Shown here piece by piece: positions 1 through 64,000 of a stretch of 64,000 bases of DNA. The stretch spans positions 1 through 64,000 of the forward strand of contig NIVC01002225.1 of assembly GCA_002269645.1 (NCBI GenBank), written 5' to 3'. Each line of letters starts with the position of its first letter. Positions within the stretch are counted from its first letter, which is position 1. The notes beneath the pieces were generated by a model, which was given only the letters and a program-made list of their open reading frames with translations, made no database searches and was not told the origin of the DNA. The position numbers and the translations under genes were made by a program. This DNA comes from Macrostomum lignano (lineage: Eukaryota).

Positions 1-500
1 CTTTACGTTACCTCCAACCCAACTATATGTAGCGTAAAGCCAACCACCGGGCACGGGTAATGGGGCGGGGGTTCGGTGGAAACGGAAAACTAACTGTACC
101 GAGTTCTCAATGACAATATAGCGGATTAAGGGGGTTGAGGTCGCATCACCACTGAAGGTATATCTGCTTTTTGTAGTCAGAGGATAAGTGAAAGTTTCAG
201 AAAAATCTATTTACGAGTATCGGAAAAATTTTAACCAACTAACTTGAAGAAGTCCCGAGACTATTCAAATTTACCCAATAACAGCTAGCAGTATAGGGAG
301 GGTCGTTCGCTTAGACATTTTCGTCCCCAGACTAGCAATTGTTATCACTGTTGGCCATAGACTAAATATTTCCTCGAGCATTCGCATCACTTATTGACAG
401 GTTCATTAATTTATATTTGGTCTTCTAGCTCAGAGAGAAGCAGTTTTGTCCCGGAATAGTTGGTTTTGCGTACCCCCTCTCAATTCCGTCAAGCGCTCGA

Positions 501-2140
501 ATGATTTTAGACATCATGGATTCGTCGGAGTCTTCAGAGGATAACACGACCTCACTGACGCCTCTGTCGGAGTCGGACCCGTCGTCCTCTAGCGGAGACC
601 CCTTGCAGAGACTCGAGGACCTGGGCCGCACCGTCTGGAGTCAGATCTCACAGTCCGACCAGTTCACTGAAAAGTACGGCCGTGACCTTGAAAACCCTGG
701 CACCGTTCATTGTTACCTATTCACCAGACTGCCTCGAGACGATACGCTGGCATTCGAAGCTTTTGCTAACGTTCAAACTGCGAGCATTATGAAGGAGGAG
801 CTGGTATATCATTCGATTTTTGAGCGCTTGATTGAGCGGTACACGAAGAGTCGGGCAAAACCCAACCCGGTGTTGATGGAGACCAGGTCCACTGAGTTCT
901 GCTACCGGCTGACTGTCCTGGTTGAGGCCGTGCCGCAACAGCGCTGGGTTCTTCGTCCCGAGCTGCGTCTGTTACGCGAATACGCCATTCTGCGCCACAT
1001 CTGGGAGACGTTCCGACTCGAGCTCGTGGCCAACGCCAGTCCCGCCGACCTTTTAGTCGGAATTCCCATGCCGTTTGAGTTTGTGAACGTGTCCGGCTTC
1101 CCCGAGTACGAATTCGTCAATCACAATAGCGTTTGGCACCGGGGCATTCACGGAGAGGAGATCAACATGACCAAACTGGAGGTTCCTGGCACCACTGAGC
1201 GAGTCAGCTCGTCTCTCAGCTACCTTTCCTTGGAGAAGCTCGGGCCGAATCTGCAATACCTGCTGGAGTTGCTTCGTTCCCAGCGGAGCATCATGAGCCT
1301 TTCTTCGGCATTGAAAATCCTCGATCAGCTGCTCTGCCGTCTGATGGTGCTGCACAAGTACGGCGTCATTCTCGGTAATTTGGACGTCAAGTTTCTTCAC
1401 TTCGGCGTTCGGAGGCTTCCAAGGTGCTGTACATCAGCCGTTATGACTGCGCGATGGTTGCGCCAACGCAGCACCGTTCAGCCGGGCCCTACAGCGACCG
1501 TTGCGCCTGTCTGTCTGCTATTCGACGTCGCGAAGTACATTTTGTTCACGACATCGAGTCGGCATTCTACGTTTTCTTGTCGCTGATTTTTCCTATTTTA
1601 CCCTGGGACGACGCTCGAACTACATTGGACTCGTCTTCTTCCAACAGCCGGACAACTGGCACGACTCCCGGATCCAGTCGAGCTACCTGGATGGACGAGA
1701 AAGCCAACTTTTGGTCCAGCAATTCCTGGTTCCAGAGAATGCTCAGACATGTCAACTCTGAATACACAGACAATGTGTATCGCGGCTTCACAGCCGATCT
1801 GCTCTCAATGCTGTACGCAAAGACTCAGGAGATTTTGGTCCAGGGCGAGTCGATACCGCAAGCTGACTACATGAGCAGCCTGATGACGCCAGCTTCCCCA
1901 GCCAACAATGCCTACAGCAACTTGCGCAGGATCATCGCTCTGTACTTCCAATTCGAGAGCGTGTCGACCATCAGCAGAGACCCGGTCTGCTCAAAGAAGC
2001 TCGAGCTGCTACTCGCCGAGGATCACCAGGACCGCCGGGTTCTGTGGAACCTCAACGACTGGTGCTGGAATCCGTTCTACCCGGCCTATGTGAGCAAGAC
2101 CCGAACAAAGACCGTATCGATGAAGATCACCAGCCACTGA
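501..2140 (+). CDS. CK1/TTBK-like pseudokinase, intronless, with a single 1-nt frameshift near 1407-1424 (assembly error or pseudogenisation)
   Basis: ORF 501-1586 gives CK1-family C-lobe motifs (LSLEKLGPNLQYLL ~ MxLLGPSLEDL; LKILDQLLCRLMVLHKYGVI). The frame of ORF 1424-2140 continues with KVLYISRYDCA, HDIESAFYVFL and LPW. One extra base at gttcg would join them. The HRD and DFG positions read LGN and RYD. Confidence 0.6.
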
Positions 2141-2767
2141 GAAAATTACCCCCCCCTCGAGCTTCTGCTGTCTTCATTTATTTGTATTCCATACTGAATT
2201 TTTTAGCACATTCTCGAAGTATCCACTGCATTATTGCCTTATTCTCTGGCTTACTTTATCTTCGAAAATGTTACGTTATTATTAACTCTGTCTAATTATT
2301 ATTCGTATGCCGTATTTCTTTACTAAATTGTTTTGCTGCAACTATCGATGCCGGCTGCTTTCAATTGACAAAATAAACTATTAAACTCTTGGGCTTTTCC
2401 ATCGGTTATCTTCAAACATTTGAGATGGCAGAATTTTTAAAATTTTTGCTAAAAAGCTTCATATCAGGATTGATTAATTACTTTATTAGAATGATGATTG
2501 AAGAGAATATTAAGTATTGTATATTTCAACTCGAGATGTAAGGTACGATAAAAGTAACGTGTGTGCTCGCGAGTGTTACAGTTAGGCTTAGCTATTTCAA
2601 TTGACATCGCTCGTATCGCTCAAAGCTGAATTTCTCGTATCGCAAGTTTCCTAATTGAAAAATATCTATGATACATGAAAATGAAACAAAGATTATTAAG
2701 TCTCTCTGAATCAATAGGAGTACATGTCTTGAAAAAGTTGCTCAATTTAACAAGCCTCGGTCACTGT

Positions 2768-4291
2768 TCAGTCGCTGGACTCGCTCGATCGTGGCACCAC
2801 CTTCAACTTTATGGGGCTCTTTACCGTCAAGAATCCGCTAGGCTTGAACTCGAGCTTCTCGAACGGCAAAGTCTCCGGCAGAGTTTGGAACTCCACCTTG
2901 AGCAGCATCTCGGCCATGGCTTTCCGCACCTCCATCTGGGCCAGTCGCATGCCGATGCAGTTCCTCGGCCCCAGGCCGAACGGGATCAGGTAGGTCGGGT
3001 CGCGGCTCTCCGCGGAGTCCTCGTCGAACCGGTCCGGATTGAATCGCTCCGGCTCCTCCCAGATCTCCGGATCGTGCGCCAGGCAGTAGATCGGGATGCG
3101 CACGTTGATGCCCTTCTCGATCTCGTAGCCGTTCACCGTGGTGGTCTCGGTGCAGACTCTGTCTGTGAGCAGGGCCGGTGGACACAGCCGCATGGACTCC
3201 TCAAAGCAGTTGTTCAAGTAGCGGAGACTCTTCAGACACTCGTAGTTGACTTGGCCACCATGGTTGGCTTTGGCCTCCAACACCTCTCGGTAGGCTCGGT
3301 CCTGGCAGTCCTTGTTCCAGGCCAGAAAGTACGCCAGGTACTGCATTGCGTTGGCTGTGGTCTCAAAGCCGGCAAGGAAGAAGGTGAGCGATTGGGCCAT
3401 GACTTCGTGCTCTGTCAAGCCCTTGGCCCCCTCTTTCTCGGCTTCCCGACGTGCGACAACCATCGAGGCGAGAAAGTCGTGGTACTTGTCGGAATCGGCC
3501 GAGGCCTCGCGCTCAACAAGGGCGTCGTGGATGACCTTCTGGAAGAAGTCGAAGCTCTCCTTTGGAAACAGAGTGATTTCGAACCTTTTGAACAGTGGGA
3601 TTGCTATTTTAGGGAAAAGCATCAGGGACAGGAATTTCCAGCTGAACAGCTTGATGTTAAACAACTCGGAACCGTGTCGCTTGAAGTCGTTGTTCGGATC
3701 ATCCTGGGTGTTGATCTGGAGACCAAACAGCGTGCTCGCCACCACATCCATAGTGAAGTTGGTGAAGAAAGTCTTGATGTCGACACTTTCATTGGAGGAC
3801 TTTACAAGAGCGGTGCAAAGCTGATCTGAGCACTGCTCAACTAGGGGGAACATCGCTTTGATCTTGCCCGAGCTGAAAGTTGGCGACAAGATACTTCGAA
3901 TGCGCTTCCACTCGTGGCCCTTGAGCACCGCGATTCCTTTGTCCAGCGGTTTCGTCTCGTTGCCTAGGGAGCCTCGGTCCGTGAAGTTCTCGGCTCGCTT
4001 GATGCACACCTGTTTGATCATCTCGGTGTCGCCGATAACTAGCACCGGACTTCTCAGCGTGTAGGTGCCGTGCACTTTGCCGTACAACTTGAAGTCCTCG
4101 ACCATTTTGCCGTGGAAGCCCAGTCGCATAAATGAGGGCAGGTCGCCAATCAGTGGCAGCATTCTCGGGCCATTGATGCCGCGCTTCTTCCAGTAGCTGT
4201 AGGGCCACATGCCGTAGATGTAGAAGGCTACGGTGCCCAGAGTGGTGTACACCAGCCAGTTTGGCACTTCAATCAGGCCTAGAATTTGCAT
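2768..4291 (-). CDS. Cytochrome P450, CYP3 clan (CYP3A-like), intronless, 507 aa
   Basis: N-terminal membrane anchor plus GP..LP hinge, I-helix AGFETT, K-helix EESMR, PERF motif and heme motif FGLGPRNCIG. Kozak-like accATG. Confidence 0.95.
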   Translation of the reverse strand: MQILGLIEVPNWLVYTTLGTVAFYIYGMWPYSYWKKRGINGPRMLPLIGDLPSFMRLGFHGKMVEDFKLYGKVHGTYTLRSPVLVIGDTEMIKQVCIKRAENFTDRGSLGNETKPLDKGIAVLKGHEWKRIRSILSPTFSSGKIKAMFPLVEQCSDQLCTALVKSSNESVDIKTFFTNFTMDVVASTLFGLQINTQDDPNNDFKRHGSELFNIKLFSWKFLSLMLFPKIAIPLFKRFEITLFPKESFDFFQKVIHDALVEREASADSDKYHDFLASMVVARREAEKEGAKGLTEHEVMAQSLTFFLAGFETTANAMQYLAYFLAWNKDCQDRAYREVLEAKANHGGQVNYECLKSLRYLNNCFEESMRLCPPALLTDRVCTETTTVNGYEIEKGINVRIPIYCLAHDPEIWEEPERFNPDRFDEDSAESRDPTYLIPFGLGPRNCIGMRLAQMEVRKAMAEMLLKVEFQTLPETLPFEKLEFKPSGFLTVKSPIKLKVVPRSSESSD

Positions 4292-5423
4292 GGTAGCTCT
4301 TCTTCTGCTAAAAATTATTTTATAAAATTTTATACCGATGCAGACTCCGCCAAATTAACAAAATTTTACCACAGAGTTTCTTGTATTTATAGTTTTTGCT
4401 TCGAGCGAAATGGATTGCACAACGCTTAGTCAGACCGTGAAAAAACGATTTCAAAACACCTTTAGACCATGTCAGCTCGCTATTAGTCAGTGTCAGCTGC
4501 GTTCTTTGGAGCCTTGTCTGCAAACTCTTTACCCCCTGCGCCCTCTAGAGTTGTGGTGGGGACGGGGTAAGAAGGTGAACGAAGTGCATGTAGAGTACAC
4601 CCAGTAGCTTTAGCTTGCCACCTGCCACCTTCTTGTCGATTAAAGCGATAACGATGCCTTATTGAATGTCTGCGCATGTACTAAAGATTCGAACTGGTAA
4701 ACAACGGGGTTCCATAAATGGCAACGATTCCCATATAAAAAATGTAGCTAATTCGATTAAATGTTTTAGAGGTATTATAGTTTTTGAAAAACACTAAACA
4801 CTTTAAATATTTCTCAGCTGAAAGTTGATACGACCTGATACGAAAGTCAAAACTGAAGGTTTCGGCTATAGACAAAAGCACAGAGCCAATTCGAAAACTT
4901 CTACATTCATTGACTACACAGTACATAATTTCTTGTAAAGTAAACTCGAAAAAAACAAACAAAGTACTTAAGTAGCGTCATTAGCATTGGCAGCGGCTAA
5001 TACCTTGATACTTCGCCTCAAAAAATCTTTTAAAAAGCATACGCTACTACTTACTACAAGTAGCTTTCTAGAATTTTCATTTAGCACATTTTCTTCAAGA
5101 CGAATTGAAAATTTTTTCGGCTGTACAGTTAGTTCGGTAGAGCATTCGTGGTCTGTTCTGAGTCCATTGTGCTTGCTTTATTAGATGCCAGAGTTTGCAC
5201 AAGCCATACTATACCTGAACGGCGCACAATGCTACGCTTTTTTCTCCTAAATTTCATTTCATTTTCGTCTTTTCATGCTCGAGACTTGGAGTTGCCGTGC
5301 GTGCTAATGCTAAGCATATATGGGCTTTTTCAAGTTTGGCAAAGAAGAAGCATCACGCGACGCTAAGACCTTGAGCACTCAATTTAGATCATCCAAAGCC
5401 GGCGGTGACAGCAAAATTCGGTC

Positions 5424-7690
5424 ATGAACGAGAACGCCATTAATCAGCTGTCACTCATTGCCGATTCGCACGGCGTCTATGCTGAAGATTTCGCCGACCA
5501 GCTCATGTCGAAGTACACGTCGCTCGGTCTGATGCTCACGGCCACCGTGCTGGCGATGCGGCACTACATATTCAAGCCCATCCAGTGCTGGGTGCCGGCC
5601 GAGTGGCCCCGACCGTGGGAGGAGTACGCGGAGAACTACTGCTGGATTCAAAACACTTACAATCTGGCATTTAGGGAGCCCGGGTTTCCCGGACTGCAGG
5701 CTAGAGAGGAGGCGGAGATCAGTGAGTCATCCTGGATGTGTTTTGGATCTGAATAGTCATATATTTCACAGACGCCCTGTTACTTGCGACAGGAGGCTAC
5801 ATGCGTTTGCTTTCACCCGATTTGAACCATAGACTATGCGTTTTTAATCTTCTGAGCGAGTAGGTTTTACTTCAAGGTTGGATGGGTGTTATTTAATTCT
5901 AAAGAATTCTTAAGAAACCTAACTTTTCACAGATATCCAATAACCATAGCCCTCCTTATGGAGATGGTTATTGGAATATTTGGAAGAACAACTCGACACT
6001 AAATTCTTGCATAGCCATTATTTTATTTGTGTTGCTACTTAAATCAGACAACTCATATTGCCCATATACAGTAGTATCAAACTCTCCGGAAAAATATATA
6101 CCAGCATTGCCACTTGGTTGTCTAGTTTTCCGGCCCGAGGGGCCACATGAGGCCCGCAAAACCTCTCTATCCGGCCCTTGGGTCCTTTGCAACTTCACAA
6201 TAGCAACCCGGCCCGCTCAATGTTTAAATCTCTTCTCAGCGCTCTCCTCTCTTCCCTCCTCTCTTCTCTCCTCTCTTCTTCTCTCTTCTCTCCTCTCTTC
6301 TCTCCTCTCTTCTTCTCTCCTCTCTTCTCTCCTCTCTTCGATCTTTCCTCTCTTCTCTCCTCTATTCTTCTCTCTTCTCTCCTCTCTTTTCTCCTCTCTT
6401 CTCTCCTCTCTTCTCTCCTCTCTTCTCTCCTCTCTTCTCTCCTCTCTTCTCTCCTCTCTTCTTTCATATCTCCTCTGTCCACTCTCCTTTCTTCTCTTCT
6501 CTCCTCTTTTTTCATCTCTCTCCTCTCCTCTCCTCTCCTCTCATCTCTCTCCTCTCCTTTCGTCTCCTTTCTTTTTCCTTTATCCCCTCGCCTCTCCTAG
6601 TTCTCCTATCTCCCTTCTCCCTTCTCTATTCCCTCTCCTCTCTCCCCTCCTCCCGCCCGCAGTCAGAAGCAAAAAAGAAGCGTTCTATTATAATTCCACT
6701 CTCCACTTTCCCAACAAAACCACATCTCCAGGCTACTTCCAGTGGGTTCCATTCCTGCTGTCGATTCAAGCACTCCTGGTGTTCCTGCCGCACCTGCTCT
6801 GGCGGGTGACCTCGGCGCGCAGCGGCGGAGAGCCGCATCGCATTGTGAAGCTGGCCAGCGAGCTGGCGAGCACCGGGAAACCGAAGAGGAAGCGGCGGAA
6901 AATGGCCGAATACCTGGCCAAGCAGCTGCGGAAGAGCATAGCGATTGCTGGCACAGTGACTGGTTCCCGATTGCCTTGCTGCGGAAGCAACGGTTGCGCC
7001 TGCTGGTTGTTCGTCTCCTACATTGTGAACAAATTTGTCTACGTGCTGAATGGCCTGGGCCAGCTGTACCTGATGAAGACTTACCTGGGCTACCAGGACT
7101 TACATTTCGGCTGGTCGTCAGTCAGCCACTTGTTGAACGAACGATATTGGCAGCAGACGGGCATTTTCCCTCGGGTGACCTTCTGCGACATTCCAATCAA
7201 GCAGGTCGGGCAGTGGAACACCCGGTCGGTGCAGTGCGTCCTGCCCATGAACATGCTGAATGAGAAGATCTACATATTCCTGTGGTTCTGGATCGTGCTG
7301 TGCATGGCTCTTCAGGTTGTGTACTGCGTCTTTTGGATCGCCAGCATTGCGCCGCCAGCTCGGAGACTGAAATTTATGCGCTCTCTGGTCAGACTGGAGA
7401 GTCCTCACTCCGGACTGGGACCGGCGGTTGACACTTCTGGCATGCGGGCTTTCATGCGCGACCATCTGCGACTCGACGGTGTCTTCATCCTGCAGATGGT
7501 GGCTGAGAAGTGCGGCAACCTGGGCGCGGCCAGAATCCTGGGGCCGATGATGCGCCATTATGAAGAGGGTGACAGAGGCCTGTCCGAGTGCGACATCACC
7601 GAGATTACGGACTATAGGGACCGGAGCAGCAGAAGCACGCTGCCGGTTCGAGAGAACGGCCGTGTCGACAACGGATTTCATCATCAGTAG
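5424..7690 (+). CDS. inx: Innexin 1 (gap junction/hemichannel), exons 5424-5721 and 6732-7690, ~418 aa
   Basis: EDFADQL...PIQCWVPAEW...YAENYCW in exon 1. Phase-1 intron GTGAGT...CTCCAG joins IS-YFQWVPF. FPRVTFCD...QCVLPMNMLNEKIYIFLWFW in exon 2. Confidence 0.93.
6135..6652 (+). repeat. Second copy of the MITE-like family followed by a (CTCTT)n pyrimidine tract, in the innexin 1 intron
   Basis: ggcccgcaaaacctctctatccggcccttgggtcctttgcaacttcacaatagcaacccggcccgctc matches the reverse complement of 47330-47395. Confidence 0.6.
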
Positions 7691-8200
7691 AGTCGTTGGG
7701 GCAGCAAAGTTTAGAAATCTTTAGTTATTGTTTCATATAATGCACAGTCTTGCACAGAATCTGTACTGTATTAAGCAAACAATAAATGCGTGGACATTGC
7801 AGTGCCTGTACAGTTTGTTAGAGAACGAACACTGAAGTATTTTTCAGCTAATTTGAGTCTTTTCCAGTTTTTTGCGCAGTTTTTCCCACTTTTTGTTCCA
7901 TACTGGCGCTGAATACTCTTTGAAAGTACATGGATATTTGAGCCGCAGGTGTTTTGTCATTTCTAATCTTTGGAGGTGCTTAAGTTGCACCCAAAAGAAG
8001 TGCTTGGATTTAGTTGAAGCTCACGAACAGCAGCTGCTTCTCGGAGTTTCAGGTACTCAGGAACTGTAACAGAGCGTCAAAAGTAGCAGGTGAGCAGGTT
8101 TAGGTGTTATTCCGATTGCGAATGCTGCAGGAATACTGTTTATTCAGATCATTATCCCTGCATCTGTTTTATATTTGTTGTAGAATTAGCTGCTCAAAAA

Positions 8201-8470
8201 TAAAATAATAATTGGTTACACCTGCAACGATTGGGCCAGATGTGCAACCGCCAGCTCAGCCGCAGCTATTGCGCGGCGCATCTGAAGGCTGCGTACGGCT
8301 GTTCAGTCCAAGGACTGGGGGGTCGCCACACACCCTAAATTACCCCAGCTAATGCTGGCACCCATTTTACAGCTGGGTGAACTGAAGCAATGCAGAGTTA
8401 AGTTTCTTGCTCAAGGACACAAATTGTTCAGAGTCGAAGTCCGACGCTCTAACCACTAGGCTACAACCCC
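8201..8470 (-). mobile_element. tRNA-derived CORE-type SINE
   Basis: Minus strand reads GGGGTTGTAGCCTAGTGGTTAGAGCGTCGGACTTCGACTC (A box, tRNA-Arg-like 5' half), then TGTGTCCTTGAGCAAGAAACTTAACTCTGCATTGCTTCAGTTCACCCAGCTGTAAAATGGG, resembling the MIR CORE. AT-rich tail; possible TSD TCAAAAA at 8194-8200 and 8472-8478. Confidence 0.7.
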
Positions 8471-8868
8471 TTCAAAAAGAAAGCAAAGTCTATAAAAAGT
8501 CGAATAATAACAAAATGATATAATTATCGTGCAGATCATACAGTTGAATATTTATGATTTATACAGAAAATTTGAGCAAAAACTACCAAATACACATCGC
8601 AGCAGCTGCACACACATGCAATGCTAAGGAAATTAAACATTTTGCAACGAGTATGCTGGCTGCTGTTTCGAATTATGGTCTCACAATCAATACTGAATCG
8701 CGTAGTAGTAACGGCAGAATTTTCAATCCTTTGAACAGCTGATCCAGAAAACAAGCAATTGTCAAAAATAGTTGAATAATCTTTTATGAAATTAGAACTT
8801 TACCCGAAGGGGTAAATAGCTGCTGCAGATTAAAATATAGAATTTTTAATTGAACTCCCGCTCGCACT

Positions 8869-11800
8869 TCAATAGTCATGCTTTGCTCGTCTTTGCGTCA
8901 AGCCGTCCTGCCGATCAACTGCCGACGGTCCGTCAGACCCGTCGTTCAAGTCGTGACGCTCCCCCCTGCGGTCCTCACGCCTCTGCTCTTTGTAGCGACT
9001 GTACAGATTGAAGATGATCTCCGTGACGCACATATTCCCGGCATTGTGCTCCATCAGGTTAAGCAGGAACAGGCCGTCCAAGGACAGAAACACCCGGACA
9101 AAATCTTTCCTGAGCTGGTGCTCCTCCTCGTCCTTGGCCTTGTCAACTAGCAGGGCCAGTTTATGCAGGTATTTCTTCACGAACTGCTGCCTAATTTTCG
9201 GCGTGAAAACCCGAACCAGCCACACAATGGTTGATATCACTGTCAGGCTGATGCAGAACACGGTCCAGAACCACAGGAAAATGTACAGCTTCTCGTTGAG
9301 AATGTTCAGCGGCAGAACGCATTGGATAGACCGGGTGTTCCACTGGCCCAGGTGTTTGATTGGAATGTCGCAGAAGGTGACTCGCGGAAAGACCCGAGTC
9401 TGACGCCATTCCCGGCCGCGCACCAGGTCGACTGCGCAGGTCCAGCCGAAGTGCAGATCTTCAAAGCCGAGGAAACTTCGCATCATGAACAGGTGGCCCA
9501 GGGCAGCGCACAGGTGTACCAGCTTGTTGATGAGGTACAGAAAGAAAAGTGCAAAGCCGGACTTTCTGCCGTACCAGAAGCACGGAAGCATGCCGTACAG
9601 GCATTCCAGCAAGTTCTTCGCTGCCTTGGACTTGTTCTGCCAGTTTTGCCTGGCCTCGTGCAGTCCCATGGCCTCCTCAATCTCCGTCACCAGATGCAAC
9701 ACCAGCCGGTGGCGGCGCCGCTCGTCCAGATCCACGGATTGTTTGGCCAGTCGCACCAGGCCGTTCGGGTCGACGCCGCTGCGCTTCGATAGGAAATTCC
9801 AGATCACGTGAGGAATGTACACCAGCAGGCACTCCAGGGCCAGCACGAACGGCACCCATTGGTAGTAGTCTGGGGGGATGGCGGTTTGCTCTGGGTTACC
9901 AACTGATACCTGCCAGTCTAATCTTCCTATTGCTTCTTCACTTGATAAAAGTAACTAGAACTCCTTTTGCAGCTGTCATATCATATTTTCATAGCAATCT
10001 GAAAAAAGCAAACTCGCCCAGTCGCTAACCGTCGCCTATTGAAACTAAACACTCTTTTTTTTCGAGTGCCCAGGGCGCGTGATCGACCTACCACCCCTAC
10101 CAGACCTCTATAGACTACCAGCAGTCTCGTTTTTAGCAACCAAAATAATTTGGCGGGTGCGTTTTATCTGACTGTCTTACTACAGAGCGCTATTTATGAC
10201 TATATTCGTTTTTTCTGTCTCGCAGCTTCCAAACTCGGCACACTGGCCGCTCCAAGCTATCTAAGGTATCTAAGGTTCGACCCAAGCTAGGTGGGCCGCT
10301 CATACGATGAAAAATTTCATAGTCAGAGACTGCTCAAATAGGGTTCTGAGAGCACAGTCTCAACACACTGCCAGTGCTGCTACTGCTGTCGTATTTATTT
10401 GTCTTGAGACGGGGCGACCCCCAACGGCTGCTGCCTCCACCTGCTTGGCAATTGTCTGTTGAGTCTCCCGCAGCGTCCTTGCCACGCGCGTGCAAAGAGA
10501 AATGAGCAGTCTCTATGCAGCACCCATTGCTGTCTATCCTCCGCTGCGGCTAAAGGTCTTGCCTATAGTTTGGCATAGTTGTAATTCCTTCTGTCTGTTG
10601 CGCCATACTTCTGGGGGCTGGCTGGGTGTATCTGTCTGTTTTATACTAATCCTTTTGGACGCAGTGTACCGTTTTAACGCAATAATAAAACTAACGCAAA
10701 CTAATCTCCAACTTCGATGACACTTCATGGTCAGTATATCGCATAGACACTCTATCAGGCAGATAGACAGGCAGATAGACAGGCAGATAGACAGGCAGAT
10801 AGACAGGCAGATAGACAGGCAGATAGACAGGTAGATAGACAGGCAGATAGACAGGTAGATATACAGGCAGATAGACAGGCAGATAGACAGGCAGATAGAC
10901 AGGCAGATAGACAGGCAGATAGACAGGCAGATAGACAGGTAGATAGACAGGCAGATAGACAGGCAGATAGACAGGCAGATAGACAGGCAGATAGACAGGC
11001 AGATAGACAGGCAGATAGACAGGCAGATAGACAGGCAGATAGACAGGCAGATAGACATGTAGATAGACAGGCAGATAGACAGGCAGATGGACAGGCAGAT
11101 AGACAGGCAGATAGACAGGCAGATAGACAGGCAGATAGACAGGCAGATAGACAGGCAGATAGACAGGCAGATAGACAGGCAGATAGACTCACTGAGCTCC
11201 AGGCTGCTCCTCTCAGTAGGCGTGGGGAAGCTGGTGTTCAGGTAGGACACGTGGTAGTTGTTCTGCACCCAGCAGTAGTTCTCAGCGTACTCTTCCAAGG
11301 ATGAGGCCACTCGGGCGGGGTGTAACACTGAATCGGCTTGAACGCAAAGTCCCGCATCACTATGATGAAGGTGGCCGTGAGCAGCAGCGAGCTGCTCCAC
11401 TTGTAGTTGACTTTGTCGGCGAAGTCTTCAGCGGCAACCAAGGAGCCGATGCGAAAGCCGGCGACGTTGTTGAGTATGGTGAACACGGACTCGTTCACCC
11501 CGGCCTCTTCGGCTGCAGGATGAGTACAGAAGTGCGGGAGTGCTATTGCGTTTGACAGTACTGTAACAGTCTCCTGACAGTACTCTAACAGCCTCCTGAC
11601 AGTACCCTAACAGCCTCCTGACAGTACTCTAACAGCCTCCTGACAGTACTCTAACAGCCTCCTGACAGTACTCTAACAGCCTCCTGACAGTACCCTAACA
11701 GCCTCCTGACAGTACTCTAACAGCCTCCTGACAGTACTCCAACAGCCTCCTGACAGTACTCCAACAGCCTCGTGACAGTACTCTAACAGCCTCCTGACAG

Positions 11801-12435
11801 TACTCTAACAGCCTCCTGACAGTACTCTAACAGCCTCGTGACAGTACTCTAACAGCCTCCTGACAGTACCCTAACAGCCTCGTGACAGTACTCTAACAGC
11901 CTCCTGACAGTACTCTAACAGCCTCCTGACAGTACTCTAACAGCCTCCTGACAGTACTCTAACAGCCTCCTGACAGTACTCTAACAGCCTCCTGACAGTA
12001 CTCTAACAGCCTCCTGACAGTATTCTAACAGCCTCCTGACAGTACCCTAACAGCCTCCTGACAGTACTCTAACAGCCTCGTGACAGTACTCTAACAGCCT
12101 CCTGACAGTACTCTAACAGCCTCCTGACAGTACCCTAACAGCCTCCTGACAGTACTCCAACAGCCTCCTGACAGTACCCTAACAGCCTCGTGACAGTACT
12201 CTAACAGCCTCCTGACAGTACCCTAACAGCCTCGTGACAGTACTCTAACAGCCTCCTGACAGTACCCTAACAGCCTCGTGACAGTACTCTAACAGCCTCC
12301 TGACAGTACTCTAACAGCCTCCTGACAGTACTCTAACAGCCTCCTGACAGTACTCTAACAGCCTCCTGACAGTACTCTAATAGCCTCCAGACAGAATGAA
12401 ATTCCTGACGCAATAGACTCACAGTCGTGACCCAT
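8869..12435 (-). CDS. inx: Innexin 2, exons 12435-12423 (micro-exon), 11512-11193 and 9869-8869; 1-nt frameshift at ~11295
   Basis: EDFADKV...PIQCYTPPEWPHPW(E)EYAENYCW requires one added G at tggaag. Phase-1 splice gives LN-YYQWVPF. FPRVTFCD...QCVLPLNILNEKLYIFLWFW present. Intron before the YYQW motif is at the same position as in innexin 1. Confidence 0.85.
10756..11188. repeat. 12-bp minisatellite (CAGATAGACAGG)n in the innexin 2 intron
   Basis: Visible tandem units abutting the donor site at 11192. Confidence 0.95.
11553..12390. repeat. 22-bp minisatellite (CAGCCTCCTGACAGTACTCTAA)n in innexin 2 intron 1
   Basis: Visible tandem units. Confidence 0.95.
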
Positions 12436-12609
12436 AGGTTTTTGGAGAAGATTAATTCAATATAAATCACAAAGCAATTGTTAATGGTGCAAATTTTCTG
12501 TTTCACTTTGGGTTTTTTTGCTACGGTTGATGCATAAAACTATAACTGTAATAACTATATACACGAAATTTATACGGCTGTGCATGACCTATATCTTTGC
12601 ACAATATAT

Positions 12610-12651
<42 letters not shown>

Positions 12652-13080
12652 GGCAGATGAGAAAAGAAGAAAAAATTCTAACTTAGAGAAGAGAAAAACC
12701 CTAAAAGGTAAGAAAAAGCAATCGACCAAAGAAAAGGCACACAATGAACCACGCGCCACGAGTAGGTGGAGCATAAAACATCATTGTGTAGTTGGCTCAT
12801 ATTAATTTATATAATAGTAAACTCAGCTTCCAATAAGTATGCGCGAATAGAAGGATCATGAAGCATAAGCTGGGGAGGGAGTTGTACAAATCGCGTACTC
12901 GAGATGAGCTGCGTACAGCACTGGCATGAGGGGCAGAACGGGAGACACAAGCGGGGACGAAATGGGGGATATTTAAGCGAGTGCCCGCCCACAACGAGGA
13001 GTTGGCGAGAACGCTACGCTGCTAGGGGTGTTACAAAAGTGCACGGACTGAATCCGAAAACAACAACACGGCGACCCCGC

Positions 13081-16000
13081 ATGGAGAGCCGATCTCATTA
13101 CATTGCCACGCAGAGGCGTTTAAAATTTATTGTAAGAGCTTTTAATATTGCTGATCGAGATGATTGCGTCATGGTCTCAGCCGATGAAGACGAACTGTTT
13201 AAGCAACATTGCCACACTGTAGACAGAATAGTGACAGCTCTGTGTCAGGCTGTAGACAGCAAACTGGATTTTGACTGTCCCTGCGGCAGTTTGACGTCCG
13301 CATTGCTCAGCATCTGCAGTCACCACATAGGCTTCCGCTGCTGTCAGAATGCTGTGGCAAAGTACGCGGCCACGAGTGACTTTTTTAGTTCGCTAGCGCA
13401 GCTCGACTGTGCCGCTGGAACGACTAAAAATTCGCCAGATTATAAAGGCCTGGTAACTGGAACTGTCTTTCTTGTGTAATATACTCACTTACTCACTCAC
13501 TCACTCATGAACTCACTCATGAACTCACTCATGAACTCACTTACTCACTCACTCACTCATGAACTCACTCATGAACTCACTCATGAACTCACTCATGAAC
13601 TCACTCATGAACTCACTTACTCACTCACTTACTCACTCACTCACTCATGAACTCACTCATGAACTCACTCATGAACTCACTCATGAACTCACTCATGAAC
13701 TCACTCATGAACTCACTCATGAACTCACTTACTCACTCACTCACTCATGAACTCACTCATGAACTCACTCATGAACTCACTCATGAACTCACTCATGAAC
13801 TCACTCATGAACTCACTCACTCATGAACTCACTCATGAAATCACTCATGAACTCACTCATGAACTCAATCATGAACTCACTCACTCACTCACTGATGAAC
13901 TCACTCATGAACTCACTTATTAACTCACTCATTAACTCACTCGTGAACTCACTTATGAGCTCACTCATTAACTCACTCATGAACTCACTCATGATCTCAC
14001 TCATGAACTCACTCATGAACTCACTCATGAACTCACTTATGAACTCACTCATGAACTCACTTACTCACTCACTCACTCATGAACTCACTCATGAACTCAC
14101 TCATGAACTCACTCATGAACTCACTCATGAACACACTCATGAACTCACTCATGAACTCACTCATGAACTCACTCATGAACACACTCATGAACTCACTCAT
14201 GAACTCACTCATGAACACACTCATGAACTCACTCATGAACTCACTGATGAACTCACTCATGAACTCACTCATGAACTCACTCATGAAATCACTCATGAAC
14301 TCACTCATGAACTCACTCATGAACTCACTCATGAACTCACTCATGAAATCACTCATGAACTCACTCATGAACTCACTCATGAACACATGACCTCACTTAT
14401 AAATTCGCTCATCAACTCGTGAACTCACTCAATCACTAATTCATAAACTTCAGCTTGTCGATCAGTGCCATTTCACAAGTAAGATCCGGTGCTTCATCAG
14501 TCTGGCTCATTCCGCTGTCTGCCTCTCCACTTCAATCGATTATGAATCGCTGCTGAGTCACCCGAGTTGGAAGTTTTTGGCGCACTGCCTCGCTAATATT
14601 GGCGATGACAGGATTGCAGAGCTGTTCTGGCAGCGAGCCTTGAAGCAAGCTGCGATCGACGGTCAACCAAAGCTAGTGGAGCGCTACCACAGCAAGCTGG
14701 CAGTCGGTCAACGCAGAAACGAGTTCTGTCAAGGCCTGATTGCTGATCTGGCCCTGCATGGCAACACTGCGGCGCTGCAGGCTTTGGCTGCAACAATTTC
14801 GGACGATCTTAAGAGAGACCTGTGCTGCAGTAAGTCGGCAGCCAAGGCTGCCCGTGCGGGCCGGTTCGAGGCTGCGGTTCAACTGTTGCTATGCATCGCT
14901 AAATCGTCGGGCACTCACTCGTACATCAGTATTCGGCGAGCATCAAATTTAATGAATCCAGTCAAGAGAAGATCTTTCGAAAAACTGTTGCTCATTGCTG
15001 AACAGAGGGGTCGGACGGAGGAGTTTCTGCGACTGGTGAAACATCTTGATGGGTAGGAGCCGGCTTGAGTAGTATTTCAACCATATGATTTTAACTGATA
15101 AAAACTGACTTGGAAAGCGATGCGCGTTACAGTAGCTACAGACCGGTAAACAAGTATTAATTGGGTTGTTAGGGTACATATTTAAGATGATAGATGACGT
15201 ACTGAAATGATTGAAGGGGTCCATAATGATGATAGAACAGGTGGTGAGACGATAGAACAGGTGGTGAGACGATAGAACAGGTGGTGAGACGATAGAACAG
15301 GTGGTGAGACGATAGAGCAGGTGGTGAGACGACAGAATAGGTGGTGAGACGATAGAACAGGTGGTGAGACGATAGAACAGGTGGTGAGACGATAGAACAG
15401 GTGGTGAGACGATAGAACAGGTGGTGAGACGATAGAGCAGGTGGTGAGACGATAGAACAGGTGGTGAGACGATAGAGCAGGTGGTGAGACGATAGAACAG
15501 GTGGTGAGACGATAGAACAGGTGGTGAGACGATAGAGCAGGTGGTGAGACGATAGAACAGGTGGTGAGACGATAGAACAGAAATGGAGACGATAGAACAG
15601 GTGGTGAGACGATAGAACAGGTGGTGAGACGATAGAACAGAAATGGAGACGATAGAACAGGTGGTGAGACGATAGAACAGGTGGTGAGACGATAGAACAG
15701 AAATGGAGACGATAGAACAGGTGGTGAGACGATAGAACAGACAATAGAAGAGACACTACATATATTACCGCACACCCCTTAGGACTTCTAATGAGCAGAT
15801 CTGTCTGAAATACCTGGCTGAAGTAGTCTTTTTCTCTGGCCGACTCCACCTGCTTCCATCTCTGGTGGCTGACTCGCCCAACCAGGGCGTGAAGATCCGC
15901 GTCCTTGGACTTTTATTAAACGAATCCGATGCGGTCACGGAGCAGCACATCGCGATTGGTCTGAAAATTTTACCTCGAATAGAAAGCCCAGCAAATCGTT

Positions 16001-19000
16001 GGCGGTTCTGCTTGGAGGCTGCCGAGAGAGTCGCCAGGTTAGGCCGCAGCAACCTTCTAGAAGAGCTGATCAAACTGCTGCCGCCTCCGCTTCCCGATGA
16101 TCAGCTTTTGGAGAGAAGAATTACTCCGAAGCAGAAATTGCTAATATTGGTAGCAGAAACCGCGGCAACCGGCGGCGACCTTCGGACTGCCGCTTGGGCG
16201 GCGGGGACTGCAGATTGTGCAGCAATGGAGGATCAGTGCCTCGACAGGGCCAGGCTGGCTGCACAGGCAAGACATCAACTGAGCGTGGCTGTCAGCCTGA
16301 CTCGACTGATTAAGGACGATGGAGCCAGGTAATAATTTTGATTCATTGTGGCTAAACTGGGAGGCTGAGGATTTGGGGATTGGGAAGCTGGGGATCGGGA
16401 ATCTGAGTATTTCCAGCTAAGAATCTGAGAATTACTCGTAAGAATCTGGGGATTAAGAATCTTGGGATTAAGAATCTAGGGATTAAGAATCTTGGGATTA
16501 AGAATCTGAGGATTAAGAATCTGAGGATTAAGAATCTGAGGATTAAGAATCTGAGGATTAAGAATCTGAGGATTAAGAATCTGAGGATTAAGAATCTGAG
16601 GATTAAGAATCTAGGGATTAAGAATCTTGGGATTAAGAATCTGGGGAAATAAGAATCTTGGGATTAAGAATCTGGGGATTAAGAATCTGAGGATTAAGAA
16701 TCTGAGGATTAAGAATCTGAGGATTAAGAATCTTGGGATTAAGAATCTGGGGAAATAAGAATCTTGGGATTAAGAATCTGAGGATTAAGAATCTGAGGAT
16801 TAAGAATCTGAGGATTAAGAATCTGAGGATTAAGAATCTGAGGATTAAGAATCTGAGGATTAAGAATCTGAGGATTAAGAATCTTGGGATTAAGAATCTG
16901 GGGAAATAAGAATCTTGGGATTAAGAATCTGAGGATTAAGAATCTGAGGATTAAGAATCTGAGGATTAAGAATCTGAGGATTAAGAATCTGAGGATTAAG
17001 AATCTGGGGATTAAGAATCTGAGGATTAAGAATCTGAGGATTAAGAATCTGAGGATTAAGAATCTGAGGATTAAGAATCTTGGGATTAAGAATCTGGGGA
17101 AATAAGAATCTTGGGATTAAGAATCTGAGGATTAAGAATCTGAGGATTAAGAATCTGAGGATTAAGAATCTGAGGATTAAGAATCTGAGGATTAAGAATC
17201 TGGGATTAAGAATCTGGGGATTAAGAATCTGAGGATTAAGAATCTGAGGATTAAGAATCTGAGGATTAAGAATCTGAGGATTAAGAATCTGAGGATTAAG
17301 AATCTGAGGATTAAGAATCTGGGGATTAAGAATCTGAGGATTAAGAATCTGAGGATTAAGAATCTGAGGATTAAGAATCTGAGGATTAAGAATCTGAGGA
17401 TTAAGAATCTGGGGATTAAGAATCTGAGGATTAAGAATCTGAGGATTAAGAATCTGAGGATTAAGAATCTGGGGATTAAGAATCTGAGGATTAAGAATCT
17501 GGGGATTAAGAATCTGAGGATTAAGAATCTGAGGATTAAGAATCTGAGGATTAAGAATCTGAGGATTAAGAATCTGGGGATTAAGAATCTGGGGATCGGA
17601 AATCTAGGCATTAAGAATCTGGGGATTAAGAATCTGAGGATTAAGAATCTGAGGATTAAGAATCTGAGGATTAAGAATCTGAGGATTAAGAATCTGGGGA
17701 TTAAGAATCTGGGGATCGGAAATCTAGGCATTAAGAATCTGGGGATTAAGAATCTGGGGATTAAGAATCTGAGGATTAAGAATCTGAGGATTAAGAATCT
17801 GAGGATTAAGAATCTGAGGATTAAGAATCTGAGGATTAAGAATCTGAGGATTAAGAATCTGAGGATTAAGAATCTGAGGATTAAGAATCTGAGGATTAAG
17901 AATCTGGGGATTAAGAATCTGAGGATTAAGAATCTGGGGATTACGAATCTGAGGATTAAGAATCTGGGGATCCGGGGATCAAGAATCTTGAATTGGGAAT
18001 CTGGGGATCGAAAATCCATATGAGAAATCCAGGACCGGGAGCTGCGATCATGGGCTGAAAAATCAGGCGACTGTAATGGGATCTGAGTTGAGCAGTTCGC
18101 CAATTCAGATAAGTGTACCCCTCGCTCAAATTTTACAGCGAGTCCGCAAGAGTAAACGCCTACAAAAACTGTCTAAAAAAATCTCAATCATCGCTAATCA
18201 TAAATGGAACAACAAACCATGGCATCTATCTGGCCGACAATTCGACGAAGAATTTGTACCTGCTGAAATTTTTAGCTGAAACTGTCGCCATAGGAGAGGA
18301 CTACTATGTAAAAGTAAGCAGCTACAGTATTAGATTTCGATCTATTCGGAAAGGAAAACAAAAACTTACAGGTTAAAAAGTATAGGTTTGAATGGGATGG
18401 GGTATACTAGCTTGCAATAAGTAACGGTCTATTTTTCTGTCTGTTCTCTGCCAAAGCAAGTAGTGATGCGCTCTTGCTTATTCTTATTGAGTAATAATCT
18501 TACTTATTAAATCGGTTCAGTTAAGTGTTCAACCATTCACCGTGATTGTGGGATTGGGCGGGTGCAATCTTATCGATTAACTTTGCGGTCGATTTTTACA
18601 GCCACCACCACTCTCTTTTTCAAGCTTCTGCTTGAACACGAGCGTTTTCATTAGCCAATAGCAGCTCTAGTCATGTGTTGGGGTGGGTGCAATCTTATCG
18701 ATTGACTATAGCCGACTGACTATCCAACCACCCAACCCTTTCCTGTGGGGTGGGTGCAATCTTATCGATTGACTATAGCCGACTGACTATTCAACCACCC
18801 AACCCTTTCCTGTGGGGTGGGTGCAATCTTATCGATTGACTATAGCCAACTGACTATTCAACCACCCAACCCTTTCCTGTGGGGTGGGTGCAATCTTATC
18901 GATTGACTATAGCCAACTGACTATTCAACCACCCAACCCTTTCCTGTGGGGTGGGTGCAATCTTATCTCTGGTTGAGTCAGCTTTACAGCCAGCCACACC

Positions 19001-22000
19001 CAGTCTATGATTAGCCTATTTACATGTAATTACCATTGGAAATAGCATTGGAATACCTTACGAAATTTAGGATGGGTTGCAATTTTATCGAGAAATTGAT
19101 TAATTAAGTAGTCTAAGTCACTTTTACAGCCACAAGCCTTTCTTTTTCTATTAGCAGCCTCAGCCCAACTTTGATTTTACACTTTAATAATGTAAACTGG
19201 TCGACTTCCCAGGAACTGGTCGATCTTAACCAGAACCTTAAACAGATTTCTTCGAAAAAAACTCTTGGAAAAACATTTGCGTGCAAGAAATACTTAGAAG
19301 ATCTTTTATAAATTGCGAATTGTTAATTTGCAAATATTAAAATAACATTCGATAACTTCATGCACTAACTACACTCAAGAACGAATGGCTATTGGTTATT
19401 TATTTATTCATGCTAAAATATTCAGAAAATCCTGCTCAACGCAAATCAGCACCAGCTTCATCAGCTGCTGTGCTCCAGCCTCTCTCACGGTCACTCCGCC
19501 CTGGCTACCGCCATATTGCCAAGTATTCAAGATGTCAACAAAAGGCTGGATGACCAACTCTGCAGCACTACTCTGATGCTTGCCGCCGAGCTGGGTCACT
19601 GCCACGTCATTGCCAAACTATTGGAGCGAGGAGCTGACAGAGCGGTGCGAGACACTCAGGGCTGCACAGCGCTGGACAGAGCTCGGCTGTGCGGGCGGAA
19701 CCAAGCAACTTGGGTGCTGGCAGAGGAGGGGAACGTTGAATTGACATCCCCTGCTTCAACTGGGTGAGTATAGTGTGTCAGTGTGTCAGTTTGAGCAGTT
19801 GGTCTTTTGACTCACTGACGCAAATTAAGTCATCAAATCATCAAATCAAATAAAATTAAATTCAAGAGTTGACTCAAAAGTTGTCAGTCAAGCTGTGCTT
19901 TTACCATTCTTGCCTTGCAGCATTCACTTTTAAAAATTCATTTCAGAACCTTTGAACAGGCAGTGCCTGAAAAGAGTCAAATGTGAGTACAATTACATCC
20001 TTTCCGCAATTAAGATTTGAATTGAACGCGAAGCTTCATAAATTAATCATTCGGCTTACCAAGATTTTCTATACATGGGGTAAGAGATGCTCACTACTAA
20101 AAAGCACAGTGCATGTATAGGCAATATATGCGCAGCTTAAAAAGCGATAATAAAGTTCGTCTCAACCTACCTGCAGTGACATTGACCTACACGATTCTCA
20201 GCTCAGCGAGAAGCTGCACTGGGCCCTCACGAGCTCCGGCTTCACCCAGAGCAGAGCGGCTTGTCAGCAGAGGCTGGCAGACTTACTGGAGCGGACAGCC
20301 GCTTGTCTGAGCCTCTCCAAACCCCGTCTGATCGGCAGCTTTGCTGACGGCTGGGGCTGCAGTCTGACAAGGCTGAATGCGAGGCTTTCTGATGGGTCCG
20401 GGATCGACTGGCTGACACCCGTTACGGCTGCTGCTGGCTGCCCAGGTGCGACCAAGCTGCGACTAGACTTCACCGGAGACCCTCCCGATAAAGAGGAGGG
20501 CGCCCAGCTGCTCACTGTAGAAGATGACGCATCGGGATGTGAGTCACAGCTGACCGCAATCAGCCGTAAATCATATCACCTATACGACTTAGTCGGTACC
20601 CAAAACTGTCAAACCATTTGTTGTCTTGCAGTTGGCCAGCAGCCTCCAGTGGCCTCAGCTCCGTGTGGTCTCAGGCCAGCTACCAGCACTACCTTGGCAT
20701 TTCGCAGTCCTCAATCAGCGAGCATTCTGCTCTTGCCTGTGGTTTCCATTCGTAATGCAGCCCTAATCCACCTGCAGCAGACATTCGCTCTCGAAGAGAA
20801 GCAGCGGATGCGACAGCTGAACACAGTCCAGGGCCAGCTGTTCATTCTGCTCAAGTTCCTACTCAAAAACTACCTGGCCGAGGTGTCGCAGTGTCCGGGA
20901 CTAACGAGTCATCACGTCAAGCACCTGCTGTTCTACCTGATTGAGACTCACGGCTCGTGGAACTGGCAAATGTGGCAGCCGCACAAGCTGATAGAGCTCG
21001 CCAAAGAGGCCCTGGACTTGATGATGAAGTTCCTGGACTCGACCAGCTCAAGTGATGATGGTTGCATGCCCAGCTTCTTCAAGCCACATGTTCAGCTGCA
21101 GCTACAATGGACTGGAAGACCTGCGGATGAGGCCAAGACTCGAATTCGAGCTGAGCTGCTCAAAGCTCGGAGTGACCTCGACCCCGCAGTCAAGAAGCTG
21201 ATGAGCCACCTGAAGCCTCTGGATGATGATGACAAGCTGTATTTCGACTTGTTCACTCTGCTACCTTTGACTCTGCCTCCCGATGTGCCTCATGACCGGA
21301 AATCGCAAGCTCCAGACGCTACTGAGCTCGCTGGACTTTACTGCTCAGTGGCGGCGGCTTTGCGAGCTCTGCAAGCTGCAGACGAAGTGGATGGCGAAGG
21401 AGCTCTAATGCGGCAGCTTGAAAGTTGGTACGAGTGCAGCTGGTGTCACTGCGCGGTCAGGTGTTTAGCTGTGATGGCGCAGCTGAAGTACAGGAACAAA
21501 ACTGCGGCGAAGGAGACGCTGAGCGAATTGGTAAGAGACCAGGTGAGAAAACGGCCTCATTTTTGGTGGCGAATTTCAGCTTCGATTGATGAACTAAACA
21601 GGGAAGATTCTAGTGACTCGATTTCTGAACATCTAAAACCCTCCCTTTATCAGGTGATGAGCAGCGGTTGGACGGTCGAAGACCTCAGCAAAGAGGCCAT
21701 ATCGGAGACTCAAAGCTGGCGATGGCCGTTGAGCACCGATTGGGCCTGGAGGTTCTGCCTGCCCTGCGACCGGCGGCCCAGCCTGCCGTTTCTACCCAGG
21801 TTCACCGAGTCGCTGCTCACTGCTCGACTCTGCAGCCGCTCACCGGTGCAGCGCCACCTGTACGTGAACTTCCGCTGTCTGAGCTGGAGTCTGCAAGCTG
21901 AGCTGCTGGGCGGTCGGCGCGCGGCATGCTTTCGAGCCGACGACGGAGCTGCGGGCTCGGGATTCGCCAAGAGGCTGGCGCAGCAGTGGTTCCGGGAGCT

Positions 22001-22211
22001 GCAGGCTGAGTCTGCGGGATCGCAGCTGGACACGGAGGAGCTGGCGACGCTGGCCCACTACACTGACAGCCCGGTGCACCTCCGCTTCTGCCTGGAGCGA
22101 ATGGAGGCGGTTGTTGCTAGGGGGCCACGGGTTGCCATGGACAGCTGCGACAACGAGAGGCTGGAGCGAGTCAGCAGGAAGTTGGGCCGCTTTGGTTGTT
22201 TTATTGGTTAA
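13081..22211 (+). CDS. Alpha-solenoid + ankyrin + Mab-21/cGAS-like (cGLR-type) protein, copy 1; exons 13081-13452, 14454-15052, 15783-16328, 18139-18313, 19426-19763, 20177-20538, 20632-21542, 21654-22211 (~1286 aa)
   Basis: All junctions are GT-AG and phase-consistent (0,2,2,0,2,1,0); total 3861 nt is divisible by 3. Ankyrin repeats TTLMLAAELGHCHVIAKLLERGAD and GCTALDRA. Mab-21 features LIGSFADGW..SGID, QGQLFILLKFLLK, LTSHHVKHLLFYL and MPSFF. Every exon has a paralogous exon in copy 2. Confidence 0.75.
13483..14430. repeat. 12-bp minisatellite (ACTCACTCATGA)n in cGLR-like copy 1 intron 1
   Basis: Visible tandem units; degenerate traces of the same motif at 23200-23380 in copy 2 intron 1. 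Confidence 0.95.
15233..15740. repeat. 20-bp minisatellite (GTGGTGAGACGATAGAACAG)n in copy 1 intron 2
   Basis: Visible tandem units. Confidence 0.95.
16420..17975. repeat. 15-bp minisatellite (GATTAAGAATCTGAG)n in copy 1 intron 3
   Basis: Visible tandem units. Confidence 0.95.
18681..18968. repeat. 67-bp tandem repeat (~4.3 copies) in copy 1 intron 4
   Basis: GGGTGGGTGCAATC recurs at 18681, 18748, 18815, 18882 and 18949. Confidence 0.9.
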
Positions 22212-22785
22212 ACTCGACCAAAGCGATTTAGAAAGGATGCTGTCTTTCGGTGGTGTTTTGGTGGTGCTTTTAGCAGAAAGACGTTTGTTCGGCTGCAACA
22301 TTGGACACAAAAAGAATTATATTATAATCTATGAAATTATTTCGATATCTAAAATATAGTGTCAAAAATATAATATTGCAGTTACGCATGGTTTATGCTA
22401 GATAGAGGTTTGACTTCGCGCTTCGGAAGAACCAAAGAATCCCTTCTGGAAAAAGCATATAGCTACTTTTAGTAGGCATAGATATGTTACTGCTCAAGCA
22501 TTATAGAATTGACATTGTTCCTACCTGAAGCAGATGTGCATTCCCGTTCACTGGCAGTAAGTACTCAGACACTGCAATGAACATGCAAAGTACATTCAAG
22601 CCGGAGAGAATGGACTCAGAGAGATGAGTTGGGCAGAAGTTGGCAAGGTGAGAAGAATGAGCCGAAAATAGCACACGCCAGAGGGCTATAACCGAATCAA
22701 ACCGAAAGTCAGACCTGCCAGTTCTGTGCAAGAAACATTTTCCCCAAGAAATTGCCAGACAAAGTGAATATTTCTTTTGGTTGCC

Positions 22786-25564
22786 ATGCAAGCAAATCGA
22801 TGCCTAGTAAGGCGCTTGAAGCTGCTCAGAAGAGCTTTGCGAATAGTCGATCAAGCTGACTGCAACAACGGAGACCAGCTGGATGACGAGACGATGCTCA
22901 AACGGCACTGCGACATCCTTGACAGCTTGGTGGACGCAACCAAAGATATTTTAAACTACCAGGCTACGATTTCTGAGCACCATTGTCAGTGCGTTTTGAT
23001 GGCACTGCTGAATATTACCCGTCACAGCGTCGGCAACAGGTGCTGTCAAAATGCTGTAGTGAAGTACGCGGCCACATGCGACAGAGAAGAAGCGCAACAG
23101 AGAGAGTCTAACAGTGCAACTGCTAATGGCCTGGACTGCTCAACTGCTCTGCCGCCCATGGTAACTAGCAGAGTGCACAGTCCATTGCTCTAGCCTATTC
23201 ACCCAATCATGAACTCATTCAGGAACTCACTATCTTTGAGGAATTGAACTCACTCGTGAATCCACTCTTAAACTCACTTGTCACCAAATCACTCATTGAA
23301 CTCAAATATGCCCTTACTAATGAATTCACTGATAAATTCACCATTCAACTCACTTATGAGCTCCACTATGAACTCAAATCTAGCAAGAACAAGTAAATCT
23401 ACAATCCGTAAAGTAAAGTAACGTAAAGTACGTAAAGTAACGTTCATTTTTCTGAACTTACGTTAATCAACCTTCAAGCTATATATTAGGTCATTGCTCC
23501 TCATATTACGTTTTCAATGGGAGGCAAGAACCAAAGCTTTTATGGAATCCAAAAAATCGACCCTTCCAGCCCGATGCGATTCGACGGGAGCTGCCGAACA
23601 GACGAGAAGAGTGCTACATCAGGCTGGCAGACGCCGCTGGCTCATTCGCCGTCTCAGTTCAAGACTCCTCCGCCGCGGAATCCAGTTGGAAAGTCCAAGG
23701 CCACTGCCTTAAGAAGCTGGCCAAATCGAGTTACCAACTGCAAGCTGCTTGCCGTTGCAGGGCCATTGAACAAGCTGCTCGGGATGGTCGGGTTGAGGTT
23801 CTCGATCGGTACATGCGAAAGGTGCCTGCGATGGATCGAAGCTTTTTGTGCACATGCTTGATTGAGGAGCTGGCACTGAGCGGCAAAGTGGACGCTCTGA
23901 GAACCCTGGCCATGGCAATGCGTGAAACGGACAGCAGAAACTGGTGCTGCTTTCGGATGGCAGCCAATGCCGCTCTTGCTGGACGTCTCGAAGCTTCCGT
24001 TCTGCTGCTTCAGAGCATCACCTTTGGCGACAAGTTGAGGAAAAAGTGCTGCAAGAGGCTGGTGCTCATTGCAGAGGAACAGCATCAGTTGGAAGAGCTT
24101 TTTTGGCTGCTTAAAAACACAAGCGCGTAAGCAATGTTAAAGTTCTGGATAACGCTTGTGGCTGTACCGGGACTATTTAGAAAGGCACTACCGACATTGG
24201 AGCAGTTTAAAAAAAAACTGTAGACATTGGAAATATTTTAAAACACTACGGATACTGGGTTCATTTTAGAAAGGCACTGCAGACCCTTTAGAAAGACACT
24301 TCAGACATCAGGACCCTTTAGAGAGACACTGCAGACACTGGGACCCTTTAGGAAGACACTACAGACATTAAGACCTTTTAGAAAGGCACTACAGACATTA
24401 GGACCCTTTACGAGGACACTGTAGACGTTGGGACCCTTTTTGAAGACACTGCAGACATTGGGACCCTATCGAAAGACACTACAGACATTAAGATCTTTTA
24501 GAAAGGCACTACAGACATTAGGACCCTTTATGAAGACACCGCAGTCATTGGGACCCTTTATGAAGACACTGCAGACAGTGATTATTTGGAAAGCCACAAT
24601 AAATCATTGTGATGTAACCGCCCTTGTCGCCTGTCCGCTCCGTAGAGAGACGAACGCATGACTAGAGGGGTATAAGACCGTAGGCTGCCTATGACCGGGC
24701 AATGACCTGACGGACCTCCAGCACCAGACTGTCCCGCCCACATGATTAATAGCTTTGGTAGCGCTTTGTGACCAGAGGGCCAAGGACCCACATGGACCCC
24801 ACCTGTAGCCAAGGTGCAATAGTTGGTCACTCGGTCATGGTATGACCGAGTGGCTGCCACCACTCTATGTGACCTGGCGCACCTAGATCTTACTACCAGA
24901 CCTCTCGAGGCTAGAGTCCCGCCTGGGATGGTTACCAGGAGATTTAGGCTAACAGGGGAGACGCATGCAGCCGAGTACAGGGACTCTGCTTGGGGAATGA
25001 TCGGGAACTCTGGGCTCAATCTGGAGGATTTCTCAGCAGGGGATCCTTTGTGGCTGTGAGCGAGGCTGACTTGCGACTTTGATTACTAAGAGTAGTATGA
25101 GACAAACATGTGCTGTCTCTAGTTTAGATTGCTCAGGGCGAAGGGACGCGTCAGCATGGGGTTGCAACCTTCCTACTGCCATTCTGTGCCAAGACTCGCT
25201 AATCCCTCTACTGCACGCACACACGGCCCCGAAGCACGCACTCACAGGCGGGCTTTGCACGGGGAGAGGCCAATTAGTTTACCCAACTTCCTTATGCTTT
25301 GCCATCCCGGGAGAAAGGCTTAGCAAGCCATGAGTGAAATGATGGTGAAAGAGTGGATAATGATGAGGTTAGTTAATAGTTAATAATTAGGCCCTTAGGC
25401 AAATAATCAGTCAATTAGGCGGCTTCACTATTGAGTAAAATACAGCAAAAAGTTACGGTATCACAATTGACTCAGCTCTCTAATTAAGCAATGGAAAATA
25501 GGCAAACCCCGGATAAGCAAGGGCGATTAGAGCACAAATTAGTAATAGAAACTTACCGGCAGCT

Positions 25565-25607
<43 letters not shown>

Positions 25608-28600
25608 GAGTGACCGAGGACGGCTTTAGGCTGCAGTCAGGCAGACAGTGAAGCGGCGATGCGCTGTAACTTGGCGGTATCAGACCGCGGACCGGCAGAG
25701 GTTCGTCCTATAGACGAATAGGTCAGATCAAGGTCTGACAGCAAGCCCCCAGTAGGGCGAGAAGGAACGCTTCGCCGAAGACTTTTGAGGATTCTCATGC
25801 CGAAAACCGCTTCCTTTTATAGCCTTCCCAGCCGCCGCTCCAAGGTCGTTTCCATGACTCCCTCTCTCTGATTGGCTGCCGGCAGAATGACGTCAGAATG
25901 AGTCATGATGAGAAGCATGAGACCGGCATAGCAACATGAGAAATGGGAGAATTGCGCAATCCGGAGGCGGGGTGGGGGGATAATTGGCGCAGCGGGAGGT
26001 CGCAAAAGTGTTGCGCAAGCAAACATTGAGAACAATGGGGCTGGGGTCGAGAACAAAGGAATTGGAAATCGTGGATAATTGGGGAGGATCGAGAACAATA
26101 GAAAAGCAAACATTGGAGAAAAGATGATAATTAGGTGCGAAAACGAGAACAAAAGAAAGAGAAAATCGGAGAAAATGTGATAATTGGTGGGGGTCGAGAG
26201 AACAAAAGAATCAAAAACGAGAACAATGGAAGCGGAGGTGGGGTGGGTGTCGCATGAGAAATTTGGGGAGGAGAACAATGGCGTGAGAAAAGGTTGCGCA
26301 AGAGAGGGGGATGAGTCATCAATGAGTCATCGAGGGGAAGAAGGGTCACACGACTTGCGTCACCGTTTAAGAGTTTGAGAAGGGATGGGGTGACGGTGAG
26401 CGCACAAAATACTGTAAGTAGACGCAGAGAAAGGGGGTACAGCGCAGGATGATAGTGCGAAAAGGGGCAAAAGAGGGGAGACAGGAAAAGTACATGAAGA
26501 ATAGGGCGGAGCGCAGAGGAGATAGGGTAGAGGGGGAGGTACAAAGAGGGAGGGGGAGCTCCGGAAAGGCAAGTGTGGCGGCAGGGGAGACGGAGCCAAG
26601 GCAGCAGGGGGGTGCAGCAGAGCGGGAGTCTCCAGGCCTGGTCGAAGACCTGGCCGAGTCTCAACAGCTCTGTGCAGGGGGTGCACGGCGATAGTAGGCA
26701 CTTTCGAAAAAGTTCCCCTGCCCTATCCCGCGACCAGAGCGTGGTTACATCAATTGGACCACTTTGGGAAGACACCGAGGCCAAAGAATAGACTGTACTC
26801 TGCAGATCAACTTCGCGGGCAACCCCTGGTGCTTGCAGGGTGCTCGAGCGGATCAACTGCCTGTGGATGCTGGCGGAGGCAGCCGCCAAGAACGGCTTCC
26901 TGGCGCTTCTCCCGGACGTCGCGGCGGCGGTAGCCAGCCTGACATTCAAGAGCGGCATTGTGGTCCTACTCATTCAGAAATCTGCCGCACCAACTGAGCA
27001 GCGCCTGAGAACCGCGATGAAGATTCTGCCGCAGATTAAGGATGCCGCTGAGCGGAGCCATCTCTTTCAGATTTTGGTCAGGTGCGCTGCTCGTTTTGGA
27101 AGTTGCGTCCTCATAGAAGAAACGCTGGGCCTGCTGCCAAGCGAGTCCGAGGACGGGGACTCGACAGCTGAGCCGTCGCACCGAGACGAGCTGCTGTCTG
27201 CGGCTGCAGAGGCTGCGGCCGGTGGGGGCAAACTGGAGACAGCGATCTGGGCCGCTGAGGCCATCGACAGCGAATCAGAGGCGCATCTGTGCCTGGCTGC
27301 GGCAGCTGAGGCAGCTCAGATGAGCAACCGGCTTGATGAGGCTGTCAGCCTGGCTCGGCTGATCAAGGATGCCAGCGTCAGGTGGGGTCGGGGTGTCAGA
27401 TGTAGTAAATTCTGGACGTGGAAATTGAGAACTGGGGAAGTGGGAATTGAGGATGTGGGGATAGGGGATGTGGGGGTTGGAGCTGTGGGAGTTAAGGATG
27501 TGGGAGTTCGGGGATGTGGGAGTTTGGGATGTGGGAGTTAAGGATGTGGGAGTTCGGGGATGTGGGAGTTTGGGATGTGGGAGTTCGGGGATGTAGGAGT
27601 TGAGGATGTGGGATTTGGGGATGTGGGAGTTGAGGGTGTGGGAGTTGGGGATGTGGGAATTTGGGATGTGGGAGTTGGGGATGTGGGAGTTGAGATGTGG
27701 GAGTTGGGGATGTGGGAGTTGGGTTGTGGGAGTTAAGGATGTGGGAGTTCGGGGATGTGGGAGTTTGGGATGTGGGAGTTGGGGATGTGGGAGTTGAGAT
27801 GTGGGAGTTGGGGATGTGGGAGTTGGGTTGTGGGAGTTGGGGATGTGGGAATTGGGGATGTGGGAATTGGGGAAATCCTCTACATGCTATTGAGACTTTA
27901 GAATCAAGGGATTAAGGAAAAATCAGATGCTTGGATTTTTAATTAATAATTTGCGAATTGCGAGGCTGAGCAACTTACTCTCACTACTCAAACTCAATCA
28001 ATCAGAAAGTCAGCTCAGGTCAGGGCCTACAGACGCTGTCTGCCAGAGCAGCAGGTAGCCGAGCTCAGTGAGACCGTTGTTAATCATGGCTGCTTCCTGG
28101 CGGACAATTGTATCACGAATTCAAGCCTGCTGGCTCTTGTGGCTGCTACAGTTGCCATGGGCGACCAGTTCTACCTGCAGGTCTGCAACTGCTGTGATGT
28201 CTATTAAAAGCTATCCACAATTTCATATGCATACATTTCGAAATATTAATTAGGAAATCCTGCTCAACGCAAATCAGCACCAGCTTCATCAGCTGCTGTG
28301 CTCCAGCCTCTCTCACGGTCACTCCGCCCTGGCTACCGCCATATTGCCAAGTATTCAAGATGTCAACAAAAGGCTGGATGACCAACTCTGCAGCACTCCT
28401 TTGATGCTTGCCGCCGAGCTGGGTCACTGCCACGTCATTGCCAAACTATTGGAGCGAGGAGCTGACAGAGCGGTGCGAGACACTCAGGGCTGCACAGCGC
28501 TGGACAGAGCTCGGCTGTGCGGGCGGAACCAAGCAACTTGGGTGCTGGCAGAGGAGGGGAACGTTGAATTGACATCCCCTGCTTCAACTGGGTGAGTATA

Positions 28601-31600
28601 GTGTGTCAGTGTGTCAGTTTGAGCAGTTGGTCTTTTGACTCACTGACGCAAATTAAGTCATCAAATCATCAAATCAAATAAAATTAAATTCAAGAGTTGA
28701 CTCAAAAGTTGTCAGTCAAGCTGTGCTTTTACCATTCTTGCCTTGCAGCATTCACTTTTAAAAATTCATTTCAGAACCTTTGAACAGGCAGTGCCTGAAA
28801 AGAGTCAAATGTGAGTACAATTACATCCTTTCCGCAATTAAGATTTGAATTGAACGCGAAGCTTCATAAATTAATCATTCGGCTTACCAAGATTTTCTAT
28901 ACATGGGGTAAGAGATGCTCACTACTAAAAAGCACAGTGCATGTATAGGCAATATATGCGCAGCTTAAAAAGCGATAATAAAGTTCGTCTCAACCTACCT
29001 GCAGTGACATTGACCTACACGATTCTCAGCTCAGCGAGAAGCTGCACTGGGCCCTCACGAGCTCCGGCTTCACCCAGAGCAGAGCGGCTTGTCAGCAGAG
29101 GCTGGCAGACTTACTGGAGCGGACAGCCGCTTGTCTGAGCCTCTCCAAACCCCGTCTGATCGGCAGCTTTGCTGACGGCTGGGGCTGCAGTCTGACAAGG
29201 CTGAATGCGAGGCTTTCTGATGGGTCCGGGATCGACTGGCTGACACCCGTTACGGCTGCTGCTGGCTGCCCAGGTGCGACCAAGCTGCGACTAGACTTCA
29301 CCGGAGACCCTCCCGATAAAGAGGAGGGCGCCCAGCTGCTCACTGTAGAAGATGACGCATCGGGATGTGAGTCACAGCTGACCGCAATCAGCCGTAAATC
29401 ATATCACCTATACGACTTAGTCGGTACCCAAAACTGTCAAACCATTTGTTGTCTTGCAGTTGGCCAGCAGCCTCCAGTGGCCTCAGCTCCGTGTGGTCTC
29501 AGGCCAGCTACCAGCACTACCTTGGCATTTCGCAGTCCTCAATCAGCGAGCATTCTGCTCTTGCCTGTGGTTTCCATTCGTAATGCAGCCCTAATCCACC
29601 TGCAGCAGACATTCGCTCTCGAAGAGAAGCAGCGGATGCGACAGCTGAACACAGTCCAGGGCCAGCTGTTCATTCTGCTCAAGTTCCTACTCAAAAACTA
29701 CCTGGCCGAGGTGTCGCAGTGTCCGGGACTAACGAGTCATCACGTCAAGCACCTGCTGTTCTACCTGATTGAGACTCACGGCTCGTGGAACTGGCAAATG
29801 TGGCAGCCGCACAAGCTGATAGAGCTCGCCAAAGAGGCCCTGGACTTGATGATGAAGTTCCTGGACTCGACCAGCTCAAGTGATGATGGTTGCATGCCCA
29901 GCTTCTTCAAGCCACATGTTCAGCTGCAGCTACAATGGACTGGAAGACCTGCGGATGAGGCCAAGACTCGAATTCGAGCTGAGCTGCTCAAAGCTCGGAG
30001 TGACCTCGACCCCGCAGTCAAGAAGCTGATGAGCCACCTGAAGCCTCTGGATGATGATGACAAGCTGTATTTCGACTTGTTCACTCTGCTACCTTTGACT
30101 CTGCCTCCCGATGTGCCTCATGACCGGAAATCGCAAGCTCCAGACGCTACTGAGCTCGCTGGACTTTACTGCTCAGTGGCGGCGGCTTTGCGAGCTCTGC
30201 AAGCTGCAGACGAAGTGGATGGCGAAGGAGCTCTAATGCGGCAGCTTGAAAGTTGGTACGAGTGCAGCTGGTGTCACTGCACGGTCAGGTGTTTGGCTGT
30301 GATGGCGCAGCTGAAGTACAGGAACAAAACTGCGGCGAAGGAGACGCTGAGCGAATTGGTGAGACATCAGGTGAGAAATGTGACCCGCTTTGGTGATAGG
30401 TATCACACAATTTTAGTGTTGCCGAGACTGGGGGTCAAGTAAAGTTCTCCATGACTCATTGTAGCTTCACTTATAAAGCAATCAAGCACCAATGCGATCA
30501 GCCTCCATTGCTTCGGTAGGTATGAGAGGCTTTCAGTAGAAATTTCCCAACAAGCTCAACATCCCAAGATACATATAATCACCACCGAGCTCGATCGATT
30601 GTTGCGATTGTTGGAAGGCTTCTCAGGACTCGTTCCTACTCCAGTCGCAGTGTTGACAATGATCTGATTACGGGAAAGCTTAAATGACCTCTGCTACACC
30701 GGACTTTGCTTGACCTTAAATGACCTTTGCCTTATCTGATGGTTGAACTTACGTCATTTTCGTCAAGGGAGTGGAAAACTTACCAGCTTCTAGAGGTTAA
30801 AAAATAAACTGTACTGTTGAGATTAAAATGACCTTGGAGCAGGTGCACTACAGGATGTAAACGTAAAAGCGTGTTGATAAAAAAGGTGAAAGCATGTGCT
30901 CGAGCAGAGATGTACGTCCACTGACATTTATTTTTGAAAACACTTCGTACGTTTCGGAAGCTTTTTGATAGCAGATTGTGATGAAGAAGGCCGTAACAAT
31001 CAGCTCCGTGCTACATGTAGATGTAGATATTGTTAACTGCCACGCCAAGACCAAAGATCAGAGCGGAGCGGTGGGTCTTAGGGGTGATTGTGCCTTCCGA
31101 ATAACCGAGACCAGATTCTTGGCTAGGATACTGAAGACGCAAGTCAACTTCAGAGCTAAGAGATTCAATTGGCTTGTTAAGAAGAGGGCTTTGCGATAAA
31201 CCAGGATGCCATTGCACAGGCGTTTCAGACCTCACAAGGCCACTTAGCGTACTTATTCAGTAGGACTGCAATTCAAGTTGTGACTATGGGTTCCAGACGT
31301 CAGTAAAAGGCACCGAGAATTGTTTTGGTTAAGCCAATGCAAAGACAGCAGCTAAGGGCTGTAAAGACTCAAGCATGCATGAAATCAACAAGCATTGCTC
31401 ACTTGTTAAATGCTATCATAACAATTCCAGGAGATGAGCAGCGGTTGGACGGTCGAAGACCTCAGCAAAGAGGCCATATCGGAGACTCAAAGCTGGCGAT
31501 GGCCGTTGAGCACCGATTGGGCCTGGAGGTTCTGCCTGCCCTGCGACCGGCGGCCCAGCCTGCCGTTTCTACCCAGGTTCACCGAGTCGCTGCTCACTGC

Positions 31601-31997
31601 TCGACTCTGCAGCCGCTCACCGATGCAGCGCCACCTGTACGTGAACTTCCGCTGTCTGAGCTGGAGTCTGCAAGCTGAGCTGCTGGGCGGTCGGCGCGCG
31701 GCATGCATTCGAGCCGACGACGGAGCTGCGGGCTCGAGATTCGCCAAGAGGCTGGCGCAGCAGTGGTTCCGGGAGCTGCAGGCTGAGTCTGCGGGATCGC
31801 AGCTGGACACGGAGGAGCTGGCGACGCTGGCCCACTACACTGACAGCCCGGTGCACCTCCGCTTCTGCCTGGAGCGAATGGAGGCGGTTGTTGCTAGGGA
31901 GCCACGGGTTGCCATGGACAGCTGCGACAACGAGAGGCTGGAGCGAGTCAGGAGGAAGCTGGACAGCTTTGATCGCTGCTTCCTAGCTTTTAGTTGA
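22786..31997 (+). CDS. Alpha-solenoid + ankyrin + Mab-21/cGAS-like protein, copy 2; exons 22786-23160, 23570-24126, 26839-27381, 28006-28180, 28254-28591, 29005-29366, 29460-30370, 31431-31997 (~1275 aa)
   Basis: Same eight-exon structure and intron phases as copy 1; exon 4 is 175 nt in both. Total 3828 nt. Exons 5-7 are near-identical to copy 1 at offset 8828 bp. Confidence 0.75.
24170..24580. repeat. Degenerate ~30-bp tandem repeat in copy 2 intron 2
   Basis: Recurrent ggaccctttagaaagacactgcagacatt variants. Confidence 0.8.
24610..26752 (-). mobile_element. Putative solo LTR (~2.1 kb) in intron 2 of cGLR-like copy 2
   Basis: Termini TGATGTAACC...GGTTACATCA form a perfect 10-bp inverted repeat (TG...CA). 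4-bp TSD ATTG at 24606-24609 and 26753-26756. TATAAAA on the minus strand near 25820. Confidence 0.65.
27440..27872. repeat. 15-bp G-rich minisatellite (GATGTGGGAGTTGGG)n in copy 2 intron 3
   Basis: Visible tandem units. Confidence 0.9.
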
Positions 31998-32359
31998 ACT
32001 GCTTCCAGCAACACTTGATGCCACAATTGTATGTACGCTTGTAGATTCCAGATCCATGATTTTGTGTGTTCATTGTGATTAAAAATATTATTTTTTTAAT
32101 TCAAGAATGAGCTACAATAGATTAAAATGAAACTTGCCTTAGAATTTTATTTTTATAAAACGAAATTTTCAAAAAATTTTCAGCTCAAAATAAACGATAT
32201 ATTTAAAGATTAGTTGAGCTTCTATATTCAAAATCGAATGTGTTACGTGTCAGTTAGTGAATTACATGTTTTTGAACACATGAAAATATTTAAATAGAGG
32301 AGTTTAAAATTTCAGACTACCATCGCATTGTACGCGTTCGGGAAGCAGGATGATTTTTG

Positions 32360-32520
32360 TAGGGTGTGGGGTGTGATTGGTGGGGTGGGTGTGGGGTGTG
32401 CAATTGGTGGGGAGGGTGTGGTTGTGTGATTGGTGGGGTGGGTGTGGGGTGTGTGATTGGTGGGGAGGGTGTGGGGTGTGTGATTGGTGGGGCAAGGTGT
32501 GGGGTGGGGTGTGGGATTGA
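32360..32520. repeat. G/T-rich ~25-bp tandem repeat, intergenic
   Basis: gtgtgattggtggggtgggtgtggg variants. Confidence 0.75.
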
Positions 32521-32936
32521 TAGGTACGGTAGAGGTCCGATGTTTTGGTAGAAAAGGCCCGCACAGATGAGCAGGTGGTTAAAATGAAAAATAAATAAAA
32601 ACTATTGACGAATGATATATTCTCACAGTTGTTCCTTAAGCAGAATATCACTTTCAATGAAGTACACAGAGTAGTACAAAAGTACTGGTAGAAACCCATG
32701 CGTGGCAATTTCTGGTATTAAACAATTTCATACAAAAATTTGCTCCGTAAAAATGTAGGAATAAAAATTCACAGCTCAGAGATTCGAAATTCCTTATGAG
32801 TAAAAATTTAGAAACACAGGATTAATCGAAGTCTCCTAATTCATTCTGTTTCAGTAGGGAAGACAATGTGAAAATTTCATAACATGAAACCTCATTAAAC
32901 GACTTAAATCAAGTAATTAAAGTAGCGATCATGCAA

Positions 32937-35900
32937 TCACAGAGCCGTGTAATACTTCTTCTTTTTCTTCTTCTTTTGCTGCTCAGAATCTGCTCTGGGT
33001 CTGTCAGCTTCCATTGGCTTCATCTCCACAGACACCTGCAAGGAATTTAGGGATATTTATAAGAGATTTAAGGAGGAATTTTTATTATTCCAAAATGGGA
33101 TTTGATTATTCTAATAGGGGATTTGATAATTCTAATAGAGGATTTGATTATTCTAATAGAGGATTTGATTATTCTAATAGAGGATTTGATTATTCTAATA
33201 GAGGATTTGATTATTCTAATAGAGGATTTGATTATTCTAATAGAGGATTTGATTATTCTAATAGAGGATTTGATTATTCTAATAGAGGATTTGATTATTC
33301 TAATAGAGGATTTGATTATTCTAATATGGGATTTGATTATTCTAATAAGGGATTTGATTATTCTAATAGAGGATTTGATTATTCTAATAGAGGATTTGAT
33401 TATTCTAATAGAGGATTTGATTATTCTAATATGGGATTTGATTATTCTAATAGGGGATTTGATTATTCTAATAGGGGATTTGATTATTCTAATAGGGGAT
33501 TTGATTATTCTAATAGGGGATTTGATTATTCTAATAAGGGATTTGATTATTCTAATAAGGGATTTGATTATTCTAATATGGGATTTGATTATTCTAATAG
33601 GGGATTTGATTATTCTAATAGGGGATTTGATTATTCTAATAGGGGATTTGATTATTCTAATAGGGGATTTGATTATTCTAATATGGGATTTGATTACTCT
33701 AATAGCGGATTTGATTATTCTAATATGGGATTTGATTACTCTAATAGCGGATTTGATTATTCTAATATGGGACTCGAAAGTTTGATTAGGTGATCTGAAG
33801 GTTTCAATTCGAGTTTCTAATGGTAAATTTAAATATTTTGGTATTTAAAGTCCAATCGAATAGTTGGGATTTCAGAATCGAATAGGGGATTCCAGGCTCT
33901 TACCTGATTAGGTTTGACAGCCTCATCGGCGCTTCCGCCGCCTCCTTGAGCAACAAAGTTGAGCAGCTCCCTCTGGCCTGTCCGCTGGAAGTGCACGCTG
34001 ATCGGTGGCCATTCGCCGCGTTCGAGTTTTAGTTGCCGGGCCACTCGCTCGAACTCCTTGGGCTTGCTGATCAACCGGCGACCAGCCCGGTGGACGAGTC
34101 GGCTGAACCAGACGGACTCAACTAGTTGCTCAACCAGAAACGCGATCAGAAAGTTCATCAGGATGGCGCCGACAAGGACAAATTTTATTGACAGATTTGG
34201 GTTGTCTCGGGGCGCGTCCCAGGTCTGCGGGTTGCGGACAGCGGGACGGGGACTTGACCTTGAATGACCTTTGCTTCACCTGACTATGGTTGACCTTAAA
34301 TGACCCCTGCTACACCTGACAATGGTTGATCTAGTATGACCATTGCTTCACCTGACTATTGTTGACCTTGTATGACCTCCGCTATACCTATGGTTGACCT
34401 TGACCTTTGCTACACCTGACTATGGTTGACCTTAAATGACCTCTGCTACACCTGACGATGGTTGACCTTAAATGACCCCTGCTACACCTGACAATGGTTG
34501 ATCTAGTATGACCATTGCTTCACCTGACTATTGCTGACCTTGTATGACCTCCGCTATACCTATGGTTGACCTTGACCTCTGCTACACCTGACTATGGTTG
34601 ACCTTGAATGACCTCTGCTACACGTGCCTAGTAGTCCCTTGACTCCATACGACTTCGAACGCAACAACAAAAGTACACGATGTGATAAATTTAATGTAGC
34701 AAATTAATTCACCTCTAGCAAGTTTCCCAGCCAATCAGTGGGAGCGAAGATCACATAGAGATTAACACCAACTACTATAGCGATGTTGATCATGAAAGCG
34801 TCTGGAATAGCAAATATTGCACAAGAAGGATTATGATTTGAGTCTTATCTAGAAGTAATAATCGCTTTATAACTACCTTGCCTAGATAAAACTTCCTATA
34901 AGAATTATGTTATTATGGCTAAAGCTTCCCGTCAGGAATCATTGACTTCATAAGCTTCCCAAATGAAATTGATGACTTCATTTGCTTCCTCAGATGAAGA
35001 TAATCATTCCAAAAGCTTCCCATACGGAAACAATGATCCCAAAAGCTTTCCATACAGAAAAAATGATTCCAAAAGCTTCCCATACGGAAACAATGATTCT
35101 AAAAGCTTCCCATACGGAAACAATGATTCTAAAAGCTTCCCATACGGAAACAACGATTCTAAAGCTTCCCATACGGAAACAACGATCCCAAAAGCTTCCC
35201 ATACGGAAACAATGATTCCAAAAGCTTCCCATACGGAAACAACGATTCTAAAGCTTCCCATACGGAAACAACGATCCCAAAAGCTTCCCATACGGAAACA
35301 ATGATTCCAAAAGCTTCCCATACGGAAACAACGATTCTAAAGCTTCCCATACGGAAACAACGATCCCAAAAGCTTCCCATACGGAAACAATGATTCCAAA
35401 AGCTTCCCATACGGAAACAACGATTCCAAAAGCTTTCCATACGGAAACAACGATCCCAAAAGCTTCCCATACGGAAACAATGATTCCAAAAGCTTCCCAT
35501 ACGGAAACAACGATCCTAAAAGCTTCCCATACGGAAACAACGATCCCAAAAGCTTCCCATACGGAAACAACGATCCCAAAAGCTTCCCATACGGAAACAA
35601 CGATTCCAAAAGCTTCCCATACGGAAACAACGACCCCAAAAGCTTCCCATACGGAAAAATTATTCTAAAAGCTTCCCATACGGAAACAACGATCCCAAAA
35701 GCTTCACATACGGAAACAACGATTCTAAAAGCTTCACATACTGAAACAACGATCCCAAAAGCTTCACATACGGAAACAACGATCCCAAAAGCTTCACATA
35801 CGGAAACAACGATTCTAAAAGCTTCCCAAACGGAAATAATAACCGACTGACTCACAGTTGGTCAGCATGCTCCGTCTGTAAGGAGCGGACTTGGAGAACA

Positions 35901-38900
35901 CCACAGCCAGGATGATGTACTGATTAACTGATATGAGAAACACGGCAGTATTCTCATAGCAAGCCATCTGATCCGAGCTCGAGTCGTACACAAACGGATA
36001 GAACCAAGACTGCCATCTCACGTAGAAATAGGCCAGAGTTTGAAAGGCCACGAAAATGCCGCACTGCAAAGCAATGGACGAACAGGTCACGAATGACAGC
36101 AGACGGTGGCTGGGCGCCTCCTGAGCGATGCTCTCGCAAGCAGCCGTGTAGGAGAAGGTGACAAACAGTGTCGTGATGATAAACAGGTCAATGTACACAA
36201 ACTGGTTATCGGTGAGGTTGGTGGCGATCCAGTACAGTATGAGCACCGACACGAACTGGCACATTGAGTAGCAGGCCATAAATTTGAAGATGCCGAACGA
36301 AGTGACCAGGGCGCAGCGGCCCTCCTGGATCAGGCGGATCACGCATGAGATGTTCTGCTCCTGTGATTGGCGATTGGAGTGTCTTCTGAGCTGAGCTCTT
36401 CAGTATGGTAGGTCACTTGGAGTCCTCTCGCCCTCCTAGCTCCCTTCTCACCCTCCCAAATCCTCTCTTACCCTCCCAGAGCATGTCTTACACTACCAGA
36501 TCCCCTCAGATCAGATCCCCATTTAAGATCCCCTCAGAGTGCCATATCAGATCCCCATCCCAGATCGCCTCAGATCCCTTTCCCAGATCTCCCAAATCCC
36601 CACCCCAGATCTCCCAGATCCCATACATCCCCACCCAGATCTCCCAGATCCCCCACACCCCATCCCAGATTTCTCAGATCCCCATCACAGATCCCCCACA
36701 CCCCATCCCAGATCCCACACATCCCCATCCCAGATCCCCCACATCCCCATCCCCATCCCGCATCCCATCCCAGATCCCACACATCGCTATCCCAGATCCC
36801 ACCACATCCCCATACCAGATCCCACCACATCCCCATCCCAGATCCCCCACATCCCCATCCCAATCCCACATCCCATCCCAGATCCCATTCCGGATCCCCT
36901 CACTCCAGCACACGAATTCCCCACCTTGGAGGTGAAGGGCGATGCCACGCTGGCCTCAGCCTCGCTCAGCGATATCCCGGCATGCGCAGTCTTCAAGGCT
37001 CCGCAATCGTTGGCCCCGTCGCCGCACATGGCCACAGTGTAACCCAGCTCCTGAAGGCATTCAACTAGCTGGGATTTTTGCACCGGCGAGAACCTTGCGA
37101 AGACGGCGCCGCACACGGCTAGCCGGGGGATCAGCTGGGAGAAGTGCTGCCGAACTGCCTGCCAGCTGGCGCCGCTAATTGCCAGGCGGTAGGGGCTGCT
37201 GGGGCTGAGGACTGCCGCTTCAGTCACCCTGCGGCGAGGGTCTCCGTACACCTGGTGGATCGGCAGTGAAGTCTGAGAATGCGATCTCATAACCCGATTA
37301 TGTTTACCTGCCTGTCTGATTCTACACTTGATTACCTACCTGCCTGTCTGATTCTACACTTGATTACCTACCTGCCTGTCTGATTCTACACTTGATTACC
37401 TACCTGCCTGTCTGATTGTACACTTGATTACCTACCTGCCTGTCTGATTCTACACTTGATTACCTACCTGCCTGTCTGATTCTACACTTGATTACCTACC
37501 TGCCTGTCTGATTCTACACTTGATTACCTACCTGCCTGTCTGATTGTACACTTGATTACCTACCTGCCTGTCTGATTGTACACTTGATTACCTACCTGCC
37601 TGTCTGATTCTACACTTGATTACCTACCTGCCTGTCTGATTCTACACTTGATTACCTACCTGCCTGTCTGATTGTACACTTGATTACCTACCTGCCTGTC
37701 TGATTCTACACTTGATTACCTACCTGCCTGTCTGATTCTACACTTGATTACCTACCTGCCTGTCTGATTCTACACTTGATTACCTACCTGCCTGTCTGAT
37801 TGTACACTTGATTACCTACCTGCCTGTCTGATTGTACACTTGATTACCTACCTGCCTGTCTGATTCTACACTTGATTACCTACCTGCCTGTCTGATTCTA
37901 CACTTGATTACCTACCTGCCTGTCTGATTGTACACTTGATTACCTACCTGCCTGTCTGATTCTACACTTGATTACCTACCTGCCTGTCTGATTCTACACT
38001 TGATTACCTACCTGCCTGTCTGATTCTACACTTGATTACCTACCTGCCTGTCTGATTGTACACTTGATTACCTACCTGCCTGTCTGATTGTACACTTGAT
38101 TACCTACCTGCCTGTCTGATTCTACACTTGATTACCTACCTGCCTGTCTGATTCTACACTTGATTACCTACCTGCCTGTCTGATTCTACACTTGATTACC
38201 TACCTGCCTGTCTGATTCTACACTTGATTACCTACCTGCCTGTCTGATTCTACACTTGATTACCTACCTGCCTGTCTGATTCTACACTTGATTACCTACC
38301 TGCCTGTCTGATTCTACACTTGATTACCTACCTGCCTGTCTGATTGTACACTTGATTACCTACCTGCCTGTCTGATTCTACACTTGATTACCTACCTGCC
38401 TGTCTGATTCTACACTTGATTACCTACCTGCCTGTCTGATTCTACACTTGATTACCTACCTGCCTGTCTGATTCTACACTTGATTACCTACCTGCCTGTC
38501 TGATTCTACACTTCTCTATCTACCTGCCTGTCGATCAATAATTTTCTGTTTACTTGCCTACCGACCTATGATCTACGTACTCATGCCCTTCTCTTGCTCC
38601 GAACCAATCCAGGCAACACATTAAAAAGCACCAGACCGCACCACAAAGTTGACATTGGGCCCGTTAGGTCCATCGCTAGTCTGCACAATCACGGCAGCCT
38701 CAGTGTCAGCAATGATACCGCATTCCCGAGCCACACTCAATGCCGTAAGGATGTTATCCCCAGTGACCATCACTGGCCGGATTTTGGCACCCAGCAGAGT
38801 CCCAATTGATCCCACAGTCTCCGGCTTAAGCCGGTTCTCCATCACTAGCAGGCCGAGAAACTGCAGATCGTACTCGAACTCTCCGCGGTTTAATTTTTGA

Positions 38901-41900
38901 GCCGACTGCAGGCTGACACTCGGTGACAGCGGCCGGTAGGCCAAGCCGATCACGCGGTAGCCGTGGCTCGTGTACTCCATGAGCTGGTTGTGAAAGTCTG
39001 CGGGGATCTGGAATAGCAAAACGGAAGGTTATTCTTAATGTAAGAATAATTTACATGTAGATTGGAGGCAGATTCTCAAAATAGATTGGAAACAGATTCT
39101 CTAGGTAGATTGGAGGCAGATTCTTAAGGTAGATTGGAGGCAGATTCTTAAGGTAGATTGGAGGCAGATTCTTAAGGTAGATTGGAAACAGATTCTCAAG
39201 GTAGATTGGAGCAGATTCACAAGGTAGATTGGAGGCAGATTCTCAAGATAGATTGGAAGCAGATTTTAAGGTAGATTGGAGGCAGATTCTTAAGGTAGAT
39301 TGGAAACAGATTCTCAAGGTAGATTGGAGCAGATTCACAAGGTAGATTGGAGGCAGATTCTCAAGATAGATTGGAAGCAGATTTTAAGGTAGATTGGAGG
39401 CAGATTCTTAAGGTAGATTGGAGGCAGATTCTTAAGGTAGATTGGAGCAGATTCTTAAGGTAGATTGGAGGCAGATTCTTAAGGTAGATTGGAGGCAGAT
39501 TCTTAAGGTAGATTGGAGGCAGATTCACATGGTAGATTGGAGGCAGATTCTTAAGGTAGATTAGAGCAGATTCTTAAGGTAGATTGGAGGCAGATTCTTA
39601 AGGTAGATTAGAGCAGATTCACAAGGTAGATTGGAGGCAGATTCTCAAGATAGATTGGAAGCAGATTTTAAGGTAGATTGGAGGCAGATTCTTAAGGTAG
39701 ATTGGAAACAGATTCTCAAGGTAGATTGGAGGTAGATTCTCAAGGTAGATTGGAAACAGATTCTCTAGGTAGATTGGAGCAGATTCACAAGGTAGATTGG
39801 AGGCAGATTCTCAAGATAGATTGGAAGCAGATTTTAAGGTAGATTGGAGGCAGATTCTTAAGGTAGATTGGAAACAGATTCTCAAGGTAGATTGGAGCAG
39901 ATTCACAAGGTAGATTGGAGGCAGATTCTCAAGATAGATTGGAAGCAGATTTTAAGGTAGATTGGAGGCAGATTCTTAAGGTAGATTGGAAACAGATTCT
40001 CAAGGTAGATTGGAGCAGATTCACAAGGTAGATTGGAGGCAGATTCTCAAGATAGATTGGAAGCAGATTTTAAGGTAGATTGGAGGCAGATTCTTAAGGT
40101 GGATTGGAAACAGATTCTCAAGGTAGATTGGAGCAGATTCACAAGGTAGATTGGAGGCAGATTCTCAAGATAGATTGGAAGCAGATTTTAAGGTAGATTG
40201 GAGGCAGATTATTAAGGTAGATTGGAGCAGATTCTTAAGGTAGATTGGAGGCAGATTCTTAAGGTAGATTGGAGGCAGATTCTCAAGATAGATTGGAAGC
40301 AGATTTTAAGGTAGATTGGAGGCAGATTCTTAAGGTAGATTGGAGCAGATTCTTAAGGTAGATTGGAGGCAGATTCTTAAGGTAGATTAGAGCAGATTCA
40401 CAAGGTAGATTGGAGGCAGATTCTCAAGATAGATTGGAAGCAGATTTTAAGGTAGATTGGAGGCAGATTCTTAAGGTAGATTGGAGGCAGATTCTTAAGG
40501 TAGATTGGAGCAGATTCTTAAGGTAGATTGGAGCAGATTCTTAAGGTAGATTGGAGGCAGATTCTCAAGGTAGATTGGAGGCAGATTCTTAAGGTAGATT
40601 GGAGGCAGATTCTTAAGGTGGATTGGAAACAGATTCTCAAGGTAGATTGGAGCAGATTCACAAGGTAGATTGGAGGCAGATTCTCAAGATAGATTGGAAG
40701 CAGATTTTAAGGTAGATTGGAGGCAGATTATTAAGGTAGATTGGAGCAGATTCTTAAGGTAGATTGGAGGCAGATTCTTAAGGTAGATTGGAGGCAGATT
40801 CTCAAGATAGATTGGAAGCAGATTTTAAGGTAGATTGGAGGCAGATTCTTAAGGTAGATTGGAGCAGATTCTTAAGGTAGATTGGAGGCAGATTCTTAAG
40901 GTAGATTAGAGCAGATTCACAAGGTAGATTGGAGGCAGATTCTCAAGATAGATTGGAAGCAGATTTTAAGGTAGATTGGAGGCAGATTCTTAAGGTAGAT
41001 TGGAGGCAGATTCTTAAGGTAGATTGGAGCAGATTCTTAAGGTAGATTGGAGCAGATTCTTAAGGTAGATTGGAGGCAGATTCTCAAGGTAGATTGGAGG
41101 CAGATTCTTAAGGTAGATTGGAGGCAGATTCTTAAGGTAGATTGGAGGCAGATTCACAATGTAGATTGGAGGCAGATTCTCAAGGTAGATTGGAGGCAGA
41201 TTCTTAAGGTAGATTGGAGGCAGATTCACAATGTAGATTGGAGGCAGATTCTTAAGGTAGATTGGAGGCAGATTCTTAAGGTAGATTGGAGGCAGATTCT
41301 TAAGGTAGATTAGAGCAGATTCTCAAGGTAGATTGGAGGCAGATTCTTAAGGTAGATTGGAGGCAGATTCTTAAGGTAGATTGGAGGCAGATTCTTAAGG
41401 TAGATTGGAGGCAGATTCACATGGTAGATTGGAGGCAGATTCTCAAGGTAGATTGGAAACAAATTCTCAAGGTAGATTGGAAACAGATTCACAGGGTAGA
41501 TTGGAAGCAGATTCTCAAGGTAGATTGGAGGCCGATTCGGAAGTTAGATTTCTGGCAGATTGTCTCGTATCTTTCTTGGCTTTTATCAACGGAAGTACGT
41601 ATAAAAATGCGATAGACAAAGGTAAATTCAACCGAAACACCCAACTAAGTCTTGTTTCTTTCAAGATAATTCAAGAAAGGCCGGCAAGGAGGTCTAGCAA
41701 GTTTTGCAGCGGAAGTGAACAGCGCTCTCGGGACAAAAACTCAACAAGGTGGAGAGGAAGGCGCCAAATTGATTTTCGCATGCTGAACTCTAGGAGGATA
41801 GGGTGACGGATAAAAAACCAGACTTGACAACGGAAGAAACAGGAATTAGACAAACACGAGGCAAGCAACCGCAGCAGTTATAACTGACTTTAAGCCAGGA

Positions 41901-44531
41901 CTGGAGCTTTTGTTGATACCGAAATCGCCAAGTTGCAAAGTTTTAATACAATACTGAATCAAATCCGCATGGGACACGGGACTATGCTGCTGATTTTGAC
42001 TGTATTCCTGCTATCAGCCACCGGCAGGACAAGTGCCCTGGAGCTCAAGTGGTGGTCAACTCGCGAGAGTCTGTCTGACTACGAGGCTGTGAGATCTTTC
42101 ACGGTTCGATCCAGGATCCAGTGCACAGCGGCCGCCAGCAACAGCTACTCCGCTGTACAGCTGGTGGCGTTCAACGCCAGCTCCAGCCGGTGCACCCACT
42201 ACAGATGCCGCTTGGGCCTCAGCCACTGCAGAAAGTGCCGCAATGTAAACAGTGGAGCTCGAAAAGTTTCGGTGAGTCGTCTCAAGGGAAATGCAGTAAC
42301 TACGAGTATCAACGTGGAGGCTGAGATGCAAAAGCTCTAAAGGGGAGAAGTTGCTAAGATACCAAGCAAGGCTCAAGGAGTTATGTTGAAATACCAAGGC
42401 TCCAGAGGGATGTTGAAATACCAAGGCTCCAGGGGGGATGTTGAAATGCCAAGGCTCCAGGGGGGATGTTGAAATGCCAAGGCTTCAGAGGGGATGTTGA
42501 AATGCCAAGGCTCCAGAGGGGATGTTGAAATGCCAAGGCTTCAGAGGGGATGTTGAAATGCCAAGGCTTCAGAGGGGATGTTGAAATGCCAAGGCTCCAG
42601 AGGGGATGTTGAAATACCAAGGCTCCAGGGGGGATGTTGAAATGCCAAGGCTCCAGAGGGGATGTTGAAATGCCAAGGCTCCAGAGGGGATGTTGAAATA
42701 CCAAGGCTCCAGGGGGGATGTTGAAATGCCAAGGCTTCAGAGGGGATGTTGAAATGCCAAGGCTCCAGAGGGGATGTTGAAATGCCAAGGCTTCAGAGGG
42801 GATGTTGAAATGCCAAGGCTCCAGAGGGGATGTTGAAATACCAAGGCTCCAGGGGGGATGTTGAAATACCAAGGCTCCAGAGGGGATGTTGAAATACCAA
42901 GGCTCCAGAGGGGATGTTGAAATGCCAAGGCTCCAGAGGGGATGTTGAAATACCAAGGCTCCAGAGGGGGGGGTGTTGAAATGCCAAGGCTTCAGGGAGA
43001 ATGTTGAAATACTAAGGCTCCAGGGGGGATGTTGAAATACTAAGGCTCCAGGGGTGATGTTGAAATACAAAGGCTCCAGAGGGATGTTGAAATACTAAGG
43101 CTCCAGGGGGGGGTGTTGAAATGTCAAGGCTCCAGGGGGATGTTGAAATACTAAGGCTCCAGAGGGATGTTGAAATACTAAGGCTCCAGGGGGGATGTTG
43201 AAATACTAAGGCTCCAGAGGGATGTTGAAATACTAAGGCTCCAGGGGGGGGGTGTTGAAATGCCAAGGCTTCAGGGGGAATGTTGAAATGCCAAGGCTCC
43301 CTGGAGGGGGATGTTGAAATGCCAAGGCTCCCTGGAGGGGGATGTTGAAATGCCAAGGCTCCCTGGAGGGAGGATGTTGAAATGCCAAGGCTCCCTGGAG
43401 GGAGGATGTTGAAATGCCAAGGCTCCCTGGAGGGGGATGTTGAAATGCCAAGGCTGCCTGGAGGGGGGATGTTAAAATGCCAAGGCTACCTGGGGGAATA
43501 TTGAAATGCCAAGACTCCATGGGGAATATTGAATGCCAAGACCAAGGGGGAATGTCGAGATAGCTAGGCTCAAGGGGGGAATGCTGATATGGTTCAAGGA
43601 GAGAGTTGCTGAGATTCCAAGGCTTAAGGGGAATGTTGAGATGCCAAGGCTGGAAGAGCAATTTAGACGATTCTGGCACAATCCGGTGTCCCATTTGCAG
43701 ACAGCCAGCAAGGATTGTTGGACCACCGTACAGCACAGGGTGTCCGGTTCTGTGAACTTCTATCGCAACTGGAGCGACTACCAGAACGAGTTCGGCGAGG
43801 GACCCGACAGAAACTACTGGATCGGTGAGGTTAAATATTGTACTTTCGCACACAATGAAGCGCTAACTTGAGTTTTTTTAGTTTAACAAGCACAAATCCT
43901 CCCATAGGTCTAAACGCTCTTCATCGTAGAACTATGGAAAAAGCTCGCAAGCTGCGAATACTGATGAAGGCCTGGAACAACTCAGAGGCGTGGGCTGAGT
44001 ACTACAGCTTCTCGGTCGGTCCCGGATCAGACAACTACCGGCTAAGCGTGACGGGGTTCTCTGGCAGCGCTGGCATCGGTGACTCTCTCGTTGGAAAAGC
44101 CAACGGAAGCCCGTTCAGCACTCGGGACGCAGACCATGACACCTACTCTGACAACTGCGCCCAGAAGTACCTCGGCGCCTGGTGGTTCGCCAGCTGTTTC
44201 GACGCTAACCCCAACGGACAGTACAAAGAGTTCGCAGACGCTATCGGCGGCGAATACGCTCACGGCATTATTTGGAGATATTACTATGAGTACTACTACT
44301 CGTTGAAGGAGATTGAAATGCTTGTGCTTTAAGCCAATTTGTGATCAACAGTAAGAGCGAGTAACGCCAGCTAAAATTTGTCTTGTTTATATCTTTATGT
44401 CTTGTTTATGTAGCTTGTAAAGTGTAGTTTGTCCACTTGACTTAGTGTCTGTCTGTGTGTCTGTCTGTCTGTCTGTCTGTTTTAGTGTCTTTCTGTCTGT
44501 CTGTCAGTCTGTCTGTCTGTTTTAGTGTCTT

Positions 44532-44592
<61 letters not shown>

Positions 44593-44607
44593 ATGTCTGT
44601 CTGTCTT

Positions 44608-44644
<37 letters not shown>

Positions 44645-44671
44645 ATGTCTGTGTGTCTGTCTGTCTGTCTT

Positions 44672-44706
<35 letters not shown>

Positions 44707-47700
44707 TTCTGTCTGACTGTCTGTCTGTCTGTCTGTCTTTCTGTCTGTCTGTGTGTGCCTGTCTCTATCCGTTTTTCACCTGCTCTTTTAATACCAAACG
44801 AATTTGTATTTTCAAAAGCAATTTTCATCAAAATTAAATTCTAATTTCCTCGAAATCAGAGTCAAATAATAACGTGTTTTATTGTATTGACTAGCTGAGA
44901 AAGAACTTTGCTAAAGTTTGCTAAAATTGCCGCAGTTTTGAGCTGAGAGTTTGCAAGCCTACTGATTGAAAACTGGTTGAATGAGCGATCAAGTTATGTG
45001 ATACATAGCCATATATTATTTTGTTAGCATTAACCAATCAACTAAAGCAACAGTCTCAGAACTCACGGAGTCAGGCAGACACAGAGAGTGGATCATTTCC
45101 GGCGAGCCTTTGACGAATGCAACCAGCGGCTCCGCAGCGAGGGCACCAAGTCTGATGGCTATGACAGACATTCGCTGCAGCTCCGAGCTGAATGGAAACT
45201 GACGGATGACACCCAGCTCTGTGCCGGTGGAGGGAGACCGGACCAACAAGCTCACTTGGCGGTCGCACCTTTGGATTTGTTAATTGAGTAGACAAATTAT
45301 TAAGGTAACTTTATAAATGCGAGCGTAAATTAACGAGAAATACTGTGGCTCTATGAGGAAATTTCTGAGATGCCAAAGGTCAATTGGGAGTTTTTGGTGG
45401 GGCAAGCATCAAAGAGAGATCTTTGCCCCAACGGGGGGCAAAGATGGCTAGTCCTATATACTAAAAATAGTATCCTTCCTAACTAAATCTAAAAAGAAAA
45501 TTTCATGAGGAATATCATTTAAAGTATTTAACTGTAAATATCTAAAATTCATTGAAAAACCCCGACTGAATTGAAAACGCATTCAAACAACGCGTCTACC
45601 TGGAATAATTGATGGTATTTGGCTCGTCCAACAGCCAGCCGGTGCTTTCAAACATTTTCAAATCGAGCGGATCTCCCGATAGCACGCCGTCAATTCGTGT
45701 GAGCGCGTGACAGGCGGCCATGGCCTCGAGCAGTTGCGACGGCTCCTTGATGTCCGCTGGGGTCGAAGTGGATGGCAGGAGGACCGATTTCAAGGCGGGC
45801 ACTGCGCCCCATAGGTCCATGCCTGTGATCGGGTGAGGGAGGGATGGCAAAGATTGGTTTTGAAAATCACCGCTTCGATAAATTGATATTTGATTAAAAA
45901 GCCATAAAATAAAAAATAAAAAATTATATACATGCCTAATTAGTAAACAAATTAAATAAATATATACATGCTAATCAGTATACCAAATTAAATAATTATA
46001 TACGTCCCCAATCAGTATAACAAATTAAATAACTGTATAGATGCCTAATCAGTATAACAAATTAAATAATTATATACGTGCCTAATCAGTATAACGAATT
46101 TAATAACTGTATAGATGCCTAATCAGTATAACAAATTAAATAAATGTATGGATGCCTAATCAGTATAACAAATTACGAGCTAAATAACTATATAGATGCC
46201 TAATCAGTATAACAAGCTAAACAATCATATATTCCTAATCAATATAACAAATGAATAAATGATGGATGCCTACTCAGTATAACAAATGTAAAAATTTGCA
46301 CAAAATGACTAGTAAATTAACTTACCAGACTCTGTCAGAGTGCCAGTCTTATCAAAGCACACCAGATTAATGGCACCAGACACATTAATAGTCTTCGGCG
46401 CTATGCAGAAGATCTTTCTTCGCTTTAGACGGGTCTGAGCAAACACAATGCCAATAGTCATAGCCGCTGGCAGGGCCGGAGGCACCGCTATGGTGATCAG
46501 GTCCAATGCTCTGACAACAATCTTCTGCCATGCGTCGCCACGCTGATGCATGAGGATCACCGTGTAGATGAACCCAGCCACAGCGAACAAGCCCAGCACC
46601 TCCAAGTAGTTGATCACGTCGCGATTAAAAGTGAAAGCAATCGGTTTAGGGTACAATATCGATCTCACTAGTTCGCCTTTTGAGGTCATGAACCCGGTGC
46701 GAACTACCACGGCTCTGACTGGTTCAGAGTGACGAGTCTGAATCACTTTGGTGCCGCAGAACAGGATGTGCTTGGCATGCCGTTTCAGACTGAACTGCGA
46801 GTCCACGGATGGGATGGGCGTCTTCAGCAGTGGCACACTCTCGCCTGCGGGGGAGATAAATCCTTAGTTTAATCAAAATACTGTGTTTAGAGACATCAAA
46901 TTGATTTCATTGTTAAATTAATGGTCTTACAATTAAATAAAAGGTATTTCAATATTATATTCGAAATATTTTCTAGTACACTGAACATAATTTTAACTGA
47001 TTATGTTAGGGGTTGACATACTTTTTATCACGAGGGTCTAAAGAACCTAATTAAAGAATCCAGCTTATGGCTGCAGGTGAGATAAGAGAAAAAAGAAGAG
47101 GGAATAGAGGAGTGACAAGTGTAAAGAAGAGATAAGAGATGAGGGAATATAGAAGAAGGGAGAGGCAAAGAGGGATGAGGGAAGAGAGGAATGAATAGAG
47201 GGAGAGAAGAGAGAGGAGAGGAGGTAGAGAGAAGGGATGAAGAGAGAGAGAGGGGGGAGAGAGGAGAGAAGAGATAAGAGAGGAGAGAAGAAGGGAGAGG
47301 AGAGCTGATAAGGCACACAAGCATCGAGCGGGCCGGATTGCAATTGTGAAGTTTCAAAGGACCCGAGTGCCGGACAGAGAGGCTTCGCGGGCCGACTTTG
47401 CCGACCCCTGAACAAGTTATCTCACCAGTCAGCATGCTCTCATTCACTATGCAGTTTCCCGCAATCAGCACAGCGTCGCACTGCATAAGACAGCCAGACT
47501 GTGGAATCTCGATGATGTCGCCGGGAACTAAGCGACTGGAATCCAGTTCCATCGGCGCAGCTGAAGAGAAGTTGTAGTGGTAGCTGTTTCCATGCATTTC
47601 AAGTATTGTTTAACCAGCTACACGCAGTTACTTACAAGTTGAGCCACGAACTGCGCTAACACTGCTGGAGTCCACCAGGGTTTTGCGCAAATTGCGTTCG

Positions 47701-50700
47701 TTCTAGATAAATGCAAAACAAGACAGAGACGATGTGATGTAAGTTTCTAGCTGGTGGGTTTGTATAGTGAGGCAGGAGAGAGGGAGAGAGATAAAGGAAG
47801 ATAGAGTTGGGGGAGAGAGGGAGACTGGGAGAGGGAAGGGAGACAGGGGGACAGGGAGAGAGGGTAAGATAGAGGATGAGAGGGAGAGATGAGGAGAGAG
47901 GGAGAGAGGGAGAAGGAGAGAGAGACAGAGGGAAGGAAGAGGAGGAGAGGGTGAGAGGGATAGGGAGAGAAGGAGAGAGGGAGAGGGAGAGACGAAGAGA
48001 GAGGGAGGGAGAGAGGGAGAGAGGGAGAGAGAGGAAGGGAGGGAGAGAGAGACGGAGGGAGAGAGGGAGTGAGAGGAAGGGAGGGAGAGAGTCAGGGAGA
48101 GAGAGGGAGGGAGAGAGGGAGGGAGAGAGGGAGGGAGAGAGGGAGTGAGAGGAAGGGAGGGAGAGAGACGGAGGGAGAGAGGGAGTGAGAGGAAGGGAGG
48201 GAGAGAGTCAGGGAGAGAGAGGGAGGGAGAGAGGGAGGGAGAGAGGGAGGGAGAGAGGGAGGAGAGAGGAAGAGAGGGAGAGGGTGAGAGGGAGAGAGGG
48301 AGAGAAGAGACGGGTTACAGAGAGATAGAAAAGCACAAATGCTAAGATGGGAAACCAGCAGACACATTGATGAGTGACAGACTGACATGCAGCTTGATAC
48401 GATGAATTATTTAGCATTAGTAATAAGCAAATACATGTTCCTAAAAGCTCACCCGAGCAGTAACAAAGACAGTAATAGACAGGGAGATGCAGGACATCAC
48501 AATAATGCAGATAGCATAGATTGTGTACTCCTCAATTAGCCACAGGGTGACGCTGAACAGTTGAAAAATGTAAAACGGATGCAGTCCCTGTGGTATTAGA
48601 AAAATGAGATTATTTGCCTATATTTCTACTCTAAGTAGAGAAATTAAAACAGTAAAATTTTATCAAAAGATTCAAAATGACTCGCCTGCACAACCAGAAG
48701 CTTCCAGATCGGGGTCAGTGGGATGTGCACCCGATTCTCGCCGTACTTGACAAACTCTAGATTGGCCTCAGCCTCATCCAGGCCCGTTGACTCGTGAAAG
48801 AATTCGCAGGATGTGTTAATGAACACGCTGGAGTTAAATAATTGTTAAAAGATTTCTACGAATATAGATAGCTACTATACATAACTACAGAGAAAAAATA
48901 GACACAAACGCACTCATTTCTTTTGAATCTTTGCTCATAAGATTGCCAGACATATTTGATCTTCTTGTGCATGAAGTACCTGAATGTTGACTCGACCTTC
49001 AGTGTGGGAAGGTAGATAATTTCTAATTAAAATGTGCATTTCAGTGAGAATTTTAGCATTTATATCTCATTTTAATTGCTGAATAGTTTTAGATTTACGA
49101 CGATTTTTACCAATTCGCCGGAAATTTAATCCGCAGAATAGCCGCCTGCGGTGGCGAGTTGGTAAGAAAAGGGAGAGAGGGGGAGGTAAGAGAGAGACAA
49201 GAAAGAGATCGAGGTGGGAAGAAAAGGGTTGAGAGGGACAGGGAATAAAATGGAGAGGGGTGAGATGGGGAGAAGTGAGAGGGGGAGGGTGAGATGGGGA
49301 GAGGTGAGAGGGAGAGGGTGATATGGCGAGGGGTGAGAGAGTGGTGAGATGGGGAGAGGTGACAGAGAGAGAGAGAGAGTGGTGAGATGGGGAGGGGTGA
49401 TAGAGAGAGTGGTGAGATGGGGATCGGGGTGATAGAAAGTGGTGAGATGAGTAGGGGTGAGAGGGAGAGGGTGAGATGGGGAGGGGTGAGAGTAGTGAGA
49501 TGGGGAGGGGTGAGAGTAGTGAGATGGGGAGGGGTGAGAGTAGTGAGATGGGGAGGGGCAAGAGGGAGGGTTGAGATAAGGAGGGGTGAGAGAGAGTGGT
49601 GAGATGGGGAGGGTGGGAGGGAGAGGGTGAGATGGGGAGGGGTGAGAGTAGTGAGATGGGGAGGGGCAAGAGGGAGGGTTGAGATGGGGAGAGGTGAGAG
49701 AGAGTGGTGAAAGGGGGAAAATGGGGAAGGCAAGAGGGAGGGCTGAGATGGGGAGGGGCAAGAGGGAGGGCTGAGATGGGGAGGGGCAAGAGGGAGGGCT
49801 GAGATGGGGAGGGGCAAGAGGGAGGGCTGAGATGGGGAGGGGCAAGAGGGAGGGTTGAGATAAGGAGGGGTGATAGAGAGTGGTGAGATGAGTAGGGGTG
49901 AGAGGGAGAGTGGTGAGATGGGGAGGGTGGGAGGGAGAGGGTGAGATGGGGAGGGGCAAGAGGGAGGGCTGAGATGGGGAGGGGCAAGAGGGAGGGCTGA
50001 GATGGGGAGGGGCAAGAGGGAGGGTTGAGATAAGGAGGGGTGATAGAGAGTGGTGAGATGAGTAGGGGTGAGAGGGAGAGTGGTGAGATGGGGAGGGTGG
50101 GAGGGAGAGGGTGAGATGGGAGGGGCAAGAGGGAGGGTTGAGATGGGGAGAGGTGAGAGAGTGTGGTGAAATGGGGAGAAATGGGGAAGGCAAGAGAGAG
50201 GGCTGAGATTGGGAGGGGCAAGAGGGAGGGCTGAGATGGGGAGGGGCAAGAGGGAGGGCTGAGATGGGGAGGGACAAGAGGTTGAGATGGGGAAGGGCAA
50301 GAGGGAGGGCTGAGATGGGGAGGGCAAGAGAGAGGGCTGAGATTGGGAGGGGCAAGAGGGAGGGCTGAGATGGGGAGGGCAAGAGGGAGGGCTGAGATGG
50401 GGAGGGGCAAGAGGGAAGGGCAAAAATGGGGAGGGTGAGAAAGAGGTGTGGGAGAGAGAGGCGATGAGAGGGAGAGTGGATGAAAGGGAGAGTGGATGAG
50501 AGGGAGAGTGGATGAAAGGGAGAGTGGATGAGAGGGAGAGTGGATGAAAGGGAGAGTGGATGAGAGGGAGAGTGGATGAAAGGGAGAGTGGATGAGAGGG
50601 AGAGTGGATGAGAGGGAGAGTGGATGAGAGGGAGAGTGGATGAAAGGGAGAGTGGATGAGAGGGAGAGTGGATGAAAGGGAGAGTGGATGAGAGGGAGAG

Positions 50701-51721
50701 TGGATGAAAGGGAGAGTGGATGAGAGGGAGAGTGGATGAGAGGGAGAGTGGATGAGAGGGAGAGTGGATGAGAGGGAGAGTGGATGAAAGGGAGAGTGGA
50801 TGAGAGGGAGAGTGGATGAAAAGGAGAGTGGATGAGAGGGAGAGTGGATGAGAGGGAGAGTGGATGAGACGGAGAGTGGATGAAAGGGAGAGTGGATGAG
50901 AGGGAGAGTGGATGAGAGGGAGAGTGGATGAAAGGGAGAGTGGATGAGACGGAGAGTGGATGAAAGGGAGAGTGGATGAGAGGGAGAGTGGATGAGAGGG
51001 AGAGTGGATGAGAGTGAAGATAAAAGCGTGACAAGGGTGAAAGAGAAGATGGGGTAAAGCAGAGCTAGTGGAGCAAAAGTGCAATTGTGCAGTTCGTACA
51101 AATACTGTACACTGTAAGTGCACAGGAAAGAGGACAAATCTCAGATGGTGAGTTTTTGGCATTACAGTATCAAATCAATTAAGATGCAAAATTTAGAATC
51201 GAAAACCGTCAACCTAGAGCATTGACAGAGCGATTGACTTCATCAGCTCACTACGCCGCAAATGTGACAATAGTCACTCGTAAACATAATTTCCAGTTGT
51301 TTGGACTCATTTATTGCTACTATGCAAGCGAGCGCACGAGGTGAGAGCGTGTTAGCACTGTAGTTCGTGTATACTCGCTAAAGTTAACCGAGAAAATCTA
51401 TAGAGAAAATATAGAGAATAATTCCAACCAGAGCATATAGCAAACAAGCTCATCTAAGGCAGCAGTTCATCGGTCAATGCCTTACCTTTCTTCCTATTCT
51501 CTCTCTCTCTCCAAATGTCTGTCAGTTACGTTAAGAACACAAGCGTACGAGAACACTGTGCCTATTGTTAGTGGGTGTACATGCTGCAGTCCAGTCTAAG
51601 CTCGTGCCCTGCTGTACAGCAGGGGTTGGAAAACAGTTTCTCACCCCAAGGGCCAGATACGAGCGTGGTAGTCAAGAATCAATCCAGCTCATTGCTGCAG
51701 GCTAAATGAGAGCAAGAGGGA

Positions 51722-51770
<49 letters not shown>

Positions 51771-54349
51771 AATAGGAATGAGAGAAGACAGGAGAGGCGA
51801 GAGGAAGATAAGAGGAGAAATGAGATGAGAGATAAGGTGAGAGAAAAAATTAGAGGAGAGAAAGGAGATAAGAGGAGAGAAGAGAAAAGGGCTAAGAAAA
51901 CACACTGAGCAACATGTTAAATTTTCCACCCCAAAACCGGAGGTCAGCTTTTACTCAGATCTCAGCCCCAAGTGACGTCACTTTAACACGTTGCTGAGCG
52001 GGCCGGAGTTGCCGAACCCTATGCTGTAGATATACGAGTATTCCTATTTTTGACTATGGTCTGAAGTCATATGCATGGGAAAGACAAAAACAATTCTTGA
52101 GGCAGCTATGCATTCATCACGAGTATTTTTATAACTATAGCGACTGTAGTTAACTGTTGTTGAAGAAGGCTAGGCTATTCAAGAAACACACAATAGTTAA
52201 AAAAGGTACTCACGGGGACTCCAGGACAGGAGCTGCTGTATAGGACAGCTGTAGAGCGCTGTAAAGTTTTGAGTGTTGTGTGGAGATGTAAATAGTCGAC
52301 TGGACTTTTGGGTACATTATACTGAAATTATTATCTATGAGATTGAGACTCCTGTCTCACGAGACCAGGATTATAATCTACGAGACTGGGACTCTAAGCA
52401 GCAATCCAAGCGAAAAAAATTCAATGTGGCGCAAAGCATTCGGCTGCATCGTCTCACAACCAGCAAAGTGCTGACGGCAATTCCGCACATTTCGCCGACT
52501 GCTGAGCACATGCAAGCGCGCCAATCACACAGTGCACATCACACCTAAAGAGCTCACAGCATTGTCCAGACTAGTTGAAGATGCAGCAGCAGCAGCAGCA
52601 GCAGAGTCGCCATCAACACACGGTGACTTGGTTGAACATCTGGCCGAATGAAGTCGGACATTTTTGTCCGTTTTTGAGCCTGCAATACCGGACTTTCTCA
52701 GCCTGATGGGGAAGGGCAACGATTCGTGTGAACGGCTATTCTAAAAGAGCGCATGTTCTTTCTGTTCTATAATAATTCTAGCCTGTATATGTTCTATGAT
52801 CCTAGTCTATAGACGTGCTATGATCCTAGTCTATAGACGTGCTATGATCCTGGTCTATAGACGTTCTATGATCCTGGTCTATAGACGTGCTATGATCCTG
52901 GTCTATAGACGTGCTATGATTCTAGTCTATAGACGTGCTATGATCTTGGTCTATAGACGTGCTATGATCCTGGTCTATAGACGCTCTATGATCCTGGACG
53001 TTCTATGATCCTGGTCTATAGACGTTCTATGATCCTGGTCTATACACGTTCTATGATCCTGGTCTGTAGACGTTCTATGATCCTGGTCTATAGACGTTCT
53101 ATGATCCTGGTCTATGATCCTGGTCTATAGCTGTTCTATGATCCTGGTTTATAGACGTTCTATGATCCTGGTCTATAGACGTTCTATGATCCTGGTCTAT
53201 AGACGTTCTATGATCCTGGTCTATGATCCTGGTCTATAGCTGTTCTATGATCCTGGTTTATAGACGTTCTATGATCCTGGTCTATAGACGTTCTATGATC
53301 CTGGTCTATAGATGTCTTCTGAACCTGCTCAGCGAATAGTCCTTGCTTTAATTTAAATTTTTCACATTTTTCTGCTTCGATGCTAATCCACTCAAAAAAC
53401 TTACTTAATGCCCGCTGTGCTGACAATCACAACATCTTCCACAAACAGCTGCTTGTACTGGTCCTGAAATTTTAAGTGCAAAATCAAATTTTTATGGCAT
53501 GCGTGGATTGCATGCAATTTTGTTGTGTTGCGTGTTGAGTGCAAGAAATTGAGCAATCCTAATTAACATAAAATATTTAAATGTAATAATTATTATGCTC
53601 CAGTTCAGGTGACTTCGTGGTCACTAGTCATACATGGTTTCTAGAACACAAAATGCTAATCTCATGACCCAATTAAGAATGAATTCTCAATCTAGCATGA
53701 ACACTGGCTTTAATTGGTTTAAATCATAATATTTGCAAGAGGGCTATGAGGAAATTCTGTCCATTCTGTTGACTCCTGATCGCATAAAATTGCATGAATA
53801 CTGTATGCAGATATGCACTCATACACACCCTCACACAGTGGCATTGACTTTCAAATGATCAGGCATATATAAACTCTCTGTATCTTAGGAATTCGTTCTG
53901 AACTTAGACTACAAAGATTCAAAGAACCAGGTACATTCTGAGTGAAAAAATCAATAAACAAAATCAAGCAATTAGTTTTAGTAACTAAAAATGACTGCAA
54001 ACTTTGCATTAAATATGAAAAATCAACTTTACATATTCAACTTTGAACTTCAACTTACTCTAACTAGAATGCTGTCAGCTTCATGCAGGGCACATGGAAC
54101 TTGAGTACATTTTATATGCAGACGTGGCAGCCAAAAGAAGAGCAGTCGTAGCAGAAATAGTGTGCAACCATAGCCAATATAGGTGAGCACTGTTTTTACT
54201 GTGCTCTTCTTATAGCCAATTATTTTCTAAAACAGTAAGACAAAAATATAATAAGTTCAATTAAAATATAATAGCAAAAAATATATTTGTGCACTTACAG
54301 ACTCATCATCTTCTCCTTTATTAATTGTGTCCTCCAAGATGCTTATCAT
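32937..54349 (-). CDS. ATP13A: P5B-type ATPase (ATP13A2/3/4/5 family, polyamine-transporter class), 18 exons, ~1231 aa
   Basis: Exons 54349-54299, 54226-54059, 53463-53405, 52702-52545, 49022-48914, 48827-48686, 48587-48453, 47702-47636, 47560-47426, 46844-46326, 45822-45600, 45268-45067, 39007-38642, 37272-36925, 36360-35856, 34801-34713, 34224-33904, 33035-32937 assemble in phase (3696 nt). Motifs [33 protein letters not shown] (P5B signature), DKTGTLT, KGSPE, GDNILTA, GDGAND. Exons 4-5 are the least certain. Confidence 0.9.
33097..33770. repeat. 21-bp minisatellite (ATTTGATTATTCTAATAGAGG)n in the last ATPase intron
   Basis: Visible tandem units. Confidence 0.95.
34258..34625. repeat. Degenerate ~36-bp tandem repeat (tgaccttaaatgacctctgctacacctgactatggt)
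   Basis: Visible units; a related short copy lies at ~30680-30745. Confidence 0.8.
35005..35835. repeat. 30-bp minisatellite (AAAGCTTCCCATACGGAAACAATGATTCCA)n
   Basis: Visible tandem units in an ATPase intron. Confidence 0.95.
36480..36900. repeat. C-rich degenerate repeat (ccccatcccagat-type)
   Basis: Low-complexity intronic repeat. Confidence 0.8.
37305..38530. repeat. 31-bp minisatellite (CTACCTGCCTGTCTGATTCTACACTTGATTAC-type)
   Basis: Highly homogeneous tandem units differing mainly at TTC/TTG. Confidence 0.95.
39056..41530. repeat. 23/24-bp minisatellite (GTAGATTGGAGGCAGATTCTTAAG)n with higher-order structure
   Basis: Visible units; 118-bp and 519-bp periodicities of variant units. 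Confidence 0.95.
41969..44332 (+). CDS. Secreted fibrinogen-related domain protein (FReD) with a degenerate PAN/apple-like N-terminal domain, nested in ATPase intron 12; exons 41969-42271, 43701-43824, 43908-44332 (~283 aa)
   Basis: Signal-peptide-like [16 protein letters not shown] motifs [44 protein letters not shown] and [13 protein letters not shown]. Phase-consistent GT-AG introns. Confidence 0.88.
42383..43510. repeat. 28-bp minisatellite (GATGTTGAAATGCCAAGGCTCCAGAGGG)n in FReD intron 1
   Basis: Visible tandem units. Confidence 0.95.
44446..44762. repeat. (TGTC)n microsatellite
   Basis: Visible tetranucleotide repeat. Confidence 0.95.
45970..46285. repeat. Degenerate ~37-bp AT-rich tandem repeat
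   Basis: atgcctaatcagtataacaaatt recurs about nine times. Confidence 0.8.
47007..47410. mobile_element. hAT-like non-autonomous element (MITE) carrying a GA/CT-rich tract, in ATPase intron 9
   Basis: Ends TAGGGGTTGACATA and revcomp CAGGGGTCGGCAAA resemble hAT-Charlie TIRs. Internal ~90 bp is similar to 6150-6240 in the innexin 1 intron. No clear TSD. Confidence 0.5.
47760..48310. repeat. GA-rich low-complexity tract
   Basis: Nearly pure purine sequence in an ATPase intron. Confidence 0.9.
49170..51015. repeat. Compound purine-rich satellite (~28-bp gagggagggctgagatggggaggggcaa, then 16-bp gagtggatgagaggga)
   Basis: Visible tandem units in ATPase intron 4. Confidence 0.9.
51620..51932. mobile_element. 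hAT-like MITE with an internal (GA)n tract
   Basis: Starts CAGGGGTTGGAAAAC, ends TTTTCCACCCC (imperfect TIR). Confidence 0.4.
52790..53312. repeat. 24-bp minisatellite (GTTCTATGATCCTGGTCTATAGAC)n
   Basis: Visible tandem units in ATPase intron 3. Confidence 0.95.
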
Positions 54350-55033
54350 TTACAAAATAGTTTCTTTGAATTCTGCAGCATAATTTGAATTTTAGATGAA
54401 TATATTCTTAATCTTAAACAATTAAATGGAATAGAAAAATCTAGAATAAAAATATCAATAAAAAACAGAATATTGATATATATACCAAAAACAAAATCAT
54501 ATGGTTTTAATAGTATTTACCAATTGATACTATTATGACATCATATGATATAAAAAAGATAAGCCTAGATGTGTAGCATCTTTTTACAATTACTTTTTAT
54601 TATTTATTTACTAATTATAACAATATTTTAATTATGGTAAAATATGTTCTGCTATTTTACCTGTCTCATTAAATGATTATATCATTGTATTATTTTCTGT
54701 AATAATAGATTAAGTAAATTTAATAACAATTTCTGGGTGTTAAGTGTCTAAGATTTTATACTTAATACACAACTACAATTATGCGAAGTCAAAAGCTTTA
54801 AAACTACTGATATTTGATAACCAATTCTTGTTCTGTCACTTAGTACATGCAAATGAAGCCATAATAAAAATGCTTAGTCTCAAATCATCGAAAGTAAAAA
54901 GAGAAAGAATAAACTAAATGTATTACGAAAATTTCGACAAACAGAAGCCTAAAATTCCTGATCTATACATCTAAATCAGTAAATCTGGTCCAGCGTCACG
55001 TTAAAGATCAAGTAGTTTCAAGCGTCACGTTGC

Positions 55034-55247
55034 TGTTTTCAAATTATCGTGGTTAAGCATAAACTAATCTACTTTTACGTACTTAAACAATTTTATAGAC
55101 TAAAACTTTCAACTTTCACTATAAAAGTGATTTACATGAAAACATATTGTAGCAAAAATTATTATGTACTTTATCGATTCAATATCTATTCAAAAATATA
55201 TCTCTGACTGGGCACTGAACTTCAAGCCAGGCTCGTGATTTAGTCCA
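55034..55247. mobile_element. 214-bp TG...CA element (solo LTR-like), copy A, with 5-bp TSD GTTGC
   Basis: Begins TGTTTTCAAA and ends TAGTCCA. GTTGC at 55029-55033 and 55248-55252. About 97% identical to 60726-60940. Confidence 0.6.
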
Positions 55248-55273
55248 GTTGCGACGAATAAAGCGGAAGACTT

Positions 55274-55898
55274 TGTGTAGCGGATAATTGGGATTAATCT
55301 ACGATCCAGCAGATCAGCAGCCGATTTTATCCTTAGCGTGAATTTGCAGATTTAGTATATTTGGTTTGGTACTTAATTTGATGCGCCTAGCAAGGGCCGG
55401 TCAGGATTCAGTTGATTGGTGGGTGGGCTGAGGCAGGCGGTAGAGGGTTAAGGTGAAGAGGCCAGACAGCTAAGGGACCAGCAAGCTTAGAGCGAGAAGC
55501 GAAGCGACGAAGCAAATGGAGAGAGCGGCCGCTGACTGCAAGTGTATTTTTATAATTGGTGAGTAAACAAGATAACAACAAGCTTAATCCAAAAACCAGA
55601 CAAACCCCACTCAGGCGAAATGTACATGTACAAATTAATCGATAAATATATCATACAAGAATAACATACGTCAGTACATGTACATAGGTAGGACTACTTT
55701 ACGATAAATTATAACGATATGAATGAAATACAAATAATAGAATAAATACATAAGAGGCTACAAAAAACAAAGCAATTAACAGTAAAAAAAGCGCGATAAT
55801 AATACGTACAAATATTGTTAAAATAAATGAAAGAATACGGTATGCATATGAAAATAAAGAAATACGATACACGCGATTCTACGAATCACACTGTCACA
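55274..55898 (-). repeat. Putative 3' LTR of the Gypsy element (~625 bp)
   Basis: Starts TGTGACAG immediately after the PPT, contains TATAAAA (minus strand, ~55552) and ends CTACACA. No partner LTR in the window, so the end is inferred. Confidence 0.55.
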
Positions 55899-58800
55899 CC
55901 CGCCCCTCTACTAAAAAATACTGAAAAACGAAAAACAGAAAATACGAATATATCGAACAGCGATGAAGAATTATTAACAAAAAACTTATTTCGAAAATAC
56001 CGAACAAAATAATTTACATGCGAGTTCAATTACTGGTATTGTTGGCATCAGTTATTCGGATGAAAATATTGAAAAATACACAAAGCATTGGAACGAACAG
56101 GAATTAAAACAGATATTTGTCAAAGAAGTGCTTCTCGCATTTCAAAATATTGAACGATATTTGGTGCAACGAGTTAGAGCCGAATTAAAGTACTCACAAT
56201 GATTAATTATAGGAAATATCAAAGGTGTCGCAAACCAACTCAAAACACTACAAAGCAAATCACGAGACGCAAAACCGGCACAGGCACACCCTATGACTAA
56301 GAGAACACACCAAAGCGAGACGAAACAGGGCGCACCTAGCAACCTAGAAACACCAAGCAAACGGAGCACGAGAGAAACGGGAAAAGAATTCGAGCAAGCC
56401 CGGAGGCGAGCTCAGGTCCGCGCACAAACACGAACCCAGCCGGGGACCGATCAAAAACGACCGCAAAGGGCACGCCGATCAACGGCGCCGGAACCGACCT
56501 CGGAACCAGACGAACAGAGACCCTATGGTGCTCTGCACAGCCACACAGGCTTGACAACGGCGGCAGAAAACGCGCTAAAGACCGACAAGCGCTACTTAAG
56601 TACAGACGACACGCGATTGAATGACGATGCAAATTAACTAAACTCTAGGGCCGTAAACTACATGTATGAACTGATGATGTATGAACTCTGTACTTTGTTA
56701 TCTTGGAACAACCCTGTTTATTTTATTTTTTGTGACAATTATATTAGTTTTTATGCGTTTTTAAAGGAATATTTTCTGAATATTAATTTTACCCGGTCCG
56801 AGCGAGTTGCGATCGATTTTTATTAATTAAATAGCTGTGCTAGAAAATTTCGAAAACGTGCCGGTTTGGTAACAATCCTTCCGGATCTAGTCGTCTGTGT
56901 CGATTGAGGCAAGGAAATGGCGTCAATCTGTTCTTGTGGAGCGACAGCTTCCATCGTGGTCTCACTGTCAGGATCCTCGATGGCTTCTACCGGCATACCG
57001 GCTTCCCCCTAACGGGACTGTCTTCAGCCGGAGCTTGCTCCTCGGTGACATCTTCTGCCGCCTCCTCCAACAGATCGCCATTTTCATCGAACACAGCTCT
57101 GCCACTCTGTTTACCGTTCGAAACCTCGTGCGGATCACCTTCATCGATTACTCCCGCCTCTCCTTCCAAGGGCTCCATCGGCGGGGGTGGCACTGCAACT
57201 GGCAGGTCGGGAGTGGCAACTGTGGTAACCTGCTGGGACTCATCCACAAGCGCTGATGACGCACTTTCTGATACCTGGAGCGGTTGAGTCGCAGCACTTT
57301 GATTGGAACCGTTGATGGAGCACGAAGACAACCAGGTAGACTGGTCGTCTCCTCGCAAGCCTACTCTTGACGACGGCATTCTGGCTGGCATGCGAGTCCC
57401 GTACCTGTCCACAACATCTTCATAAGTCTGTTTGCGCACACAGCGCTTCATCCGATCGACATTGTACACATTGTGAGACGGGTTGGGAATGCGCTCCAAA
57501 GGATTTATTCTAGCGAATTCTGGAATGAGTCTGTAATTCCTCTCCGAAATCTTTTGCACCACCTTGTATGGTCCAAACCAGACAGCACTGTCGAGGCCAC
57601 GATGGTCGGCGTTGAGGACCCATACAAGATCGCCTATCTCGAAGTTAGAGTTCAGCGCGCTGCGGTCATAGTAGCGCTTTTGGCGCTCTTGGGCCTTTCC
57701 ACGGGCATGGCGCGCAGCCGCTGATACCTCCACGAGCGTCTGGTGCAGATAATGTGCATACAGTTCAGGTCTGTACCTATCTTGAACTGGTGGATTATGA
57801 ACGAGATCCAGTGGCAGATTTAGCTCGTGTCCAAAGAAGATCTTTGCGGGAGAAAATCCAGTGGATTCGGCGACTGTTGCCCGAATCGAGAGAGCTGCTA
57901 GCCGGGCTGCAAGAGGCCAATCGAACTGCCGATCCAAGCAAATAGCACGAATCTGACCTTTAACTGTCTGTATCATTCGCTCAACCTTCCCGTTCGCTTG
58001 TGGACGTCGTGCTGTGACACGCGCCATGTCCACCTCGAGAAGTCGAGTGAGCTCAGATACGGTGCTGTTGACAAAGGCTGTACCGTTGTCCGAGACTATC
58101 TGTTCCATGCACCCGTATCTCGCGATCCATTCGGTCAGGATATTGACTGCAGTCGTTTACGCTGAGACATCGGCTACGGGAATGACCTCTACAAAACCCG
58201 AAAATCGGTCAACCATCACGAGCAAGTACCTATATCCTGCTTGCTCGGGAAACGGACCAGCGTGATCAACGTGGACCACCTGGCCCGGGTAGCCCGAGAG
58301 TTCGGGCTGCAGCGGGGCTTTATGCTTCAGTTTTGACTTTTTTGTTCTGGCGCAGACGTCACACTCAGCTATGATTCCCTTGACATAAGTTTCTAGGTCG
58401 GCGATGGCGAAACGAGATCGAATAGCTGTCAGGGTTTTTGTGATGCCGCAGTGATTGAGCTGTCGGTGGTATTTTGACACCAACTCGACAACATCTGCGG
58501 TCTCTGGAATCACTAACAGCTTATTGACTGATTTTTTGTTCTTTTTCGGCTTAAGGTGATATAAGAGCCCATTTTCGACTTTCAGTTCATCGAACAGCGA
58601 CCACAAGATTCTAACTTCACGACTGCAACTCTGCAGGCTAGCCTTAGGAGGCTTTTCTGTACGGCCCTGCACGCAATCGATCAGCTGAGCGATGTCAACG
58701 CAAGTCTCTTGTGATTCACGTGCCCATTCTAGTTCCGGGTCAACTGACTCGACTGAGGATTCGCTGGATGCCGATTGTTCGACTTCAGCTACCCTGACTG

Positions 58801-60725
58801 CTAGTCGAGACGTTTCGATTGGCATTGTCGCTTCGACAGCGGCCTCTGTGACCGGAACTGTAGTGAAAAATGTGCACTGTGTTGATGTGTTGCTTGTGAA
58901 TTTCTCGGTTTGACAGGCTGATGTTACTACTGTTTCGATATTGTGACAGCTCGTGACAGGCGAGTCTGTCTGGCAACATACGTCCGCTACAGAGCATTGC
59001 ACTGCGGCGTCAACTTGTTGCCTTCTGATGTTAACTGATGCTGACTTTTTAGCTTTCTCGCTTTTAAATTTCTCTTGAAATTCAGGTACCATGCTGCATG
59101 ACGGACAGTCGAAGTGATCGGCACGAAAGCGAGGATTTCGGCTCAGCATATCTGCCGCCACATGGTCTTTCCCTGGCCGGTACTGGACCTCAAAGTCGTA
59201 TTCTCCGACTCTTTCAAGAGCTGACTGTTCGATCTTGAATTCGTACAAATCTATGGTCGCGAGCCACTGCGCGAGCATGCCTGTGGCATGTTTCTTAGAA
59301 TGAAGCCACTGCAGGGCTGCGGCATCCACTCTGACTGTGAAAGGTCGATCTAACAGATACGTACGAAAGTGTTCTAGCATGAGTACTAACCCTAGTAACT
59401 CGCGCATGGTTGCACAATAGTTCGACTGACTCTGTGAAAATTTCTTAGATGCGTACGCAACGACTTGTTCTGACCCATCTGGGCCAATCTGAGATAGCAC
59501 GCCGCCAACTCCTTCAAGTGAACTGTCGCAGTCGAGCACGAACCCACGACTGTCGGGAGACAAGTCCGGATACGCTAATACCGGTGGGTTGCACAAACAG
59601 CGCTTGAGTTCTTGGAATGCGCGTTCGTGGCGTTCTAACCACACGAACTTTTCCGAACCTTTAGCCAGCGCGTACAGCGGCGTGGCAATAACTGAGAATC
59701 GTTGTACGAATTTCCTATAATAGTTGGCAAAGCCAAGAAACGCCATTAACTGTTTCTTGTCTTTCGGTCTACACCACTCTTGGACCGCTCGAGTCTTGGC
59801 TGGGTCGGCTTCGATACCGTTAGACGAGACTATGAACCCTAAGAACTTAACTCTGTCTTTAAATAGCTCACACTTCGCAGGTTTAATCTTCAGATTGGCC
59901 TTGCGAAGTTGCCAAAGCACCAGCGCTAGGTGCGCGATTATTTGGTCATTATTCTGTGCTTTTATTATTATATCATCGAGGTAAATTAGGCTAACTTTCA
60001 TAAGCAATGGTTGAAATACCTTGTGCATTAATTTAGCGAAATTCGCTGGGGCTGTTTTGATTCCGAATGGTATTACTTTCCAACGAAACGTGCCCTGTGG
60101 ACAAGAGAAAGCTGTAAAATCTCTGTCTTCTTCTTTGATTCCCACCTGCCAATAGGCAGAGGTTAAATCAAGGCTGCTGAACACCGAAGAACCAGCCAGG
60201 CTGTCAAACGACTCTTCAATTAATGGCAATGGAAAACTACACGGTCTAATTAACTTGTTTACAGCTCGGTAGTCAATACATAGTCTCTGAGACCCATCTT
60301 TCTTCTTAACTAACACTATCGGTGATACCCAGTCTGAATCACACTCTTCAATTACATCCTGCTTAAGCAATAGACTAATATGTTGATCTAAAAACTCCTT
60401 TTGAGCTGGAGTTGTTCTCCTCGAAGCGAGCAGAACCGGACGACTGTCCTTGTCAATCAGATCGATTGACATTTCATGTAGCTTTGTTCGACCGAGATCA
60501 CTATCATCCTGCGAGATCTGGCTTAAAAAGTAATTAAGCATGCGCAAAGTTAGGGATAATTGATTTGGAGTCAGACTGGACTGGTCGAGTCGGAACTGTT
60601 TCACAAGCCATTCTGCTGTACCTTTTTCTGGTGGTGGTAATCTTGAAAGCTTACTATTGAGGAGATTGCAGTTGTCTATGGAAAAATCCTTCTCAGACAG
60701 AGCAGTTGGTACTACAACTTCTCCA
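55274..60725 (-). mobile_element. pol: Ty3/Gypsy LTR retrotransposon, 5'-truncated (no gag, protease or 5' LTR); pol RT-RNaseH-IN with one in-frame stop; 3' LTR ~55898-55274
   Basis: RT YLDD, RNase H DCDSSLEGVGGVL, integrase HHCC and D..D(NG)..E motifs in RT-RH-IN order. TAA at 58159-58157 separates the in-frame ORFs 58157-60604 and 56987-58108. PPT AGTAGAGGGGCGGG at 55912-55899 precedes TGTGAC. Confidence 0.9.
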
Positions 60726-60940
60726 TGTTTTCAAATTATCGTGGTTAAGGATAAACTAATCAACTTTTACGTACTTAAACAATTTTATAGACTAAAACTT
60801 TCAACTTTCACTATAAAAGTGATTTACATAAAAAACATATTGTAGCAAAAATTATTATGTACTTTATCGATTCAATATCTATTCAAAAATATATCTCTGA
60901 CTGGGCACTGAACTTAAAGCCAGGCTCGTGATTTAGTCCA
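60726..60940. mobile_element. 214-bp TG...CA element, copy B, at the Gypsy pol truncation point
   Basis: Direct repeat of 55034-55247 with roughly five differences. Flanks (CTCCA / GTACA) do not form a TSD. Confidence 0.6.
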
Positions 60941-62987
60941 GTACAACTGCAAAATTAGTTGTTCGTGAATGCACTGGTTTTAAGGTCTATGCTTATAAGT
61001 GTCAGTCCTATCATTATAAACTTAAACATGTTTTGCGTGAAAAACTTAGCAATTTTTCCGCTTACGTTCAGCTCGCCAATGCCATGGCATCGATCTCATC
61101 TGATCCTACGTATTTTTGTGCACAAAATTGTGCCAAAAAGTTCGGTTGTGTCCAACAGTACTTTTAGAAATCTTTAGTACATGTAGGCTTCACATGACGT
61201 ACTTACATGATGTGCATGCGCATACTCTATAAATTTATATGTAAAAATATACGTTTATGTGCTTAGATTGCGCTTAAATATATCCATATGCAGTTTAATA
61301 ACTTCTACGCAGTAAAGTGAGTTTATTATTTAAAAACAGAAAAAAAATTGATACATGGTACGACTTTGCGGTAAATTTAATTAAACTTATATAATTAGTC
61401 CTTGCGCCACCAATGCGGCAAGCATTGAAGCAGTATATACATTTACATGTACATGTAAAACGTACATTATATTTAATGAACCTGCATGAACAGAAAGTGC
61501 CATTAATTTAACCCTAAAATTTAAGCTGCAAGAAGAATATATACTGTCCAACTGAACTCATGCATGTAGATCAGTGACTGTTGAAAATGCTGAAATGCAT
61601 GCAACTATATGCATACGTATATCTTACTGTCGTACTTTTCTACAATGCTTTTCTATCTGCTTCAATGATTTGAAAAGCATTTCTTTCTCATTCCCTGCAT
61701 GGCTCTCCCCACACACAGCGTTAGATATTTCAATACAGCTTTTATAGAAATTGGCTTTTCCTAAAGCTAGTAGCAGCTTCGCGCAGTCATCTGCGGAGAC
61801 AAAAGTGTGCTCAAACAACAGAGAAAACAACACAGGACTATACAAAATTGTTATTTCTCATCTATATCTATGCAGTAAGCGACAATCGCCATAGCAACTC
61901 ATGTGTGCGCTCCGCCTGCAGGGAGCTGAGGTGGGTGCATGAATTTCGCCCGCGGTACTCGACTCGCATGTAGCTATTGCAGTTAATGCATTTATGCAGT
62001 TAATTGTTAAACCTCACCTGAGCACGAGGCGTGGCTTCCATTACTCGACTGAGAGAGCAATGTAAATTTTCTATCATATGCAATCTCTCAGCTCAGTATG
62101 ACGTAGCATGCAGCTCAGCGGGAGTCTGGCCCAGGCATATGTATAAGCTTCATCATTTTTAATAGGATTTTTATTGAGCTTGTCGTTTAAATGCGCCTGT
62201 GAAGAATTAGCCTGCTGCACACATTACACGGCACAATCACCCAGTTTACATTTAGCTGCGGATTGTAAAGGTAGGATTTCGATTGATTGTGAAGAGAATG
62301 ATGCTCTTGAGCAATGATTTTTTTTACCTAATTTCGTCTATGTCGAAACCTCATTAGCTCTATGTAGCCCACGAATGCAAGGAGCGGGGAGCGGAGAATA
62401 CAGACTAGATTCGCGGAGATTATGAGTACTCTCCGCTCCCTGTATTCGCGGGACACGTTTTGTCTATGGTAGAAGAAAGTGTTCAATAAATCTCACTCAG
62501 GTTCACGGCGTTAATTTTATTGTCTATGGCAGCGGAGGTTACTTAGTGAGAATCTCCGCTAGCAAAGCACTAGCGACATAGACAAGGCGTACAGGCAAAC
62601 TGGGATCCATATTTATTAACAACCGCTATCCAAGTCGGACGAAGTTTTTGCTCATGAAATGGACTGCTAATCTGTTATAAATTCAAAGCAGCACCGAGCT
62701 CCGCGTGTTTTCCTCGAAATAAGGAACCTCCTTGTCAACGTACATTTCTAACAACGCTTTTGGGTGAATCTCGAAACTTTGATATCTATACGCCATCAAT
62801 GGCTTCTACCGTTTGTCGAATTTATTTCTTTTTTCGACACCCGAATAGTTGTAGAAATTTCCTGAAATTACCGATATAGTTCCGCTTTAAAAACTTCATC
62901 AGGAAAACCTTTTTTCGATTCGAAAAGTTAGAAAGTTGATGATTCGGCCATGGACATATCAGCACGAAGAAGGATGACACCAGCAAC

Positions 62988-63034
<47 letters not shown>

Positions 63035-63411
63035 ACTCTCATAGAAATCATGTTTATAAATTATCGACTTCCATACAGTAAAGATCAGAATAATCCTATG
63101 ATAATGAATCCTTTAGGCTCGTCCTATATGATAATTGAAACTCACTCAAGCATTCGTCCGTGACTGCAGACGTTTCTCTGACCACGTGTTTTAGACGCGG
63201 ATAAGCAGACAAAAATTGATTTTAGCGTTACTGTTTAAAGTCGGGTCTTTACTATAAATAAAACTGCGTACATAGTTTACCCATGCACTCAGCAGGTATT
63301 CTGAAGTTTATTTAGGTTTCTTGTCCCGGGGGCTAATTGTCGTGCAAATTAAAATTTGTTGAGTTAGAGTCAGTTTATCACACATTTCGCACCCCAGAGC
63401 CACCTGCAGAA

Positions 63412-64000
63412 ATGCCTGATTATCGTAAGTTGCCGACGCTTATGAAAAGTTGGCACAATGCCGCCATCGGCTCGCCGGAATCGAACCCGCGACCTCGGCG
63501 CAGCTTCAGCGCTCCTGGCAGATTTCCGCGTCAAGCGCTCGGAAGATCTCGCCTGTCGCCAGCGCCCATCACCTACGACTATCAGGTGGTGATGAGCAGC
63601 CATCGGCCCACTCGATTCACAGAAACCCGGGCAGCGGCGATGCCAGACTCCACCCGGGCTGTTGAGTCCGCAACGAAGCCTCAAAAAAGTCTTCCGGCAC
63701 TGCCTGTACGAGCGACAAAGAAGAGTCTGCGACTTCAACAGCAGCGGCAGCAGCGACAGCGGCAGCCAGAGGAACCGGCTGTTGAAATTCAGTACACGGA
63801 GCCTCGCCTGCTGGAGACTCGAGAAGCTGCCACACGGGGCGGCATGACGGAGATCCGACGGTACCGCTTCACTGACGACTTCGTGCCTGTCCGGGTGTAC
63901 ATTGTGCCGCCGCCGGCGACAGAAGCGACGCCAGCCAACGAGCTGCAGGATGTCGGCGCTGATGGCAAGAAACGACGCAACAAGAATGGAGCGAATTCGG
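63412..64000 (+). CDS. Partial ORF of unknown function, open to the window end (>=196 aa)
   Basis: ATG at 63412 after cacctgcagaa. Stop-free, GC-rich frame: MPDYRKLPTLMKSWHNAAIGSPES...YRFTDDFVPVRVYIVPPP...KKRRNKNGANS. No recognisable domain. Confidence 0.5.
   Translation, partial: MPDYRKLPTLMKSWHNAAIGSPESNPRPRRSFSAPGRFPRQALGRSRLSPAPITYDYQVVMSSHRPTRFTETRAAAMPDSTRAVESATKPQKSLPALPVRATKKSLRLQQQRQQRQRQPEEPAVEIQYTEPRLLETREAATRGGMTEIRRYRFTDDFVPVRVYIVPPPATEATPANELQDVGADGKKRRNKNGANS

Follow-up and report, generated by a model that had tools for sequence, protein, structure and literature searches.

A tandem pair of ankyrin-fused, cGAS-like (Mab-21) genes in Macrostomum lignano with a probably non-catalytic active site

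Here we describe two predicted genes of Macrostomum lignano that lie head to tail on the plus strand, at 13081-22211 and 22786-31997 of the 64-kb stretch of DNA analysed (the window), in which no copies beyond these two were found. Each is predicted to consist of eight exons with GT-AG borders and consistent phases throughout, and intron positions and phases are common to both copies. The features, all on the plus strand, are as follows.

13081-22211 (+): copy 1 gene, 1282 aa, stop codon TAA, GT-AG and in-phase borders
13081-13452, 14466-15052, 15783-16328, 18139-18313, 19426-19763, 20177-20538, 20632-21542, 21654-22211 (+): copy 1 exons
13081-18313 (+): copy 1 exons 1-4, N-terminal helical repeat array of ~560 aa, degenerate 'CC'-type ankyrin-like repeats
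14823-14888 (+): example repeat of the copy 1 array, KRDLCCSKSAAKAARAGRFEAAVQLL
19426-19763 (+): copy 1 exon 5, canonical ankyrin repeats (TLMLAAELGH…, GCTALDRARLCG…), Pfam Ank_2 at 1.9e-6, 28.8 bits against a cut-off of 27.3
20177-21119 (+): copy 1 Mab-21/cGLR-type domain, with the GS loop 'LIGS' within 20328-20354, 'SGIDW' at 20397-20411 and 'RPATSTT' at 20673-20693
20856-21119 (+): copy 1 helical lobe (Mab-21_C)
21120-22211 (+): copy 1 C-terminal helical extension, family-specific, with DWAWRFCLPCD at 21738-21770 and HLYVNFRCLSWSLQAELL at 21855-21908
22786-31997 (+): copy 2 gene, 1275 aa, stop codon TGA
22786-23160, 23570-24126, 26839-27381, 28006-28180, 28254-28591, 29005-29366, 29460-30370, 31431-31997 (+): copy 2 exons
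22786-28180 (+): copy 2 exons 1-4, same array, protein ~40% identical to copy 1, DNA not alignable
28254-28591 (+): copy 2 exon 5, canonical ankyrin repeats above the Pfam cut-offs (Ank_5 28.7 against 27, Ank_2 28.4 against 27.3, Ank 25.4 against 21.1)
29005-29950 (+): copy 2 Mab-21/cGLR-type domain, with LIGS within 29156-29182, SGIDW at 29225-29239 and RPATSTT at 29501-29521
19420-22194 in copy 1, 28249-30378 and 31428-31971 in copy 2 (+): near-identical tract, DNA identity 99.6% and 98.3%

The gene models and exon joins are predictions that agree with other predicted models. Junctions of copy 1 match the UniProt models P0014, P0015 and P0016, and those of copy 2 match P0017, P0026 and P0015; furthermore, uncharacterised full-length UniProt models exist for both genes (A0A1I8H6N7, 1171 aa; A0A1I8IWB7, 1189 aa) and join the same parts. 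A 93-nt in-frame segment between exons 6 and 7, which has a strong acceptor and GTGAGT as its donor, is removed in the UniProt models, and this intron position is also present in the paralogue P0007. Another in-frame segment, the 111 nt at 21543-21653 of copy 1, is a putative intron. Exon 2 of copy 1 has two candidate acceptors, 14453 or 14465, while the acceptor of exon 5 lies at 19425 in copy 1 and 28253 in copy 2. The eight phase-consistent exons, the length of about 1280 aa and the domain order (helical repeats, two to three ankyrin repeats, Mab-21/cGLR-type domain, C-terminal helical domain) had been proposed in a first-pass annotation and hold in both copies; indeed, its interval runs exactly from the ATG of copy 1 to the stop codon of copy 2, and both repeat peptides it quoted lie in copy 2, in exon 3 (26839-27381) and exon 2 (23945-24010).

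The same annotation had read the N-terminal solenoid as a TPR/HEAT-like module of its own, an assignment that we dropped. Pfam gives no direct match of any kind, ankyrin, TPR or HEAT, to the N-terminal ~560 aa, the profile of this region has no sequence match in the PDB, and Foldseek of the predicted structure recovers generic solenoids only (HAT/TPR, HEAT, ARM; TM <= 0.34). A word-indexed search with the same profile was likewise empty; in an exhaustive search, the array matches the 33-aa 'RDQCC…GHLEVVKFLV' repeat arrays of M. lignano paralogues (E 9e-17 to 1e-7), which Pfam scores as Ank_2/Ank_4, and an HMM of the repeat unit matches the array as well (iE 8e-4). In the AF2 model of copy 1, 28 helices lie between residues 129 and 589, at ~33 aa per hairpin, with a pLDDT of 70-91 over residues 130-500; the first helix of each repeat is longer than in classical ankyrin repeats. 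As in TPR, HEAT and ARM alpha-solenoids, the array is predicted to be a stack of helical hairpins, and the repeat motif also has a match in one bacterial TPR protein (E 2e-5), but the clear homologues of the array are ankyrin-type 33-aa repeats. From profile and model together, the array is best described as ~14 predicted degenerate ankyrin-type hairpins, homologous to the ankyrin repeats of the paralogues. Downstream, exon 5 carries canonical repeats that exceed the Pfam cut-off in both copies, as the first-pass annotation had anticipated.

The Mab-21/cGLR-type domain, identical in protein sequence between the copies, is more distant from known families. PF03281, the profile by which the domain had been expected to be recognised, finds no match at E <= 1 among the window proteins or the paralogues tested; PF20266 (Mab-21_C) falls just under its gathering score of 24.1 in the window genes (23.8-23.9 bits for ORF fragments, 21.6 bits for a 640-aa construct) and reaches 24.6-29.6 bits in paralogues. 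A PDB profile search with the Mab-21 half returned cGLR1, cGAS and MAB21L1 as its only matches. Furthermore, an hhalign comparison with published bivalve cGLRs (99.1%, E 1.2e-18) covers the helix bundle and the strand of the third acid, aligning the column of the third catalytic Asp. Comparison of the N-lobe only with cGLRs is weak (E 6e-4), with GS and SDxD in register; homology of the N-lobe to M. lignano paralogues in the catalogue of Li et al. (2023; PMC9980059) is clear. Judged by these profiles, homology of the window genes to paralogues and cGLRs far exceeds chance, and it appears to extend over both the NTase core and the helix bundle at the C-terminus, as one of the criteria of Li et al. 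for cGLR enzymes asks. The putative NTase fold is drawn entirely from this profile evidence: AF2 of the Mab-21 half (13 sequences) gave a poor model, with a mean pLDDT of 50.9 and core residues 46-204 below 50, and Foldseek of that model gave no PDB match below E 0.6.

The homologues found are exclusively M. lignano proteins with ANK and Mab-21_C; the best paralogue matches reach E 1e-83, and the Mab-21 half is 33-42% identical to catalogued paralogues. The first-pass annotation did not recognise the fusion, yet ANK- and TPR-fused cGLRs have been described, with M. lignano examples tabulated whose Ank_2 matches precede the cGLR domain and span residues 16-557 (Li et al., 2023; PMC9980059). That study included the same-subfamily paralogues PAA93208.1 and PAA68676.1 in its cGLR screen, listed ANK-fused M. 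lignano cGLRs in Table S2 and cloned close paralogues of the window genes. Together with PAA58690.1, PAA67649.1, PAA62074.1 and A0A1I8JJ31, these proteins have the domain order of the window genes, including the C-terminal helical extension, and share one intron position with them; they differ in that the window genes lack three residues of the active-site motif, the [QT] and its first and third acids, have N-terminal repeats too degenerate for Pfam and carry a ~35-aa deletion after the third-acid strand. The extension, to which Pfam has no match, is kept in all paralogues and is helical in the AF2 model.

Compared with cGAS and animal cGLRs (human and mouse cGAS; cGLR1, PDB 8gjy; bivalve and coral cGLRs), the helical lobe and the strand of the third residue align by profile, and the signatures 'WRISF/LRVSF…E+' and 'SYH.KT' are common to both; the window genes, in contrast, have an incomplete active site and are longer at both ends, by the large N-terminal repeat array and by ~300 aa of C-terminal extension. 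Another point of comparison is MAB21L1/MAB21L2 (PDB 5eog), whose cGAS-like domain is thought to be non-catalytic and to act by other means, and which lack a predicted functional active site (Li et al., 2023). Their sequence relation to the window genes is distant (E 0.11), however, and they are single-domain, conserved developmental proteins, whereas the window genes are lineage-specific repeat fusions in tandem. We are highly confident of the identity and architecture set out so far. Architecture and family are already on record, and the window pair adds to them incrementally; new here are the lost catalytic residues and the divergence of exons 1-4 beside near-identical exons 5-8.

cGAS and cGLRs use two-metal nucleotidyl transfer. 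The active-site motif of cGLR enzymes is h[QT]GS X8-20 [DE]h[DE]h X50-90 h[DE]h, and single mutations within it abolish activity (Li et al., 2023, Fig. S5A legend; PMC9980059). About 40 paralogues, nearly the whole set, carry the full motif in the form MTGS…DIDW…QDT. Both window genes instead read LIGS, X20, GIDW, ~X59, TST, in which the [QT] preceding GS is Ile, the first metal-binding acid is Gly and the third acid is Ser, so that the metal site is degenerate; GS itself is intact and so is the second acid (GID), which leaves one of the three catalytic acids. Sequencing errors were considered as the source of these substitutions and excluded, as the substitutions are present in both copies and in three models of another assembly. 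With two of three acids and the [QT] replaced, neither gene matches the published motif, and the proteins are probably non-enzymatic; a single remaining acid would rule out two-metal transfer and would make non-catalytic action most likely. Judging from these residues, we consider loss of catalysis likely.

The two copies are also remarkably uneven in their resemblance to each other. Exons 1-4 are ~40% identical in protein, a level at which synonymous sites are saturated, and exons 5-8 are 98-100% identical in DNA, so that the variable 5' and near-identical 3' halves described in the first-pass annotation are real. The near-identical tract begins 6 nt upstream of exon 5, and between codon 50 of exon 5 and codon 506 the copies are identical throughout, also in introns 5 and 6 (~1.9 kb). 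Outside the identical stretch, differences are mostly non-synonymous (~10 against 4), an excess that would also fit relaxed constraint. The contrast between the halves suggests that gene conversion (or unequal exchange) has recently homogenised exons 5-8.

These observations admit several readings. An unlikely one is that the copies are decaying, functionless duplicates, unprocessed pseudogenes in the making with an eroded active site. The absent catalytic residues, the non-synonymous excess flanking the identical tract and the strongly degenerate N-terminal repeats are as such decay would leave them, and searches turned up the genes as older UniProt models only, with no identical entry from the transcript-guided annotation of NCBI. 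Set against this are ~1280 open codons over eight exons in each copy and intact splice sites at 28 of 28 positions. Furthermore, the 5' halves contain no stop or frameshift at ~40% identity while their introns have become unalignable, and purifying selection on the reading frame is therefore needed.

Distinctly improbable is an assembly artefact, in which, for example, one 3' half was copied onto two diverged 5' halves in a polyploid, repeat-rich genome. The absence of any difference over ~1.9 kb of exon and intron and the richness of the genome in minisatellites speak for such an error; however, P0015, a model from an independent, older assembly, runs from the 3' half of copy 1 into the 5' half of copy 2 with the same copy-specific residues, and real differences are scattered around the tract, which also adjoins an intron of 111 nt in copy 1 and 1060 nt in copy 2.

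Very unlikely, in turn, is the reading of the first-pass annotation, in which a conserved signalling module makes cyclic dinucleotides: both genes would be active cGLR sensors, the array sensing a ligand and the Mab-21 domain producing a cyclic dinucleotide that activates STING. Membership of a cGLR-derived family, the retained GS and second acid and the fact that Li et al. (2023) picked full-motif paralogues as predicted cGLRs speak for it, but the replaced acids and [QT] recur in both copies and across independent assemblies, one key-residue mutation is enough to kill activity, and rows 89-93 of Table S3 label no M. lignano protein as an active enzyme (Li et al., 2023; PMC9980059); synthesis by these proteins thus appears unlikely. 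Harder still to credit is a split of each gene into two separate ones, with exons 1-4 encoding a helical-repeat protein and exons 5-8 a shorter ANK-Mab-21 protein: several NCBI paralogue models (770-800 aa, 'MAIEG…'; P0002, P0003) do begin just upstream of the ankyrin repeats and the near-identical tract does start at exon 5, but exon 5 has no in-frame ATG ahead of its repeats, exon 4 is homologous to internal sequence of longer paralogues, in each copy the donor, the acceptor and the phase are compatible, UniProt models join both parts, P0007 encodes repeats and ANK region within a single exon, and paralogues of 1217 aa (PAA62074.1) and 1355 aa (A0A1I8JJ31) carry repeats, ANK and Mab-21 in one protein.

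On balance, we favour the reading that the pair are intact, tandemly duplicated members of an M. lignano-specific family of ANK-fused cGAS-like (Mab-21) proteins, probably acting without catalysis. Binding of a partner or ligand would fall to the repeat array, and the dead Mab-21 domain, together with the C-terminal helices, would have a scaffolding or regulatory role, for instance in a pairing with active ANK-cGLR paralogues or in competition with them; this role is proposed tentatively. The repeat arrays would have diverged first, with gene conversion or unequal exchange evening out exons 5-8 later. A bolder version, which we regard as rather improbable, holds that the pair represents a selected lineage of dead ANK-cGLRs, that is, non-enzymatic receptors, decoys or regulators of active paralogues, whose arrays diversify freely while conversion keeps the ANK, Mab-21 and C-terminal half uniform. 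If true, such a 'variable sensor, concerted output' arrangement would recall immune receptors that work in pairs or as decoys, and would be found in a phylum where cGLR signalling is otherwise said to be mostly lost.

Most flatworms lack cGLRs, Mab-21-like proteins excepted (Li et al., 2023; PMC9980059), and M. lignano is an exception, with a large family of ankyrin-fused cGLRs. The locus illustrates how this family evolves: genes duplicate in tandem, the repeat array decays, the catalytic triad is lost and the 3' halves are apparently homogenised. RNAi and transgenesis are available in M. lignano; because of this, the inactive copies, if expressed, would offer a tractable case of pseudo-cGLRs and could show how ANK-cGLR fusions are regulated.

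The two tandem genes (copy 1 at 13081-22211 and copy 2 at 22786-31997, both on the forward strand; hereafter the window genes) are new members, both catalytically degenerate, of an already published family of ankyrin (ANK)-cGAS-like receptor (cGLR) proteins specific to the species, and uncharacterised models of both genes are already in UniProt. Homologues of the ORF at 20649-22211 are M. lignano proteins only (660-893 aa, ANK plus Mab-21_C, ~37% identity, E down to 3e-83), and the related proteins P0020 (PAA62074.1, 1217 aa) and P0021 (A0A1I8JJ31, 1355 aa) carry arrays of 33-aa repeats followed by canonical ANK and then a Mab-21 domain. A previous survey catalogued >3000 cGLRs, 87% of them single-domain and some fused to TPR or ankyrin modules, and described most platyhelminths as being without cGLRs except Mab-21-like proteins (Li et al., 2023, PMC9980059). 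In its Table S3, rows 89-93 list M. lignano proteins that were cloned for the screen, none bearing the label of the 15 active enzymes; those in rows 92 and 93 (PAA93208.1, PAA68676.1) fall in the same subfamily as P0001-P0012 from our searches. Its Table S2 lists M. lignano Ank_2 matches at residues 16-557 (PAA58690.1) and 16-426 (PAA67649.1); the fusion that the first-pass annotation regarded as unfamiliar had thus already been recorded in the same species (Li et al., 2023, PMC9980059).

To join exons, GT…AG pairs were enumerated and retained if they preserved the frames of conserved ORF blocks, with two refinements taken from the UniProt models: removal of a 93-nt in-frame piece (GTGAGT donor, pyrimidine-rich acceptor) and an exon 5 acceptor at 19425/28253. 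The final predicted models have 8 exons per copy and encode 1282 aa (copy 1) and 1275 aa (copy 2), in agreement with the eight exons, ~1280 aa and end coordinates originally proposed. Intron positions and phases are identical between the copies, and the 93-nt intron sits at the exact position of an intron in the paralogue P0007 (NCBI assembly). Intron 7 of copy 2, required by the model, spans 1060 nt (30371-31430); at this site copy 1 has a stop-free, in-frame segment of 111 nt (21543-21653; GTGAGA donor, CAG acceptor) that may be spliced out or retained. For the extra sequence in the copy 2 intron, the only match is a short one, with a repeat at ~34.3-34.6 kb. Several UniProt M. lignano models (P0013-P0018, P0026) match parts of the window almost exactly; together with the homologues above, they identify it as DNA of this free-living flatworm.

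DNA self-comparison aligns 19420-21550 with 28249-30378 at 99.6% identity and 21651-22194 with 31428-31971 at 98.3%. This near-identity tract begins 6 nt upstream of exon 5 and fades close to the stop codon; between codons 50 and 506 of exons 5-8 the copies are identical, introns 5 and 6 included, and the flanks of the identical tract hold ~10 non-synonymous and 4 synonymous differences. Upstream, the DNA is unalignable and the proteins are collinear at 35-60% identity; across exons 1-4, protein identity is ~40%, the introns cannot be aligned, and the reading frames are free of stops and frameshifts. On the simplest reading, the pair would go back to an old duplication, with gene conversion having homogenised the 3' half recently. 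It is possible that both copies are decaying duplicates; against this, frames kept intact over ~560 diverged codons argue for maintenance of the genes. An assembly artefact could also have produced near-identical 3' halves, and is possible but not favoured: the UniProt model A0A1I8IUE2 (P0015) runs from the 3' half of copy 1 into the 5' half of copy 2 with copy-specific residues present, so that the same tandem arrangement is present in another assembly, making an artefact less likely.

By sequence comparison, the window genes clearly descend from the cGLR family. The sole Pfam match of their C-terminal half is Mab-21_C, at 23.8 and 21.6 bits against a cut-off of 24.1, and several paralogues score above it; PF03281, the profile suggested for confirming the domain, matched none of the proteins tested by Pfam (window genes and paralogues). 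Searched against all PDB sequences, a core profile of 8 family members retrieved cGAS-like receptor 1 (8gjy, E 2.2e-6), many cGAS chains (2e-4 to 1e-3), MAB21L1 (0.11) and nothing else. Profile-profile comparison with 8 bivalve cGLRs listed in Li et al.'s Table S3 gave 99.1% probability (E 1.2e-18) over 177 columns, from the third-catalytic-Asp strand through the helical lobe, and an N-lobe-only comparison gave a weak match (E 6e-4) with GS…EG[WF] and SDxD in register. The AF2 model of this half left the core unfolded (pLDDT 50.9), and Foldseek with that poor model found no match. The domain calls first made from sequence were essentially right.

The enzyme-defining motif of cGLRs is h[QT]GS X8-20 [DE]h[DE]h X50-90 h[DE]h (Li et al., 2023, PMC9980059). 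In ~40 family members the corresponding sequence is MTGS/FGS …[DE]SD[IV]D… P..D[TLI]; in the window genes, and likewise in their models from another assembly, it is LIGS … GSGIDW … RPATSTT. Substitutions affect the [QT] and both the first and third acids, the third strand has no acidic residue close by, and by this motif the window genes fail as cGLR enzymes. Because cGAS-type nucleotidyltransferases use a two-metal mechanism, these replacements lead us to infer that the encoded proteins are not catalytic. That both are active enzymes is unlikely given these losses, since mutation of one key residue of the motif abolishes activity (Li et al., 2023, PMC9980059). The metal site is also degenerate (…GKDSIKW…, RPSQEI) in the M. 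lignano paralogue P0052 (UniProt A0A1I8FRH8, outside the window), which indicates that catalytic residues have been lost more than once within the family.

For the N-terminal region, neither Pfam nor word-indexed and PDB sequence searches with an N-terminal profile returned a match. When 1.84 billion representatives were searched exhaustively by HMMER with the two-copy profile, 13 proteins were recovered: models of the window genes themselves, M. lignano P0019-P0024 (E 9e-17 to 1e-7) and one bacterial TPR protein (E 2e-5). Perfect 33-aa repeats, 'RDQCC.(E/K)AA.SAA.NGHLEVVKFLV…', occur in P0019-P0024 and are scored by Pfam as Ank_2/Ank_4 in multiple stretches, and a repeat-unit HMM built from this type of repeat gave graded matches: strong in P0007, where repeats and ANK share a single exon, intermediate in P0021 and weak in the window (best matches KRDLCCSKSAAKAARAGRFE, iE 8e-4, and RNWCCFRMAANAALAGRLE, iE 1.4e-3). 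AF2 modelled the copy 1 N-terminus at pLDDT 70-91 across residues 130-500, with 28 helices in residues 129-589 forming ~14 hairpins of period near 33 aa. The "solenoid" is therefore best read as a decayed array of the ankyrin type that runs on into the canonical repeats of exon 5. The distinct TPR/HEAT-like module claimed by the first-pass annotation is rejected, the array being homologous to ankyrin-type 33-aa repeats and Foldseek returning generic solenoids only (TM <= 0.34). The bacterial TPR protein in the HMMER result, P0025, which clusters with Bacteroidota metagenome proteins, has repeats 'IAVELARAGRYEQAIQLAESI' and matches the window motif 'SAAKAARAGRFEAAVQLLLCI' (E 2e-5), a likeness that is probably convergence of helical-repeat motifs. 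That each window gene is two split genes is unlikely, as the independent predicted models A0A1I8H6N7 (1171 aa) and A0A1I8IWB7 (1189 aa) join the same parts.

The window is eukaryotic and minisatellite-rich, and the following features accompany the pair:

2768-4291, reverse strand: intron-less cytochrome P450 ORF, 507 aa (PF00067, E 4e-101)
6029-7690, forward strand: innexin gene 1 (PF00876, E 1e-61)
8869-9855, reverse strand: innexin gene 2 (PF00876, E 2e-54)
13499-14384, 15231-15740, 16439-17971, 27433-27873, also 12000-12394 and 33080-33772: long minisatellites filling the introns of both genes and the sequence around them
35815-37290 and 46309-47597, reverse strand: P-type (E1-E2) ATPase exons spread over >10 kb (PF00122, E 5e-18 for 46309-46836)
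43868-44332, forward strand: fibrinogen C-terminal globular domain ORF (PF00147, E 7e-30)
56987-60604, reverse strand: retrotransposon pol in 2 adjacent ORFs (reverse transcriptase, RNase H and integrase zinc-binding domains)

Minisatellite units (12-mer x73, 20-mer x25, 15-mer x102, 15-mer x29) create long spurious ORFs on both strands. The innexin genes are convergent, a Ser/Leu-rich low-complexity stretch preceding the first ORF; tandem repeats at 42.4-43.9 kb flank the fibrinogen-domain ORF, the ATPase exons have a 2-kb Ser/Pro/Leu-rich repeat block between and beyond them, at 49-51 kb, and the pol ORFs look like a Ty3/gypsy-type element.

As to function, the repeat array may provide an interaction surface, and the presumably dead Mab-21 domain, together with the family-specific C-terminal helices, could provide a scaffold, or else regulate the active ANK-cGLR paralogues or act as their decoy.

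Follow-up and report, generated by a model that had tools for sequence, protein, structure and literature searches.

The window analysed here, a stretch of 64,000 nucleotides, is the start of Macrostomum lignano contig NIVC01002225.1 of the Mlig_3_7 assembly, with matching locus coordinates, and it carries two intact tandem paralogs in the same orientation, genes A and B. Each encodes a protein built of helical repeats, an ANK domain and a cGAS/Mab21-fold domain, an architecture that typifies a Macrostomum-specific gene family with N-terminal helical 'CC' repeats followed by ankyrin repeats and the cGAS/Mab21-fold domain. The splice sites and phases of gene A were derived from its ORFs and the A/B alignment, and the resulting intact ORF agrees with the NCBI protein P0001.

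13081-22211, + strand: gene A (BOX15_Mlig001378g1), 9 coding exons
13081-13452, 14454-15052, 15783-16328 and 18139-18313, + strand: gene A, exons 1-4
19426-19763, 19947-19982, 20177-20538 and 20632-21542, + strand: gene A, exons 5, 6, 7 and 7b
21654-22211, + strand: gene A, last exon (exon 8), stop codon included
22212-22785, + strand: A-B intergenic spacer, 574 bp, 99.5% conserved in a second locus copy (L002)
22786-31997, + strand: gene B, tandem paralog with an intact ORF
22786-23160, 23570-24126, 26839-27381 and 28006-28180, + strand: gene B, exons 1-4
28254-28591, 28775-28810, 29005-29366 and 29460-30370, + strand: gene B, exons 5, 6, 7 and 7b
31431-31997, + strand: gene B, last exon (exon 8), stop codon included

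Intron positions and phases (0,2,2,0,2,2,0) are the same in B as in A, and the gene A exon ending at 21542 has an alternative donor after 21530. Exon 7, originally taken as a single exon, proved to hold a real 93-nt in-frame intron (intron 7a, 20539-20631), which is used by the NCBI model and conserved in paralogs. The loci are also relevant to annotation. Gene B is absent from the NCBI-derived gene calls for this contig; the UniRef models P0020 and P0003 are 100% identical to it over the parts that they span. Public models are mis-joined at these loci, connecting A exon 7 to exon 8 of B' (the counterpart of gene B in L002) or A exon 8 to B exon 1, and some of them (P0003) read through the A-B spacer, in which inspection by eye found no clear poly(A) or trans-splice signal.

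Divergence of the N-terminal halves

Exons 1-4 of A and B are 32-42% identical at the protein level (tblastn), with 24 of 58 residues identical in exon 4, much as the original prediction of ~40% identical N-terminal halves had it. The accompanying claim that the introns of this half are unrelated stands for intron 4, where A and B have no detectable homology (Smith-Waterman score of 22 versus 18.9 +/- 2.8 in shuffles), but fails for introns 1 and 3. Intron 1 of both genes contains the same 12-nt minisatellite (score of 127 versus 20 in shuffles) and intron 3 a common G-rich 15-nt minisatellite. Together with the intron positions and phases and an alignable stretch of the last ~12 codons, these minisatellites speak for common descent of the whole gene. 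The idea that the intron 4 of B, only 73 nt in length, is a deletion derivative of that of A was rejected, there being no similarity between them.

Between homeologous copies of the locus, the N-terminal halves display a pN/pS of about 0.4-0.56, calculated from low counts, and thus no sign of diversifying selection at the homeolog time scale. A homolog search with the N-terminal half of B returned two fragments only, so that this half is barely represented outside the locus; contig look-ups for P0002 and P0013, proteins present only in UniRef, found none. A variable/constant exon cluster of the protocadherin or UGT1A type was rejected, since each N-terminal module has its own complete 3' module and stop codon, an arrangement that is the same in L002.

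The near-identical 3' blocks

Downstream of intron 4, the two genes become nearly indistinguishable over two blocks, which are delimited and separated by introns that differ between them.

18314-19425, + strand: intron 4 of A, 1112 nt, bounding the shared zone on its 5' side
19424-21550, + strand: homogenised block 1, A copy, from exon 5 to the end of exon 7b with introns 5, 6 and 7a
21543-21653, + strand: intron 7 of A, 111 nt, in frame and stop-free, unrelated to intron 7 of B
21651-22194, + strand: homogenised block 2, A copy, most of the last exon
28252-30378, + strand: homogenised block 1, B copy, counterpart of 19424-21550
30371-31430, + strand: intron 7 of B, 1060 nt, splitting the shared zone
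31428-31971, + strand: homogenised block 2, B copy, counterpart of 21651-22194

In self-BLAST and ungapped comparison, block 1 (offset 8828) spans 2127 bp with 8 mismatches and no gaps (99.62% identity), and its core, 19574-21452, is free of mismatches over 1879 bp. Within the narrower interval first noticed, 19427-21530 against 28255-30358, the substitutions estimated at about four number exactly four (19570, 19573, 21453 and 21467). Intron 7a being real, block 1 holds three introns. Block 2 (offset 9777), examined by the same means, spans 544 bp with 9 mismatches (98.35%), in agreement with the earlier reading that identity breaks over intron 7 (111 versus 1060 bp) and resumes in exon 8 at ~98%. 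It has conversion-type sites at 21668 and 22079 and old paralog-specific ones at 22123 and everywhere beyond 22175 (inclusive); its mismatch density exceeds that of block 1 (Fisher P=0.003).

The probability that all 17 mismatches among 2671 aligned bases would miss one given stretch of 1879 bp is 1e-9, and chance is therefore excluded as the cause of the mismatch-free core. None of the 17 differences lies in the 470 nt of shared introns 5, 6 and 7a, and across the shared zone silent sites are as alike as replacement sites (pS 0.0077, pN 0.0055). Purifying selection alone was rejected on these grounds, since it cannot explain introns and synonymous sites that are homogenised equally. A spliced retrocopy was likewise rejected, as the block retains its introns.

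The edges of identity are sharp at the introns. The 5' edge is the AG of the intron 4 acceptor, and identity ends 8-20 nt into intron 7 to restart at the CAG acceptor of that intron. The breakpoints were initially placed at exon edges, which holds for the intron 4/exon 5 boundary and for intron 7; the 3' limit instead lies inside the last exon, where the sequence is paralog-specific from about 22175, ~35 nt before the stop codon of A. The last ~12 codons differ between A and B and are alignable at the old level of divergence, and the last 12 nt of exon 7, like the end of exon 8, are old paralog-specific sequence that can still be aligned. Gene B therefore has its own ancestral, homologous 3' end. 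In introns 4 and 7 and in the 3' flanks, A and B are no more alike than shuffled controls. The intron 4 of B occupies 28181-28253, and an ORF (20154-22208) runs uninterrupted through the intron 7 of A. Neither intron 4 nor intron 7 has a positional counterpart in paralogs P0004 and P0011; an argument from this for recent gain of the two introns was dropped, because A/B is the outgroup to P0004 and P0011 and gain and loss are equally parsimonious.

Fold and catalytic residues of the shared domain

The homogenised region encodes the two domains that had been called from the start as ankyrin repeats and a Mab21-like module, and both calls were upheld.

19483-19734, + strand: ankyrin repeats (Pfam Ank_2), exon 5, A copy; B copy at +8828
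20177-21280, + strand: cGAS/Mab21-fold nucleotidyltransferase-like domain, A copy; B copy at +8828

Ank_2 scores 31 bits on the exon 5 ORF, above its cutoff of 27.3, 25.5 bits in full-length P0001 and 42-206 bits in paralogs. An AlphaFold2 (AF2) model of the second domain built from a 30-sequence alignment (pLDDT 82.8, pTM 0.86) matches cGAS in Foldseek with an E-value of 1.7e-6 and a TM-score of 0.54 over 389 columns, and also MAB21L1, MiD51 and CdnE, the matches to cGAS, MAB21L1 and MiD51 extending over the whole domain. With 12 sequences, the model reached a pLDDT of 58 (~25 in the core) and its Foldseek matches were marginal. Sequence methods recover only the helix bundle: Pfam Mab-21_C gives 20-23 bits for A and B (cutoff 24.1) and 24.1-28.3 for paralogs, the Pfam Mab-21 core gave no match, and the match to cGAS in a profile search of PDB sequences, at 3.6e-5, is limited to profile positions 199-284. 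When ANK columns were part of the profile, generic ankyrin proteins dominated the matches.

In most of the 30 family sequences that were aligned, the motif is (M/V)(T/V)GS ... D(I/V)D ... RPAxD, whereas the A copy bears a degenerate catalytic motif, LIGS...GSGIDW at about 20334-20411, with RPATS replacing the RPAxD of the family. The domain of A and B has thus lost two of the three catalytic acidic residues kept by the rest of the family. The active site of animal cGLRs is described by h[QT]GS x8-20 [DE]h[DE]h x50-90 h[DE]h (PMC9980059), a motif that A and B, reading LIGS ... GIDW ... RPATS, fail to match. Judging from these residues, the A/B proteins are probably non-catalytic. The original prediction had gone on to propose an immune-like pairing of a homogenised effector with diversifying sensors, which is not supported, given the loss of these acids and the pN/pS values of the N-terminal halves.

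Two further copies of the locus

The Mlig_3_7 assembly holds three homeologous subgenomes with a SNP divergence of 1.4-2.4% (PMC10733133). Two further copies of the locus were found in it, L002 (NIVC01002371.1), compared with the window by exon and intron pieces, as whole-locus megablast was flooded by minisatellites, and L003 (NIVC01000702.1), compared over 4.8 kb of sequence. Outside the shared block the three diverge by 1-2%, matching the subgenome figure, and they probably represent the S, L1 and L2 subgenomes. All three come from one assembly, 36% of which by length reportedly lies in subgenome-chimeric scaffolds (PMC10733133).

With the same synteny, L002 carries a full second tandem pair, A' and B', bearing the same mosaic and the same boundaries. 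Among the four copies of block 1, 34 sites group A with B and A' with B' (AB|A'B'), all of them between 19443 and 21322 and in exons and introns alike. Sites of the opposite type (AA'|BB') occur within the block only at 21467, 21533 and 21539 and otherwise in the flanking introns; all variable sites in intron 4 of A are of this type. Pairwise differences in block 1 number 9 for A-B, 20 for A'-B', 41 for A-A' and 49 for B-B'. Taking L003 as the reference, about 23 sites and a 4-bp deletion are found in A and B only, and about 8 sites in A' and B' only. The GENECONV-type check envisaged in the original prediction took the form of a Sawyer-type permutation, in which concordant runs were longer than expected for both pairs, the longest covering 58 of 73 variable sites for A-B (P<1e-5) and 27 sites for A'-B' (P=5e-4). 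As grouping is within loci inside the block and gene-wise in the flanks, conversion appears to have continued independently in each locus after the three locus copies separated, and the site patterns indicate that it did so in at least two lineages.

L003 contains a single gene with one exon 5 and one exon 8. The N-terminal half and intron 4 of this gene are of the A type, whereas intron 7, the tail of exon 8 and the 3' flank are of the B type, with a P5-ATPase gene following about 1 kb after its stop. Intron 7 of B is conserved at 98.1% in B' and in this fusion gene. By its sequence, the gene is a deletion product, left by unequal crossover inside the shared block; the two donors resemble each other too closely for the crossover point to be narrowed beyond 19426-21453.

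Probable recurrent recombination and its alternatives

Very probably, A and B are old tandem paralogs whose 3' ~2.7 kb have been homogenised by recurrent non-allelic homologous recombination. The suggestion that gene conversion homogenises the 3' module found support in derived states confined to single loci across exons and introns and in the L003 fusion. Most events would be gene conversion between copies 8.8 kb apart, with occasional unequal crossover. Tracts would start and resolve only where the copies are still alike, and would therefore be confined to two homologous islands: the first from exon 5 to exon 7b, in which tracts would carry the three short embedded introns along, and the second the last exon, within which they would peter out. 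Introns 4 and 7, having no common sequence, would stop the tracts, and a few old paralog-specific differences would survive at the extreme edges of the islands. The sharpness of the exon edges may then be a consequence of where homology ends. Two observations speak against this account: identity runs right up to where exon 5 begins, without any transition towards the intron, although conversion needs flanking homology, and intron 7 was never co-converted, although it lies between two homogenised exons. A further caveat is the single assembly, with its chimeric scaffolds, from which all three loci come.

One alternative holds that the identity reflects the youth of a single event, in which exons 5-8 of the other gene replaced the 3' half of A or B by a non-homologous or splice-site-delimited capture. 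The very sharp 5' junction at the AG of intron 4, the sharp edges of intron 7, the mere 73 nt of intron 4 in B and the absence of both introns in P0004 and P0011 would all suit such a capture. The same mosaic and boundaries in L002, however, place the mosaic before the split of the loci, and the far smaller differences within than between loci call for later exchanges in both. Blocks 1 and 2 also differ in age, and the old alignable sequence kept at the end of exon 8 and in the last 12 nt of exon 7 marks the 3' end of B as its own ancestral one. Capture is thus improbable; at most it could have created the junction in the first place, but it did not bring about the identity seen today. Exon-block shuffling, offered initially as an option beside conversion, is not needed, and it leaves unexplained the site patterns that postdate the split. 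It does weigh against recurrent recombination that the 3' halves stayed similar enough to recombine while the N-terminal halves fell to ~40% identity, which needs either conversion running without pause from the duplication onward or a single replacement at the outset.

A compound proposal, a long shot that we rate a shade below simple capture, has a splice-site-delimited transfer (exon-block capture, or repair templated by partly processed or trans-spliced pre-mRNA) scar the start of exon 5, with selection then keeping a dead cGLR-like module identical as a common oligomerisation or signalling platform for two N-terminal recognition modules. If true, the pair would be a flatworm analogue of paired receptors.

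An artefact of assembly or polishing, whereby a collapsed repeat, a chimeric scaffold or multi-mapping consensus polishing faked the identity, is a more doubtful explanation again. Mlig_3_7 is highly redundant, with 93% of read pairs mapping to several places and the chimeric fraction given above (PMC10733133), and cross-polishing could yield a 1879-bp core without a mismatch. Polishing would nevertheless blur all five copies alike, yet 34 sites differ between the pairs and are phased with locus-specific flanks. L002 independently has the same structure with private differences of its own, L003 holds a clean fusion, and UniRef P0020, from another annotation, contains the junction of the B N-terminal half with exon 5 and both B-private substitutions (K>E and T>P). 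A 2.1-kb repeat at 8.8-kb spacing should also be easy for long reads to span. With three separately assembled loci and UniRef models carrying B-specific variants, misassembly is unlikely.

Least credible of all is RNA-templated conversion, with a partly processed or internally trans-spliced pre-mRNA or cDNA as the repair template and tracts ending at splice junctions, for although the edges fall close to splice sites (acceptors within 2-3 nt, a donor within 8-20 nt) and a large share of M. lignano transcripts is trans-spliced, introns 5, 6 and 7a are identical inside the tract and would require a template unspliced there, a spliced bridge from exon 7 to exon 8 would delete the intron 7 that both genes possess, the 3' limit falls within an exon, and no positive evidence for such a template was found.

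Significance and comparison with known systems

Recurrent recombination between A and B makes a clear case of concerted evolution, albeit an ordinary one, and adds a new example to a process already known. It reveals no new mechanism, and the domain family is already among the predicted cGLRs. Its value lies in being clean, regional and internally replicated, with three copies of the pair in one neopolyploid genome: two loci homogenised their 3' halves independently and the third collapsed to a fusion gene. The case gives a contrast in rate: the members of a pair are free of differences over 1.9 kb, where homeologous copies differ by ~2%. It also shows non-allelic recombination actively reshaping a lineage-specific cGLR-like family during rediploidisation.

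Like plant NLR and other immune receptor clusters, the A/B family is lineage-specific and expanded, has tandem members with exchange between paralogs, and joins a repeat-rich variable part to a conserved nucleotide-binding-type module. Unlike NLR clusters, it yielded no evidence of an immune function, its variable half bears no sign of positive selection and its conserved module looks catalytically dead.

The animal cGLR screen of Li et al. used members from M. lignano, and cGLRs include ankyrin-fused ones (PMC9980059). The A/B domain resembles these receptors in its predicted cGAS-like structure, with an NTase core and a helix bundle, and in its fusion to ankyrin repeats, and the core of the family, GS-x-GW-x-L...D-h-D...RPAxD, is that of the M. 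lignano proteins in the supplement to that study (PMC9980059). A, B, A', B' and the fusion gene depart from it in lacking two of the three catalytic acids (LIGS...GIDW...RPATS) and in core deletions. MiD51/MiD49 and MAB21L1, which are among the top structural matches of the A/B domain, have the Mab21 fold without cGAS-type catalysis and exemplify how it can serve as an adaptor or ligand-binding module. They have no sequence relationship to A/B beyond the fold, and a likeness of partners or ligands is not implied.

Regional gene conversion of tandem duplicates is known from human gamma-globin, the red/green opsins, RHD/RHCE and CYP21A2/CYP21A1P. As in those duplicates, A and B lie in tandem with one sub-region, introns and silent sites included, near-identical and the rest diverged; their tracts are mosaic and of different ages, and similarity within a locus exceeds that between homeologs. 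The A/B pair differs in the extremity of its contrast, one gene combining ~40% identity in protein with 99.6% in DNA, in limits that coincide with two non-homologous introns, and in having three homeologous loci of a neopolyploid as natural replicates, with independent conversion and fusion. Lepore-type fusion genes, such as delta-beta globin, arise by unequal crossover, and the L003 gene is a similar hybrid, in which the upstream paralog supplies the 5' part and the downstream paralog the 3' part, with the interval deleted; unlike Lepore, it is one of three homeologous loci in a single genome rather than a population variant.

Structure of the tandem pair

The window, which is the first 64 kb of its contig because gene A occupies the same coordinates in NIVC01002225.1 of assembly GCA_002269645.1, contains two neighbouring paralogs, A and B, and no others. 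They are separated by only 574 bp and are built alike, with GT-AG introns at equivalent positions and in identical phases. The encoded proteins share 32-44% identity in exons 1-4 (the N-half) and 95-100% in exons 5-8. No gene is called at B in the NCBI-derived calls for NIVC01002225.1; it is covered by UniRef models from another annotation (P0020 and P0003). Self-comparison of the window revealed exactly two long non-tandem direct repeats in the A/B area, one running from exon 5 to the end of exon 7 (block 1) and one covering most of exon 8, the last exon (block 2).

Tandem genes and shared blocks in the window
13081-22211, plus strand: gene A (BOX15_Mlig001378g1), intact reading frame
22786-31997, plus strand: gene B, intact reading frame
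19424-21550 = 28252-30378: block 1, 2127 bp, 8 mismatches, 0 gaps, 99.62% identity
21651-22194 = 31428-31971: block 2, 544 bp, 9 mismatches, 98.35% identity

The mismatches of block 1 lie at its ends (19426, 19570 and 19573; 21453, 21467, 21533, 21537 and 21539), and the 1879 bp at 19574-21452 show zero A/B differences. Block 2 is significantly more diverged than block 1 (Fisher P=0.003). Upstream of 19424 and 28252 the two genes are unrelated in sequence, as they are between the blocks (111 nt in A vs 1060 nt in B), and Smith-Waterman alignment of A with B scores no higher than shuffled sequence in introns 4 and 7 and in the 3' flanks. The differences that survive are concentrated at the outermost edges of the two islands: at base 1 of exon 5, within the final 12 nt of exon 7, at base 2 of exon 8 and over the last ~35 nt of coding sequence; several of them are old paralog-specific sites. 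The original prediction had counted 24 of 58 identical residues in exon 4 and four substitutions in 19427-21530, both reproduced exactly here, and had put exon 8 at ~98% identity, a value likewise recovered. Its single 'exon 7', however, contains a 93-nt in-frame intron (intron 7a; 20539-20631, GTGAGT...TTGCAG) that is used by the NCBI model.

The position of intron 7a is conserved in two distant paralogs with mapped gene structures, P0004 (locus L004) and P0011 (locus L005), both of which have counterparts of A/B introns 5/6 and 7a but lack an intron where A/B have introns 4 and 7; as A/B form the outgroup to this pair, gain and loss of introns 4 and 7 are not polarisable. Both intron 7a and intron 7 of A (111 nt, 21543-21653) are stop-free multiples of three, such that 20154-22208 reads as a single 685-codon ORF and retention of either would preserve the frame.

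Exchange within each of two loci

Two further NCBI proteins, on other contigs, fall into the 90% cluster of gene A. Their loci, L002 (NIVC01002371.1) and L003 (NIVC01000702.1), share the synteny of the window: P450, innexin, innexin, gene, then a P5-type ATPase on the opposite strand. The Mlig_3_7 assembly is known to hold three homeologous subgenomes (S, L1 and L2) with 1.4-2.4% SNP differences and many indels (PMC10733133). Divergence between the three loci outside the shared block lies at this published level, and we infer that they represent S, L1 and L2.

At L002 the tandem pair is complete as well (A' and B'), and both genes are intact; relative to the window, the N-exons are 98-100% identical, introns 4 and 7 98-98.7% and the spacer 99.5%. 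When block 1 of A, B, A' and B' was aligned, 34 informative sites between 19443 and 21322, a count that includes a 4-bp indel and intron sites, grouped AB against A'B'. The opposite grouping, AA' against BB', was confined to 21467, 21533 and 21539 and to the flanking introns, where it is seen throughout. Pairwise differences in the block follow suit: 9 for A-B, 20 for A'-B', 41 for A-A', 49 for B-B', 48 for A-B' and 50 for B-A'. Such a pattern cannot arise without exchange between A and B after the two loci separated, either by the copying of a new mutation to the neighbour or by the opposite resolution of an older A/B difference in each locus. With L003 added for polarity, ~23 sites and a 4-bp deletion are private to A and B, and ~8 sites to A' and B'. 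The longest run of concordant variable sites is significant by permutation for both pairs (P<1e-5 for A-B; 5e-4 for A'-B').

The same four-gene comparison defines the 3' limit of homogenisation. Conversion-type sites in the last exon occur at 21668 and 22079, 22123 is an old paralog-specific site, and from 22175 to the stop codon only paralog-specific sites are present; the limit therefore lies within coding sequence. Breakpoints had been predicted at exon edges, which holds for the intron 4/exon 5 junction and the limits of intron 7 but not for this 3' end. The C-terminal ends of the two proteins differ (...SRKLGRFGCFIG vs ...RRKLDSFDRCFLAFS).

A fusion gene at the third locus

In place of the tandem pair, L003 contains one exon 5 and one exon 8. 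Intron 4 upstream of exon 5 is A-type, while intron 7, the tail of exon 8 and the 3' flank are all B-type, with the ATPase gene ~1 kb downstream. The gene is therefore an A/B fusion: unequal crossing-over within the shared block produced it by deletion.

Fusion gene
L003:16049-20622 (NIVC01000702.1), reversed: A/B fusion, A-type N-half and intron 4, B-type 3' end

The gene matches UniRef A0A1I8H6N7 (P0002) and NCBI PAA78175.1 (P0022). Its intron 7a holds an 832-bp insertion (L003:~17246-18077) with 214-bp terminal inverted repeats, the arms of which are 99.5% identical, flanked by duplicated TGTCAAACCATTT; no copy of it was found in the window, L002, L004 or L005.

Two database models are mis-joined. 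NCBI PAA58481.1 (P0021) joins exon 7 of A' by splicing to exon 8 of B' over 16.8 kb (L002:10001-26786), and UniRef A0A1I8IUE2 (P0003) fuses the last exon of A to the first of B (window 22170-22800). These models could stem from read-through or polycistronic transcripts, or from fusion-gene transcripts mapped to the wrong homeolog.

Mechanism and origin of the boundary

These observations are best accounted for by non-allelic homologous recombination that has recurred between two old tandem paralogs and is limited to the parts that are still alike. Gene conversion, proposed from the window alone, was the right attribution; what had been a guess is demonstrated by the additional loci, which also supply a fusion formed by unequal crossover. 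Common descent of A and B as whole genes is shown by their sequences: intron positions and phases are conserved, introns 1 and 3 share minisatellites, and the end of exon 8, although of the old type, is still alignable. Introns 1 carry the same 12-nt minisatellite, (ACTCACTCATGA)n, at 13651-13831 and 23201-23376, and introns 3 carry G-rich 15-nt minisatellites at 16369-16402 and 27833-27867, in each case at equivalent positions within otherwise unalignable sequence. The N-half introns, formerly described as unrelated, are thus mostly unalignable but not wholly without kinship.

Conversion tracts would start and resolve solely in homologous DNA, which would give rise to limits at exon edges. 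With exon 4 and intron 4 lacking homology, nothing upstream of exon 5 could be included, while introns 5, 6 and 7a, flanked by homologous exons, would be carried along. The unrelated introns 7 (111 vs 1060 nt) would separate two islands with separate histories, which fits the different divergence of the blocks; the clustering of surviving differences at island ends is likewise consistent with homology-limited tracts.

Such recombination does not explain how the 3' halves remained competent for exchange as N-half identity dropped to ~40%. Two routes are conceivable: unbroken conversion ever since the duplication, or a junction created at the outset by replacement of the 3' half. The second may lie behind the razor-sharp boundary at exon 5, as no graded zone adjoins that exon, but it cannot be the cause of the present-day identity of A and B.

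An assembly artefact must be considered, since scaffolds that mix subgenomes reportedly make up 36% of the length of Mlig_3_7 and short reads mostly have more than one mapping position (PMC10733133). It is nevertheless an unlikely source of the A/B identity: the 34 locus-specific sites are in phase with locus-specific flanks on two contigs, L002 has private differences of its own, L003 is a clean fusion, and P0020 reproduces the exon 4/exon 5 junction of B along with both B-private substitutions. Cross-polishing, moreover, would blur all five copies rather than create pairs. Selection alone is rejected: A and B have identical introns 5, 6 and 7a (470 nt), and pS shows the same low level as pN.

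Other features of the window

An LTR retrotransposon occupies 55034-60942 on the minus strand, with 217-bp LTRs at 55034-55249 and 60726-60942 (97.7% identity), one long ORF (58160-60730) bearing RVT_1, RNase H and integrase zinc-binding domains, and a subsequent integrase-like ORF (56990-58156). An ORF for a fibrinogen C-terminal domain (43859-44329, plus strand; Pfam Fibrinogen_C, E 7e-30) falls inside the stretch covered by the P5-type ATPase gene, whose exons are on the opposite strand (minus, ~33832 to 47609). Long minisatellite arrays, mostly intronic and with periods of 12 to ~64 nt, occur at exceptionally high density throughout (e.g., 11553-12394, 14011-14471, 15108-15840, 16299-18016, 33073-33798, 34919-35840, 37305-38532, 39039-41564 and 42316-43651), and account for strong local swings in GC skew.

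The encoded proteins and their family

Exon 5 encodes ankyrin repeats (Ank_2, 31 bits). The ~340 residues that follow were modelled with confidence from a 30-sequence alignment (pLDDT 82.8, pTM 0.86), and the predicted structure superposes over its full length on cGAS (E 1.7e-6, TM 0.54), MAB21L1, MiD51 and a bacterial CD-NTase. Sequence methods detect the helix bundle only: Pfam Mab-21_C falls just under threshold in A and B and over it in paralogs, and a profile search returns cGAS at 3.6e-5. The family is a large one: some 25-30 representatives at 50% identity align across the ANK and NTase span, and all ten members sampled come from M. lignano, where most exist as g1/g2/g3 copies. Paralog P0004 (L004, NIVC01001823.1:119588-130914) combines >10 near-identical 37-aa 'RDRCCIEAAKSAA..WEVVKFLVSQVADQAN' repeats and the ANK domain in one 1.7-kb exon, and its gene sits within a very large CFAP46-like gene, in antisense orientation.

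GS...D-h-D...RPAxD, a fit to the active-site motif of cGLRs, is retained in almost every member. The corresponding residues in A, B, A', B' and the fusion gene are LIGS...GIDW...RPATS, with core deletions; these proteins are not predicted to be active cGLRs by published criteria (PMC9980059) and are probably non-catalytic. In the family alignment at least two further members, P0036 (DCDMNW) and P0156 (DSNVNW), have also lost catalytic acids and the rest keep the full triad, and the M. lignano cGLR-like expansion thus mixes putatively active with inactive members.

Between homeologous copies, pN/pS of the N-halves is ~0.56 for A and ~0.39 for B, giving no sign of diversifying selection on the time scale of homeolog divergence, albeit with the low power of 14 and 18 differences, respectively. 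The earlier analogy with receptors in which a sensor module diversifies beside a homogenised effector therefore remains speculation.

Members of this family already figure among the predicted cGLRs that earlier work listed and cloned (PMC9980059 supplement). The A/B genes do not constitute a new kind of system; they add a new and unusually well replicated case to a known process, within a protein family that had been recognised before.
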